A stretch of DNA of 44,893 bases. Source: Pirellulales bacterium. Its GTDB lineage: Bacteria > Planctomycetota > Planctomycetia > Pirellulales > UBA1268. Every line of letters starts with the position of its first letter. Within the stretch, counting starts at the first letter, position 1. The stretch is from the NCBI GenBank assembly GCA_040397585.1, contig JBBAVS010000001.1, positions 28,156 through 73,048 on the forward strand, given 5' to 3'. Of this stretch, positions 1 to 44,893 are shown piece by piece. The notes beneath the pieces were generated by a model. The model was not told where the DNA came from and ran no database searches. It worked only from the letters and a program-made list of their open reading frames with translations. Made by a program: the position numbers and the translations under genes.

Positions 1-40
1 TGCCCCCACTTCCGACCAGTCGCCCACACGTTTGCAGAAA

Positions 41-134
41 GTGGCCGCAGGTTTTTGACGTGGCCGCAGGTTTTCAACCTGCGGAACCTCGGGGTCAACT
101 CCACTCCCTGGGCAGGTTGAAAACCTGCCCCCAC
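41..134. repeat. REP doublet (REPIN-like inverted pair), copy A
   Basis: GTGGCCGCAGGTTTTCAACCTGCGG (60-84), a 25-bp spacer, then the inverted GGGCAGGTTGAAAACCTGCCCCCAC (110-134). A partial unit sits at 41-59, and bases 1-10 (TGCCCCCACT) look like the tail of another copy. A GTGG foot plus imperfect hairpin is the REP architecture. Confidence 0.8.
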
Positions 135-242
135 TGTTCGGCAGGCTGGTGCGAAACCCTGCCCTCACTCGAAGCCTCCTGGGGATTCAGAAGCACCGTA
201 GCCGTCCGAGTGGCCGACGGGGCATCGCCCGCAGGCCGCGGA

Positions 243-3218
243 TTATCGTCGCTGGTCTTCGTGAGGCCTTGGCGACGCACGGCCTGGCGATCCGGCGTCA
301 ATCGTGATGGACGGCGTCGCACTCGCACATCCGTGCACGCGTGGATCGCTGGCGCCGGAGAAAGTTCCGCCTCCGGCCCGCCGAATGATCTGGCAAGCCC
401 CGAACGCCGGCTCGCGACGAACATCGTGGCCGAGCGCCTCGAGGGCAGCGGCGAGTTCGTCCCCTGCGGCTTCCTCGACCTTCACCCGATCGGGCTTCCA
501 CTGGTGATGAAGCCGCGGCTGGGCCAGGGCCTCGGCCGGGGGCATGCCGTGGTCGAGCGAGTGGAGCATGCCCAGCAGAACCTGCGTGATGATCGTCGGG
601 CCTCCCGCCGCGCCGATGCTCATCACCGGCTCGGCTGCGGCGTCGAGCACGAGCGTCGGGCTCATGCTCGAGAGCGGCCGCTTCCCCGGCGCGACGCAGT
701 TGGCCTCGCCCCCCACGAGCCCGAAGTGGTTGGGCACTCCCGGGGCGACGGCGAAGTCGTCCATCTCGTTGTTGAGCAGCACACCGGTGCCGGGCACGAT
801 GACCTTCGACCCGAACGCGGTGTTGATCGTGGCCGTGATGCTCGCCCAGTTGCCTTCCGCGTCGGCTGTGGCGAAGTGGGTGGTGTGCTTGTGGAAGTGG
901 TCGCTCTGCCAGTCAGGCGGCTGGCCATGCTCCGGGACGGGCGTCGCCCTCTGGGGATCGATCCGCGCGGCGAGCTGCCGGGCGTAGTCGGTCGAGACGA
1001 GCCCGGTCGGCACGTCCGCGAACGCGGGATCGCCGAGCCAATGCGCCCGATCGGCGAAGGCCAGCTTCATTGTCTCGATCACGCGGTGGGCGAACATCAC
1101 GGAGCCGGCCCGCAGGTCGGCGGCGGGCTGCGCTTCGAGGATGTTCAGCATCTGGGCGATGTGGACCCCCCCGGAACTCGGCGGTGGAAAGCCGACGATC
1201 GTCCAGTCGCGATACCGTGACACCAGGGGCTGCCGCTCGATCGGTTGGTAGCCGCGAAAATCCTCCTCCGTGAGCAGGCCGCCCGCCTGCTTCATGAAGG
1301 CCGCGGTGTCGGCGGCGAACGCGCCGCGGTAGAACCAGGCCGTGCCCTCCGCCGCGATGGCTCGGTACGTGCGGGCCAAATCCTTCTGCACGAGCACGTG
1401 GCCGGCCGGCCACGGCGAATCGTCGGGCTGGAGGAACACGGCGCGCGAGGCCGGAAAGGCGGCGAGATCGGCGGCCGTGGCCTTGAGTTTGCGGCCGTAG
1501 ACGGCGTCGATCGGAAAGCCGTTCTCGGCATGACGGATGCCGGCCTGGCAGGCGGCGGCCAGCGGCAGTCGGCCGAACCGGTCCACGGCCTCCGCATACG
1601 CGGCGAGGGCGCCGGGCACCCCGCTCGCCAGCGGGCCGGTGCGGCTCAGGGCGTCGACGGCCACGCCGTCGCGGAGGAACATGTCGCGGCGGGCTGCGGC
1701 CGGCGCCGTCTCGCGACCGTCGAGGCAGATGAGCCTGCCATCGGCGAGGCGCATGAGAATGAAGCAGCCGCCGCCGATTCCGGAGTTGTGCCCGTCCACG
1801 ACGCCGAGCGTCAGGCCGGCAGCGACGGCCGCATCGATCGCGTTGCCGCCGGCGGCGAAGGCGTCGAGCGCGGCCTGGGTGGCCAGGGGGTGCACGCTCG
1901 CGGCATAGCCGTCCACGACCGGGGCGACGGCCGCCCCATCATCCAAGCGTTCCCACACGGCGGGCAGCTTCTCGGACACGAGTCTGCGGCCCGAGTCGGG
2001 AAGCAGGCGGCGCGTCAGCGGCACGACCAGCGTGTCTTCGAGGAATCGGCCGGGCTCACGGCCGTGCTTGAAGGCCTCGGTGAGACCGCCGCGGGCGTCG
2101 AGGCGCACGCCGGCCGCCGCCGGATTGGCGACCGAGAGGAAGAACAGGTCGCGAGTCGGGCCTGCCGGTTCGCGGCGGCGGATCCTGGTGGCTGCGAGGT
2201 CGCGAAACAGCTGCCGCGCCGTCCACTTCGCAGGATCGACGTAGTGTCGCACCGGCGCGATCACGGGAGCGAACGCCGGGTCTTCCCGCAGGGTCGCGAA
2301 GGCGGCGTCGATCTCCTTTTCCACGAGCGGGAAGTGGGTGCAGCCGAGCACGATGGTCGTGAGCGGGGTCGGTGCCGCACCGGCCAGCGCATCGCGGTGC
2401 GTCTCGACCAGCCGGCGGACGTCTTTCGCCACCTGGTCGTCCACGGTGGCGGTCCGCGACGGATCGCCCTCGATGACCGCGGCCAGATCGGCGCTCCCCT
2501 GCTGGGTGAGCGGCAGGCCGCGCCGTCCGGCCAGGCCGAGCGTGCTGCGGATCGTTCGCGGGTAGACGCCGCTGTCGCAGGTGCCGACCGTGGCCAGCAC
2601 GCCGATCGCGCCCGGCGGCGCCCCTTCGAGCACCCCCCGTGCGCCCGCCTCGACGACGCCGACGACGAGCACGGGAAGCCGCCAGCGGGCGACGGCCGCC
2701 CGCAGATCCTCCAGGCCGTAGGCCGTCGCCGTGTTGCAGGCGATGACGATCGCCTTGACGGGCGGCTTGTCGCGCCGGATCGCCCCGGTGGCGTGATAGC
2801 GGTTGCCGAGCAGGAAGATCGCGTCCTCGAGGATCAGCTCGCGGAGCAGGTCGGTCTTCCCCGCCTTGGGGTAGTTGCCGTAGGGCATGTTGGCCTGATC
2901 GCCGAGGTAGACGAACCGCTCGTTCTCGAAATCGGGCCGGCCGTCCGGTCCGGGCTTCAGGTCGTCGTTGTGGAACTCGTCGAGCGTGAGGATCGCCTCC
3001 AGCACGGTGAGGCCGCCGATGCCCGAATCGAACACGCCGATCGGCAGGGACGAGAGATCGCCGGTGTAGGCGGACCGGTCGAACGTGGAGACCGCGCTGC
3101 CGTCGGGATGGCTGGCCAGATGCGCGTCGATCGCATCGACGACGGCATCACCCGCCAGCGCCGGCGAGGCAGCGAGCAGGACCGCGAGCCACAGGCGGCG
3201 CAGGTGAACGACGGTCAT
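243..3218 (-). CDS. Secreted glutamate racemase (MurI-like) fused to gamma-glutamyltransferase, 991 aa
   Basis: ATG at 3218 overlaps the upstream stop (ATGA). Signal peptide MTVVHLRRLWLAVLLAASPALA. Racemase motifs PIGVFDSGIGGLTV, PYG, IACNTA, LGCTHFP. In frame after these come GGT motifs GGNAIDAAVA, SGIGGG, DGRE, HTTHF, NNEMDDF, PGKRPLSSMSP, AGGPTI. Confidence 0.9.
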   Translation of the reverse strand: MTVVHLRRLWLAVLLAASPALAGDAVVDAIDAHLASHPDGSAVSTFDRSAYTGDLSSLPIGVFDSGIGGLTVLEAILTLDEFHNDDLKPGPDGRPDFENERFVYLGDQANMPYGNYPKAGKTDLLRELILEDAIFLLGNRYHATGAIRRDKPPVKAIVIACNTATAYGLEDLRAAVARWRLPVLVVGVVEAGARGVLEGAPPGAIGVLATVGTCDSGVYPRTIRSTLGLAGRRGLPLTQQGSADLAAVIEGDPSRTATVDDQVAKDVRRLVETHRDALAGAAPTPLTTIVLGCTHFPLVEKEIDAAFATLREDPAFAPVIAPVRHYVDPAKWTARQLFRDLAATRIRRREPAGPTRDLFFLSVANPAAAGVRLDARGGLTEAFKHGREPGRFLEDTLVVPLTRRLLPDSGRRLVSEKLPAVWERLDDGAAVAPVVDGYAASVHPLATQAALDAFAAGGNAIDAAVAAGLTLGVVDGHNSGIGGGCFILMRLADGRLICLDGRETAPAAARRDMFLRDGVAVDALSRTGPLASGVPGALAAYAEAVDRFGRLPLAAACQAGIRHAENGFPIDAVYGRKLKATAADLAAFPASRAVFLQPDDSPWPAGHVLVQKDLARTYRAIAAEGTAWFYRGAFAADTAAFMKQAGGLLTEEDFRGYQPIERQPLVSRYRDWTIVGFPPPSSGGVHIAQMLNILEAQPAADLRAGSVMFAHRVIETMKLAFADRAHWLGDPAFADVPTGLVSTDYARQLAARIDPQRATPVPEHGQPPDWQSDHFHKHTTHFATADAEGNWASITATINTAFGSKVIVPGTGVLLNNEMDDFAVAPGVPNHFGLVGGEANCVAPGKRPLSSMSPTLVLDAAAEPVMSIGAAGGPTIITQVLLGMLHSLDHGMPPAEALAQPRLHHQWKPDRVKVEEAAGDELAAALEALGHDVRREPAFGACQIIRRAGGGTFSGASDPRVHGCASATPSITIDAGSPGRASPRPHEDQRR

Positions 3219-4621
3219 CGCGGCATGGTCTCCGGCGCCCGCTCGTCCGCACCCTCCGACACGCACGTGGCCACCACGAGGTCGCCGGTCACGTTCAGCA
3301 CCGTACGGCACATGTCGAGGATCCGATCCACTCCGAGGATGATCCCGATGCCCTCCCCGGGCACGCCCACCGACCGCATCAGCACCACGATCAACGGCAG
3401 CGAGCCCCCCGGCACGCCGGCGGTGCCGATGCCCGCAAGGATCGACATCAGCACCACCATCACCTGCTGGCCGATGCCCAGTTGCACGCCAAACACCTGT
3501 GCCAAAAACAGCACCACCACGCCCTCGTAGAGGGCCGTGCCATTCTGGTTGCCCGTGGCCCCCACGGTGAGCACGAACCGGGCGGTCTCGCGGGGCAGCC
3601 GGAGGTTCTGTTCGGCGACCCGCAGGGCGGTGGGCAGCGTGGCGTTTGACGACGACGTGCCGAACGCCACCTGCATCGCCTCGGCAACGGCCGCGAAGAA
3701 GGTCCGCGGCGACACCCGGCTGAAGAGCGCCAGCACCAGCGGATAGACCACCACCAGCTGGAGCAGCAGCCCCAGCATGACGGTCAGGGCGAACCAGGCC
3801 AGCGTGACGAGCACCTCGAAGCCCAGTGTTGCCACGATGGAGAACACGAGGCAGCCGGCGCCCAGCGGGGCCAGTGTCATCGCCCAGCCGATGATCGTCA
3901 TGGCCACCGCGTTGAGGCCCTCCAGGCAGGAGATCAGGCCGCGGCACTCCGCCGGCTTCGCGGCCAGCGCCGCCCCGAGGAAGAGCGACGCAAACATCAC
4001 GGCGAGCATCCCGTTGCCCTTGGAGCTGCCGTCGATCGCCCCGACCATCTCCTGGAGGGGATTCTCCGGGATCATGTCGATCACGATGTCGCGAATCGAC
4101 TTCGCCTTGCTTGCCTTCTGGCCCACGTCGGCGGAGCCCGCTGCGTTGCGGTCCACGAGCGCCTGCCGGGCATCCGCCGAGAGGGCCTCGCCCGGGCGGA
4201 TCACGTTGACCAGCGTGAGGCCTATGAGCACGGCGCTCGCCGAGAGGATTCCGGAAAACAGCAGCGTCCGCAGGCCGATCCGCCCGAGCTTCCGCAGGTC
4301 GCCAATCTCCACCACCGCCAGGGCCAGGGCCGAGACCACCAGCGGCAGCACCACCATGAACATCAGCCGGAGAAAGAGTCGGCCGATGACCGTGGTGACG
4401 TTCTGGCAGAACCAGTCGAGCCCGTCGTGGACGCCGTCGCCGTTGAGATCGCCGGCGACCACGCCATCGAGCGGCGCACCGGGACGCAGCAGGACGTTGG
4501 CCGCGAGCCCCAGCACGGTGCCCACCAGCAGTCCGATGAGGATCCGGCGGGCCGAGGCGTCGTGCCCGGGGCCGGCGGGGGGCTGCGGGCGATCGGATTC
4601 AGGAGCCGTGGTGGAAGGCAT
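3215..4621 (-). CDS. DAACS-family (GltP/GltT-like) glutamate/aspartate:cation symporter
   Basis: Multiple TM segments. Motifs FLRLMFMVVLPLV, IPENP, FGTSSSNATLP, ATGNQNGTALY, AGVPGG, GVDRILDMCRTVLNVTGD. The Arg that selects acidic substrates in this family is retained. Confidence 0.92.
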   Translation of the reverse strand: MPSTTAPESDRPQPPAGPGHDASARRILIGLLVGTVLGLAANVLLRPGAPLDGVVAGDLNGDGVHDGLDWFCQNVTTVIGRLFLRLMFMVVLPLVVSALALAVVEIGDLRKLGRIGLRTLLFSGILSASAVLIGLTLVNVIRPGEALSADARQALVDRNAAGSADVGQKASKAKSIRDIVIDMIPENPLQEMVGAIDGSSKGNGMLAVMFASLFLGAALAAKPAECRGLISCLEGLNAVAMTIIGWAMTLAPLGAGCLVFSIVATLGFEVLVTLAWFALTVMLGLLLQLVVVYPLVLALFSRVSPRTFFAAVAEAMQVAFGTSSSNATLPTALRVAEQNLRLPRETARFVLTVGATGNQNGTALYEGVVVLFLAQVFGVQLGIGQQVMVVLMSILAGIGTAGVPGGSLPLIVVLMRSVGVPGEGIGIILGVDRILDMCRTVLNVTGDLVVATCVSEGADERAPETMPR

Positions 4622-4747
4622 CGAGACCCCGGGGGAACCCTATCGACGCACGGAATCGAGCGTGCCGCGAACAGGATACCCGGCCGACTTCACAGGCGAC
4701 ACTCCACACGCTGGCTTTGCCAGCAGCGCTGGCGGGCAGGTCCTGGA

Positions 4748-4884
4748 AAGTAGCCGCAGGTTTTCACAAGTGGCCGCAGGTTTTCAAAAGTGGCCGCAGG
4801 TTTTCAAAAGTGGCCGCAGGTTTTCAACCTGCGGGGAGTGCAGGCCCATGGTGGTGCTTGGGCAGGTTGAAAACCTGCCCCCAC
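4748..4884. repeat. REP doublet copy B with tandemly amplified 20-bp left half-unit
   Basis: About four tandem AAGT(A/G)GCCGCAGGTTTTCA(C/A) units (4748-4827). The last is completed as a full REP (4810-4834), followed by a 25-bp spacer and the inverted REP (4860-4884), which is identical to 110-134. Confidence 0.85.
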
Positions 4885-5010
4885 TTCAAACCCTTGCCTC
4901 ACGGTCGGCGCAGAAGTGACCGGGTTGGATTTGCTGCACCAAGGGATATGCAGGGGCAGGTCAGGCGGCCCCGAGCCTGATACCCGCGCGAGCATCACGT
5001 GTGAGCCGTA

Positions 5011-7218
5011 TCAGTCGGCTTTGCGGAGGGGCCCATCATTTCCTCCAAAGTAACGGGTCAACACGGGCTCTTGGCATTCCAGAAATACTTCTCCTTTATG
5101 GGCAGTCAATAAATCAAGGACCTGTGACGGTACCGCCTCTCTGGAATGAATGCGGAGTTTTCCCTCATGACCACTGAGTGCTTCGGCAACGACGGGCAGT
5201 AAGGCACGGAAAGAAACGTGAAGCTCTCCACGGTGACGGGCTAGCACAGCCACCACGTCCGGCGACAATGCATCAAGACCGATGTCAGCGCTCGAGATGT
5301 GCAGTTCGCCGGAGAATTCGGCCAAGACACGTGCTGCGGTCGGGCTCAGGTCTTTCAGTTTCGGAAGCGATAAAGATCCTCCGTCTCTGTCTTTTACGAT
5401 TTTACCGGCAAGGGTCTCACTGGTGAGCGTCTGTAAGTTGTAGAGCTCAACATCTCCAGGAAATTGAGCTACCACTTCCGCCACGTCGTCGGAAAGCGAC
5501 TGCAGTTCACCCAGTTGGAGTGACTCGCCTGTGACCCCTTCGTAGTCCCCATCCGCGATAAGCTTCTCAGCGAGCCTCACGGAAGTAAGAGTCTTGAGTC
5601 CTGGCATCGTGAAGCGACAAGGACTATTGATAATCGCCGTAATACCTGGTTCGGAAATCTCCGCAAGGCCGGAGAGGGTCACATGTTTACGTTGTTCCGG
5701 ATCAAGCCTATCCCCCGGCCAGTTGTCTATCGCCAGGAAATCAACTGATGTATCTGATAGGGCTGTAACCCCGATTCCTAAATCATCAGCATGCTGTGCC
5801 AGCACTGTTTCTGCGTGCGGAGACAGTTTCGTCAACTTCCGCAAATAGAGAGGACCGCGGTGCCTGGCGAGATGCTCGGCGGCCGTGTCCGATAAGGATT
5901 CGATGTTGTTGAGGTTCACCGTACCCTTGAAGGCGGCGACCTCCTTTGCAAGAGCGTCCGAAATAGCCGGCAGACCATCTAACTCCAGAACGCCGTAGCC
6001 GGCTTCCGGTCTCCAAATCCAATCATTTTCGCCCTGTCCTCTCCGCTCCTGCAAGAAGGACTTGCGAGACTCGACGAGTTCCCGCATCGCATCCGGCTCT
6101 ACGTTCGAAAGGCTGTCGAACTTGAGACAGAGTACGCGTGACCTACCCAAGCGAGAAGCGTCGTTCTTGGATAGCGACGCAAGCCCTTCCATTGAGAATC
6201 CTGCCTTCTCGAACTCGCACATGCGGTTTTTCACACCATTCCATCCGTCTTCAATGACCTCAGTCGGCAGACCCTCTCTGTTCATGGAATCAACAAGGTT
6301 TTTGGCAAGGTGGTTGTCGTCAGCCTCTGCGATCCTCCAGTTGGTAGACTTGATCGTTGCACTCTGAAATAGCCAACGTGGACCTTGTTTACCGCAGGTT
6401 ATTTCACATTCGGCATCACCCTCAATGACGATCTTCTTGCCTTCCGCGTCTTGCCTGAGCGGATGCACCGTAGAGTACGTGATCGTCCCGACATAGGGAG
6501 TAGTGAGTGAATCAGTTTTGCGAAGGTCAAATCGTATATTGCGTATTGGAAGCAAAGGGCAGGTAAGCTCCAGATTCTCGGTTTTGGTCCGTGCGAATCG
6601 CTCGAATGTGGCAAGCGGGGTGTTGGTTTTGTACCAGTCCCACCCGTAGCCAGCGGCGGACAAGACGCCAATAAGGCAGCCGATAGCGATCACGGCACGA
6701 GCCGAGGAGCGGATGGTCGCGTTCCACTCCCGTGCCGGCAACCGCCAAGCTGAAGTGGCAGTCCCCGCTATCTGAATAGGTATGGTGTCGGCGGCCACTT
6801 GCTCTTTCGTCACTTGCTTAGCCGCACGGGCCTGCTCGAGTCTGTGCTTTGCTTGACGGAGCTGCTCTTCGGCTCGAGGCGACAGGCGGTACCGCTGTCG
6901 ACACTTCGGGCAGGCATCGCTCTGGGACATCTCATCTTCTTTGGAGGCGAGCGATTCACGGCATCGTGGACAGGTATAGCTCACGGAAAAAGTACCTTGC
7001 AGAATCGAGTGATCAATCTTGATCGTTTCGATCACTGCGATGTCTGCTGCTTCAATGAACTCACCCACCAGAGCCCAAGGGCCAGTTAATGCCTCGGCAA
7101 CTTCGTCCGAGGGCAGGAGTTTTCCGGCCTTTACCAGTGGCGCGAGTTGGGTCCTCGGAATAGGCCCTTTTACGGTACTGCCGCGACGGATGAAAACTGT
7201 TCTCTGCTTTTCACTCAT
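5011..7218 (-). CDS. Hypothetical membrane-anchored protein: N-terminal GYF-like segment, Zn-ribbon, TM helix, C-terminal leucine-rich-like repeats
   Basis: 735-aa ORF. KGPI...LVKAGKLLPSDEV...PW (GYF_2-like), CPRC...CPKC, hydrophobic AVIAIGCLIGVLSAAGYGW, and repeated ~23-aa units (LNNIESLSDTAAEHLARHRG, LGELQSLSDDVAEVVAQFPG, LPKLKDLSPTAARVLAEFSG). Visibly AT-richer than its flanks. Confidence 0.75.
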   Translation of the reverse strand: MSEKQRTVFIRRGSTVKGPIPRTQLAPLVKAGKLLPSDEVAEALTGPWALVGEFIEAADIAVIETIKIDHSILQGTFSVSYTCPRCRESLASKEDEMSQSDACPKCRQRYRLSPRAEEQLRQAKHRLEQARAAKQVTKEQVAADTIPIQIAGTATSAWRLPAREWNATIRSSARAVIAIGCLIGVLSAAGYGWDWYKTNTPLATFERFARTKTENLELTCPLLPIRNIRFDLRKTDSLTTPYVGTITYSTVHPLRQDAEGKKIVIEGDAECEITCGKQGPRWLFQSATIKSTNWRIAEADDNHLAKNLVDSMNREGLPTEVIEDGWNGVKNRMCEFEKAGFSMEGLASLSKNDASRLGRSRVLCLKFDSLSNVEPDAMRELVESRKSFLQERRGQGENDWIWRPEAGYGVLELDGLPAISDALAKEVAAFKGTVNLNNIESLSDTAAEHLARHRGPLYLRKLTKLSPHAETVLAQHADDLGIGVTALSDTSVDFLAIDNWPGDRLDPEQRKHVTLSGLAEISEPGITAIINSPCRFTMPGLKTLTSVRLAEKLIADGDYEGVTGESLQLGELQSLSDDVAEVVAQFPGDVELYNLQTLTSETLAGKIVKDRDGGSLSLPKLKDLSPTAARVLAEFSGELHISSADIGLDALSPDVVAVLARHRGELHVSFRALLPVVAEALSGHEGKLRIHSREAVPSQVLDLLTAHKGEVFLECQEPVLTRYFGGNDGPLRKAD

Positions 7219-7362
7219 GGTTCACCGTATGCACATCGAGGGTCTTGTTGAGAGGTTAGTTCGGTCGCACGTGGTTCCGCAACACGTTGCGGTGGACCGG
7301 CGATTCGTGAGCCTCGGGATCGGATCTGCCAGCCCCGCCGAGTCGGCCGATGCCCGCAGCGT

Positions 7363-7610
7363 TTGAAAATGACGGCGCGGGTGGGAGGGGAGTTTCCAAG
7401 GCAGTGTCCGGGGTGTGGCGGCGATATGTGGCTGATCGCGTTCATCACCGAACCAGGGCCAATCCGGAAGATTCTGATCCGGCTCACACGTGATGCTCGC
7501 GCGTGTATCAGGCTCGGGGCTGCCCATGCCCGTCGCCGGCGCAAGCACGCGGTTCACGCGTTGCTCACCAGCTAGGCAATGCTGGCGGTAGTGCCATTGG
7601 CCGGGCTATC
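7363..7610 (+). mobile_element. IS91/ISCR-like transposase C-terminal remnant plus putative element end
   Basis: 7363-7485 translates as MTARVGGEFPRQCPGCGGDMWLIAFITEPGPIRKIL, resembling the CPxCGGxMxxIAFITEPxxIRKIL tail of IS91-type transposases. No catalytic core is present. Downstream lies AGTGCCATTGGCCGGGCTATC (7590-7610). Confidence 0.65.
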
Positions 7611-7612
7611 GC

Positions 7613-10600
7613 TTAATTCGTCCGCGGCGTGGGCTTCGGGATTGGCTTCGCGGTGAGTTCGCCGACGACCCAGTCGAGGCCCTCGAGGTTGTCAAGGAGC
7701 CGAGCCTCTGCGTCGTGGCCGGTGTGGTTGAGGATCCCGATCGGGCCAGTGTAGCCGCTCTCGCAGATCGTCTTCGCGAGTGCCACGTCGAGATCGCCCT
7801 GGCCGATGACGAGAATCTTCCTTCCGGTCGATTCACCATCGGCGGTCATGCCATTGAGGTTGAGGAAGTGCAGGTGCGGCAGCATCTTCGCGAGGGCCTC
7901 TTTGAACCGCGGCAGGTGGCTGTGACCGTGGTGCTGGTTGTAGACGATACCGACGGTGGGCATGGCGAGGGCCTCGCACACGGCCACCATGTTTTCCGGC
8001 TCCCCGCCCCAGCCGCCGTGGTTGTAGATGGAGACGCGGCAGCCCGCCTTCGCGGCCTGCTCGGCCACGGGCCGCAGGGCATCGGCGGCGTGCTTCACCT
8101 TCGCCGCCTGGTCGAGCTCGGCGGGGGCACCGATCATCGTCCAAAACGACGGCTTGAGCCCGCGCTTCTCGAGGCTTGTGAGCAGCCCGGGAAAATCCGG
8201 TGGTGTGGCCCAGAAGGCGTCGAGTGCGACGCCGTGCTTCGCGAGCGCGTCCCACTCCCGGTCGAACGTGGGGATGTGCTCCGGCCGCCAGTCGTAGGCG
8301 AAGTGCGTGAAGCCGAGTTTTTCGAGCATCGCCGCGCGATCCTCGGGGCCGCGCTGCTTGGCGTCGAACGGCACGATGCACCAGGCCACGAGGTTGTCGC
8401 GGCGGAAGAGCTCCTGCGCCTTCGCGGCGACATCGATGGGCTCGTCGTCTTCCACGATGAGCAGGCCGTTCATCAGCTTCCAATGGCCCGGGAACGTGCA
8501 GAGGAAGGGATAGCGGCCCGGCGCGTCGGGTACGGTGAAGTAAATCGTCTGCCGCTTGCCGGGCTCGGTGATGTCGGCGTAGGCGACGACGTCGTCGGTC
8601 TTGGGCACATAGTGCCGGGCCACGGCCTCGGGGTCGGCGATGAGCCCGTCGGCGAGTGTGCCAACGGCGGCGAGCATGCCGGGCTTTGCAAGCACCCAGT
8701 TGTGCGGCACGACGTCGGGATTCACGAACGTGAGGGCCAGTTTTTCACCGGGCTTGGCCCGCAGTTCCGGCGTCTTGTAGGCGAGGTTCGAGGCGACCTC
8801 CATCACGAGCTCGCGGGAGCCCTCCACCTTCGTCAGCCAGGGATTCTTGACCGTGGCCTTTATCATCGCGACGTCGCGCAGGATCGGGAGGGCCCCGACG
8901 GGCCGCGTCACTTCCTGATAGTTCGGAATATCACGAAACGGCTCGTCGAGCGCGTGCACGGTGGCGAACACGTCGCGTGTCGTGTCTGGGCCGACCGCCA
9001 CCTGAAGATGCAGCTGGTTCACCGGCTGGAGGTCGGGCATCTCAAGAAACAGGCTCTGGCCGTCGGAGAGCACCGTGGCCGAGCGGATCGCGAGTGGATC
9101 GTGGCCCACCGTGCCGTAGTGGCTCGGTGAAAACTCGGGCGAGCCATACGCCGGGCCGTAGCGGTAGTTCCAGCACTGGGCGAAGTGGCTCGCCGCGTCG
9201 GCCGCCACACTGCGTTCGAGCGGCGCCGAGAATCGCAGCAGCACGCCGTTGCGGTGAGCCCGAATCCCGACCGGCTGCTGCACGGTGCCGCCGACATAGC
9301 GCACGCGCTGGAAGCAGCCATCGTCGACGCCGTAGACATGCCAGCCGTTCATGCCGCTCGCGTAGAGCTGGCCGTCGGCGGGGCTGAACCGGCCGCGGTG
9401 GACGCCCGAGCGGAAGTCGCCGACAAGCGGCACGACGGCTCCCTGCGGCTGGCCGGCAACCTCATCGCGGAGCACGAGGAAGTGCGTGCAGGCGCCAAAC
9501 GAAAAGTGCACGAGCTGGCCGCCGAGCGGTCCCCAGCGGTCGCTCGATACATACGTCTGCCCGCCGCTCGAGTGGTCGAGCCCGCGTGGCAAATACACCA
9601 TCGGCAGGGCCGGGGGAACGCCCCGGAAATTCAGCACGGGGTTCGCGGGCGGCTGGCCCGGCTTCTGCTTCACCTCGCAGATCGCCGAGGCGTTGGCGTA
9701 GTCGCCTTCGGAGACCGGCACGGTGATTGAGCCGTCAGGCAGGAGCGCGAGGCCGTCGGGGTCGCGAAAGCCCGTGGCCACGATGTCGATCGTCTGGCCG
9801 TCGGGGCTGATCCGCAGCAGTCCCTGGTGCGAGGCGGTGAAGAAGTTGCCGGCCACGTCGCGCTCGAGGCCGCACTTGTAGCTGTGGCCGCCGGACGGCT
9901 CGAAGCGGTTGGTCACGCAGCCGTAGAAATCGGCCTCGCCATCGCCGTTGGTGTCGTCGAGCCGGGTGAGCTGGTCGCCGCAGAGCACATACACGACGTC
10001 GTCTGTCACGACGAGGCCGAGGGCCTGGTTGAGGCCGGCCGCCATCCGCCGCCAACGCACGCTCTTGAGCTCGGCGTCGAGGCCGGAGACCCGCCACACG
10101 TCGCCCTGGATCGTGCAGATCGCGGCATCGCCGTTCGAGAAGAAGTCGTGCCCCCCGAAAAACATCAGGCTGCCCCATGGGTTGTCCACCGGCAGCGCGA
10201 TCGTGTCGACAGCATACGGCGCGCCCGAGCCAAGGGTGCCGGTGGTGGTGAGCGTCTGCGGCCACCGGCTGGGGCCACCTCTCCAGACGTGCGCGAGCGA
10301 ATGGCTCGCGAGCGGCGCGATCTCGCGGACGAGCGCGCCATCCTTCACCCACGGCGCGTCGAGATACTGCACGCCGTCGATCAGGTAGAGGAAGAGAACC
10401 CGCTTCCCATGCCGATAAAACCCTTGATACGTGTGCGGACCGGGCGGCAGTTCCGCCGCGGCGGGCGGCGGGCTGACGGGGCCGGCCGGAGTGGCCGGTG
10501 AGAGGAAGCCGTAGCGGGTTTTGTCGAACTTCAGGAAGCCGCTGGTCCACGTGGCCTCAAACTGGAGCGTATCGGGGTTGAAGCAGGCGGCGAGTTCGCC

Positions 10601-11512
10601 CGAGTCGCCGAGCCGCACATTCACGGCCCGCGGGATCGTCCGCTCGTCAAGCCTCAGTGGCCAGGCCTGCACGGTGCCCTGGTCGCAGGTGTCGCGGCGG
10701 GTGTCGTCCCACGTGGACCAGGGGATGCTGCCCCAGTGGCCGTGCGTGCCGCCGTCGAGGCCGGGATACGCGGGGAGCAGGATCGGCATCGGATTGCGGT
10801 CGCGAAACTGCCTGGCCTGCTTCGTGTAGGCGTCATAAATGCGGTGCTCGTTGACCCACAGGCCGCGGTTCGGCCAATCCGCGGGCACGAGCGGCTCGCG
10901 GGGCACGTCAAAGGTGCCCGGGCGGTGGGAGAGCGACTCGAGGCCCGGCGTGCGGCCGAGTTCGAGGAGATAGCGGACCAGGTCGCGCCGCTGCTCCGCC
11001 GGGAGCGACGTGAACACGTTGGCCGGCATGAGGGAGCCGACCTCGGTCCGCTCCTCGATCTCGCCGGGCGGCACGCTATGGCTGTTGCCCGTGGCGTCGA
11101 CGACGACCACGGCCGCCGGCGTCTCCTCCTTGACGATGCCCTGAAGCACGCGGCCGTCGGCCAGCGTGAAGGCATAGGCCCGATACTCGGGCTTCACGGC
11201 CCGCGCGGGCCAATAGACGCTCTCGACGATCTCCTCGGGCGAAAGGCACTTGGCGATCGTGGTGAGTTCGGGGCCCACCGCGCCGCCCTCGCCGGCCACC
11301 TTGTGGCACGCCGTGCAGCCGGTCGTGGCCACGCTGAACACGCCGGCCCCACGCCGGGCGTCACCCTGCGCCCGCGCGTCGGCCAGGGCCTCTTGGACGA
11401 ATGCGGCGTTCCACTCGGGCGGAGCGTGCTGCCCGCCGGCAGCGCTCGCAGCCGCGCATGCGGCCAGCGCGATCACGACGGCCCGTAGTCTGATGGAAAA
11501 GACCGGCAACAT
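7613..11512 (-). CDS. Exported multidomain redox protein: heme c domain + DUF6797-like/beta-propeller + azurin-like cupredoxin + xylose-isomerase-like TIM barrel, 1299 aa
   Basis: Signal peptide MLPVFSIRLRAVVIALAACAAASA. GDARRG...CTACH...VGPELT...SLMP (planctomycete-type heme-binding domain). DTNGDGEAD and ATGFRDPDGL propeller motifs. PHNWVL...CTFPGHWKLM type-1 copper ligands. C-terminal YNHGGWGGEPEN, YNQHHGH, GYTGPIGILNH. Start chosen from the signal peptide. Confidence 0.8.
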   Translation of the reverse strand: MLPVFSIRLRAVVIALAACAAASAAGGQHAPPEWNAAFVQEALADARAQGDARRGAGVFSVATTGCTACHKVAGEGGAVGPELTTIAKCLSPEEIVESVYWPARAVKPEYRAYAFTLADGRVLQGIVKEETPAAVVVVDATGNSHSVPPGEIEERTEVGSLMPANVFTSLPAEQRRDLVRYLLELGRTPGLESLSHRPGTFDVPREPLVPADWPNRGLWVNEHRIYDAYTKQARQFRDRNPMPILLPAYPGLDGGTHGHWGSIPWSTWDDTRRDTCDQGTVQAWPLRLDERTIPRAVNVRLGDSGELAACFNPDTLQFEATWTSGFLKFDKTRYGFLSPATPAGPVSPPPAAAELPPGPHTYQGFYRHGKRVLFLYLIDGVQYLDAPWVKDGALVREIAPLASHSLAHVWRGGPSRWPQTLTTTGTLGSGAPYAVDTIALPVDNPWGSLMFFGGHDFFSNGDAAICTIQGDVWRVSGLDAELKSVRWRRMAAGLNQALGLVVTDDVVYVLCGDQLTRLDDTNGDGEADFYGCVTNRFEPSGGHSYKCGLERDVAGNFFTASHQGLLRISPDGQTIDIVATGFRDPDGLALLPDGSITVPVSEGDYANASAICEVKQKPGQPPANPVLNFRGVPPALPMVYLPRGLDHSSGGQTYVSSDRWGPLGGQLVHFSFGACTHFLVLRDEVAGQPQGAVVPLVGDFRSGVHRGRFSPADGQLYASGMNGWHVYGVDDGCFQRVRYVGGTVQQPVGIRAHRNGVLLRFSAPLERSVAADAASHFAQCWNYRYGPAYGSPEFSPSHYGTVGHDPLAIRSATVLSDGQSLFLEMPDLQPVNQLHLQVAVGPDTTRDVFATVHALDEPFRDIPNYQEVTRPVGALPILRDVAMIKATVKNPWLTKVEGSRELVMEVASNLAYKTPELRAKPGEKLALTFVNPDVVPHNWVLAKPGMLAAVGTLADGLIADPEAVARHYVPKTDDVVAYADITEPGKRQTIYFTVPDAPGRYPFLCTFPGHWKLMNGLLIVEDDEPIDVAAKAQELFRRDNLVAWCIVPFDAKQRGPEDRAAMLEKLGFTHFAYDWRPEHIPTFDREWDALAKHGVALDAFWATPPDFPGLLTSLEKRGLKPSFWTMIGAPAELDQAAKVKHAADALRPVAEQAAKAGCRVSIYNHGGWGGEPENMVAVCEALAMPTVGIVYNQHHGHSHLPRFKEALAKMLPHLHFLNLNGMTADGESTGRKILVIGQGDLDVALAKTICESGYTGPIGILNHTGHDAEARLLDNLEGLDWVVGELTAKPIPKPTPRTN

Positions 11513-11645
11513 AATGAAAGGATAGTCGTCGCCGCGGAGACCGGCTTGCCAAGGGGCGGCAGAGGATGGAATCAGACCGGCGTGCACGCGACGGCGGGCG
11601 TGGGATAATCTCCGAAACGTCCAACCGGTCCTCGGAGATTCTCTC

Positions 11646-12407
11646 ATGGAGTCCTCCCGCGATCTACAACCACTCGATCCAGTGGCAGCGGGCGTCGCCG
11701 GACTGCTCGACCAGATCGAGGGAGTGCAGTGCTGGATCAAGGACCGCGAGGGCCGCTACGCCTGGGTCAACCGTGGGTTCCTGCTCAACTATGCGCTCGA
11801 GCGGACCGAGCAGGTCGTCGGACGCACCGATCACGACCTCTCGCCTCCACATCTTGCCGATCAGTATCGGCTTGACGACGACCATGCGCTCGGTGGCGGG
11901 ACGGTCGACGGACGGATCGAACTCGTGGGCCGCTTCGATCGCACCGCGGTCTGGTCGCTGACCACGAAGAAGCCGCTCCACGACGCCCGCGGGCGGATCA
12001 TCGGCACGCTGGGCATGACGCGGGTGGTCGATGCCGACGTCGTGCACGCGGGCAGCGAGGACGCGGCCCTCGGCCTGGTTCTCGTGCACATGCGGAGAAA
12101 CTTCGCCGAGCCACTTTCCAATTCCGCGCTTGCGCGGATCGCAGGCCGCTCAGTGCGGGCCTTCGAGCGGATGTTTCGTCGACAGATGCAGGCGACGCCG
12201 CAGCAGTTCCTGCGCAGGCTGCGGTTGCGGCTGGCGTGCCGCGAGTTGACAACGTCGCGCCGTTCGCTCGCTGCGATCGCCGCGGACCACGGCTTCTGCG
12301 ACCAGAGCCACTTCGTTCGCGAGTTTCGCCGCGAATTTGGGCTCCCACCGGGGGAGTACCGCAAACGGCAGGACGGGCCGATTCGCCGGGATCGGCCGCC
12401 TCGCTAG
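11646..12407 (+). CDS. AraC-family transcriptional regulator with N-terminal PAS domain
   Basis: WIKDREGRY...VVGRTDHDL...KKPLHDARGRIIGTLG (PAS) and LARIAGRSVRAFERMF...IAADHGFCDQSHFVREFRREFGLPPGEYR (AraC HTH). Confidence 0.92.
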   Translation: MESSRDLQPLDPVAAGVAGLLDQIEGVQCWIKDREGRYAWVNRGFLLNYALERTEQVVGRTDHDLSPPHLADQYRLDDDHALGGGTVDGRIELVGRFDRTAVWSLTTKKPLHDARGRIIGTLGMTRVVDADVVHAGSEDAALGLVLVHMRRNFAEPLSNSALARIAGRSVRAFERMFRRQMQATPQQFLRRLRLRLACRELTTSRRSLAAIAADHGFCDQSHFVREFRREFGLPPGEYRKRQDGPIRRDRPPR

Positions 12408-12490
12408 GCCGCTGCACCGGGCCAGCCCGGTTGCCAGGTGTCTTCCATGCTGGGAAATCGATGTCGCAGGGCGATGGCGTCCTGGACAGT
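12404..12490 (-). pseudogene. 3'-terminal remnant of a PhyH-family dioxygenase, paralogous to 39610-40494
   Basis: Reads TVQDAIALRHRFPSMEDTWQPGWPGAAA*, against MVEDYIALRKQFPRMEDTWQPGWPGVVA* at the end of the PhyH gene. Similarity stops near 12490. Confidence 0.8.
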
Positions 12491-12647
12491 CCAGAGAGCT
12501 TGATGTAAGCCAAAAGATACCGACGGTAGTGGCTTGGAGAAGCGACACGGCTCGCGAAGTCCATCCATGGCTCCCTGCTCGTCGACATCACCACCTGCTC
12601 GTCAGCCGCGAGCCCCCTTTCTTCGAAACCGATCACCGGAGCATGCC

Positions 12648-13289
12648 ATGCCTCTCGTCGATCTCTCCCACCCGCTCGTCCACGGGCAGCAGACCTTCCC
12701 GACCGACCCGAAGCTCTCGATCGTACCGCACGGCACCACCGCCACGCTCCGCTACAACATCTCGCAAGTGTCGATGTCGACCCATCAGGGCACGCACCTC
12801 GACGCGATGTACCACTTTGTCGACGACGGCAAAACGCTCGATCAAATGCCGCTCGACTGGTTCTACGGGCCGGCCACGGTGCTGCGGATCCCGAAGGCTC
12901 CACGGGAGGAGATCACACCCGACGACTTCCGGCGTCATGAGAGCGTGCTCGTGCCAGGGGCCAAGATCATCTACGAGACCGGCTGGCATAGACAGTTCGG
13001 CGCTGAGAACTTCTTCAGCGATTTCCCATCGCTCACCCAGGATGCCGCCCGTTACCTCGTCTCCCGCGGCATCCGCATGCTCGGCATGGACACGCCCACC
13101 CCCAGTCGCGACTGGTACGAGGTGCACCACATCCTGCTGGCGAAGGATGCGGAGATCGTCGTCGTGGAGTCGCTCGCCCATCTCGACCGGGTGCCCGACG
13201 CCATCACCTTCATGGGCTTCCCGCTCAACTTCGCCGGTCGCGATGGCTCTCCGATCCGGGCCGTGGCGATCGTGACCTGCCCCCCTTAA
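12648..13289 (+). CDS. Cyclase family (kynurenine formamidase-like) metal-dependent hydrolase
   Basis: MPLVDLSHP, HQGTHLDA (HxGTHxD), GMDTPTP, HHILL, VESL, GSPIRAVA. The last codons and the stop lie within the IS end. Confidence 0.9.
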   Translation: MPLVDLSHPLVHGQQTFPTDPKLSIVPHGTTATLRYNISQVSMSTHQGTHLDAMYHFVDDGKTLDQMPLDWFYGPATVLRIPKAPREEITPDDFRRHESVLVPGAKIIYETGWHRQFGAENFFSDFPSLTQDAARYLVSRGIRMLGMDTPTPSRDWYEVHHILLAKDAEIVVVESLAHLDRVPDAITFMGFPLNFAGRDGSPIRAVAIVTCPP

Positions 13290-13412
13290 ACGTCGCCACT
13301 TTCAGAGAGAAGGAAGCTTGGCGTGACCGAGCAGACGTACTACCGGTGGAAGCGGGAGTACGGCGGCCTGCGGACGGATCAGGCGAAGCGGCGTCAGGCG
13401 GTCGAGCATGTG
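13273..13412 (+). mobile_element. Internally deleted IS3-family (IS407-like) remnant
   Basis: Starts TGACCTGCCCCCC, an IS3-type terminus. Encodes KLGVTEQTYYRWKREYGGLRTDQAKR (OrfA HTH) joined directly to RQAVEHV (resembles an OrfB start). Confidence 0.75.
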
Positions 13413-13661
13413 CATGGCGTGCGCGGAATCGAAGAGGCGATGAACGTCGCCGAGATGCTGTGGAGACGGGCTGCGGAGCCGATTCCGACCGCGGCCGGGC
13501 CGATCGCGATCGCGCTCAGCATCGGCGTGACCATCGCCAACCCCAACGAGAGCACCGACGCACTCCTCGCCCGGGCCGACGACGCGATGTATCAGGCCAA
13601 GAACCGCGGGCGAAACCAGGTCGTGGCCATCGCGGCGACTGGCGTTCTCCCCGTTTCTTGA
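13413..13661 (+). pseudogene. C-terminal half of a GGDEF diguanylate cyclase domain
   Basis: LSIGVT...DALLARADDAMYQAKNRGRNQV is the GGDEF C-terminus. The GG(D/E)EF motif and the N-terminal half are absent. Confidence 0.8.
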
Positions 13662-13761
13662 TCCATCTGGGAGGTTCGATTTTTAACCTTTGACGCCGTC
13701 GCAAGCCGGCCTTACGCGCAACAGCCGGAGTCGATTCTCGCTTGGACTGCGAGGCCCCGTG

Positions 13762-14904
13762 TCATGGCGCCAAGGCGCCGTCACTTCCGAGGCGATGCCG
13801 CATCATCCGGATCTCCTTGTAGCGATAATCCCATGGCTGCACGATCGGCTTGTAGGAGTAGAAGATGTACAACCACTCGTCCATCACGAGCGCCTCGGGC
13901 ACGTGGGAGCAGGCCCCCGGCTCGGGCTCGAGATGCCCCAGCACCTCCCAGTCGAGGCCGTCGCGCGAGCGGGCCAGCGTGAGCATCCGTCCCTCGCCGC
14001 CGATGTTCGGCGGATAGTTTGGGGCATCGCTCACCGAGTAGAGCCACTCGCCCGCCCGCACCACGCAGGTGTTCGGCCAGTCGCGGATGAGCGGGGCGTC
14101 GTCGGCCCGCACGATGCGCCAGGCGGCGGCGTCCAGCAGATCGCCACCGGTCTCCGCATAGCCCATCGAGACGAACGTGCCCGGGAAGCAGTAGTCGAAC
14201 CACAGCATCCACCGGTCGCCATCTCGCACGAGAGTGGGCCGGTGGTAGCCGCCCATGTAGCCAGCGGGCGGATCGCCCACCTTCCCGTCTTGAAGCTCCC
14301 AGCGGTTGGAGTGCTCGCGAGACCATCGTGCGATCGGCGCCGCCGACTTCGTCCAGTGGACTCCGTCCACCGAGGTCGCGCCCATGACGCAGCAGGTGTA
14401 GAAGAGATGCTCCTTGCCGTCTGCATCCCGCACCGCTTCCATGCCAACCGATGAAAAGGCCATGTGCAGGACGCCGTCGTGCAGGACGACCGACGGGTCG
14501 CCGTTGTGAAAGTTGTCGTAGGGCTTGTCGTCCGCCGTGACGACGGGCACCCATAGCGAAGGCGTCATCGTGGCGTCCCACCCGGCGTCGCCCGCATACA
14601 CCTCCCAGCGCTTCAGGTCTTTCGACCGGGCACAGAAGATGGCGTCGTACCCGGGGTGTCCCGGGTTGCCCTCCTCGGCCGCCCAGCCGAAGAGCCACAT
14701 CCGGAAAGGATATTCTGCGTCGGGCACGCGCACCACGCAGGGGTTGTAGAGGTTGTGGAAGCCCTTGAGCAGCGGCTCCCGCGTGATCTCCCAGCCGGCG
14801 GTGATGTTGCGGAGCCGATTTGGTTCGACGGGCTCTGCGATCGCATGGCACGAGACGGCCCAAGCCAGCGCCGCCCACACCACCCGTCGCCGTGCACGCC
14901 TCAT
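13762..14904 (-). CDS. Secreted five-bladed beta-propeller glycoside-hydrolase-like protein
   Basis: Signal peptide MRRARRRVVWAALAWAVSCHAIA. Blade-start motifs YNPCVV, GDPSVV, HRPTLV, WPNTCVV, HVPEAL, and S-x-D-x-x-x-W boxes (SKDLKRW, SVDGVHW, SRDGLDW). Family not assignable by eye. Confidence 0.65.
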   Translation of the reverse strand: MRRARRRVVWAALAWAVSCHAIAEPVEPNRLRNITAGWEITREPLLKGFHNLYNPCVVRVPDAEYPFRMWLFGWAAEEGNPGHPGYDAIFCARSKDLKRWEVYAGDAGWDATMTPSLWVPVVTADDKPYDNFHNGDPSVVLHDGVLHMAFSSVGMEAVRDADGKEHLFYTCCVMGATSVDGVHWTKSAAPIARWSREHSNRWELQDGKVGDPPAGYMGGYHRPTLVRDGDRWMLWFDYCFPGTFVSMGYAETGGDLLDAAAWRIVRADDAPLIRDWPNTCVVRAGEWLYSVSDAPNYPPNIGGEGRMLTLARSRDGLDWEVLGHLEPEPGACSHVPEALVMDEWLYIFYSYKPIVQPWDYRYKEIRMMRHRLGSDGALAP

Positions 14905-15064
14905 CTCAAGCCCTCGGTTCACTTCGCATGGACGTGATTCTACCCTTTTGGCGGCCAGCGCTGGGCGGCTTGAGAACAGCGGGTTTTCGGTGGACGCAAG
15001 CTCGGTCGGTCCAGGCTGCGGCCGTGGCATTCGCAAAGGCGTAGGCTCGGCCGACACTTGCCAA

Positions 15065-15086
15065 AGTGCCATTGGCCGACCTTTTC
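15065..15086 (+). repeat. Second copy of the putative IS91-like end motif
   Basis: AGTGCCATTGGCCG (15065-15078) is identical to 7590-7603. Confidence 0.5.
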
Positions 15087-15087
15087 T

Positions 15088-16446
15088 TTAGGCCCCAGGG
15101 GCCACCTCGGTGAGCCGCTGTACGGCCTCTTCCTCGCCGAGCGTTCCTGATGCTGCGAGGGACTTGGCCGCAGCCGCAATCACAGCCTCGCGATCCTCGA
15201 CGTTTGCCTGCGCCCACGCCCGCAAGGCATTCACGTGCTCACCCCGCACGAACTGCCAACTGAACGGAGTATTTTCATCACCAGCGTTCACGTAGCCGTG
15301 TACCTGCCACCAACCCACGAGGGCCCTCGTGGCGGCGGCCAGGTTTGTGGCGGCGGCTGAGGAATCGACAGGCTTGGCGATCGCCTCCAGAAATCCGCGG
15401 CGGCTCTCCACCTCGGCCGCAAGGATATTGAGATAGCGCCGCTGCCCGCCCGGGATGAACCGGCCCGCCTCGCCAAAGAGCGCGGCCTTCCGCAGGCGGA
15501 CGGGAAGGTCGGCAGGCAGGCCTTCGAGCGGCAACGCCATGCACCGCCATGCCGGCACGAGCAGGTCTCGCGGTCCGCCGAGCAGGTCGGCCAGGTCGCC
15601 AAGGACCTTCTCGTCAGGCGTGTCGAGGTAGGAGAGATCGGCCGCCCCGCGTGCAAAGAAATAGAGGTTCGGCAGCAACCCCCAGGGCTCGGGCATTCCG
15701 GGGCCGAGCTTCTCGAGCGACGCCTTCACGAACGGCATGATTCGCTCCGGCGGGTGGTTCGCGTTGCCCCCCCACACGCTGTCCGTGCCCCAGCCGCACC
15801 ACACCCAGGGGATCACCCGCTGCTTTGTGGGCGCCGTGCCGTGGGCATCGATGGCTGCCCGATCAGCGAGGAAGACGGAGAGCCATTCCTCCGGCCTCGC
15901 ACCGGGATACCCGCCCGGGTCGCCATCGATCGTGACGTATGCATCCGCGGAATTGACGATTTTCATCATTGCCCGACGGTGTGCGAAATACGCGGCGGCT
16001 TCAGCCGGGTCGTCGAGGCGGACATGCTTCCACACAGGATAGGGGTTACGTTCTTTCCACGGCTTCGCGGCGATCGACTGCGGCGGCGTGAGGTTCGGAG
16101 TCTGCACGAGCCAGAATTCGAGGCCGGCCGCATGGGCGTCGTCGATCGTGCGGCGGTAGTCCACCAGCGCCTTCGCGTCGGCCTCCGAAAGCGGAGCGGG
16201 CATCGACTCGAACATCGGCCAGTTCATCACGCGGTCGAAGCCCAGCCGCGAGAGCAGTTGGTACATGTTCGCAAAATCGTCCTGCGACCAAGACCGCACG
16301 GCGAAGGGATGCTTGTAGAGCCAGCCCTCGTGGAGATAAAACCCACGGTGCTTGAAGCCCTGGGGGCCGTCTGCCGCCGAAGCGACCGCTGCCAAGACAA
16401 CGACCAGCAGCGTGGCCGGCCACCCGAGCCAACGGACACTGTTCAT
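15088..16446 (-). CDS. Hypothetical secreted protein, possibly glycoside-hydrolase-like TIM barrel
   Basis: ATG at 16446 overlaps the AraC stop (ATGA) and has a GGAG upstream. Signal peptide ends ...LAAVASAA. FKHRGFYLH...LSRLGFDRVMNW looks like a barrel start. Function uncertain. Confidence 0.6.
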   Translation of the reverse strand: MNSVRWLGWPATLLVVVLAAVASAADGPQGFKHRGFYLHEGWLYKHPFAVRSWSQDDFANMYQLLSRLGFDRVMNWPMFESMPAPLSEADAKALVDYRRTIDDAHAAGLEFWLVQTPNLTPPQSIAAKPWKERNPYPVWKHVRLDDPAEAAAYFAHRRAMMKIVNSADAYVTIDGDPGGYPGARPEEWLSVFLADRAAIDAHGTAPTKQRVIPWVWCGWGTDSVWGGNANHPPERIMPFVKASLEKLGPGMPEPWGLLPNLYFFARGAADLSYLDTPDEKVLGDLADLLGGPRDLLVPAWRCMALPLEGLPADLPVRLRKAALFGEAGRFIPGGQRRYLNILAAEVESRRGFLEAIAKPVDSSAAATNLAAATRALVGWWQVHGYVNAGDENTPFSWQFVRGEHVNALRAWAQANVEDREAVIAAAAKSLAASGTLGEEEAVQRLTEVAPGA

Positions 16447-17366
16447 TCGCCGACTCCTCGCCATGCCGTGGTGTGGACCGTGACCGCGCCCCGGAGCGCC
16501 CGCGGGGCCCGCGCGAACCGCGCTTGAAATGCCGCGTTGAAGCGGGTGAGGCTGCCGAAGCCGCTCGCGAAGGCGATGTCGGCGATGGGACGGGTCGTGT
16601 TGGCGACGAGTTGGTGGGCGTGGGCGAGCCGCGCGTCGGTCACGAAGGCGACGAAGGTCTTACCCGTGTGCCTGAGAAACTGGCGGCAAAAGGTGGCCCG
16701 GCTCATGCCGCTCCGCCGCACGGCCTCGTCGAGCGTGAGCGGCTCGGAAAACCGCTCGAGGATCCACTGCACCACGCGGTCCATCCGCGGCCTGGCGGCG
16801 CCGTCTTCCACGGCGGTCACGCGCGCCTGACTGAGCGGCACGGCGTCCGCGTGCTGCGTGTGCTGGAGCAGGGCCAGCAGTTCCAGGAGCAGCCCCGTGC
16901 GGGCCAGTTTGCCGTCCGCCGCCATGCGGTCGAGCAGGGCGAGGGCGGCCGCGGCGACGGCGGGGCCGAAGCTCAGGCCGTGACCTGCGGCGCCGGCCAG
17001 CCGCCGCACCTCGTGGCCCCCGCCGAGGTGGTCGAGCACGAGGTCGGGAGGCAGGTGGAACTGCAGGGCGAATCCGGTGGTGCGGCCCTGTTCCATCCAG
17101 CAGTGCGGCAGGTGGCTGCCGACGAGGACGCAGTCCATGTCGGCGAACGCCTGCACGTGATCGCCGACGTAGCGGAGCCCGGCCCCGCGCGTGATGACGG
17201 TAAACTCGAGCTCCGCGTGGCTGTGCCAGCGGCTGCCCATGCCGGCCTCCGGCGTTATCCGGCCGCCGGCCTCCAAGGCCAGCGGAATCCGGGCGTTCCC
17301 GTCCCAGCGCAGCAGGCGCAGGAGTTCCCCTGGGGCGAAGCGGATGCTCTCGAGCAGGACAGCCAT
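16443..17366 (-). CDS. AraC-family transcriptional regulator (cupin sensor + HTH)
   Basis: WHSHAELEF...G.RYVGD...LVGSHLPHCW (cupin) and MSRATFCRQF...IAFASGFGSLTRFNAAF (HTH). Confidence 0.92.
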   Translation of the reverse strand: MAVLLESIRFAPGELLRLLRWDGNARIPLALEAGGRITPEAGMGSRWHSHAELEFTVITRGAGLRYVGDHVQAFADMDCVLVGSHLPHCWMEQGRTTGFALQFHLPPDLVLDHLGGGHEVRRLAGAAGHGLSFGPAVAAAALALLDRMAADGKLARTGLLLELLALLQHTQHADAVPLSQARVTAVEDGAARPRMDRVVQWILERFSEPLTLDEAVRRSGMSRATFCRQFLRHTGKTFVAFVTDARLAHAHQLVANTTRPIADIAFASGFGSLTRFNAAFQARFARAPRALRGAVTVHTTAWRGVGE

Positions 17367-17407
17367 GGCCCGTAATTTATCACTTTGAGCCCCGGCTTGC
17401 CTCGGGA

Positions 17408-17437
17408 CGTGAGACGATCCGGGCAGTGCGTGAGACG
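17408..17437 (+). promoter_or_regulatory. Putative AraC operator: CGTGAGACG direct repeat with 21-bp period
   Basis: CGTGAGACG at 17408-17416 and 17429-17437, between the divergent regulator and the operon. A 21-bp period is typical of AraC-family half-sites. Confidence 0.6.
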
Positions 17438-17489
17438 CCGCGGTGAGATGGGCCGGCCTCCACCTGTCATGATCGCCCGCATCACGAGC

Positions 17490-18650
17490 ATGGCAAGCAC
17501 GATGCGGACTTTCGAAAACCACCTCCCGCGCCGGGTGATCACGGGCCGCGGCACGTCGGAGGGACTGCTGCCCATCTGCCAGGTCCACGGCTGGCGGCGG
17601 GTGTTTCTGGCGAGCGACGCCGGCGTGGAGGCCGCGGGCCTCACGGGCAGGGTGGCGCGGCCCCTCGAGGCCGCGGGCTTGCTCGCCGACACGTTCTCCG
17701 CGGTGCCGCCCGAGCCGCCGATCGCGGTCGTCGATGAGCTCGCGTCGCGAATCGTCTCGGCCAAGGCCGACGCGGTGCTCGCCCTCGGGGGCGGGAGCGT
17801 GATGGACGCTGTGAAGGTGGCATCGTTGTGCGCCCGGCACGGCAAGCCCGCCCGGGAATTTCTCGGCATCGGCAAGGCGGGCGGCCGCGGCCTGCCCACC
17901 GTGCTCATCCCCACCACGGCGGGCACGGGCTCGGAAGCGACCTTCGTGGCGATCCTGACGGACGACACGACGGGCAACAAGTCGGGCGTGGTCGATCCGT
18001 GCCTCCTGCCCGACATCGCGATCGTCGACCCGGCCCTCACCGACGGGCTTCCGCAGCACGTGACCGCCGCGGCGGGCATGGACGCCATGGTGCACGCGGT
18101 GGAGGCCTTCATCGCGCGGAATGCGACGCCGATCGCCCGGGGGCTGGCCCTCGAGGCGGCTCGACACCTCGGACGCTGGCTGGAGGTCGCGTGCCGCGAT
18201 CCCGGCTGCCACGAGGCCCGCGACGGCATGGCGATCGGATCGCACCTCGCCGGTATGGCCTTCGCAAACGCGTCGTGCTGTGCGGTGCACGCGCTGGCGC
18301 TGCCGCTGGGGGGCCGATTCCACATCCCTCACGGCGTGATCACCGGCTGCTTCGTCGGCGAGATGATGCGGCATAACGCGCCGGTCAGCGCGGCTGATTT
18401 CACCCTGTTCGGCGCGGCGCTCGGCTGGGGCGCACTCCCGGCCGACGCGTTCGCCGACAGGCTCGACGCCATCGCCACCGACATCGGCCTGCGGGCCGCC
18501 TTAAGGCGGACGTCGGTGCCGGCCGCGGTGATCCCGGAGATGGCCGCCGCCGCCGTGGCGAACCGGCGGCTCATGGATCCCAATCCGCGGGAAGTGACCG
18601 TCGCCGACGCCAGCCGCATCTATCAGACCGTCCTCCAGAGCGTGCCATGA
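17490..18650 (+). CDS. Iron-containing alcohol dehydrogenase family protein
   Basis: LGGGSVMD, IPTTAGTGSE, DAMVHAVEA, VHALA, HG metal ligands. Start at 17490 or 17502. Confidence 0.9.
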   Translation: MASTMRTFENHLPRRVITGRGTSEGLLPICQVHGWRRVFLASDAGVEAAGLTGRVARPLEAAGLLADTFSAVPPEPPIAVVDELASRIVSAKADAVLALGGGSVMDAVKVASLCARHGKPAREFLGIGKAGGRGLPTVLIPTTAGTGSEATFVAILTDDTTGNKSGVVDPCLLPDIAIVDPALTDGLPQHVTAAAGMDAMVHAVEAFIARNATPIARGLALEAARHLGRWLEVACRDPGCHEARDGMAIGSHLAGMAFANASCCAVHALALPLGGRFHIPHGVITGCFVGEMMRHNAPVSAADFTLFGAALGWGALPADAFADRLDAIATDIGLRAALRRTSVPAAVIPEMAAAAVANRRLMDPNPREVTVADASRIYQTVLQSVP

Positions 18651-19762
18651 GCAGTGATCCGTTGTCCATCGTGGCCCTCGCGGGCGACGGCATCGGTCCC
18701 GAGGTGATGCGGGAGGCCGTGCTCGTGCTCAGGGCGGTCGAGCGGCTGTTCGACCTGCCGCTGCGGATCACGGAGGCTCCCGTGGGCTGGGCGGCGATCG
18801 ACAGCGTGGGGCGGGCGTTGCCGGACGACGTGCTCGCGCTGTGCCGGTCGAGCGACGCCATCCTGTTCGGATCGGTGGGCCTGCCCGACCGCGACGACAC
18901 GGTGCCCAAGGAGCAGCGGCCGGAGCGGGCCGCGCTCTTGCGGCTGCGGCAGGAGTTCGAACTCTTCGCGAACCTCCGGCCCGTGCGGCTCTATCCCGAG
19001 TTGGAGCACGCCTGCCCGCTCAAGCGGGAGCGGACCGCCGACGGCGTGGACATGCTCGTGATCCGCGAACTGACCGGCGGGCTGTACTTCGGCCAGCCCA
19101 AGGAGACGACGCTCCTCGCGGACGGCCAGCGGCGGGCCGTCGATTCGATGGTCTACACGACGAACGAGATCGCCCGCATCGCCCGCGTGGCGTTCCGCGA
19201 GGCGCAGCGTCGCCGTCGCCGCGTGACCAGCGTGGACAAGGCAAACGTCCTCGAGTCGAGCATTCTCTGGCGGGAGGTCGTCAGCGAGGTGGGGAGGGAG
19301 TTTCCCGACGTGACACTCGAGCACATGCTGGCCGACAACGCGTCGATGCAGATGCTCCTGCGGCCGGGCCACTTCGACGTGCTGCTCTGCGAAAACACCT
19401 TCGGCGACCTGCTCAGCGACGAGGCCGCGGCGCTGGCCGGCTCCCTCGGCATGCTGCCGAGCGCGAGCCTCAACGCGGAAGGGGGCTCCGGGCGGGCCTT
19501 CGGGCTCTACGAGCCGGCCGGCGGCACCGCGCCGGACATCGCCGGCCGGGGCATCGCCAATCCCATCGCCCAGATCCTGTCGGCGGCCCTCCTGTTACGG
19601 CACAGCCTCAGCCACGACGCGGCCGCCCGTGCCGTGGAGCGGGCCGTCGCGGCGGTCATCGCCGACGGGAAGCGGACGGGCGACATCCGCGTCGCCACCG
19701 ACCCTCCCGCCGCCGGCACCCGCGAGATGGGCGAGGCGATCATCGCCCACCTGCACCCATGA
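18647..19762 (+). CDS. leuB: 3-isopropylmalate dehydrogenase (beta-decarboxylating dehydrogenase)
   Basis: GDGIGPEV, PERAALLRLR, ANLRP, RELTGGLYFG, VDKANV, FGDLLSDEAA, EPAGGTAPDIAG, ANPIAQILS. Confidence 0.85.
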   Translation: MSSDPLSIVALAGDGIGPEVMREAVLVLRAVERLFDLPLRITEAPVGWAAIDSVGRALPDDVLALCRSSDAILFGSVGLPDRDDTVPKEQRPERAALLRLRQEFELFANLRPVRLYPELEHACPLKRERTADGVDMLVIRELTGGLYFGQPKETTLLADGQRRAVDSMVYTTNEIARIARVAFREAQRRRRRVTSVDKANVLESSILWREVVSEVGREFPDVTLEHMLADNASMQMLLRPGHFDVLLCENTFGDLLSDEAAALAGSLGMLPSASLNAEGGSGRAFGLYEPAGGTAPDIAGRGIANPIAQILSAALLLRHSLSHDAAARAVERAVAAVIADGKRTGDIRVATDPPAAGTREMGEAIIAHLHP

Positions 19763-21237
19763 GTCTCAAGACGCTCCCCGACTTCTGGTTCGAGCCGCAT
19801 CCCTGGATCGACGGCCGCTGGTGCCCGGGCGCCGAGTCCGTCGCCGTCCGGAATCCCGCGACCACGGCCCCGCTCGCGGATGTGTCGCGGGCGGACCCCG
19901 CGGCGGTCACGCGGGCCATCGAGGGAGCGGTCAAGGCCCAACGGTCGTGGCGGGGCGTGTCCGCCGCCGAGCGCGGCAACGTGCTCAAGCGGATCGCGGC
20001 CCTGCTCCTTGCGCGGAAGGACGAGTTCGCGCGGCTGCTCACGGCCGAGCAGGGCAAGCCCTACGCCCAGGCCGCGGGCGAGGTGGAATACGCGGCGAGC
20101 TTCTTTCAGTGGTTCGGCGAGGAGGCGCGGCGGGTGTATGGCCGCATCGCCCCCCATCCGGAGGCGGGCCGCGAGTTTCTCATCGAGCACCGGCCGGCCG
20201 GCGTCGCCGGTCTGATCACGCCCTGGAACTTCCCGCTCGCGCAGGGGGCCAAGAAGGTCGCCGCCGCGGTGGCGGCCGGCTGCGCGTGCGTGTGGAAGCC
20301 GGCGGAGCTGACGCCGCTCATCGCGCTGGCCACGGCGCCGCTGATGCGGGAGGCGGGCCTGCCCGACGGGGTGGTGCAGATCGTGCCCGGCCGCGGGTCC
20401 GTGATCGGCGCGGTGCTCGCCGAGCATCCCGCCGTGCGGGTGCTCAGCCTCACCGGCTCCACCGCCACCGGCAGCGCGCTCATGACGGCCGCCGCGGGCG
20501 GAATCAAGCGGCTGTCGCTCGAACTCGGCGGCAACGCCCCCTTCATCGTCCTGCCCGACGCCGACCTCGATGTCGTCGCCGACCAGCTCACGCGGCTCAA
20601 GTTGCTGGTCTCGGGGCAGGTGTGCGTCACCGCCAACCGCATCTTCGTGCACGAGGCCGCGGAGGCCGCGCTCGCGGAGCGGCTCGCGGCCCGCGTCAGC
20701 GCGGCTCGGCTGGGAGATGGCCTCGTCGACGGCGTGGAGGCCGGGCCGCTCATCCATCGCCAGGCGTGCGGGGAGGTGGGAGCGCTCGTCGAGCAGGCGC
20801 GGGCCGCCGGCGCCCGCGTCGTGTGTGAAAACCGCAGCTTCGAACGCGACCCGGCGCTCCGCGAAGGCAGCTTCTTCCCTCCCACGGTGCTCATCGGCGT
20901 CCGCGACGAGATGCGGGTGGCCCGGGAGGAAATCTTCGGCCCGGTGATTCCGCTCTTGCGCTACACGAGCCTCGCCGACGCCGTCCGCCGCGCGAACGAA
21001 ACCCCCTTCGGGCTCGCGGCCTACGTCTACGGCTCCGACCTCGCCCAGTGCCGGGCGGTGGCGGAGGCGCTCGAGGCCGGCATCGTGGGCGTCAACGAAT
21101 GGCGGCCGCTGAAGGCGGAGATTCCCTTCGGCGGCATGAAGCAAAGCGGCATCGGCGCGGAAGGGGGCCAGGAAGGCATCCGCGAGTTCCTCGACCTGCA
21201 GGTCATCTCCCTGCCCAAGCCCGTCATCGCGTCATGA
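19759..21237 (+). CDS. NAD(P)-dependent aldehyde dehydrogenase (succinate-semialdehyde dehydrogenase-like)
   Basis: ITPWNFP, KPAELTP, TGST, LELGGNAP, GQVC (catalytic Cys), EEIFGPV, PFGGMKQSGIG. ATGA overlap with leuB. Confidence 0.9.
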   Translation: MSLKTLPDFWFEPHPWIDGRWCPGAESVAVRNPATTAPLADVSRADPAAVTRAIEGAVKAQRSWRGVSAAERGNVLKRIAALLLARKDEFARLLTAEQGKPYAQAAGEVEYAASFFQWFGEEARRVYGRIAPHPEAGREFLIEHRPAGVAGLITPWNFPLAQGAKKVAAAVAAGCACVWKPAELTPLIALATAPLMREAGLPDGVVQIVPGRGSVIGAVLAEHPAVRVLSLTGSTATGSALMTAAAGGIKRLSLELGGNAPFIVLPDADLDVVADQLTRLKLLVSGQVCVTANRIFVHEAAEAALAERLAARVSAARLGDGLVDGVEAGPLIHRQACGEVGALVEQARAAGARVVCENRSFERDPALREGSFFPPTVLIGVRDEMRVAREEIFGPVIPLLRYTSLADAVRRANETPFGLAAYVYGSDLAQCRAVAEALEAGIVGVNEWRPLKAEIPFGGMKQSGIGAEGGQEGIREFLDLQVISLPKPVIAS

Positions 21238-22994
21238 AGCTCCGCTCCGAGCAGTGGTGGAACGACCCGGCGAATCCGGGGATGACGGCGCTCTACCTGG
21301 AGCGGTTCCTCAACTACGGCCTCACGCCCGGGGAGCTGCAGGGCAGCCGGCCGGTCATCGGCATCGCCCAGAGTGCCAACGACCTGGCGCCGTGCAACCG
21401 GGCCCATCTCCAGACGGTCACGCGGCTGTGTGACGGCGTGCGGGATGCGGGGGGCGTGCCGTTCGTGTTCCCCATGCACCCGCTCCAGGAGTCGGTGCGG
21501 CGGCCGACGGCGGCACTCGACCGGAACCTCGCCTACCTGGGCCTCGTGGAGGTGCTGCACGGCTATCCGCTGGACGGCGTCGTGTTCACGACCGGCTGCG
21601 ACAAGACCACGCCCGCCGCGCTGATGGCCGCCTGCACCGCCGACCTGCCGGCGCTCGTCTTCAACGGCGGCCCGATGCTCAACAGCTACCTCGACGGCGA
21701 GCTCGCCGGCGCGGGCACGATCATCTGGGAGGCACGCCGGAGGTTCGCCGCCGGCGAGATCGACGGGAGAAAGTTCACGGAACTGCTCATGGGTTCCGCG
21801 CCGAGCGCCGGCCACTGCAACGTGATGGGTACCGCACTCTCGATGAACTGTCTCGCGGAGGCGATGGGCATGGCCCTGCCGGGCAGCGCGAGCATTCCGG
21901 CGCCCTACCGGGAACGCGGCCAGATGGCGTATGCGACGGGCGTGCGGATCGTGGGGATGGTCCGCGAGGACCTGCGGCCGTCGCGGATCATCACCCGCAC
22001 CGCGCTCGTGAACGCGATCCGCGTGAACACGGCCATCGGTGGCAGCACGAACTGCCCGCCGCACTTGCTCGCCATCGCCCGCCACGCCGGCGTCGAGCTG
22101 CGGATCGAGGACTGGGAGACCGAGGGCTACGACCTGCCGCTGCTCGTCGATCTCCAGCCTGCGGGCCGGCATCTGGGCGAGGATTTCCACCGGGCCGGAG
22201 GCCTGCCCGTCGTGGTCGGCGAGCTGCTTCGGCACGGCCTGCTCGACGGCGACGCGCTCACCGTCACGGGTCGCAGCCTGGCCGAGAACGTCGCTGCCGC
22301 ACCGGACCCGGACGGGGCGGTGATCCGCAGCGTCGCCGCTCCGCTCCGCACCCGGGCGGGCTTCCTCGTGCTCTCCGGCAACCTCTTCGCGGCCGCCCTC
22401 CTCAAGACGAGCGTGATCAGCGAGGACTTCCGGCGGCGGTATCTCAGCACGCCGGGCGACGAGAACGCCTTCGAATGCCAGGCCGTCGTGTTCGACGGAC
22501 CGGAGGATTATCACGCCCGGTTGAACGACCCGGCTCTCGCCATCGACGAGCGGACGATCCTCGTGATCCGCGGCTGCGGCACGCTCGGCTTCCCCGGGAG
22601 TGGCGAGGTGGTGAACATGCAGCCGCCCGATGCCATGCTGCGGGCCGGCGTCCGCGAACTGCCCACCATGGGCGACGGCCGGCAGAGCGGCACCGCCGCC
22701 AGTCCGTCGATCCTCAATGCCTCCCCGGAGGCTTTCGCTGGTGGGGGTCTCGCGCGACTCCGCACGGGCGACCGAGTGCGGGTGGACCTCAACGCCCGCC
22801 GCGTCACCGCGCTCGTGCCCGAGACCGAATGGGAGGCCCGAGACACCGCCGCATGGGACGTCGCCCCGGCCTCGGCCACGCCCTGGCAGCAGCTCTACCG
22901 CGACCACGTCGGCCAGCTGCACACGGGCGGATGCCTGGAATTCGCCTGCGCTTACCGGGCGGTCTGCGGCACCGTGCCGCGGCACAACCACTGA
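21234..22994 (+). CDS. xylD: IlvD/Edd-family sugar-acid dehydratase, D-xylonate dehydratase-like
   Basis: MTALYLERFLNYG, PCN, RRPTAALDRNL, GCDKTTP, GHCNVMGTA, GGSTN, GDGRQSGT and terminal PRHNH, resembling Caulobacter XylD as recalled. Substrate not proven. Confidence 0.82.
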   Translation: MKLRSEQWWNDPANPGMTALYLERFLNYGLTPGELQGSRPVIGIAQSANDLAPCNRAHLQTVTRLCDGVRDAGGVPFVFPMHPLQESVRRPTAALDRNLAYLGLVEVLHGYPLDGVVFTTGCDKTTPAALMAACTADLPALVFNGGPMLNSYLDGELAGAGTIIWEARRRFAAGEIDGRKFTELLMGSAPSAGHCNVMGTALSMNCLAEAMGMALPGSASIPAPYRERGQMAYATGVRIVGMVREDLRPSRIITRTALVNAIRVNTAIGGSTNCPPHLLAIARHAGVELRIEDWETEGYDLPLLVDLQPAGRHLGEDFHRAGGLPVVVGELLRHGLLDGDALTVTGRSLAENVAAAPDPDGAVIRSVAAPLRTRAGFLVLSGNLFAAALLKTSVISEDFRRRYLSTPGDENAFECQAVVFDGPEDYHARLNDPALAIDERTILVIRGCGTLGFPGSGEVVNMQPPDAMLRAGVRELPTMGDGRQSGTAASPSILNASPEAFAGGGLARLRTGDRVRVDLNARRVTALVPETEWEARDTAAWDVAPASATPWQQLYRDHVGQLHTGGCLEFACAYRAVCGTVPRHNH

Positions 22995-23040
22995 CCAACC
23001 CGTACACTCCCGGCCCTCAATCCCCATAAGAACGCCACCC

Positions 23041-23898
23041 ATGAAACTCATCCGCTGCGGTGCTCCCGGACACGAACGCCCCGGTCTCCTCCTCGACGAT
23101 GGCCGGCGGATCGACGCCTCCGCCTTCGGCGGCGATTACAACGAGGCCTTCTTCGGCGGCGACGGCCTTGACCGGCTTGCGGCGTGGTCCCGCAAGAATT
23201 CGGCAAGCGCGCCGACCGTCGCTCCTGCCGAGCGGCTCGGCCCCTGCATCGCCCGGCCCAGCAAGATCGTCTGCATCGGCCTGAATTTCGCCGACCACGC
23301 CCGGGAATCCGGGGCGGAGATCCCCAAGGAGCCGATCCTGTTCTTCAAGAGCACGACCGCGCTGTGCGGACCGAACGACGACGTATTCATCCCCCGCGGC
23401 TCGCGGAAGACCGACTGGGAAGTGGAACTGGCCGTCGTCATCGGTAGCCGGGCATCATACGTGGCCGAGGCCGACGCCATGAGCCACGTGGCAGGCTACG
23501 CCCTGCACAACGACTACAGCGAGCGGGAGTGGCAGCTGGAGCGCGGCGGCCAGTGGGTGAAGGGCAAGAGCTGCGACACGTTCGCTCCGCTCGGCCCGTT
23601 TCTCGCCACGCGTGACGAGATCGCCGACCCGCACGCCCTGCCCATGTGGCTGTCGGTCAACGGCGTGAAGCGGCAGAACAGCAGCACGGAGCAGATGATC
23701 TTCGGCGTGCCGCGGCTCATCAGCTACATCAGCCAGTTCATGACCCTCCTCCCCGGCGACGTCATCAGCACCGGCACCCCGCCCGGGGTCGGGCTCGGAC
23801 TCAAGCCGACGCCGGTGTTCCTCGCGGCCGGCGACGTCGTGGAGCTCGGCATCGAGGGGCTCGGCGAGTCGAAGCAGCACGCCGTCGCCTGCCCATGA
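23041..23898 (+). CDS. Fumarylacetoacetate-hydrolase family protein (2,4-diketo-3-deoxy-acid hydrolase-like)
   Basis: KIVCIGLNF, DWEVEL, NDYSER, WVKGKS, PGDVISTGTPPGVG. Confidence 0.9.
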   Translation: MKLIRCGAPGHERPGLLLDDGRRIDASAFGGDYNEAFFGGDGLDRLAAWSRKNSASAPTVAPAERLGPCIARPSKIVCIGLNFADHARESGAEIPKEPILFFKSTTALCGPNDDVFIPRGSRKTDWEVELAVVIGSRASYVAEADAMSHVAGYALHNDYSEREWQLERGGQWVKGKSCDTFAPLGPFLATRDEIADPHALPMWLSVNGVKRQNSSTEQMIFGVPRLISYISQFMTLLPGDVISTGTPPGVGLGLKPTPVFLAAGDVVELGIEGLGESKQHAVACP

Positions 23899-24701
23899 CC
23901 GCACATCACCACGCCATGCGTCTGCAAAACCAAGCCATCCTCATCACCGGCAGCACCACCGGCATCGGTGCCGCGATGGCGCGACGCTTCGTGGAGGAGG
24001 GGGCCCGCGTCGTCCTCCACGGCCGCGACGCGGCGCGCGGCGAGAGCCTGCGGCGGGAGCTCGGGACGGACCGCGCCGCGTTCCTGACGGGCGACCTGGC
24101 CGACGAGCGGTGCCCGGCGGAGCTCGCCGCCGCCGCCGTGGCCTGCTTCGGCGGGCTCGACGCGCTCGTCAACAACGCGGCCTTGACGGCGCGGGCCGAC
24201 GTCGCCGACACCGACACGGCCTTCTTCGACCGCATGATCGCCGTCAATCTGCGGGCGCCCCTGATGCTCATCCGGGCGCTCCTGCCCGCGCTCCGGAAGT
24301 CGCAGGGCTGCGTGCTCAACATCGGCAGCGTGCTCGCGCACTGCGGGCAGTCGAATATGCTCGCCTACTCCGTCAGCAAGGGTGGGCTGATGACGCTGAC
24401 CCGCAACCTCGCCGACGCGCTCGGCCCGCAGCGGGTGCGGGTCAACCAGATGAACGTGGGCTGGACGCTGACCGACAACGAATACGCCACCAAGCGGGCC
24501 GACGGGCTGCCGGAGAACTGGCCCGACACGCTCCCGGCCTACGCCGTCCCCTCGGGACAGCTCCTCACGCCCGAGGGCATCGCCGAGGCCGCCATCTACT
24601 GGGTCAGTCCCGTCAGCCGTCCAATCAGCGGCACCGTGTTCGAAGCCGAGCAGTATCCGATGATCGGCCGCATCCCGAACCAGGAAGGAAAGTCGTCATG
24701 A
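23895..24701 (+). CDS. SDR-family oxidoreductase
   Basis: TGSTTGIG, LVNNA, YSVSK. ATGA overlap with the FAH gene; alternative start at 23916. Confidence 0.9.
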   Translation: MTAHHHAMRLQNQAILITGSTTGIGAAMARRFVEEGARVVLHGRDAARGESLRRELGTDRAAFLTGDLADERCPAELAAAAVACFGGLDALVNNAALTARADVADTDTAFFDRMIAVNLRAPLMLIRALLPALRKSQGCVLNIGSVLAHCGQSNMLAYSVSKGGLMTLTRNLADALGPQRVRVNQMNVGWTLTDNEYATKRADGLPENWPDTLPAYAVPSGQLLTPEGIAEAAIYWVSPVSRPISGTVFEAEQYPMIGRIPNQEGKSS

Positions 24702-25483
24702 CAGGCAGCGCCTTCGATCTCGCCGGAAAGACCGCCGTCATCACCGGGGGCGCCTCCGGGATCGGCCTCGCCATCGCCCGCCGGTTCGCCGCCCACCATG
24801 CCGCCGTCGAGATCATCGACCTGCAGCAGGCAAACCTCGACGCCGCCGTGGCCGAACTCCGCGGCGCCGGATACGACGCGCAGGGCGAGAGCTGCGACGT
24901 GGGCGACCCGGCCTCCGTCGACGCGGCGTTCGCCCGCATCCTCGCGCGGCGGGGCCGCGTGCACATCCTCGTGAACAACGCCGGCATCGCGCACGTCGGC
25001 AACGCCCTCACCACATCTCCCGAGGACTTCGCCCGCATCCAGCGGGTGAACGTGAACGGGGTGGCGCACTGCAGCCAGGCCGCGCTGCGGCACATGACGG
25101 CACACGGCGGTGGCGTGATCCTCAACATGGCGTCCACTGTGGCGCAGAGCGCCATTCCCGACCGGTTCGCCTACGCCACCAGCAAGGGCGCGGTGCTCGC
25201 GATGACCTACGCCATCGCCAAGGATTTCCTGGCCCACGGCGTCCGCTGCAACGCGCTCATGCCGGGGCGGGTGCACACGCCCTTCGTCGACGGCTTCATC
25301 GCCAAGAACTACCCCGGCCGCGAGGCGGAGATGTTCGAGCGGCTGTCGCTGGCCCAGCCGATCGGCCGCATGGGCAAACCCGACGAAATCGCCGTCGCCG
25401 CCCTGTTCCTCTGCAGCGACGAGGCGAGCTTCATCACCGGCAGCGCCTACCCTGTCGACGGCGGCACACTCACCCTGCGTTGA
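24698..25483 (+). CDS. SDR-family oxidoreductase, 2-keto-3-deoxy-sugar-acid (KDF-type) dehydrogenase-like
   Basis: TGGASGIG, VNNAG, DRFAYATSKGAV, VHTPFVDGF, QPIGRMG. ATGA overlap with the preceding gene. Confidence 0.85.
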   Translation: MTGSAFDLAGKTAVITGGASGIGLAIARRFAAHHAAVEIIDLQQANLDAAVAELRGAGYDAQGESCDVGDPASVDAAFARILARRGRVHILVNNAGIAHVGNALTTSPEDFARIQRVNVNGVAHCSQAALRHMTAHGGGVILNMASTVAQSAIPDRFAYATSKGAVLAMTYAIAKDFLAHGVRCNALMPGRVHTPFVDGFIAKNYPGREAEMFERLSLAQPIGRMGKPDEIAVAALFLCSDEASFITGSAYPVDGGTLTLR

Positions 25484-25527
25484 ACAGTGTCACAAAAGCC
25501 GTCTTCATTCGTCTCTCATTCGAGCAC

Positions 25528-28272
25528 TCAGCCCTCAATGCCCTGCAGCACGTCGAGCTGTCTGCCGGCCGCATCGACCTCCGCCTGCTTCGCGGTCACG
25601 ACCGCACGCTTCTCCACGCTCGCCTGCACCGCGTCGGCCAACGCCTTGGCGGCCGTCGCCAACTCGGCGTCGACCACCGGCAGCGCCGCCGTCAGGGCGG
25701 CGATGTCGGCCTTGTGCTTGTCGCCGGCCGCCCGCATGTCGACGATCGCTTTCTCCCAGGCCGCCTTCTCGGCCATCAAGGCGGCGAGCCCATCCTGCTC
25801 CTGCTTGAGCTGTGCCCGCTTGGCATCGAGCGCGGCGCCGAGGCCCGCCCGCGCCTGCTTGAGGGTGGCGTCGTCGGGCGCGGCTGCCAGGCCCGTGTCG
25901 AGGCTCTTCGTCGATTCGTCGATCACCGCGATCGCCTGCAGCGATTGTTCGATGGCCCCCTGCGCGGCGATGAGTTCACCGCCGCGCTTCTCGATCTGGC
26001 CGGTGAGCGCCTGCATTGCCTGCTCCCCCTGCGCGAGGGCCGCCGTCAGGGAGGCGATCTGCTTCTGCATGCCGTCCTTCTTCGCGACGACGGCCTGCTG
26101 CGCCTGCTCGTCGGCCTGCCGCCTGGCCTCCGTCTGAGCCAGGTCCGCCTCCGCCTGCCCGAGCACCTGCTCGCGTTCGGCGAGCACCGTGGCGAGGCCG
26201 ACGTAGTTCGACTGAAACACCACCTCGGCGAGCCAGTGGGCGTGGGCCGCGGCGGCCTGGTCGAGTTGGGCCTTGAGCGCATCGGCCAGGGCGGCCGCCT
26301 GCTGGTGCTTCGTCGTGGCGGCGGCGACCGTGGCGTCGGTCTGTGCCAACTTCTGCCCGGCCACATCGGCGACGATCTTGGCCTGGTCGCGCGGTCCGGT
26401 GGCTGCCACGACCTGCTGTTCCGCCAACGTGATTGCCGCGGCACGGTTGTCGAGTTCCGCCTTCTGGGGCTCGCGGCGTGCCTGCGCTTCGGCCTGCTTC
26501 GCCTGGGCGGCGACCAGGGCCTGATTGGCCGCCTCCCTGGCAATGGCGTCCTCTCCGGCGGCCCCGACGGCGGCCGTCGCTGCCTGCACCTCCGCGGCCG
26601 CGGCCGCGATCTGCTGGTCGATCGCCGGCAGCGCCGCGGCGGCCTCGGCGTGCGACTGCTTCACGGCCGCGACCGCGGCGGTGGCGGCATCGACCTGCTT
26701 CTGGGTTTCTGCGAGCGGGCCGTCGACGGCCGTCTTGGCCGCGAGGGCGACCGCACGCTCCTGGCTGGCCGCTGCCAACTCGGTGGCCGCGGCCGCGACG
26801 GCCTGCGTGGCCTCGGCGAGTTTTGACTGCCGTGCGGCCACCTCGCGATCGGCGGCTCCTGCGCGGTCGGCCAGCGAGATCGGATTGGGATCGAGCGTGC
26901 CGACGCGGGCGCCATCCGCCGCATTCCACACGCGGATCTCACCGGTCCAGTCGCCGACCAGGAGCCGATTTGTCTCATCGCAGAAAGACGCGGCGAGGCC
27001 GACATCGGCACAGGCCTCGAAGGCCCGCTCCTGCGTGCCGTCGGGCGTCCAGAGTTTGGGCGTCGTGTCGCGGCCCACCGACACGAGCCTGCCGTCGCGA
27101 GCAAATTCAACCGCCGCCGCACCGCCGCCGTGCGCTGCCCAGGCCTTCACCTGGCTGCCATTCTCCAGTTCCCAGAGCCGGATCTGGCCGTCCTCGCAAC
27201 TCGTGGCGACCATGTTCGAGTCGGACCGCCAGGCGATGCCGGTGACGCGTGCCGGATGAGACTGCAGCGTGAGGAAATCGCGGCCGCTCGTCGCTTCCCA
27301 GATGACGACGCCACCGGCCCGGTCGCCCGTCGCCAGGAGCGCGCCATCGGGGCTGTAGGCAGCTGCCGTGATCCAGTCGGTGTGTTTGGTGAGATCGTGC
27401 AGTTTCTGCCCAGTCTCGAGCGAATACACGCGCACGGCCCGCTGCGGGCCGCCGAACGCCACGAGCCGCTGGTCGGGGCTCACGTCGGCGGCGAGAACGA
27501 CGTCGAGTTCGTCACCGAGCGTGCGAATTCGCCGACCGCTCTTCACACTCCAGATGGCGACCCGACCGCTTGCGGCGCCGACGCCACCGCCGGCAAGCAC
27601 GATTCCACCGCCAGCGCTGAACTTGACGACATGCGGCCGACCCTCGGGAAACGGGAGCACCCCGGCCAACTGCAGCGAGTCGGTGCGGTAGAGCAGCACC
27701 TGTTTCTGTCCGCAAACGGCGGCCAGCGGCGCCCACGGGCTCGTCGCGATCGACGCACAGACGTCGAGGCGCGGGGTGCGGATCACGGGCTCGAGCGGGA
27801 GACGCGCCGGCAGCGGCGGCACCGCGGGGCGGGCCGTTGCCGGCGCGGTCATCGCGATCTCCACCCTCTTCACCGGCACCGCCGCAACGCTGCCCTTGTT
27901 CTCGAGCACGCCGCCATCGATCCAGGCGCGAAGTGCCTGCCGCTCAGGCTCGGGGATCGGCGGCGCGTCGGGGGGCATCACCGGCTCGTCGTCGTGGTTG
28001 ACGACGCGGAAGAGGTGGCTGCGGTTGGCGTCGCCCGGCACGATCACCTCGCCCGACCCGCCGCCGGCCATGATCCCCGCGTAGCTCGTGACGTCGAGGC
28101 CGGCCGTCTTCTTGTCGGCGTTGTGGCAGGAGCCGCAGCGCTGCCGGAGCACCGGCAGCGCGTTGTCGATGAACGTCACCTTCTCCCCAGCGCGGAGGCC
28201 GCCGCCGGCCACCGCAGCGGCACACGCTGCGGCCAAGGTGAGGCGGTGAAGGCAGGCTGGGCGACGCTTCAT
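25528..28272 (-). CDS. Planctomycete cytochrome c domain + WD40 repeats + long coiled coil
   Basis: Signal peptide, CGSCH...MPP...WIDGG, WD40 repeats (HTDWITAAAYSPDG, DGQIRLWE), and an Ala/Gln-rich heptad tail of ~400 aa. Confidence 0.85.
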   Translation of the reverse strand: MKRRPACLHRLTLAAACAAAVAGGGLRAGEKVTFIDNALPVLRQRCGSCHNADKKTAGLDVTSYAGIMAGGGSGEVIVPGDANRSHLFRVVNHDDEPVMPPDAPPIPEPERQALRAWIDGGVLENKGSVAAVPVKRVEIAMTAPATARPAVPPLPARLPLEPVIRTPRLDVCASIATSPWAPLAAVCGQKQVLLYRTDSLQLAGVLPFPEGRPHVVKFSAGGGIVLAGGGVGAASGRVAIWSVKSGRRIRTLGDELDVVLAADVSPDQRLVAFGGPQRAVRVYSLETGQKLHDLTKHTDWITAAAYSPDGALLATGDRAGGVVIWEATSGRDFLTLQSHPARVTGIAWRSDSNMVATSCEDGQIRLWELENGSQVKAWAAHGGGAAAVEFARDGRLVSVGRDTTPKLWTPDGTQERAFEACADVGLAASFCDETNRLLVGDWTGEIRVWNAADGARVGTLDPNPISLADRAGAADREVAARQSKLAEATQAVAAAATELAAASQERAVALAAKTAVDGPLAETQKQVDAATAAVAAVKQSHAEAAAALPAIDQQIAAAAAEVQAATAAVGAAGEDAIAREAANQALVAAQAKQAEAQARREPQKAELDNRAAAITLAEQQVVAATGPRDQAKIVADVAGQKLAQTDATVAAATTKHQQAAALADALKAQLDQAAAAHAHWLAEVVFQSNYVGLATVLAEREQVLGQAEADLAQTEARRQADEQAQQAVVAKKDGMQKQIASLTAALAQGEQAMQALTGQIEKRGGELIAAQGAIEQSLQAIAVIDESTKSLDTGLAAAPDDATLKQARAGLGAALDAKRAQLKQEQDGLAALMAEKAAWEKAIVDMRAAGDKHKADIAALTAALPVVDAELATAAKALADAVQASVEKRAVVTAKQAEVDAAGRQLDVLQGIEG

Positions 28273-28274
28273 GA

Positions 28275-30479
28275 TCAGTGGTTGAAAACGAACTCTCGCG
28301 AGTTGAGGATCGCCCAGAAGCTGTCCTCGAGATTCCGCTGGATGGCTGCCGGATCCTGGGCGGCGGGATCCTGCAGGATCTCGAGGAGCGCCGTGCGCTC
28401 CTTCTCGGTGGGCATGCGCGTGAGCGTGCGCAGGTAGACCTCCTCGACGATCTGCTCGGCAGAGCGCTTCTCGTCGAGCATCCGCTTGACCATGCCTCCG
28501 GAAGCGATCTTCTCCTGGACGGTGTCGCCGTTGAGCAGGTGCAGGGCCTGCGAGAGACTCGGCTCCATCTTCACCTCGCAGGAGCAGGCCGTGCCCCGCG
28601 TGGCGCGGCCGAAGGTGGTGAGGAAGTAGCTGCTCGTGTTGCCATCGGCGATCTGCACCGCGCGGGCCCCGAGCGGCAGGCCCTGGAACTTGTTTTGCGT
28701 GGCCGTGGCGGCTGTGACCACGTCGAGGAGCACCTCGGAGCGGATCCGCCGCAGCCGGGCCTTCGAGAAATTGCGGTCGTCGTCGGCGTTGGTTTCGTTG
28801 GCCTGCGTCGAACGCTGGTAGGCATTCGACGTGCAGATCTCCCGGACGAGTTGCTTGAAGTCGTACCTCGACTCCACGAACCGTGTGGCGAGGACGTCGA
28901 GCAACGCCTTGTTCACGGGCGGATTGCTCACGCGCACGTCGTCCACTTCGTCGACGATGCCGGAGCCGAAGAAGTGGGCCCAGACGATGTTGACGAGGTT
29001 GCGGCCGAAGTATTCGTTGGCCGGCGAGGCGAGCCAGTCGGCCAGCACTTCGCGGCGGTCGCGGCCCTGCGTGTCGGGCACGGCACCGCCGAGGAACTTC
29101 GGCGGCACGACGCGGCCGCCCACGGGATGCTTGACGTCGCCATTGCCGGAATTGAAGACGATCGTCTCACGGGGATCTTCGCCGCGCTTGCGGCCGATCT
29201 GGGCGAAGAAGTTGGCGAAGCCGTAGTAGTCATCCATCGTCCAGCGGTCGAAGGGATGGTTGTGGCACTGGGCGCACTGGATCCGCATCCCCATGAACAC
29301 CTGCGCCACGTTCTCGGCCGTCTTGAGCGTGTCGCGCTCGTGCTGGAAGTAGTTCGTGGCCGGCTCCGTGAACGTGCCCCCCTTGGCGGAGAGCAGCTCG
29401 CGGACGAGTTGGTCGATCGGTGTGTTGGCCTCGATACGCTCCTGGAGCCAGTTGTAATAGAGGAGCATCGCCTTGTAGCTGACCTCGTTGGGCACCGTGC
29501 GGATCATCATCAGTTCCGACCATTTCATCACCCAGAGGTCGACGAACTCCTTGCGCAAGAGGAGCTGGTCGACGAGCGCAGCCCGCTTCTGGGGGTCGGC
29601 GCTCGCCATGAAGGAACGGTATTCATCGGAGGTGGGGAGCACACCGCAGATGTCGAGGCTCGCCCGGCGGAGGAACTCCTCGTCGGTGCAGATGGCCGAC
29701 GGGTTGATCCGCAGTTTCTGCAGCTTGGCGTGGATGAGCTCGTCGATCACGTTGGCCGCGGGCGGGTTCGCCCACTGGAAGGCGACGCCCATGGGCAGCG
29801 TGATGAAGTGGGAACCGACAGTGTGGGTCTCGAACCTGGCCATCACGAACGCCTCGCCACGGTTGCCGGCGGTGACGAGGCCGGTGGCGTCGACCTTGGC
29901 CGCATTGTCGTTGTTCGTGAGAAACACGGCGAGCGAAGTCACGTCGCGCTCGCTGCCATCGGCATACTTCGCCCGCACGGAGAGCTGCTGGGTCGCGCCC
30001 GCGCCGTCGAGCACGCCTTCGGGTGGATCGAGCACCACGGCGACGACGGCCGGCACGGGGCCGGGATCATTTTTCGCGCCGGTGTCGAGCCAGCGCTTGA
30101 GCGTGTTGTAGTATTCGTCTCCGGGCTTGATCCGGGCGCCGCCCCCGTGCGGCACGGCATTGGTCGCCTTCGTGAGCAGAAAGCTCTCGGCAGTGAGGGC
30201 GAGGTTGATGCGCCGGCCGCTGAACTCGCGAGTGATCCTCTGGTAATCGGCCTCAGGATCGAACCCGAAGAGCGAGAGCCGAAAGCCGTCCTTGCCGCGG
30301 GCGGCGCCGTGGCAGCTGCCCGTGTTGCAGCCACTCCGCATGAGGATCGGCATCACGTCGAGCCGGAAGCTCGGGCCAGGGTCCTCGGACGCAGGCGCAA
30401 CGCGGTGGCCGAGCAGCGCGAGGAGGAGCGCGACGGTAGCGAGCGACTGCTGCGGAAAGCGATGTTGCAGTGGTTTCAT
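28275..30479 (-). CDS. DUF1549/DUF1553 domain protein with Ig-like domain
   Basis: SFRLDVMPIL..GCNTGSCHG, DEEFLRRASLD, CAQCHNHPFDRWT, VDEVDD, SQALHLLNG, NSREFVFNH. Confidence 0.9.
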   Translation of the reverse strand: MKPLQHRFPQQSLATVALLLALLGHRVAPASEDPGPSFRLDVMPILMRSGCNTGSCHGAARGKDGFRLSLFGFDPEADYQRITREFSGRRINLALTAESFLLTKATNAVPHGGGARIKPGDEYYNTLKRWLDTGAKNDPGPVPAVVAVVLDPPEGVLDGAGATQQLSVRAKYADGSERDVTSLAVFLTNNDNAAKVDATGLVTAGNRGEAFVMARFETHTVGSHFITLPMGVAFQWANPPAANVIDELIHAKLQKLRINPSAICTDEEFLRRASLDICGVLPTSDEYRSFMASADPQKRAALVDQLLLRKEFVDLWVMKWSELMMIRTVPNEVSYKAMLLYYNWLQERIEANTPIDQLVRELLSAKGGTFTEPATNYFQHERDTLKTAENVAQVFMGMRIQCAQCHNHPFDRWTMDDYYGFANFFAQIGRKRGEDPRETIVFNSGNGDVKHPVGGRVVPPKFLGGAVPDTQGRDRREVLADWLASPANEYFGRNLVNIVWAHFFGSGIVDEVDDVRVSNPPVNKALLDVLATRFVESRYDFKQLVREICTSNAYQRSTQANETNADDDRNFSKARLRRIRSEVLLDVVTAATATQNKFQGLPLGARAVQIADGNTSSYFLTTFGRATRGTACSCEVKMEPSLSQALHLLNGDTVQEKIASGGMVKRMLDEKRSAEQIVEEVYLRTLTRMPTEKERTALLEILQDPAAQDPAAIQRNLEDSFWAILNSREFVFNH

Positions 30480-30496
30480 GGTGTTGCCGCCCAACC

Positions 30497-32938
30497 CTAC
30501 TTCGTGCCGCCGGCCTGCTGGCGGAGTTTTTCCAGCCGCGTCAGCGGCTTGATCGAGGGCGGCGCTGGCGGAGGCGGTGCCGCGGCCTCGGCCGGAGCCG
30601 CGGGGGCGGCCGGAGCAGGCTGGGCGATCTGCAGTTCGGTGGCGCCGCCCGACATCCGCGCCTGCCCGCCGTTGACGGGCGTCAGCAACTCCACGAACAC
30701 CGACTTGTGGTTGCCCGCCGGGCTCTTGGCGGTCGTGGCCACCTCAAACACGATGTCTTTCGTGTCTTTCGTGAATTTGAGTTCCGGAGCGGTCGCTTCC
30801 GGCGGCAGGCCGTGGAGCCGCGCGATCGCCTCGCCCTCGAACGGCCTCACCTGCGCGAGCGTGCAGGCGATCTGGGCCGGCTTGCCCTGCTCGCAGGAGG
30901 CCCGCGCGAGCGTCGCCGTGGTGAACGGTTCGGCCACTTCGAGCGGCGTCAGCGGGGACGCCACCCACGCCGTGCCGCCCACGTCGGCTGCGGCGATGCA
31001 ATAGACCTGCCAGGCGCCCACCGCCGCCTTGCCGTCGGCGTTGATCTGGTAGATACCCTCCCACGCATCGGCCGGAATCGTGATCGACGGTGCCGCGCCG
31101 ACTCCGGGCGGACGAAACGGCAACTCGACCGTGACGGGCTGCGTGAATCCCGCTCCGCGCCGCACGATCACCTTCAGATCGAGCGCGCCATTTTTCACGA
31201 GCGGAGCCTGCGGGGGAGCGATCTCGACATGAAACGGCACCGCGTCGATCACCGCCACGGCAAGCTTCTCGGCGTGGCCGCTGTAATAGACGGCGTTGTT
31301 CGGGTCGCCGAGCACGAAGTCGGCTTCGTTCTTAAAGTGTCCGCGGACCCCCGCCTTGCCCTCGGGATCCTGCTCCGTGACCTGCTTCGCCTCGAACGTG
31401 ATCATTTTTCCGGCAAGCGGCGCGTCGGCAGCCGCCTCGAAGACGACGGGCACCTGCGTCTGCCCGGCCTTCATCACGGGCGCCGTCATCGAGAGTCCGG
31501 CGGGCAACTGGCCGCCGTCGAGCACGAGGTCGCCGTCGAAGTTTTCGCGCGCCGCGTTCACGAGCACGGCGTAGCGGTTGCCACGCGGCACGAACACGGT
31601 CTGTCGCGTCTGCGAAGAGCGGTCGATGCGGGGGATCGAGAGGGAAAGGGCCGGCTGCGCAGGCTCGAACTCGATGCGATAGGTGAAGTCGGGCTGGCCG
31701 CGGCCAAGATGGTCCTTGACTTGCAGGATGTATTCGCCGTCCTCCGGGACGTCGAACTTGTAGGCCGAGTCAGGGCCCTGCGCGTCGTCGTTGCCGCCTA
31801 CGTTCTTGCCGTCGACGTTCAGGACGTGGATCACCGAATCGAGCCCCGAGCGCAGGCCGCGGGCATGGCACTTCACCTGGAACGACTGCCCCTTCTTCGC
31901 GCCAAACCGGAAGTGGTCGACGTCGCCGGGGTGGCCGATGGTGCCGTTGAACGCGAGCGCTGCGTCGCCGGAGGTTGCCGTCTTGATCTCGTCGTTGGGC
32001 TCCTGCTCGAGCGTGTTGCCATAGCCCGAAATCCGAAACGGTAGCGCCGAGGGGCAGATGCCGCCGTCGTCGGTGGCGAACAGCGGGTGGACGCCGCCGA
32101 CCGGCCCGGGGGGCACGTCGATCTCGCGGTCGATTGGCCCGGCGGCATCACCGAGGAATGTCACTTTCATCTTCTCGCCGGCCTTGCCGCCGGCCGGAGA
32201 GACGGCAGTGGGCCGCGGAAACGTGCCGATGTGCAGCCGATACCGCGAATCCTTGTCGCCCGCGTACGACGCCTCCCGAATCTGCACGACGTAGCGGCCG
32301 TCCGCGGGTGCGACCAGCGAGAGGATGCCGTCCTGGAGCGTGGCGGGCGAGTCATCGGCGGCCGCGAGTTGAAAGCGTTTCGTATCGACGATCGCGATGA
32401 AGGGATCGAAGCGGTGGCTACCGAGCCGCAGGCCTTCGGCCTCGACCGACAGACGCTGCCCCTGCTTGAGCTCGACGGCGAAGCTGTCGAGGTCTTCGGT
32501 TTCGGCGATCCCGTGCACCGTGGTGTTGAGCGGCACCGCCTGCGCCTGCTCCACTGAGCCGTTCGGCTCGACTTCATCCGTGATCGGCAGTGCACCGACC
32601 CAAAACGAGCGATATTCGGTAATCCCTGACTTCGCCCGCACGTGAACGAGTTGCTCGCCGAGCGGGCAGCCTTCGGGCACATGCACGACGGCCTTGAACG
32701 AGTTGGCATCGACCGGTGTCAGCGATTTCACGGCGAGGCCATCCGCCGAGTGGAAGAGGATCTCCTCCGCGTCGCCGAGCCTGGCACCCGTGAACGTGAA
32801 CTCGCGATCACCGCCGCGCTGGACCCCGCGGGGCAGGATGAGCGAGAGTTGGGGAAACGAGGCGGCCGCGGGGAGAGCCTGCAGCACCGCCCCGACGAAC
32901 GCTCCGAGCGTCAACAATCGCAGGCGTCGTGAACTCAT
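30497..32938 (-). CDS. Exported pre-peptidase C-terminal (PPC) domain repeat protein
   Basis: Signal peptide, PRGVQRG, EVEPN and EQEPND repeats, GDVDHFRF. Usual partner of DUF1501 genes. Confidence 0.8.
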   Translation of the reverse strand: MSSRRLRLLTLGAFVGAVLQALPAAASFPQLSLILPRGVQRGGDREFTFTGARLGDAEEILFHSADGLAVKSLTPVDANSFKAVVHVPEGCPLGEQLVHVRAKSGITEYRSFWVGALPITDEVEPNGSVEQAQAVPLNTTVHGIAETEDLDSFAVELKQGQRLSVEAEGLRLGSHRFDPFIAIVDTKRFQLAAADDSPATLQDGILSLVAPADGRYVVQIREASYAGDKDSRYRLHIGTFPRPTAVSPAGGKAGEKMKVTFLGDAAGPIDREIDVPPGPVGGVHPLFATDDGGICPSALPFRISGYGNTLEQEPNDEIKTATSGDAALAFNGTIGHPGDVDHFRFGAKKGQSFQVKCHARGLRSGLDSVIHVLNVDGKNVGGNDDAQGPDSAYKFDVPEDGEYILQVKDHLGRGQPDFTYRIEFEPAQPALSLSIPRIDRSSQTRQTVFVPRGNRYAVLVNAARENFDGDLVLDGGQLPAGLSMTAPVMKAGQTQVPVVFEAAADAPLAGKMITFEAKQVTEQDPEGKAGVRGHFKNEADFVLGDPNNAVYYSGHAEKLAVAVIDAVPFHVEIAPPQAPLVKNGALDLKVIVRRGAGFTQPVTVELPFRPPGVGAAPSITIPADAWEGIYQINADGKAAVGAWQVYCIAAADVGGTAWVASPLTPLEVAEPFTTATLARASCEQGKPAQIACTLAQVRPFEGEAIARLHGLPPEATAPELKFTKDTKDIVFEVATTAKSPAGNHKSVFVELLTPVNGGQARMSGGATELQIAQPAPAAPAAPAEAAAPPPPAPPSIKPLTRLEKLRQQAGGTK

Positions 32939-32971
32939 CGGATGCTCCGGCATGCCGGGGGCAGCGGCTGG

Positions 32972-34276
32972 TCAGGTGATCAACGGCCCGCACACCTTGC
33001 CGCCGTCGACGATCTCGACGGGGCGGGCTCCCGGGGCCATCAACTCCTTACGGGCGTCGATGCCGAGCCGGTCGTAGATCGTCGTGGCCCAGTCCTCGAC
33101 GGAGAGCGGATTGTCCTCGGGCTCGCTGGCCGTCGCGTTGCTCGAGCCATGCACGATGCCGGCCTTGATGCCGCCGCCCGCCATCACGATCGAAAACACC
33201 TTCGGCCAATGGTCACGGCCCGCGGTCGGATTGATCTTCGGCGTGCGGCCGAATTCGGTGCCCACGCAGACGAGCGTCGAGGCGAGCAGGCCGCGGCGGT
33301 CGAGGTCGCGGACGAGCGTGGCGAACCCCTGATCGAAGGGGGCCGCGTTGGTGCGCATGTTTGCCTCGATGGCGTCGTGGTGGTCCCAACTGCCGTAGGT
33401 GAGCGTGACGAACCGCACGCCCGACTCGACGAGCCGTCGCGCGAGCAGCATCCGCATGCCGGCGGGATTGCGACCGTATTCATCCTTGATGGCGTCGGGT
33501 TCCTTCGCCATGTCGAATGCTTCCTGCGCCTTGGCGGAACTGATCAGTCCGTAGGCCCGCTGATAGAAGGTGTCGAGGGCGTCGAGCGAGTCGCCCTTCT
33601 CCTTCTGCCGAAAGTGGTCGTTGACGACGTCGAGTATCCGCCGCCGCTTGTCAAACCGGGCCACGTCGATGCCAGCCGGCAGGTTGAGGTCGCGGACCTG
33701 AAACTTGGGATCGGCCGGATCGGCGCCGAGGCTGAATCCGGAGTAGGCACTCGACAGGTAGCCCGAGCCCGCGAACTCGTTGGGGACGCTCGGGATGCAG
33801 ACGTAGGCGGGTAGATTTTCGCGCGGTCCGAATTCGTGGGAGATCACGGAGCCGATGCTCGGATATTGAAGCGCCGGGCTTGGCCGATAACCCGTGAACA
33901 TGTTGTGCGTGCCGCGCTCGTGGGCCGCCTCGCCGTGGGTCATCGAGCGGCAGATGGCGAGTTTGTCGGCGATCTTGGCCGTGTGCGGGAGCAGTTCACC
34001 AAATCGCACGCCGGGCAAAACCGTGTCGATGCTGCCCAGGGGGCCGCGGTATTCGACCGGCGCGTAGGGCTTGGGGTCGAACGTTTCCTGGTGGGCGTAG
34101 CCGCCGGGCAGGTAGATGTAGATGACCGACTTGGCGACGCCTTCCCTGGCCGGTTGGCCGGCATCGGCCCGGGCTGCCTCCATCCGAAAGAAGTCGCCGA
34201 GCGTGAGGCCCAAGCCACCAAGGGCACCAACGGTCAGAAAGCCGCGGCGATCGACACCGTTCGAGAAGCGTGCCAT
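32972..34276 (-). CDS. DUF1501 domain protein (Tat-type signal)
   Basis: DRRGFL, LPGG.AHQETFDPKP, LARRLVESGVRFV, WDHH, EFGRTPKIN..GRDHWP. Confidence 0.92.
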   Translation of the reverse strand: MARFSNGVDRRGFLTVGALGGLGLTLGDFFRMEAARADAGQPAREGVAKSVIYIYLPGGYAHQETFDPKPYAPVEYRGPLGSIDTVLPGVRFGELLPHTAKIADKLAICRSMTHGEAAHERGTHNMFTGYRPSPALQYPSIGSVISHEFGPRENLPAYVCIPSVPNEFAGSGYLSSAYSGFSLGADPADPKFQVRDLNLPAGIDVARFDKRRRILDVVNDHFRQKEKGDSLDALDTFYQRAYGLISSAKAQEAFDMAKEPDAIKDEYGRNPAGMRMLLARRLVESGVRFVTLTYGSWDHHDAIEANMRTNAAPFDQGFATLVRDLDRRGLLASTLVCVGTEFGRTPKINPTAGRDHWPKVFSIVMAGGGIKAGIVHGSSNATASEPEDNPLSVEDWATTIYDRLGIDARKELMAPGARPVEIVDGGKVCGPLIT

Positions 34277-34312
34277 CGGTCTTTTTCTCCAGAACGCCCG
34301 AGACCCGATTCA

Positions 34313-34318
34313 ATTATA
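34313..34318 (-). promoter_or_regulatory. Possible -10 box (TATAAT) for the DUF1501 operon
   Basis: ATTATA on + reads TATAAT on -, ~37 bp upstream of the ATG. GGAG on - at 34287-34290. No convincing -35. Confidence 0.35.
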
Positions 34319-34468
34319 CTTTCGCGCCCCGTGTTTCATCGGGTTTTGACGACATTCGGCTGCAACGCAGCAATCGTGCCGGCGACATAAGTCGTGACTG
34401 GAGAATAGTTTAAGGGCGGCACTGGTGAGGGTCACCCGTCGAAGGGTATGAGGGTTCTCGGCGTGGGG

Positions 34469-37435
34469 TCACGGCTCCGCGACGACGTAGACCAGGCGTC
34501 CCTGCGTGTCCCCGGCCTCGAAGACGAGGGTCTCCCCTTCGCGGCGCGACGCGACCGCGGTGCCGCGGCTGCCGGGCTTGGGCCCTTCCGTCCACAGCGC
34601 CGCCCTTGGCGGCAGCCCCGCGGCGGGCACGCGGACCGTGCCCGCGCCCTGCGCCAGGATCAGGAACAGCGCGCCTCCCTCGACCCTGCGATCCCCAGGC
34701 ACCGGCCCGAAGGCGAGTTGCGCGAGGGGCTCTTCGGCCAGGCGGGTCTCGACGCCGTCGATCGTGATGCCGGCGGTGTTGCGCCCCGCGAAAGACTCGA
34801 GCCTTCCGTCGGCGGCAGTGCGGAAGCTGACGGTGCCGTCGCCGGCATAGGTCACGCGACGGCCATTCACGCGGAAGTCGGCGAGTTCGAGCCGCTCGCT
34901 CGGCGGAGGCACGCGGGCGAGATAGGCCTGGTCTTCCGCGTCGTTGCGGGCAAACCCGCCGGGCCAGTCTTCGAGCACGTGGCGCAGGTGCGGCGCGATC
35001 GAGATCGCGCCGTTGGGAAAGCGGCAGGCCAGGTGGGGCCCGGTGCGGGAGAGATGTTCCGTCTGGTCGTTGTGGTCCGGGAAGGCGTTGGTGGGCGCGT
35101 AGGCCCCGAGGGACCGCAACACGTGGAACCACGTGGCGACATCCTGCCCCAGGCTCGCCGACTGATCATCGCGCGGCCGCATGCCCAGGGCGAGCGTCTG
35201 GCCGCCACCGGGGTGCGTGCGGTGCACGCCCACCACGTCGTTCAAGAGCCGCGCTGCCACGGCGCTCTCCGCCCGCGGCACGAGCGGGTGCGCGCGGTCC
35301 ACGAGGAAATGCGTGAGCACGGCCTGCGGCGGGACGTTTCCAAGCACGCCCTCGAAGGCAACCGTTTTTCCGGGCACGACCAGGCCACCATCGATCCGGG
35401 GGTTGAAGTCGGCCCCCATGAGATCCTGCCACGGGCCTCGGGCATCGCCCCCCTCCCAGGTGCGCACGGGCGGCGGCCCCGACCACACCACCCTCCCGCC
35501 CTGGGCGACGAGTTCCCGCATCATCGCCAGGAGCCGTTCGCTGGGAAACGGCTCGAAGAGCGCAGCCAGCGTGGTGAACTTCCGCCCGGCGAGGTGGATC
35601 GCCCCGTCGCGCACTTCGCCGAGTGCCGCGAGCTTCTCCTGCGTGATCAGGTTGGCGTAGCCGTATTGCGTCATCCAACTGCCAAACCGCTCCTCGCTGG
35701 CGACGAGGTTCAGCGGGTAGAGCATCAGCACGTCGACGTCGCGGTGCTGCATGTTCTGCACGAGGCCATGCACGGTGGAGCTACCCACGCCGTAGGCGTC
35801 GGCCACTGCCTGGCGTCGGCGGTGGAGTTCCCCGGGCATGCCCCAGTGCGCGGCGTAGGCGTAGGGCAGTTCGTTGATGATCCCGAGGCTGCAGGCGAGC
35901 GCAAGGCCGTAGTAGTTGCGATCGAGCCAGCCTCCCTCGGCGTGGTCGTTGCCGTTGCCCGTGAGGTAGTCGCCCCATTTGAAATAGTCGGAGCAGGCGG
36001 AGGCGGCCTGCTGCACCGTGTTCGACCAGACGAAGTTCGACGTGTATTCGTAGTGGTGCCGCTGGGGGGGCTCGCCAAGCGTGTCCCAGCGGTCGATGGT
36101 GGGGCTCTGCGCCCAGGTGGCATGGGCCCGGGCCTCGAGCCGGTGCCCGACGCGGGCCTCCGCGTGGTGCTTCGCTTGCGTGAACAGATCGACCACGGTG
36201 TCTTGCAGCAGCCGGTAGTAGCGGGCGCGGAAGAGCGCGGTGTCGGCCACGGCCTCCGGCGTTTCCCCCCACACGTGTCCCGCGCCGGCCGTCGCCCCCA
36301 GATCGCCGACGAAGTCTTCCTGGCCGTAGGTGAAATAGACGAGCCACTTCGCGAAGTCGCGATACTGCTCGCCGTAGAGCTCCGCGAAGCGTGCGCCAAG
36401 CGTGGGCGTCACGTAGCGCACCGCGAACTCGCCGTGGTCGTGGTGGGAGAAGTAGTGCCAGTCCTGCTGGATGTGCATCTCGTCGCTGTAGAGCCCGTGC
36501 AGTTTCACGCCGGCGTCGACGTAGCGGTCGACGAGGCCCGTCAGGAAGGGCAGCGCTTGCGGGCTGAAATAGTCGAGCTCCGGCGTGCGGTATTGCTGCA
36601 CCACCAGCACGCGGTTGAACCCCGCAAGGTCGGCCCGGCCGCGGCCGTGCACCCGCACCCGCACGGCCTCGAACGTGCCGGCTTTGTGGACGAGCCCTTC
36701 GAACACCTCGGCCTGCGCCGTCTCGGTGATCTCGACGATCTCATTTGGATCGACGACCTTGTGCGGGGTGCCACGCAACTTGCGCTCGCGGAAGGCAAAG
36801 ACGCGGATCCCGGCATCCTCGAGCGCGACCGGCCCCTTGTTATTGGTCCACCGGCGCTGCCGCCACAGGGCCACGCTGTAGGCGCCGCTCGTCGTGTCAC
36901 GCAGGCCCTTGCGGTAGTGCATCCACTGCCCAGACTCGCCCGTGGCCGTGCGAAAGCCGGGGCCGATCTCCAGGGGGCTCAAGAGGCTCAATTCAAGGCC
37001 GATCCCATACTCCGCGGCGAAGCGGCTGATCGTGCCGATGCGCTCGATGGCGGCCTCGGTGTCGGGCAGGTAGGCCCGGGGCGCGGCCTCGGTCGGCTGG
37101 CGATATTGGCTGAAGAAGTGGTCGTGGGCGAGGATCACGGTGCGGAATCCCGCGGCCCGCGCCCGCTCGCAGAGTTGCCGAAGAGACTCCACGCAGGGCT
37201 CGCCCGTCAGGCTGAGATTCACCGGCTTGTCCGGATCGGTGAGATCGTCGAGCTGCTGGTCGTTGACGAGCACGAGGTTGGGCTTGCCCAGCTGGAACGC
37301 CCACGGGCCGGGGTAGGCGATGAGTTCGCCGGCGTAGCGGAGCTCGGGCACCGGCGCGGCCTGCGCGACGATCGCGGTGGCAGCGAGCACGAGCGCCATC
37401 AGCGCGCGAAACACTGCGGATGAGGGACACGGCAT
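34469..37435 (-). CDS. Large secreted hypothetical protein, glycoside-hydrolase-like
   Basis: 988-aa ORF with signal peptide (...LVLAATAIVAQA) and an upstream GGAG. LYSDEMH and a C-terminal trimerisation-like segment (DVDVLMLYP...GGRVVWSG) suggest a GH, but the family is unassigned. Confidence 0.6.
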   Translation of the reverse strand: MPCPSSAVFRALMALVLAATAIVAQAAPVPELRYAGELIAYPGPWAFQLGKPNLVLVNDQQLDDLTDPDKPVNLSLTGEPCVESLRQLCERARAAGFRTVILAHDHFFSQYRQPTEAAPRAYLPDTEAAIERIGTISRFAAEYGIGLELSLLSPLEIGPGFRTATGESGQWMHYRKGLRDTTSGAYSVALWRQRRWTNNKGPVALEDAGIRVFAFRERKLRGTPHKVVDPNEIVEITETAQAEVFEGLVHKAGTFEAVRVRVHGRGRADLAGFNRVLVVQQYRTPELDYFSPQALPFLTGLVDRYVDAGVKLHGLYSDEMHIQQDWHYFSHHDHGEFAVRYVTPTLGARFAELYGEQYRDFAKWLVYFTYGQEDFVGDLGATAGAGHVWGETPEAVADTALFRARYYRLLQDTVVDLFTQAKHHAEARVGHRLEARAHATWAQSPTIDRWDTLGEPPQRHHYEYTSNFVWSNTVQQAASACSDYFKWGDYLTGNGNDHAEGGWLDRNYYGLALACSLGIINELPYAYAAHWGMPGELHRRRQAVADAYGVGSSTVHGLVQNMQHRDVDVLMLYPLNLVASEERFGSWMTQYGYANLITQEKLAALGEVRDGAIHLAGRKFTTLAALFEPFPSERLLAMMRELVAQGGRVVWSGPPPVRTWEGGDARGPWQDLMGADFNPRIDGGLVVPGKTVAFEGVLGNVPPQAVLTHFLVDRAHPLVPRAESAVAARLLNDVVGVHRTHPGGGQTLALGMRPRDDQSASLGQDVATWFHVLRSLGAYAPTNAFPDHNDQTEHLSRTGPHLACRFPNGAISIAPHLRHVLEDWPGGFARNDAEDQAYLARVPPPSERLELADFRVNGRRVTYAGDGTVSFRTAADGRLESFAGRNTAGITIDGVETRLAEEPLAQLAFGPVPGDRRVEGGALFLILAQGAGTVRVPAAGLPPRAALWTEGPKPGSRGTAVASRREGETLVFEAGDTQGRLVYVVAEP

Positions 37436-37529
37436 CGCGGAGGCTCCGGTGGCTGGCAGCGTGGATGGATCGCGGGGCGGGAACACTGCTGCGATGCTAT
37501 CTTGCCACGATGGAAAAAGGGGAGGCAGC

Positions 37530-39548
37530 TCATTGATCCACATGAGCTGCCTCCGCTTTTTGGTCGATCCGCACGGCTCCGCCGCGCTCGGCCGTGACGT
37601 CGATCACGAGGTCGTGCACGTGAACTCCCGTGATCGTGAGCGAGGGCCAGGCCTCGGGCAGCCGGGGGTTGACCTCGAAGCCCTCGGGCGTGGGCCGGAA
37701 CCCCAGAAACCCGTAGAGCATCACCTGCGGCACGAGCACGCTCTCTAAAAACTCCTGATCGAGACCGAGGCCGCCGGGCGGGCCCCCTCCCTGCAGCGTG
37801 CCGCGGCCAGGCTTCGCGTAGTAGGGGCGGTAACCGCCCTCGGCCTGCACGTCGCGATACCAGGTGAGGATCTCCTGGAGCCGCCGCCAGGCGTCGTCGG
37901 GACCGTTCACGTCGAGCCGCGCCATGATGTCGTAGTAACTGAAGCCAAGCACTGCGCCACCGTCCTGCACCTGGCCACCCCAGGGGATCGATTCCGGCCG
38001 GCTCCAAGCCCACACATAGGTCTCGACGTTGCGCCGCGTCGTGGCCCGAGGGCCGAACCGCCAGTGGTAGATGTCGGCGCCGCGCGAGGTGTCGCCCTCG
38101 ACCTCCCGCTTGCCGTCGAGCCAGTCGAGGATGCCTCGGGCCTGCTCAGGCGAGGCCAGGCCGGCGTCGATCGCCTCGAGGTTCAGAATCGTGAAGCCGT
38201 AGTCGTAGGCTTGGTCCTCGCTGTCGATCCAACCGACGAAGCGGCCCGTCGCCGGGCTCCAAAATCGCCGCTGGAACTCCGCGCGGACAGCATCGGCGAG
38301 CGCCGTCAGCTCGTCGGCCGCAAACGGGCCGCCGTCGGCGGGGATGCCCCAGGCCGGATGGGCGGCGATGGCACGCTCGAGGTCGGCCATCCGCAGCAGG
38401 GCGGTGTGCAGAAAGACCGTGGCGTAGGCATCGTGGCCACCGAACGGGAGGAGATCCCAGTAGTTGTTGCCGACGCCGAGGCCGAGGCGCGGCTTTGCGC
38501 CTCCCTCGGGCAGCAGCTCGAGCCCGCTGCGGCCGTCATGGCCGACCCACCGCACCCACACGTGTTTCTGCTCGCGGACCGCGAACTCGTTCAGCGTGAA
38601 ATGGAGTGCCCTGCGCATGCGGCCGATGGTCTGGCGGAGGAAGGGGAGGTCGGCCGTCCAGTTGAAGCAATCGCTGCAGGCCCGGATGAAGAGCGAACCG
38701 GTGATCGGATGCCGCGTGTCGATCGCCGTGATCAGCGACTTGAGGTCGATTTCGGCACCGGCGGCGTGGTCGATCACGATCCGATAGCGGGTGAGGATCC
38801 CGGCGTATGCAGGCTGGCGGTAGAGTGGCACGTTGGCGTAGCGCACGCCGTCTTCGGATGCGAGCCGGGGAAACTCGACCCGCCGCTCGGGCACCCACGC
38901 AGCCTCGCCTTCCAAGAGCCACGACACGGCCGGACGCGACTCCGCCGGCAGACCACGGGCGGCCCATTCGATCCTCGCGAAGGGAGCGACGATCGTGCCG
39001 CAGCGGAAGGGGGGCGTGGTGATCGTGACGACGTCGCCCGTGGCCTCGAGCATGAGGCCGCGGATGGGATCGATCCCCGCCACCGTCGCCCCGTCGATCT
39101 CCCAGCCGTCGGTGGAGGCGAGGGGCTCGAGGTTGAACATCTGTATCGCGAACACTTCGTCGTGCTTCGAAAAATGGAAGCCCGTGCCGCCGGACTGCTG
39201 CCAGGCGGGAAACGGCCAGCCGTCACTGTGGCCGAGGCCGCGATGCTGCTGCATCGCCACGTAGCCTTCGGCATCGATCGGGCGGGCGAGCAGCGCGGCG
39301 GCATACCGCTGGCGCGGCCCCGGCCCGGTCCACAGGGTCGAATGCGGCAGCATGCCGTCCCAGAGCGTGCAGTTGCTGAAAGCCGGCGGCGCGTGGAGGG
39401 CGTGCAACTCCTCGAGCGACTTCATCGCCTGCTCGTGGCCCGGCACGATGAACCGCGGCAGGTCGTCGGCGGTCGCGACGCCCGCGGCCAGCATCAGGCA
39501 GGCGGCGAGGCACATCGCCTGCCGTTGGGGGAACATGGTGCGCGTCAT
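37530..39548 (-). CDS. Secreted (alpha/alpha)6-barrel glycoside-hydrolase-like protein
   Basis: Signal peptide, NYWD, helical segment AVRAEFQRRFWS...GRF, and C-terminal GFLGFRP..GFEVNPRLPEAWPSL (GH65-like C-terminus). Confidence 0.65.
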   Translation of the reverse strand: MTRTMFPQRQAMCLAACLMLAAGVATADDLPRFIVPGHEQAMKSLEELHALHAPPAFSNCTLWDGMLPHSTLWTGPGPRQRYAAALLARPIDAEGYVAMQQHRGLGHSDGWPFPAWQQSGGTGFHFSKHDEVFAIQMFNLEPLASTDGWEIDGATVAGIDPIRGLMLEATGDVVTITTPPFRCGTIVAPFARIEWAARGLPAESRPAVSWLLEGEAAWVPERRVEFPRLASEDGVRYANVPLYRQPAYAGILTRYRIVIDHAAGAEIDLKSLITAIDTRHPITGSLFIRACSDCFNWTADLPFLRQTIGRMRRALHFTLNEFAVREQKHVWVRWVGHDGRSGLELLPEGGAKPRLGLGVGNNYWDLLPFGGHDAYATVFLHTALLRMADLERAIAAHPAWGIPADGGPFAADELTALADAVRAEFQRRFWSPATGRFVGWIDSEDQAYDYGFTILNLEAIDAGLASPEQARGILDWLDGKREVEGDTSRGADIYHWRFGPRATTRRNVETYVWAWSRPESIPWGGQVQDGGAVLGFSYYDIMARLDVNGPDDAWRRLQEILTWYRDVQAEGGYRPYYAKPGRGTLQGGGPPGGLGLDQEFLESVLVPQVMLYGFLGFRPTPEGFEVNPRLPEAWPSLTITGVHVHDLVIDVTAERGGAVRIDQKAEAAHVDQ

Positions 39549-39609
39549 GGTGGGAATGTAGCCGTTTCGGGCACGAGCACGATGGCGCGAGACCTATGTC
39601 AGATGCGCT

Positions 39610-40494
39610 TTAGGCGACGACGCCGGGCCAGCCCGGCTGCCAGGTGTCTTCCATGCGGGGGAACTGTTTCCGCAGGGCGATGTAGTCCTCGACCATGCCC
39701 CGGATCCCGGGCTGCAGGCGGGCCTGATAGGCCGGGTCGGAAATCGGCTCCAGGGGCAGGAGGTAGAAGTGCCAGGTCGGCTTGCGGGAGGCGCTGTGAT
39801 ACCCCATGTGCAGGGTGCGCCGCGGCGTCTGCATACCGGCGTTGTAGCCGCGATGGATCAGGTTGTTGTTGTAGAGCAGCGCGTGGCCGGCGGGAATCTT
39901 CACGGGCACGCCGCCGGGCATCACCGCGTCGGTCGGCGCGTAGTGCTTCGATCCGCCGAACGCCGCATCCTCATCCGGCGTGTTCGGCCGCCGGTGGCTG
40001 CCGGGCACCACCCACAGGCTCTGCTCCTCGTAGAGCGGCAGATTGATCTGCACGCTGTTGTGCGGCCAGTCCGGCGAAAACAGCTCGTCACGGATCTCGG
40101 CCTGCGGAATCTGGATCACGTCGCGGTGCCAGCCGAGGCTGTAGCAGACCCCGGGGTTGGTCGCGAAGATCGACGCGTTGTTGATGATCGGATGAGGCCC
40201 GAGCAGTTCCTCCACGATCTCGAGCATCGCGGGGATGTGGTAGGCGTGGAGGATCGACGTCGCCCGGGGGGTGCCGAGCATGTGGATGTAGTATTGCTTC
40301 GCGCGGGTGCCGAACGACTCGAGCGGGTCGCCGAGATGCTGCATCGACGAGCATGCGACCTCGTTCGACGAGCTTCCCTTGGCCGGGTCGAGCAGTGCCG
40401 CCATCAGCCGGCGGAAGTCCTCGACCTCGGCGTCGGTGAGCACCCGCTCGAGCACGAATCCGTCGCGGGCGAACTGCTGCTGCCTGGGGGTCAT
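39610..40494 (-). CDS. Phytanoyl-CoA dioxygenase (PhyH) family Fe(II)/2-oxoglutarate dioxygenase
   Basis: QFARDGF, WHRD, LWVVPGSH, IHRG (HxD...H triad). ATGA overlap with the upstream gene. Confidence 0.88.
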   Translation of the reverse strand: MTPRQQQFARDGFVLERVLTDAEVEDFRRLMAALLDPAKGSSSNEVACSSMQHLGDPLESFGTRAKQYYIHMLGTPRATSILHAYHIPAMLEIVEELLGPHPIINNASIFATNPGVCYSLGWHRDVIQIPQAEIRDELFSPDWPHNSVQINLPLYEEQSLWVVPGSHRRPNTPDEDAAFGGSKHYAPTDAVMPGGVPVKIPAGHALLYNNNLIHRGYNAGMQTPRRTLHMGYHSASRKPTWHFYLLPLEPISDPAYQARLQPGIRGMVEDYIALRKQFPRMEDTWQPGWPGVVA

Positions 40495-41690
40495 GATGAG
40501 CCTCCTTCGGGGGTAGGGATGGGCGGAACCGTGATTCGCCGGCCGGTGGCCGCTGACTCGAGGCCGGCCTCGAGGACGGCGATCACCTCCAGCCCGTCGG
40601 CGAAGTCGGGATGGACGGTGCCGCCGGTGTGGATGGCCGTGACGAAGTCGGCGACGGCGTGCACGAACGTGTGCTCGTAGCCGAGGATGTGGCCCGGCGG
40701 CCACCAGCGACCGACGTAGGGATGGCAGGCTTCCGTGACGAGGATGGTGCGGAAGCCCCGGGCATGCTCGGGGTCGTGTCGCGAGTAGAATTCCAGCTCG
40801 TTCATTCGCTCCAGGTCGAAGGCGAGGCTGCCCTCGCTGCCGTAGATCTCGAAGCGGTTGCGATTCTTGCGACCGGCCGCGAAGCGGGTGGCCTCGAAGG
40901 AGCCGATCGCACCGTTGGCGAACTGCACGTGCATCAAGGAGGCGTCCTCCACCGTCACCGCCCCGCGGGCCGTGGGATCCGCTCCGCTGCCCGCGGAGAA
41001 GGTGGCGGCCCCGGCACCCGGCAGCGGCCGCTCACCGACGAAGCTGGCCGTCAGGCACGACACGGTCTCGATCCTGCCCACGAGGAAATGGGCCAGGTCG
41101 ACGCTGTGCGAGTTGAGGTCGCCGTGCGGGCCCGAGCCGGCGTGCTCCTTCTGCAGGTGCCAGGTGAGGGGGAAATCGGGATCGATGATCCAGTCCTGCT
41201 GATACGTCGCCCGCCAGTGGAAGATGCGGCCGATCTCTCCGTCGTCGATCAGCTTCTTTGCCAACTGGATCGCCGGCACGCGCCGGTAGTTGTGGTTCAC
41301 GTAATGGCGGACGCCCGCCTCGCGGACGGCCTTCAGCATCGCCTCCGCGTCGGCCCGGGTGATCGCCAGCGGCTTCTCGCAGAAGACGTGCTTGCCCGCC
41401 CGCGCCGCGGCGATGGCGACGGTGGCGTGCATCGCCTGCGGTACGGAGACGTCGATCACGTCGATGTCGTCGCGGGCCACCAGGGCCCGCCAGTCGGTCT
41501 CCACGCTCTGCCAGCCCCAGCGGCCGGCAAAATCCTCTGCCGCTGCCCGGTTGCGGCCGCAGGCCGCCCGCAGCTCGATCGGCCGCGGCAGGTCGAAGAA
41601 CCGCTGGGCCTGCAGCCAGGCGTTGGAGTGGGCCCTGCCCATGAAGCTGGTGCCGGCGATGCCGACCCGCAGCGGCGCGACGTCAGCCAT
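40491..41690 (-). CDS. Gfo/Idh/MocA-family NAD-dependent oxidoreductase
   Basis: GTSFMGRAH, GKHVFCEKP, NYRRVPA, GDLNSHSVD. Confidence 0.92.
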   Translation of the reverse strand: MADVAPLRVGIAGTSFMGRAHSNAWLQAQRFFDLPRPIELRAACGRNRAAAEDFAGRWGWQSVETDWRALVARDDIDVIDVSVPQAMHATVAIAAARAGKHVFCEKPLAITRADAEAMLKAVREAGVRHYVNHNYRRVPAIQLAKKLIDDGEIGRIFHWRATYQQDWIIDPDFPLTWHLQKEHAGSGPHGDLNSHSVDLAHFLVGRIETVSCLTASFVGERPLPGAGAATFSAGSGADPTARGAVTVEDASLMHVQFANGAIGSFEATRFAAGRKNRNRFEIYGSEGSLAFDLERMNELEFYSRHDPEHARGFRTILVTEACHPYVGRWWPPGHILGYEHTFVHAVADFVTAIHTGGTVHPDFADGLEVIAVLEAGLESAATGRRITVPPIPTPEGGSS

Positions 41691-42552
41691 GAGATGCCTC
41701 CGCGGCCGCGAGCCGCTTGAGATAGGCGACGCTGCGCTCGACCATCTCGTCTTCCCGGCCGAGCCATCGCGCGGCTGGCATGTCTACCTCGAAGGCCAGC
41801 AACCCTCGATAGCCCGCGCGAGCCAGGATCGCCACGATCGTGTCGATCTCGACGAGTCCCTCGCCGGCAGCCACGCAGGCGAAGTAGTTCCAGGCGCGGA
41901 CGCTCCGTCCCTTCACCGGCTCGATGTCCTTGACATGGGTGGCGAGCACGTACGGGGCGAGCTTCTCCGTCGCCTCGACCGGGTCGTCCTGGACGCGAAG
42001 GAAGTTGGCCGTGTCGAGATTGACCCCGAAGAATGGGGAATCGATCTCCTCGATCAGCCGCAGGATCTCGTCGGCGTCGTAGTCGATGTGGTTCTCGATG
42101 GCGAGGGAGACGCCCTCGCCGGCAGCCACCCGCACCGCCTCCCTGAACCAGTCGCCGAGAATGCGGAGCTGCGGCTCGTGCGGATCGCGAACGAAGCTGA
42201 AGCTGCTGCCGACCACCCGCATCACGGTCGCGCCGATGGCCTTGGCATGGTGGATGTGGCGCAGCATGTCGTCCTTGGCCTGCGGATTCCGGCCTGCCTC
42301 GAGGCCGTCGGGGTGGCCCCAGGCATACACGCGATCGAACGAGTAGGCGTCGAGCCGCGCCCGCACGTCGGCGAGATAGCCGGGATCGAAACTGGAAAAA
42401 AAGCACGATTCGAGCGAGATCCCCTCGCAGCCCATCTCGTGGGCCCGGTCGATCACCCGATCCATCGTGAAGGGAGCGGCCGGCGGCTGCTGCTCCGGGT
42501 AGACGTCGCCGAGAAAGCGGTGGTAGCAGTAGCTGTCGATGCCGACTTTCAT
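41683..42552 (-). CDS. Sugar phosphate isomerase/epimerase (xylose-isomerase-like TIM barrel)
   Basis: AIENH, NLDTAN, THVKD, GEG, LAFE metal-binding motifs. Confidence 0.88.
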   Translation of the reverse strand: MKVGIDSYCYHRFLGDVYPEQQPPAAPFTMDRVIDRAHEMGCEGISLESCFFSSFDPGYLADVRARLDAYSFDRVYAWGHPDGLEAGRNPQAKDDMLRHIHHAKAIGATVMRVVGSSFSFVRDPHEPQLRILGDWFREAVRVAAGEGVSLAIENHIDYDADEILRLIEEIDSPFFGVNLDTANFLRVQDDPVEATEKLAPYVLATHVKDIEPVKGRSVRAWNYFACVAAGEGLVEIDTIVAILARAGYRGLLAFEVDMPAARWLGREDEMVERSVAYLKRLAAAEASHG

Positions 42553-42752
42553 GGCCCAAAGTCCCGGGGAAACGATGGCTTCCGGTGTTCAGGGTAGTCG
42601 TCGGGGATTGCCGAGGCTTGTGCGAGGGCGGCAGCGAACGTGATGGAAGCGTCACCACCGACGAGGGCTGCAGGGCGAGGAACCCCTCGATCAACCGGGC
42701 TCCCAGCATCCTGCCCTCCACTCGCTCGATGCTGACTTCGCTGCCTCTTCTC

Positions 42753-42775
42753 GTGGCACAGGTTTTCAACCTGTG
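42753..42775 (+). repeat. Single REP unit, variant copy C
   Basis: GTGGCACAGGTTTTCAACCTGTG. Same core as copies A and B, with compensatory changes in the stem. Confidence 0.75.
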
Positions 42776-42781
42776 TGCCCC

Positions 42782-42928
42782 GCCGCTCGGGGCTGCCCGT
42801 GCCCCGTCGCCGGACGCTCGCTGCGCCCATCCTGGGCTTCGCTCGCTCGGTGATTCCTCTGCTTCGCCATCACGGCTTCGCAGAGGAATCAAACGCCGGC
42901 TCCCGGGGCACGGGCAGCCCCGAGCGGC
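42782..42928. repeat. Branched palindromic element with perfect 25-bp terminal inverted repeats
   Basis: GCCGCTCGGGGCTGCCCGTGCCCCG (42782-42806) pairs with 42904-42928. Internal 12-bp stem TGATTCCTCTGC/GCAGAGGAATCA (42851-42891). Confidence 0.8.
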
Positions 42929-43329
42929 ATCCCCTCTTGTCTGTGATTCCGGGCAGAGGGAGCAGCCGGCCGGCTGCGGTGGCCCTCCAACGCGCGAAGA
43001 TCAAGTGTGACCCGTATGACACATTGACTTGTCAGCTGCCTCGCGGCGACGTGTGACCAATGGTGGAATTCGGTGCAGCCCGATCTCGTGAACGAGGATG
43101 TCGATGGACCCTCCGGGAATCCGTTCAAGGTCGCCTCTGTCGTGCAGCTCGCACCGCCGCCGACGCGCGCCGATGTCGCGTATGGCTCGTTCCCGAAACC
43201 GATCCGGCGAGCACCGACCCCGTCGCCCGGGATTCGCCGCATGCCCGCGCCTCGGCCGACCACCCGCCGATCTATACTTCTCGACATGCTCTTGAAACCC
43301 TGACTCGTGAGGCCCTGAACCGACAGGCG

Positions 43330-44893
43330 ATGGTCATGCGACGATCCTTCCACTCGCGTCTGCTGATCGCGATGGTCCTTGTGCCAACGCTGGCCGCAGC
43401 GGCTGAAGACCCGTCGGCCGAGCGCGTGCGCTTCGCGCCGCCGCAGTACCCACCGCGGCTGAAGCGAAGCGAGAGCTTCCTGGGCATGCACTTCGACTTC
43501 CACGCCGGCCCCGACTGCCAGGAGGTGGGCAAGCGCACCACGCGCGAGAGCATCGAGCGGCTGCTCGAGGCCGTGCAGCCCGACTACGTGCAGATCGACT
43601 GCAAGGGGCATTCCGGATTCTCCAGCTATCCCACCCGGGCGGGCACCCCCGCGCCGGGCTTTGTTGGCGATCCGCTGCGGATCTGGCGGGAGGTCACCGC
43701 CGAGAAGGGCGTCGGCCTCTACATGCATTATTCGGGTGTCTGGGACGGCCAGGCCGTGACCCAGCATCCGGAGTGGGCTCGCGTCAACGAGAAGGGGGAA
43801 CGCGACAGCCGCCTGACCTCCGTCTTCGGTCCGTACGTGGACCAGCTCTTGATCCCACAGATGAAGGAGTTGGCGGACACATACGACGTCGATGGCGTAT
43901 GGGTCGACGGCGAGTGTTGGGCCGTCGATCGCGACTACGCCGAGCCCGTCCTGAAGGCCTTCCATGAGCAGACCGGGATTCAGTCGGTTCCCCGCACGCG
44001 AGCAGATCCCGGCTGGTACGAGTTCTCCGAATTCTGCCGCGAGGGATTCCGCCGCTACGTGCGCCGCTATGTCGACGAGGTGCATCGCCACGACAGCGGC
44101 TTTGAGATCGCGAGCAACTGGGCCTTCAGTTCGATGATGCCCGAGAAGGTGACCATCGACGTGGACTTCATCTCCGGAGACTATACGCCGACCAATAGTC
44201 TCAATAGCGCCCGCGTCGAAGGCCGCTGCATGGCGCTTCAGGGGAAACCCTGGGACCTTATGGCCTGGAGCTTCAGCCACCTCGACGGCCTCTTCAGCAC
44301 CAAGACCGCCCAGCAACTCGAGCAGGAAGCGGCGGTCGTGATGGCACTGGGCGGCGGCTTCCAGGCGTATTTTCCGCAGCGTCGCGACGGCTCCGTGCGC
44401 GAGTGGCAGTTCCCCGTCATGGCCGAGGTGGCACGCTTCTGCCGCGAGCGGCAGCCCTTCTGCCACCGGGCCGCACCCATCCCACAGATCGGCCTGATCT
44501 ATTCCACGGGAGCGTTCTATCGCACGAATCAGATGCTCTTTGCCACCTGGGGCGGCGAGCTCGTGCCCCTGCAGGGCCTGCTCCAGTCGCTGCTCGACAG
44601 CCAGCACGTGGTGGATGTCGTGAGCGAGCATCACCTCACCGAGGGCATCAACCGCTACCCGCTCCTCGTCTATCCGGAGTGGGAGACGATCGAGCCCGCC
44701 TTCAAGCAGACGCTCGTGGACTATGTGAGGCAGGGAGGATCACTCCTGGTCGTCGGCCCGCGGACCGCCGCCCTGTTCCAGGAGGAACTGGACGTGACGT
44801 TCGAGGGAGCTCCGGCCGTGCAGGTGAGCGGCCTGGAGTTCGGCGGACACGTGGCCGGCATCCAGTCACTCTTTCAGAAGGCGACCCTGGGCT
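43330..44893 (+). CDS. Secreted glycoside hydrolase, GH151/GHL6 alpha-L-fucosidase-like (3'-partial)
   Basis: Not in the ORF track because it runs off the window. Hand translation: MVMRRSFHSRLLIAMVLVPTLAAAA...LGMHFDFHAG...DYVQIDCKGHSG.SSYPT...YDVDGVWVDGECW. Start at 43330 or 43336. Confidence 0.72.
   Translation, partial: MVMRRSFHSRLLIAMVLVPTLAAAAEDPSAERVRFAPPQYPPRLKRSESFLGMHFDFHAGPDCQEVGKRTTRESIERLLEAVQPDYVQIDCKGHSGFSSYPTRAGTPAPGFVGDPLRIWREVTAEKGVGLYMHYSGVWDGQAVTQHPEWARVNEKGERDSRLTSVFGPYVDQLLIPQMKELADTYDVDGVWVDGECWAVDRDYAEPVLKAFHEQTGIQSVPRTRADPGWYEFSEFCREGFRRYVRRYVDEVHRHDSGFEIASNWAFSSMMPEKVTIDVDFISGDYTPTNSLNSARVEGRCMALQGKPWDLMAWSFSHLDGLFSTKTAQQLEQEAAVVMALGGGFQAYFPQRRDGSVREWQFPVMAEVARFCRERQPFCHRAAPIPQIGLIYSTGAFYRTNQMLFATWGGELVPLQGLLQSLLDSQHVVDVVSEHHLTEGINRYPLLVYPEWETIEPAFKQTLVDYVRQGGSLLVVGPRTAALFQEELDVTFEGAPAVQVSGLEFGGHVAGIQSLFQKATLG

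What the first reader, a model, noticed from the sequence alone, without database searches (positions are those of the whole stretch)
243..4621. Exported glutamate racemase-GGT fusion coupled to a Glu/Asp symporter: candidate D-glutamyl scavenging system
Seen: one uninterrupted ORF carries a signal peptide, a racemase domain with both catalytic Cys motifs (ACNT, GCTH; ~1945-3150) and a complete GGT (nucleophile Thr of HTTHF at 882-884; DGRE, TIN, NEMDD, SS, GG retained). It is translationally coupled (ATGA) to a DAACS transporter that keeps the acidic-substrate DxxRT..N...D motif. Known: MurI is normally cytoplasmic and supplies D-Glu for peptidoglycan; GGTs are exported, self-cleave, and release Glu from gamma-glutamyl compounds. 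Inference: a release-racemise-import module in which GGT frees D-Glu from gamma-D-glutamyl compounds (muropeptide gamma-D-Glu-mDAP, D-Gln, poly-gamma-glutamate oligomers), the tethered racemase makes L-Glu outside the cytoplasm, and the symporter imports it. The reverse direction, making D-glutamyl products, is also possible. The lid loop is present (PNHFGLVGG, Phe at the position of the E. coli Tyr), which favours small substrates over polymer. I know of no characterised fusion of this kind but cannot search.
Basis: partly seen in the sequence, partly recalled or inferred. Interest (0 to 1): 0.85.

Follow-up and report, generated by a model that had tools for sequence, protein, structure and literature searches.

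The report
Exported glutamate racemase fused to GGT
A freshwater planctomycete encodes one exported protein that joins a glutamate-racemase-like enzyme to a gamma-glutamyl hydrolase beside a glutamate/aspartate-type transporter gene, and the racemase part belongs to a so far undescribed family of exported racemases that may let bacteria feed on D-glutamate.

Summary
Window 243-3218 (-) is one 991-aa ORF: signal-like N-terminus, MurI-like racemase module, short linker, complete lid-loop GGT. Its ATG overlaps (ATGA) the stop of a DAACS transporter gene (3215-4621). Contigs of four other studies bridge the domain junction, and four further protein clusters (77-98% identical) carry the same fusion, so it is no chimera.

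New here: the racemase part is not a stray MurI. It belongs to a distinct exported family (136 clusters at E<=1e-30), mostly stand-alone ~430-aa proteins of Verrucomicrobiota that also keep a normal MurI. The motifs DSGxGG, xCNT and GCTH are kept in 121, 121 and 120 of 121 members. Longer members are fused to D-aminoacylase-type (26 of 120), DD-peptidase, VanX, M14 or GH5-like domains. In two relatives racemase and GGT are adjacent separate genes, so the window shows a gene fusion. The host genome shows no MurI, MurD, MraY or MurG, which argues against a cell-wall role.

Not supported: the transporter link is found only in this species, and nothing shows D-specific GGT activity. Best reading (0.5): periplasmic glutamate release plus D-to-L conversion for uptake. 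A new variant of known kinds, untested biochemically.

The parts
3215..4621 (-). DAACS (SDF) transporter gene, 468 aa (P0002), closest to Glu/Asp transporters
   Evidence: PF00375 357 bits. GltP model 206 bits, below its 638 cut-off. Best solved relative is an aspartate transporter, 9bgz, E 2.8e-75.
3281..3328 (-). Substrate-site motif DRILDMCRTVLNVTGD of the transporter (Asp, Arg-Thr, Asn, Asp retained)
   Evidence: for coordinates; aligned to GIDRILDMARTTVNVTGD of 9bgz.
3215..3218 (-). ATGA overlap: start codon of the fusion ORF overlaps the stop codon of the transporter gene
   Evidence: Bridged by contigs of X3, X5 and X6 (records 5, 12, 22).
243..3218 (-). Fusion ORF, 991 aa (P0001) plus stop codon
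   Evidence: Fused relatives P0003-P0006, 77-98% identical over the module.
3150..3218 (-). Signal-peptide-like N-terminus, residues 1-23
   Evidence: Read from the sequence. Helix 3-16 with low pLDDT in the model. Hydrophobic N-termini in relatives. Not tested with SignalP.
1944..3149 (-). Exported MurI-like racemase module, residues 24-425 (MurI core plus N-terminal helix, one insertion and a C-terminal extension)
   Evidence: AF2 model pLDDT 90. Foldseek top hits are all MurI, TM 0.75-0.81 on the target. phmmer top 23 of 25 PDB sequences are MurI. Conserved across A1 up to about residue 425.
2736..2738 (-). Cys161 (ACNT motif), first catalytic-type cysteine
   Evidence: xCNT present in 121 of 121 family members checked.
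2340..2342 (-). Cys293 (GCTH motif), second catalytic-type cysteine
   Evidence: GCTH present in 120 of 121.
1914..1943 (-). Interdomain linker, residues 426-435, replacing the stop codon, spacer and GGT signal peptide seen in L004
   Evidence: L004 has separate genes. In-frame 12-nt insertion behind 1923 in contigs of X5, X6 and X7.
885..1913 (-). GGT large-subunit part, residues 436-778
246..884 (-). GGT small-subunit part, residues 779-991, beginning with nucleophile Thr779 (882-884) and holding the lid loop (708-734)
   Evidence: aligns from residue 1 of the E. coli small chain 2dbu_B.
24..138 (.). REP-like interspersed repeat downstream of the operon (not part of the system)
   Evidence: Its 17-mer core occurs 603 times in the genome.
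4736..4897 (.). Same REP-like repeat (four 20-nt tandem units plus hairpin) upstream of the transporter gene

Best explanation
Window 243-4621 is a two-gene operon of a freshwater planctomycete. The first gene encodes a Glu/Asp-type DAACS transporter. The second encodes an exported bifunctional enzyme. After export, the GGT half should cleave itself before Thr779 and hydrolyse small gamma-glutamyl compounds, releasing free glutamate of either handedness. The N-terminal half, which stays tethered to the GGT large subunit, is a cofactor-independent two-cysteine racemase of a distinct exported MurI-like family. It should interconvert D- and L-glutamate outside the cytoplasm. Uptake of L-Glu then pulls the equilibrium, so D-glutamate becomes usable carbon and nitrogen. 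Shown: the ORF, the domains, the motifs, the fold model, the family, the fusion from adjacent genes, and the missing cell-wall pathway. Inferred: export, both activities, glutamate as the racemase substrate, the D-to-L direction, and use of the neighbouring transporter.
For: Real and fused. Contigs of 4 studies bridge the junction. Four further fused clusters exist. Racemase competence: DSGxGG, xCNT and GCTH occur in 121, 121 and 120 of 121 homologues. D64, S65, P112-Y113-G114, C161-N162-T163, E190, T210, T213 and C293-T294-H295 are invariant in A1 and align with MurI motifs. The model has pLDDT 90 and hits MurI only. Separate family: four Verrucomicrobial genomes hold a normal MurI (200-248 bits) as well as this paralogue (65-77 bits). 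There are 136 clusters at E<=1e-30. No biosynthetic role here: this ORF is the only PF01177 hit in the genome. MurI, MurD, MraY and MurG are not found over their cut-offs in a 94%-complete genome, and 0 of 31 genomes of the order have MurI. Link to hydrolases: racemase and GGT are adjacent in L004 and L006 and fused in 5 clusters, forming one clade with support 0.991. 26 of 120 longer members carry a domain closest to D-aminoacylase and N-acyl-D-glutamate deacylase. Others carry S11, VanX or M14 domains. GGT: TIGR00066 at 452 bits, above the 357.85 cut-off, with all glutamyl-binding residues and the lid loop. E. coli GGT accepts D-glutamine as donor, and lid loops favour small substrates (passages of PMC8062742). 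The transporter keeps the amino-acid-type site.
Against: No biochemical data exist for any member. The transporter adjacency is limited to this species among what I could see. The GGT shows no sequence feature pointing to D-glutamyl donors. The largest fusion class (58 of 120) has a GH5-like partner, and others carry GH39, DUF1080, DUF4838, ApbE or YCII domains, which the D-glutamate model does not explain. The module scores below the MurI equivalog cut-off (83.5 against 146.65) and has insertions, so another substrate is possible. Export rests on reading N-termini; my hydrophobicity test has a 41% background.
Confidence: 0.5

Rival explanations
1. The two halves work in parallel, not in sequence. 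The GGT salvages ordinary gamma-L-glutamyl compounds such as glutathione and glutamine. The racemase converts free environmental D-Glu that does not come from the GGT. The fusion only ensures co-export and co-expression of two glutamate-supplying enzymes.
For: In 78 of 81 reading frames at module loci the frame stops 122-163 residues after GCTH, so there is no C-terminal partner and the racemase needs none. The GGT is E. coli-like, about 50% identical. Complex prediction gave no verdict either way and is not used as evidence.
Against: Adjacency and then fusion within one clade, and repeated fusion of the module to enzymes that release D-amino acids, suggest product hand-over rather than mere co-expression.
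Confidence: 0.22
2. The racemase runs L to D. The exported enzyme makes periplasmic or extracellular D-Glu, or gamma-D-glutamyl products through GGT transpeptidation, as a signal, an antagonist of neighbours' cell walls or an envelope component.
For: Racemases are reversible. PLP-dependent periplasmic racemases that release D-amino acids for wall remodelling are known (recalled, not from a call). The lid-loop type of GGT is the transpeptidase-proficient type (passages of PMC8062742).
Against: The host shows no MurD, MraY or MurG, so it has no wall of its own to remodel. The partners D-aminoacylase, VanX and S11 are degradative. The operon partner is an importer type. D-amino acids are described as poor acceptors for E. 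coli GGT (PMC8062742 passage).
Confidence: 0.12
3. The MurI-like module acts on something other than free glutamate, for example D/L-aspartate, a glutamyl peptide or an acidic sugar-amino acid conjugate. Or it is a non-catalytic binding domain that targets the fused hydrolases to D-Glu-containing polymers.
For: It scores below the MurI cut-off and carries insertions and a C-terminal extension. Partners include the GH5-like, GH39 and DUF1080 domains, which fit glycan targets.
Against: Both cysteines and all aligned MurI glutamate-contact motifs are practically invariant. A binding-only domain would not keep the Cys pair in 120 of 121 members. The aspartate racemase model scores far lower (24.4 bits).
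Confidence: 0.12
4. Assembly artefact: two genes wrongly joined in the metagenome-assembled genome.
For: Close relatives L004 and L006 have separate genes.
Against: Contigs of 4 runs from 4 studies bridge 1899-1960; three carry an in-frame 12-nt linker variant. Four more fused clusters come from other sources at 77-98% identity.
Confidence: 0.01

Closest known systems
MurI glutamate racemase (EC 5.1.1.3; e.g. PDB 2jfo, 1zuw, 2dwu)
   Same: Fold (Foldseek TM 0.75-0.81 on the target). The two-cysteine motifs ACNT and GCTH. The DSGxGG, PYG and TxGT motifs.
   Different: Signal-like N-terminus. About 400 instead of about 265 residues, with an N-terminal helix, a 17-residue insertion and a C-terminal extension. 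Below the equivalog cut-off (83.5 against 146.65 bits). Co-exists with a normal MurI in Verrucomicrobia. Occurs in a genome without a detectable murein pathway.
Escherichia coli periplasmic gamma-glutamyltranspeptidase (PDB 2e0w, 2dbu)
   Same: About 50% identical over 520 residues, E 8.6e-120. Nucleophile Thr, glutamyl-binding residues and a 12-residue lid loop.
   Different: It has no signal peptide of its own; the large subunit carries a roughly 400-residue racemase at its N-terminus. Phe replaces the lid-loop Tyr, as in human GGT (PMC8062742 passage).
Periplasmic broad-spectrum amino-acid racemases (BsrV of Vibrio, Alr-type of Pseudomonas putida); recalled, not from a call
   Same: Racemisation of free amino acids outside the cytoplasm, in part for catabolism of D-amino acids.
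   Different: Those enzymes are PLP-dependent alanine-racemase-fold proteins and, as I recall, do not act on acidic amino acids. This module is a cofactor-independent Asp/Glu-racemase-fold protein with MurI glutamate-site motifs.
Bacillus GGT in poly-gamma-glutamate degradation
   Same: An exported GGT that frees D- and L-Glu from a gamma-glutamyl substrate for use as nutrient (PMC8062742 passages).
   Different: Bacillus GGTs lack the lid loop and accept polymer. The window's GGT has the lid loop, which points to small substrates. Bacillus racemases are cytoplasmic and separate.
D-aminoacylase / N-acyl-D-glutamate deacylase (PDB 1m7j, 3gip) fused to the same module (e.g. P0095)
   Same: Same exported racemase module joined to a hydrolase that liberates a D-amino acid.
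   Different: Different hydrolase, and the module is C-terminal. These form a separate clade of the module tree.
Glu/Asp DAACS transporters (GltPh/GltTk, aspartate transporter 9bgz, E. coli GltP)
   Same: SDF fold family and the Asp...Arg-Thr...Asn...Asp substrate site.
   Different: Below the GltP equivalog cut-off (206 against 638 bits). Has a 60-residue N-terminal extension. Substrate and stereoselectivity untested.

Membership tests
MurI glutamate racemase (TIGR00067) | Score at or above the curated equivalog cut-off | tested here: not met
   83.5 bits against a cut-off of 146.65; 67.4 bits in the genome search.
MurI glutamate racemase (TIGR00067) | Two-domain Asp/Glu racemase fold | tested here: met
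   AF2 pLDDT 90. Foldseek ranks 1-47 as listed are all MurI, E down to 2.6e-18, TM on target up to 0.81.
MurI glutamate racemase (TIGR00067) | Catalytic cysteine pair in CNT and GCTH motifs | tested here: met
   Cys161 and Cys293; kept in 121 and 120 of 121 relatives.
MurI glutamate racemase (TIGR00067) | Glutamate-contact motifs (DSGxGG, PYG, TxGT, CTH) | tested here: met
   Invariant columns of A1, aligned to E. faecalis MurI. Which residues contact glutamate is recalled from MurI structures, not computed here.
MurI glutamate racemase (TIGR00067) | Cytoplasmic enzyme supplying D-Glu to MurD | tested here: not met
   Signal-like N-terminus. No MurD (best 21.8 bits), MraY (52.8 against 192) or MurG found in the 94%-complete genome.
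MurI glutamate racemase (TIGR00067) | Glu racemase activity | not testable with these tools
   Needs an enzyme assay.
Gamma-glutamyltransferase (TIGR00066 / PF01019, Ntn hydrolase T03) | Score above the curated cut-off over full length | tested here: met
   452 bits against 357.85, profile positions 3-518 of 518; PF01019 533 bits.
Gamma-glutamyltransferase (TIGR00066 / PF01019, Ntn hydrolase T03) | Nucleophile Thr at the start of the small subunit, and glutamyl-binding Arg, Asn, Asp, Ser-Ser and Gly-Gly | tested here: met
   Thr779. DGRETAP, TINTAFG, NNEMDDF, PLSSMSP and GAAGGP align to E. coli GGT.
Gamma-glutamyltransferase (TIGR00066 / PF01019, Ntn hydrolase T03) | Lid loop (E. coli type) | tested here: met
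   PGVPNHFGLVGG aligned to PGVPNVYGLVGG.
Gamma-glutamyltransferase (TIGR00066 / PF01019, Ntn hydrolase T03) | Autoprocessing and hydrolase/transpeptidase activity; D or L donor preference | not testable with these tools
   Needs expression and assay.
DAACS / SDF transporter, Glu/Asp type | SDF family membership | tested here: met
   PF00375 357 bits.
DAACS / SDF transporter, Glu/Asp type | Amino-acid-type binding site (Asp before Arg-Thr, then Asn and Asp) | tested here: met
   LDMCRTVLNVTGD aligned to LDMARTTVNVTGD of aspartate transporter 9bgz. The roles of these residues are recalled from GltPh/EAAT work.
DAACS / SDF transporter, Glu/Asp type | GltP equivalog score | tested here: not met
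   206 bits against 638.
Conserved release-racemise-import gene module | Racemase-GGT linkage conserved in relatives | tested here: met
   Adjacent genes in L004 and L006, fused in P0001 and P0003-P0006, all in one clade. Only 2 of the 80 module loci examined hold a GGT.
Conserved release-racemise-import gene module | Transporter linkage conserved in relatives | tested here: not met
   SDF hits in 0 of 80 module loci and 1 of 80 GGT loci. None of the 11 transporter loci fetched from other genomes of the genus has the racemase or GGT within 1.5 kb. The contigs of P0004-P0006 could not be fetched.

The most novel reading that the evidence does not exclude
PVC bacteria (Verrucomicrobiota and some Planctomycetota) possess a previously unrecognised family of exported, cofactor-independent glutamate racemases. 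The family converts D-Glu to L-Glu in the periplasm. It is repeatedly wired, by fusion or adjacency, to enzymes that liberate D-amino acids or glutamate: D-aminoacylase, DD-peptidases, VanX, M14 and GGT. This would be a new extracytoplasmic route for consuming the D-glutamate pool of peptidoglycan debris, N-acyl-D-amino acids and gamma-D-glutamyl peptides in lakes and oceans. It would operate even in bacteria that make no peptidoglycan precursor themselves.
Probability: 0.4. Interest if true: 0.75.

Novelty: new variant of a known kind. Interest (0 to 1): 0.6.

Why it matters
D-amino acids from bacterial cell walls are a sizeable, slowly turned-over part of aquatic dissolved organic nitrogen. 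Known routes for D-glutamate use are cytoplasmic. An exported racemase of the MurI type would place the chirality switch outside the cell, upstream of L-specific transporters. The known periplasmic racemases are PLP enzymes that, as I recall, do not handle acidic amino acids, so this would fill that gap. The family also gives MurI-like genes a meaning in genomes that lack the murein pathway. This matters for annotation: sources named these proteins 'glutamate racemase', 'cellulase family glycosylhydrolase' or 'gamma-glutamyltranspeptidase'. It matters too for the debate on D-Glu supply in PVC bacteria (PMC5885031, passages seen). As an enzyme, a natural racemase-GGT fusion could be of use for making or resolving gamma-D/L-glutamyl compounds.

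Tried and rejected
1. Complex prediction of the racemase module (residues 24-430, A1) against the GGT part (A2, 540 residues) returned 'no answer', score 0.00 in two runs, and controls were not run. It is no evidence either way.

3. The metagenome-contig scan with P0001 returned 80 GGT loci but none with the racemase module.

4. A phylum-wide search with the 440-aa module found it in 2 of 401 genomes at E<=1e-20. The first-look filter may miss relatives at about 45% identity, so I use this only as 'rare in those searched'.

5. Neighbour clustering around 80 module loci gave a Gate-domain membrane protein (PF07670) upstream in 20 loci. Most are closely related Verrucomicrobiaceae, so this may be plain synteny, and I draw no function from it.

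6. The gene upstream of the stand-alone module in L005 is a PepT-like M20 peptidase without a clear signal peptide. I do not count it as a functional link.

7. The hydrophobic-segment heuristic for signal peptides scored 66 of 74 loci ORFs and 105 of 120 proteins, but also 181 of 444 control windows. It is weak; 7 ORFs cut by contig ends were left out.

8. The repeats flanking the operon looked like cassette boundaries, but their core occurs 603 times in the genome, so that idea was rejected.

9. The GH5-like partner (P0021) has no sequence hit among solved GH5 structures at E<=0.001. Its specificity stays unknown.

10. Literature: eight searches found no paper on an exported MurI-type racemase or a racemase-GGT fusion. 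Subscription journals and supplements are not covered.

11. A full-length structure prediction was considered but not run, because the tool returns no interdomain geometry.

Full report
OBSERVATION. On the minus strand, window 243-3947 is open. The plausible start is the ATG at 3218-3216. It gives a 991-aa protein (P0001) beginning MTVVHLRRLWLAVLLAASPALAG, and the closest relatives start at the same Met. This ATG overlaps the TGA of the upstream ORF 3215-4621 (P0002, 468 aa) as ATGA. Pfam finds Asp_Glu_race at residues 145-323 (E 2e-14) and G_glu_transpept at 454-962 (E 1e-159). P0002 is an SDF transporter (E 1.4e-106).

NOT A CHIMERA. I laid contigs of four public runs from four studies on window 200-4700. 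Each has a contig that bridges the racemase/GGT junction: X3 record 3 (1696-2373), X5 record 10 (762-2104), X6 record 19 (1639-2491) and X7 record 28 (1693-3223). Three of them carry an in-frame 12-nt insertion behind 1923, inside the linker, as expected of a true interdomain linker. The ATGA junction is bridged in X3, X5 and X6. Independently, four more protein clusters from other sources have the same architecture at 77-98% identity over the module (P0003-P0006, 968-991 aa).

THE GGT HALF is ordinary. It scores 452 bits on TIGR00066, above the cut-off of 357.85. It aligns over 520 residues with E. coli GGT (2e0w, E 8.6e-120). The alignment includes the Arg of DGRETAP, the nucleophile Thr, TIN, NNEMDDF, SS, GG and the 12-residue lid loop, with Phe at the position of the E. 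coli Tyr. A review, of which I saw passages (PMC8062742), states three things. Lid-loop GGTs handle small donors rather than poly-gamma-glutamate. Human GGT also has Phe at that site. E. coli GGT uses D-glutamine as a gamma-glutamyl donor. D-glutamyl donors are thus plausible, but nothing in the sequence singles them out.

THE RACEMASE HALF is the interesting part. It matches MurI models but below their cut-offs (TIGR00067: 83.5 against 146.65 bits). Of the 25 solved sequences matched at E<=0.01, the top 23 are MurI and the last two are aspartate racemases. An AlphaFold2 model of residues 1-440, built on an 18-row alignment (A1), has mean pLDDT 90. Foldseek returns MurI structures only at ranks 1-47 as listed, with target TM-scores up to 0.81. 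Compared with MurI there is an N-terminal helix, an insertion after the DSGIGG helix, and a C-terminal extension to about residue 425.

A FAMILY, NOT A ONE-OFF. A word-indexed search with residues 1-440, restricted to proteins of 545-1735 aa, gave 260 hits, of which 120 are listed. By the precomputed Pfam labels the second domain is:
- GH5-like, 58
- Amidohydro_3 (D-aminoacylase type), 26
- none, 16
- S11/beta-lactamase-like, 5
- GGT, 4
- YCII, 3
- DUF1080, 2
- one each of GH39, M14, DUF4838, ApbE, PF14100 and VanX-type M15

I confirmed seven representatives by hmmscan. The amidohydrolase partner of P0095 is closest to D-aminoacylase (1m7j, E 3e-71) and N-acyl-D-glutamate deacylase (3gip, E 9e-60). 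The motifs DSGxGG, xCNT and GCTH are present in 121, 121 and 120 of the 121 family sequences held. The glutamate-site columns are invariant in A1.

A scan of one genome per species found 361 loci, and the best 80 were kept. 75 of these carry Verrucomicrobiota-type labels by my reading of the titles. In 78 of 81 reading frames the frame stops 122-163 residues after GCTH, so the commonest form is a stand-alone protein of roughly 430 aa. An exhaustive phmmer over 1.84 billion cluster representatives gives 136 clusters at E<=1e-30, 602 at E<=1e-10 and 3634 at E<=0.001. The last figure includes ordinary MurI.

Four Verrucomicrobial genomes with a stand-alone member also have a normal MurI (200-248 bits, ORFs of about 275 aa). 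The family is therefore a separate paralogue. N-termini look like signal peptides or lipoprotein signals in most members, but my heuristic is weak and SignalP was not available.

ORIGIN OF THE FUSION. In L004 the racemase gene ends with a stop right after a sequence matching residues up to 427 of P0001. A separate GGT gene with its own hydrophobic N-terminus starts 95 nt later. L006 is alike. The window's linker thus replaces the stop codon, the spacer and the GGT signal peptide. A FastTree tree of 201 module sequences was built from all sequences that had both motifs and more than 300 residues, with midpoint root. It places the five fused sequences (support 0.971) as sister to L005 plus L004/L006, within one clade of eight (0.991). 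That clade is nested among stand-alone Verrucomicrobial members that are 70-73% identical to the window's module. The module is patchy in the host lineage: 4 of 19 genomes of the genus and 2 of 401 of the phylum at E<=1e-20 (possibly insensitive). I infer horizontal acquisition, then linkage to a GGT, then fusion.

THE HOST DOES NOT NEED D-GLU FOR A WALL. The window carries planctomycete hallmarks (PSCyt1), and same-genus contigs are labelled Planctomycetaceae or Pirellulales. In the 94%-complete genome this ORF is the only PF01177 hit. No MurI, MurD (best 21.8 bits), MraY (52.8 against 192) or MurG is found. None of 31 genomes of the order has MurI over the cut-off. This fits a paper stating that most PVC bacteria lack MurI (PMC5885031, passages). 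A biosynthetic role is therefore unlikely here.

THE TRANSPORTER. P0002 is closest to a solved aspartate transporter (9bgz, E 2.8e-75) and keeps LDMCRT..N...D. As I recall from GltPh/EAAT work, that motif marks an acidic amino-acid site. The linkage is not conserved, however:
- No SDF hit in 80 module loci.
- One SDF hit in 80 GGT loci.
- The 11 transporter loci fetched from other genomes of the genus (66-88% identical) have neither racemase nor GGT within 1.5 kb.
- The four closest of them share no flank synteny with the window.
- G009 has both the transporter and the racemase-GGT pair, but on different contigs.

The ATGA coupling is thus a recent, species-level arrangement. It is suggestive for this organism but is not a family trait.

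MECHANISM. Best reading (0.5): after export, the GGT half self-cleaves and releases Glu from small gamma-glutamyl compounds of either handedness. The tethered racemase equilibrates D- and L-Glu. L-specific uptake, here probably by the co-translated DAACS carrier, pulls the flux. The family-wide association with D-aminoacylase, DD-peptidase, VanX and M14 domains supports a role in using D-amino-acid-containing debris. Candidate natural donors are speculation: gamma-D-Glu-mDAP peptides, D-Gln, short poly-gamma-glutamate, and gamma-D-Glu fragments of cyanobacterial peptides.

The rivals are:
- parallel rather than sequential action of the two halves (0.22)
- an L-to-D direction for signalling or product synthesis (0.12)
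- another substrate, or a binding-only role (0.12)
- an assembly artefact (0.01)

The unexplained point is the GH5-like partner of about half of the long members. It has no solved sequence relative.

NOVELTY. Eight full-text searches found nothing on exported MurI-type racemases or racemase-GGT fusions. NCBIfam 20.0 has no model for the family. Each domain is of a known kind; the exported racemase family and its wiring are new variants. Supplements of papers were not seen.

Noticed in passing
window 24-138 and 4736-4897: A REP-like interspersed element (20-nt tandem units plus a hairpin) flanks the operon on both sides. Its 17-nt core occurs 603 times in the genome (311 forward, 292 reverse; reversed-pattern control 0) but only 4 times in the 44.9-kb window, all at these two flanks.
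   Followed up: partly
window 4750-7250: GC content drops from about 0.70 to 0.54-0.57 over ORF 5011-7218 (-), a 735-aa protein with CxxC pairs near the N-terminus and no Pfam hit. Possibly a foreign gene next to the operon.
   Followed up: partly
G000, whole genome: No MurI, MurD, MraY or MurG over the cut-offs in a 94%-complete genome, and no MurI in 31 genomes of the order. The lineage seems to lack the canonical murein precursor pathway.
   Followed up: partly
L086 1366-4543, L087 6148-9259, L088 1941-5064: The nearest GGT-only relatives (about 60% identical, freshwater metagenomes) sit directly downstream of a second, distant GGT paralogue (27% identical), a tandem GGT pair.
   Followed up: no
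L077 5223-7010 and 19 other module loci: In 20 of 80 module loci, mostly Verrucomicrobiaceae, a Gate-domain (PF07670, nucleoside recognition / SpmA-SpmB-like) membrane protein lies directly upstream on the same strand as the stand-alone exported racemase. It may be a transporter partner or plain synteny.
   Followed up: partly
proteins P0020-P0091: 58 of 120 long family members join the racemase module to a divergent GH5-like domain (Pfam 50.6 bits in P0021) that has no sequence hit among solved structures. Why a glycosidase-like domain should be joined to a glutamate racemase is unexplained.
   Followed up: partly
window 7613-11740 (-): A 1375-aa protein combines DUF6797, a plastocyanin/azurin-like copper domain and a xylose-isomerase-like TIM barrel. 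Window 25528-28272 (-) encodes a PSCyt1 plus WD40 protein. Both are typical planctomycete multidomain exported proteins.
   Followed up: no
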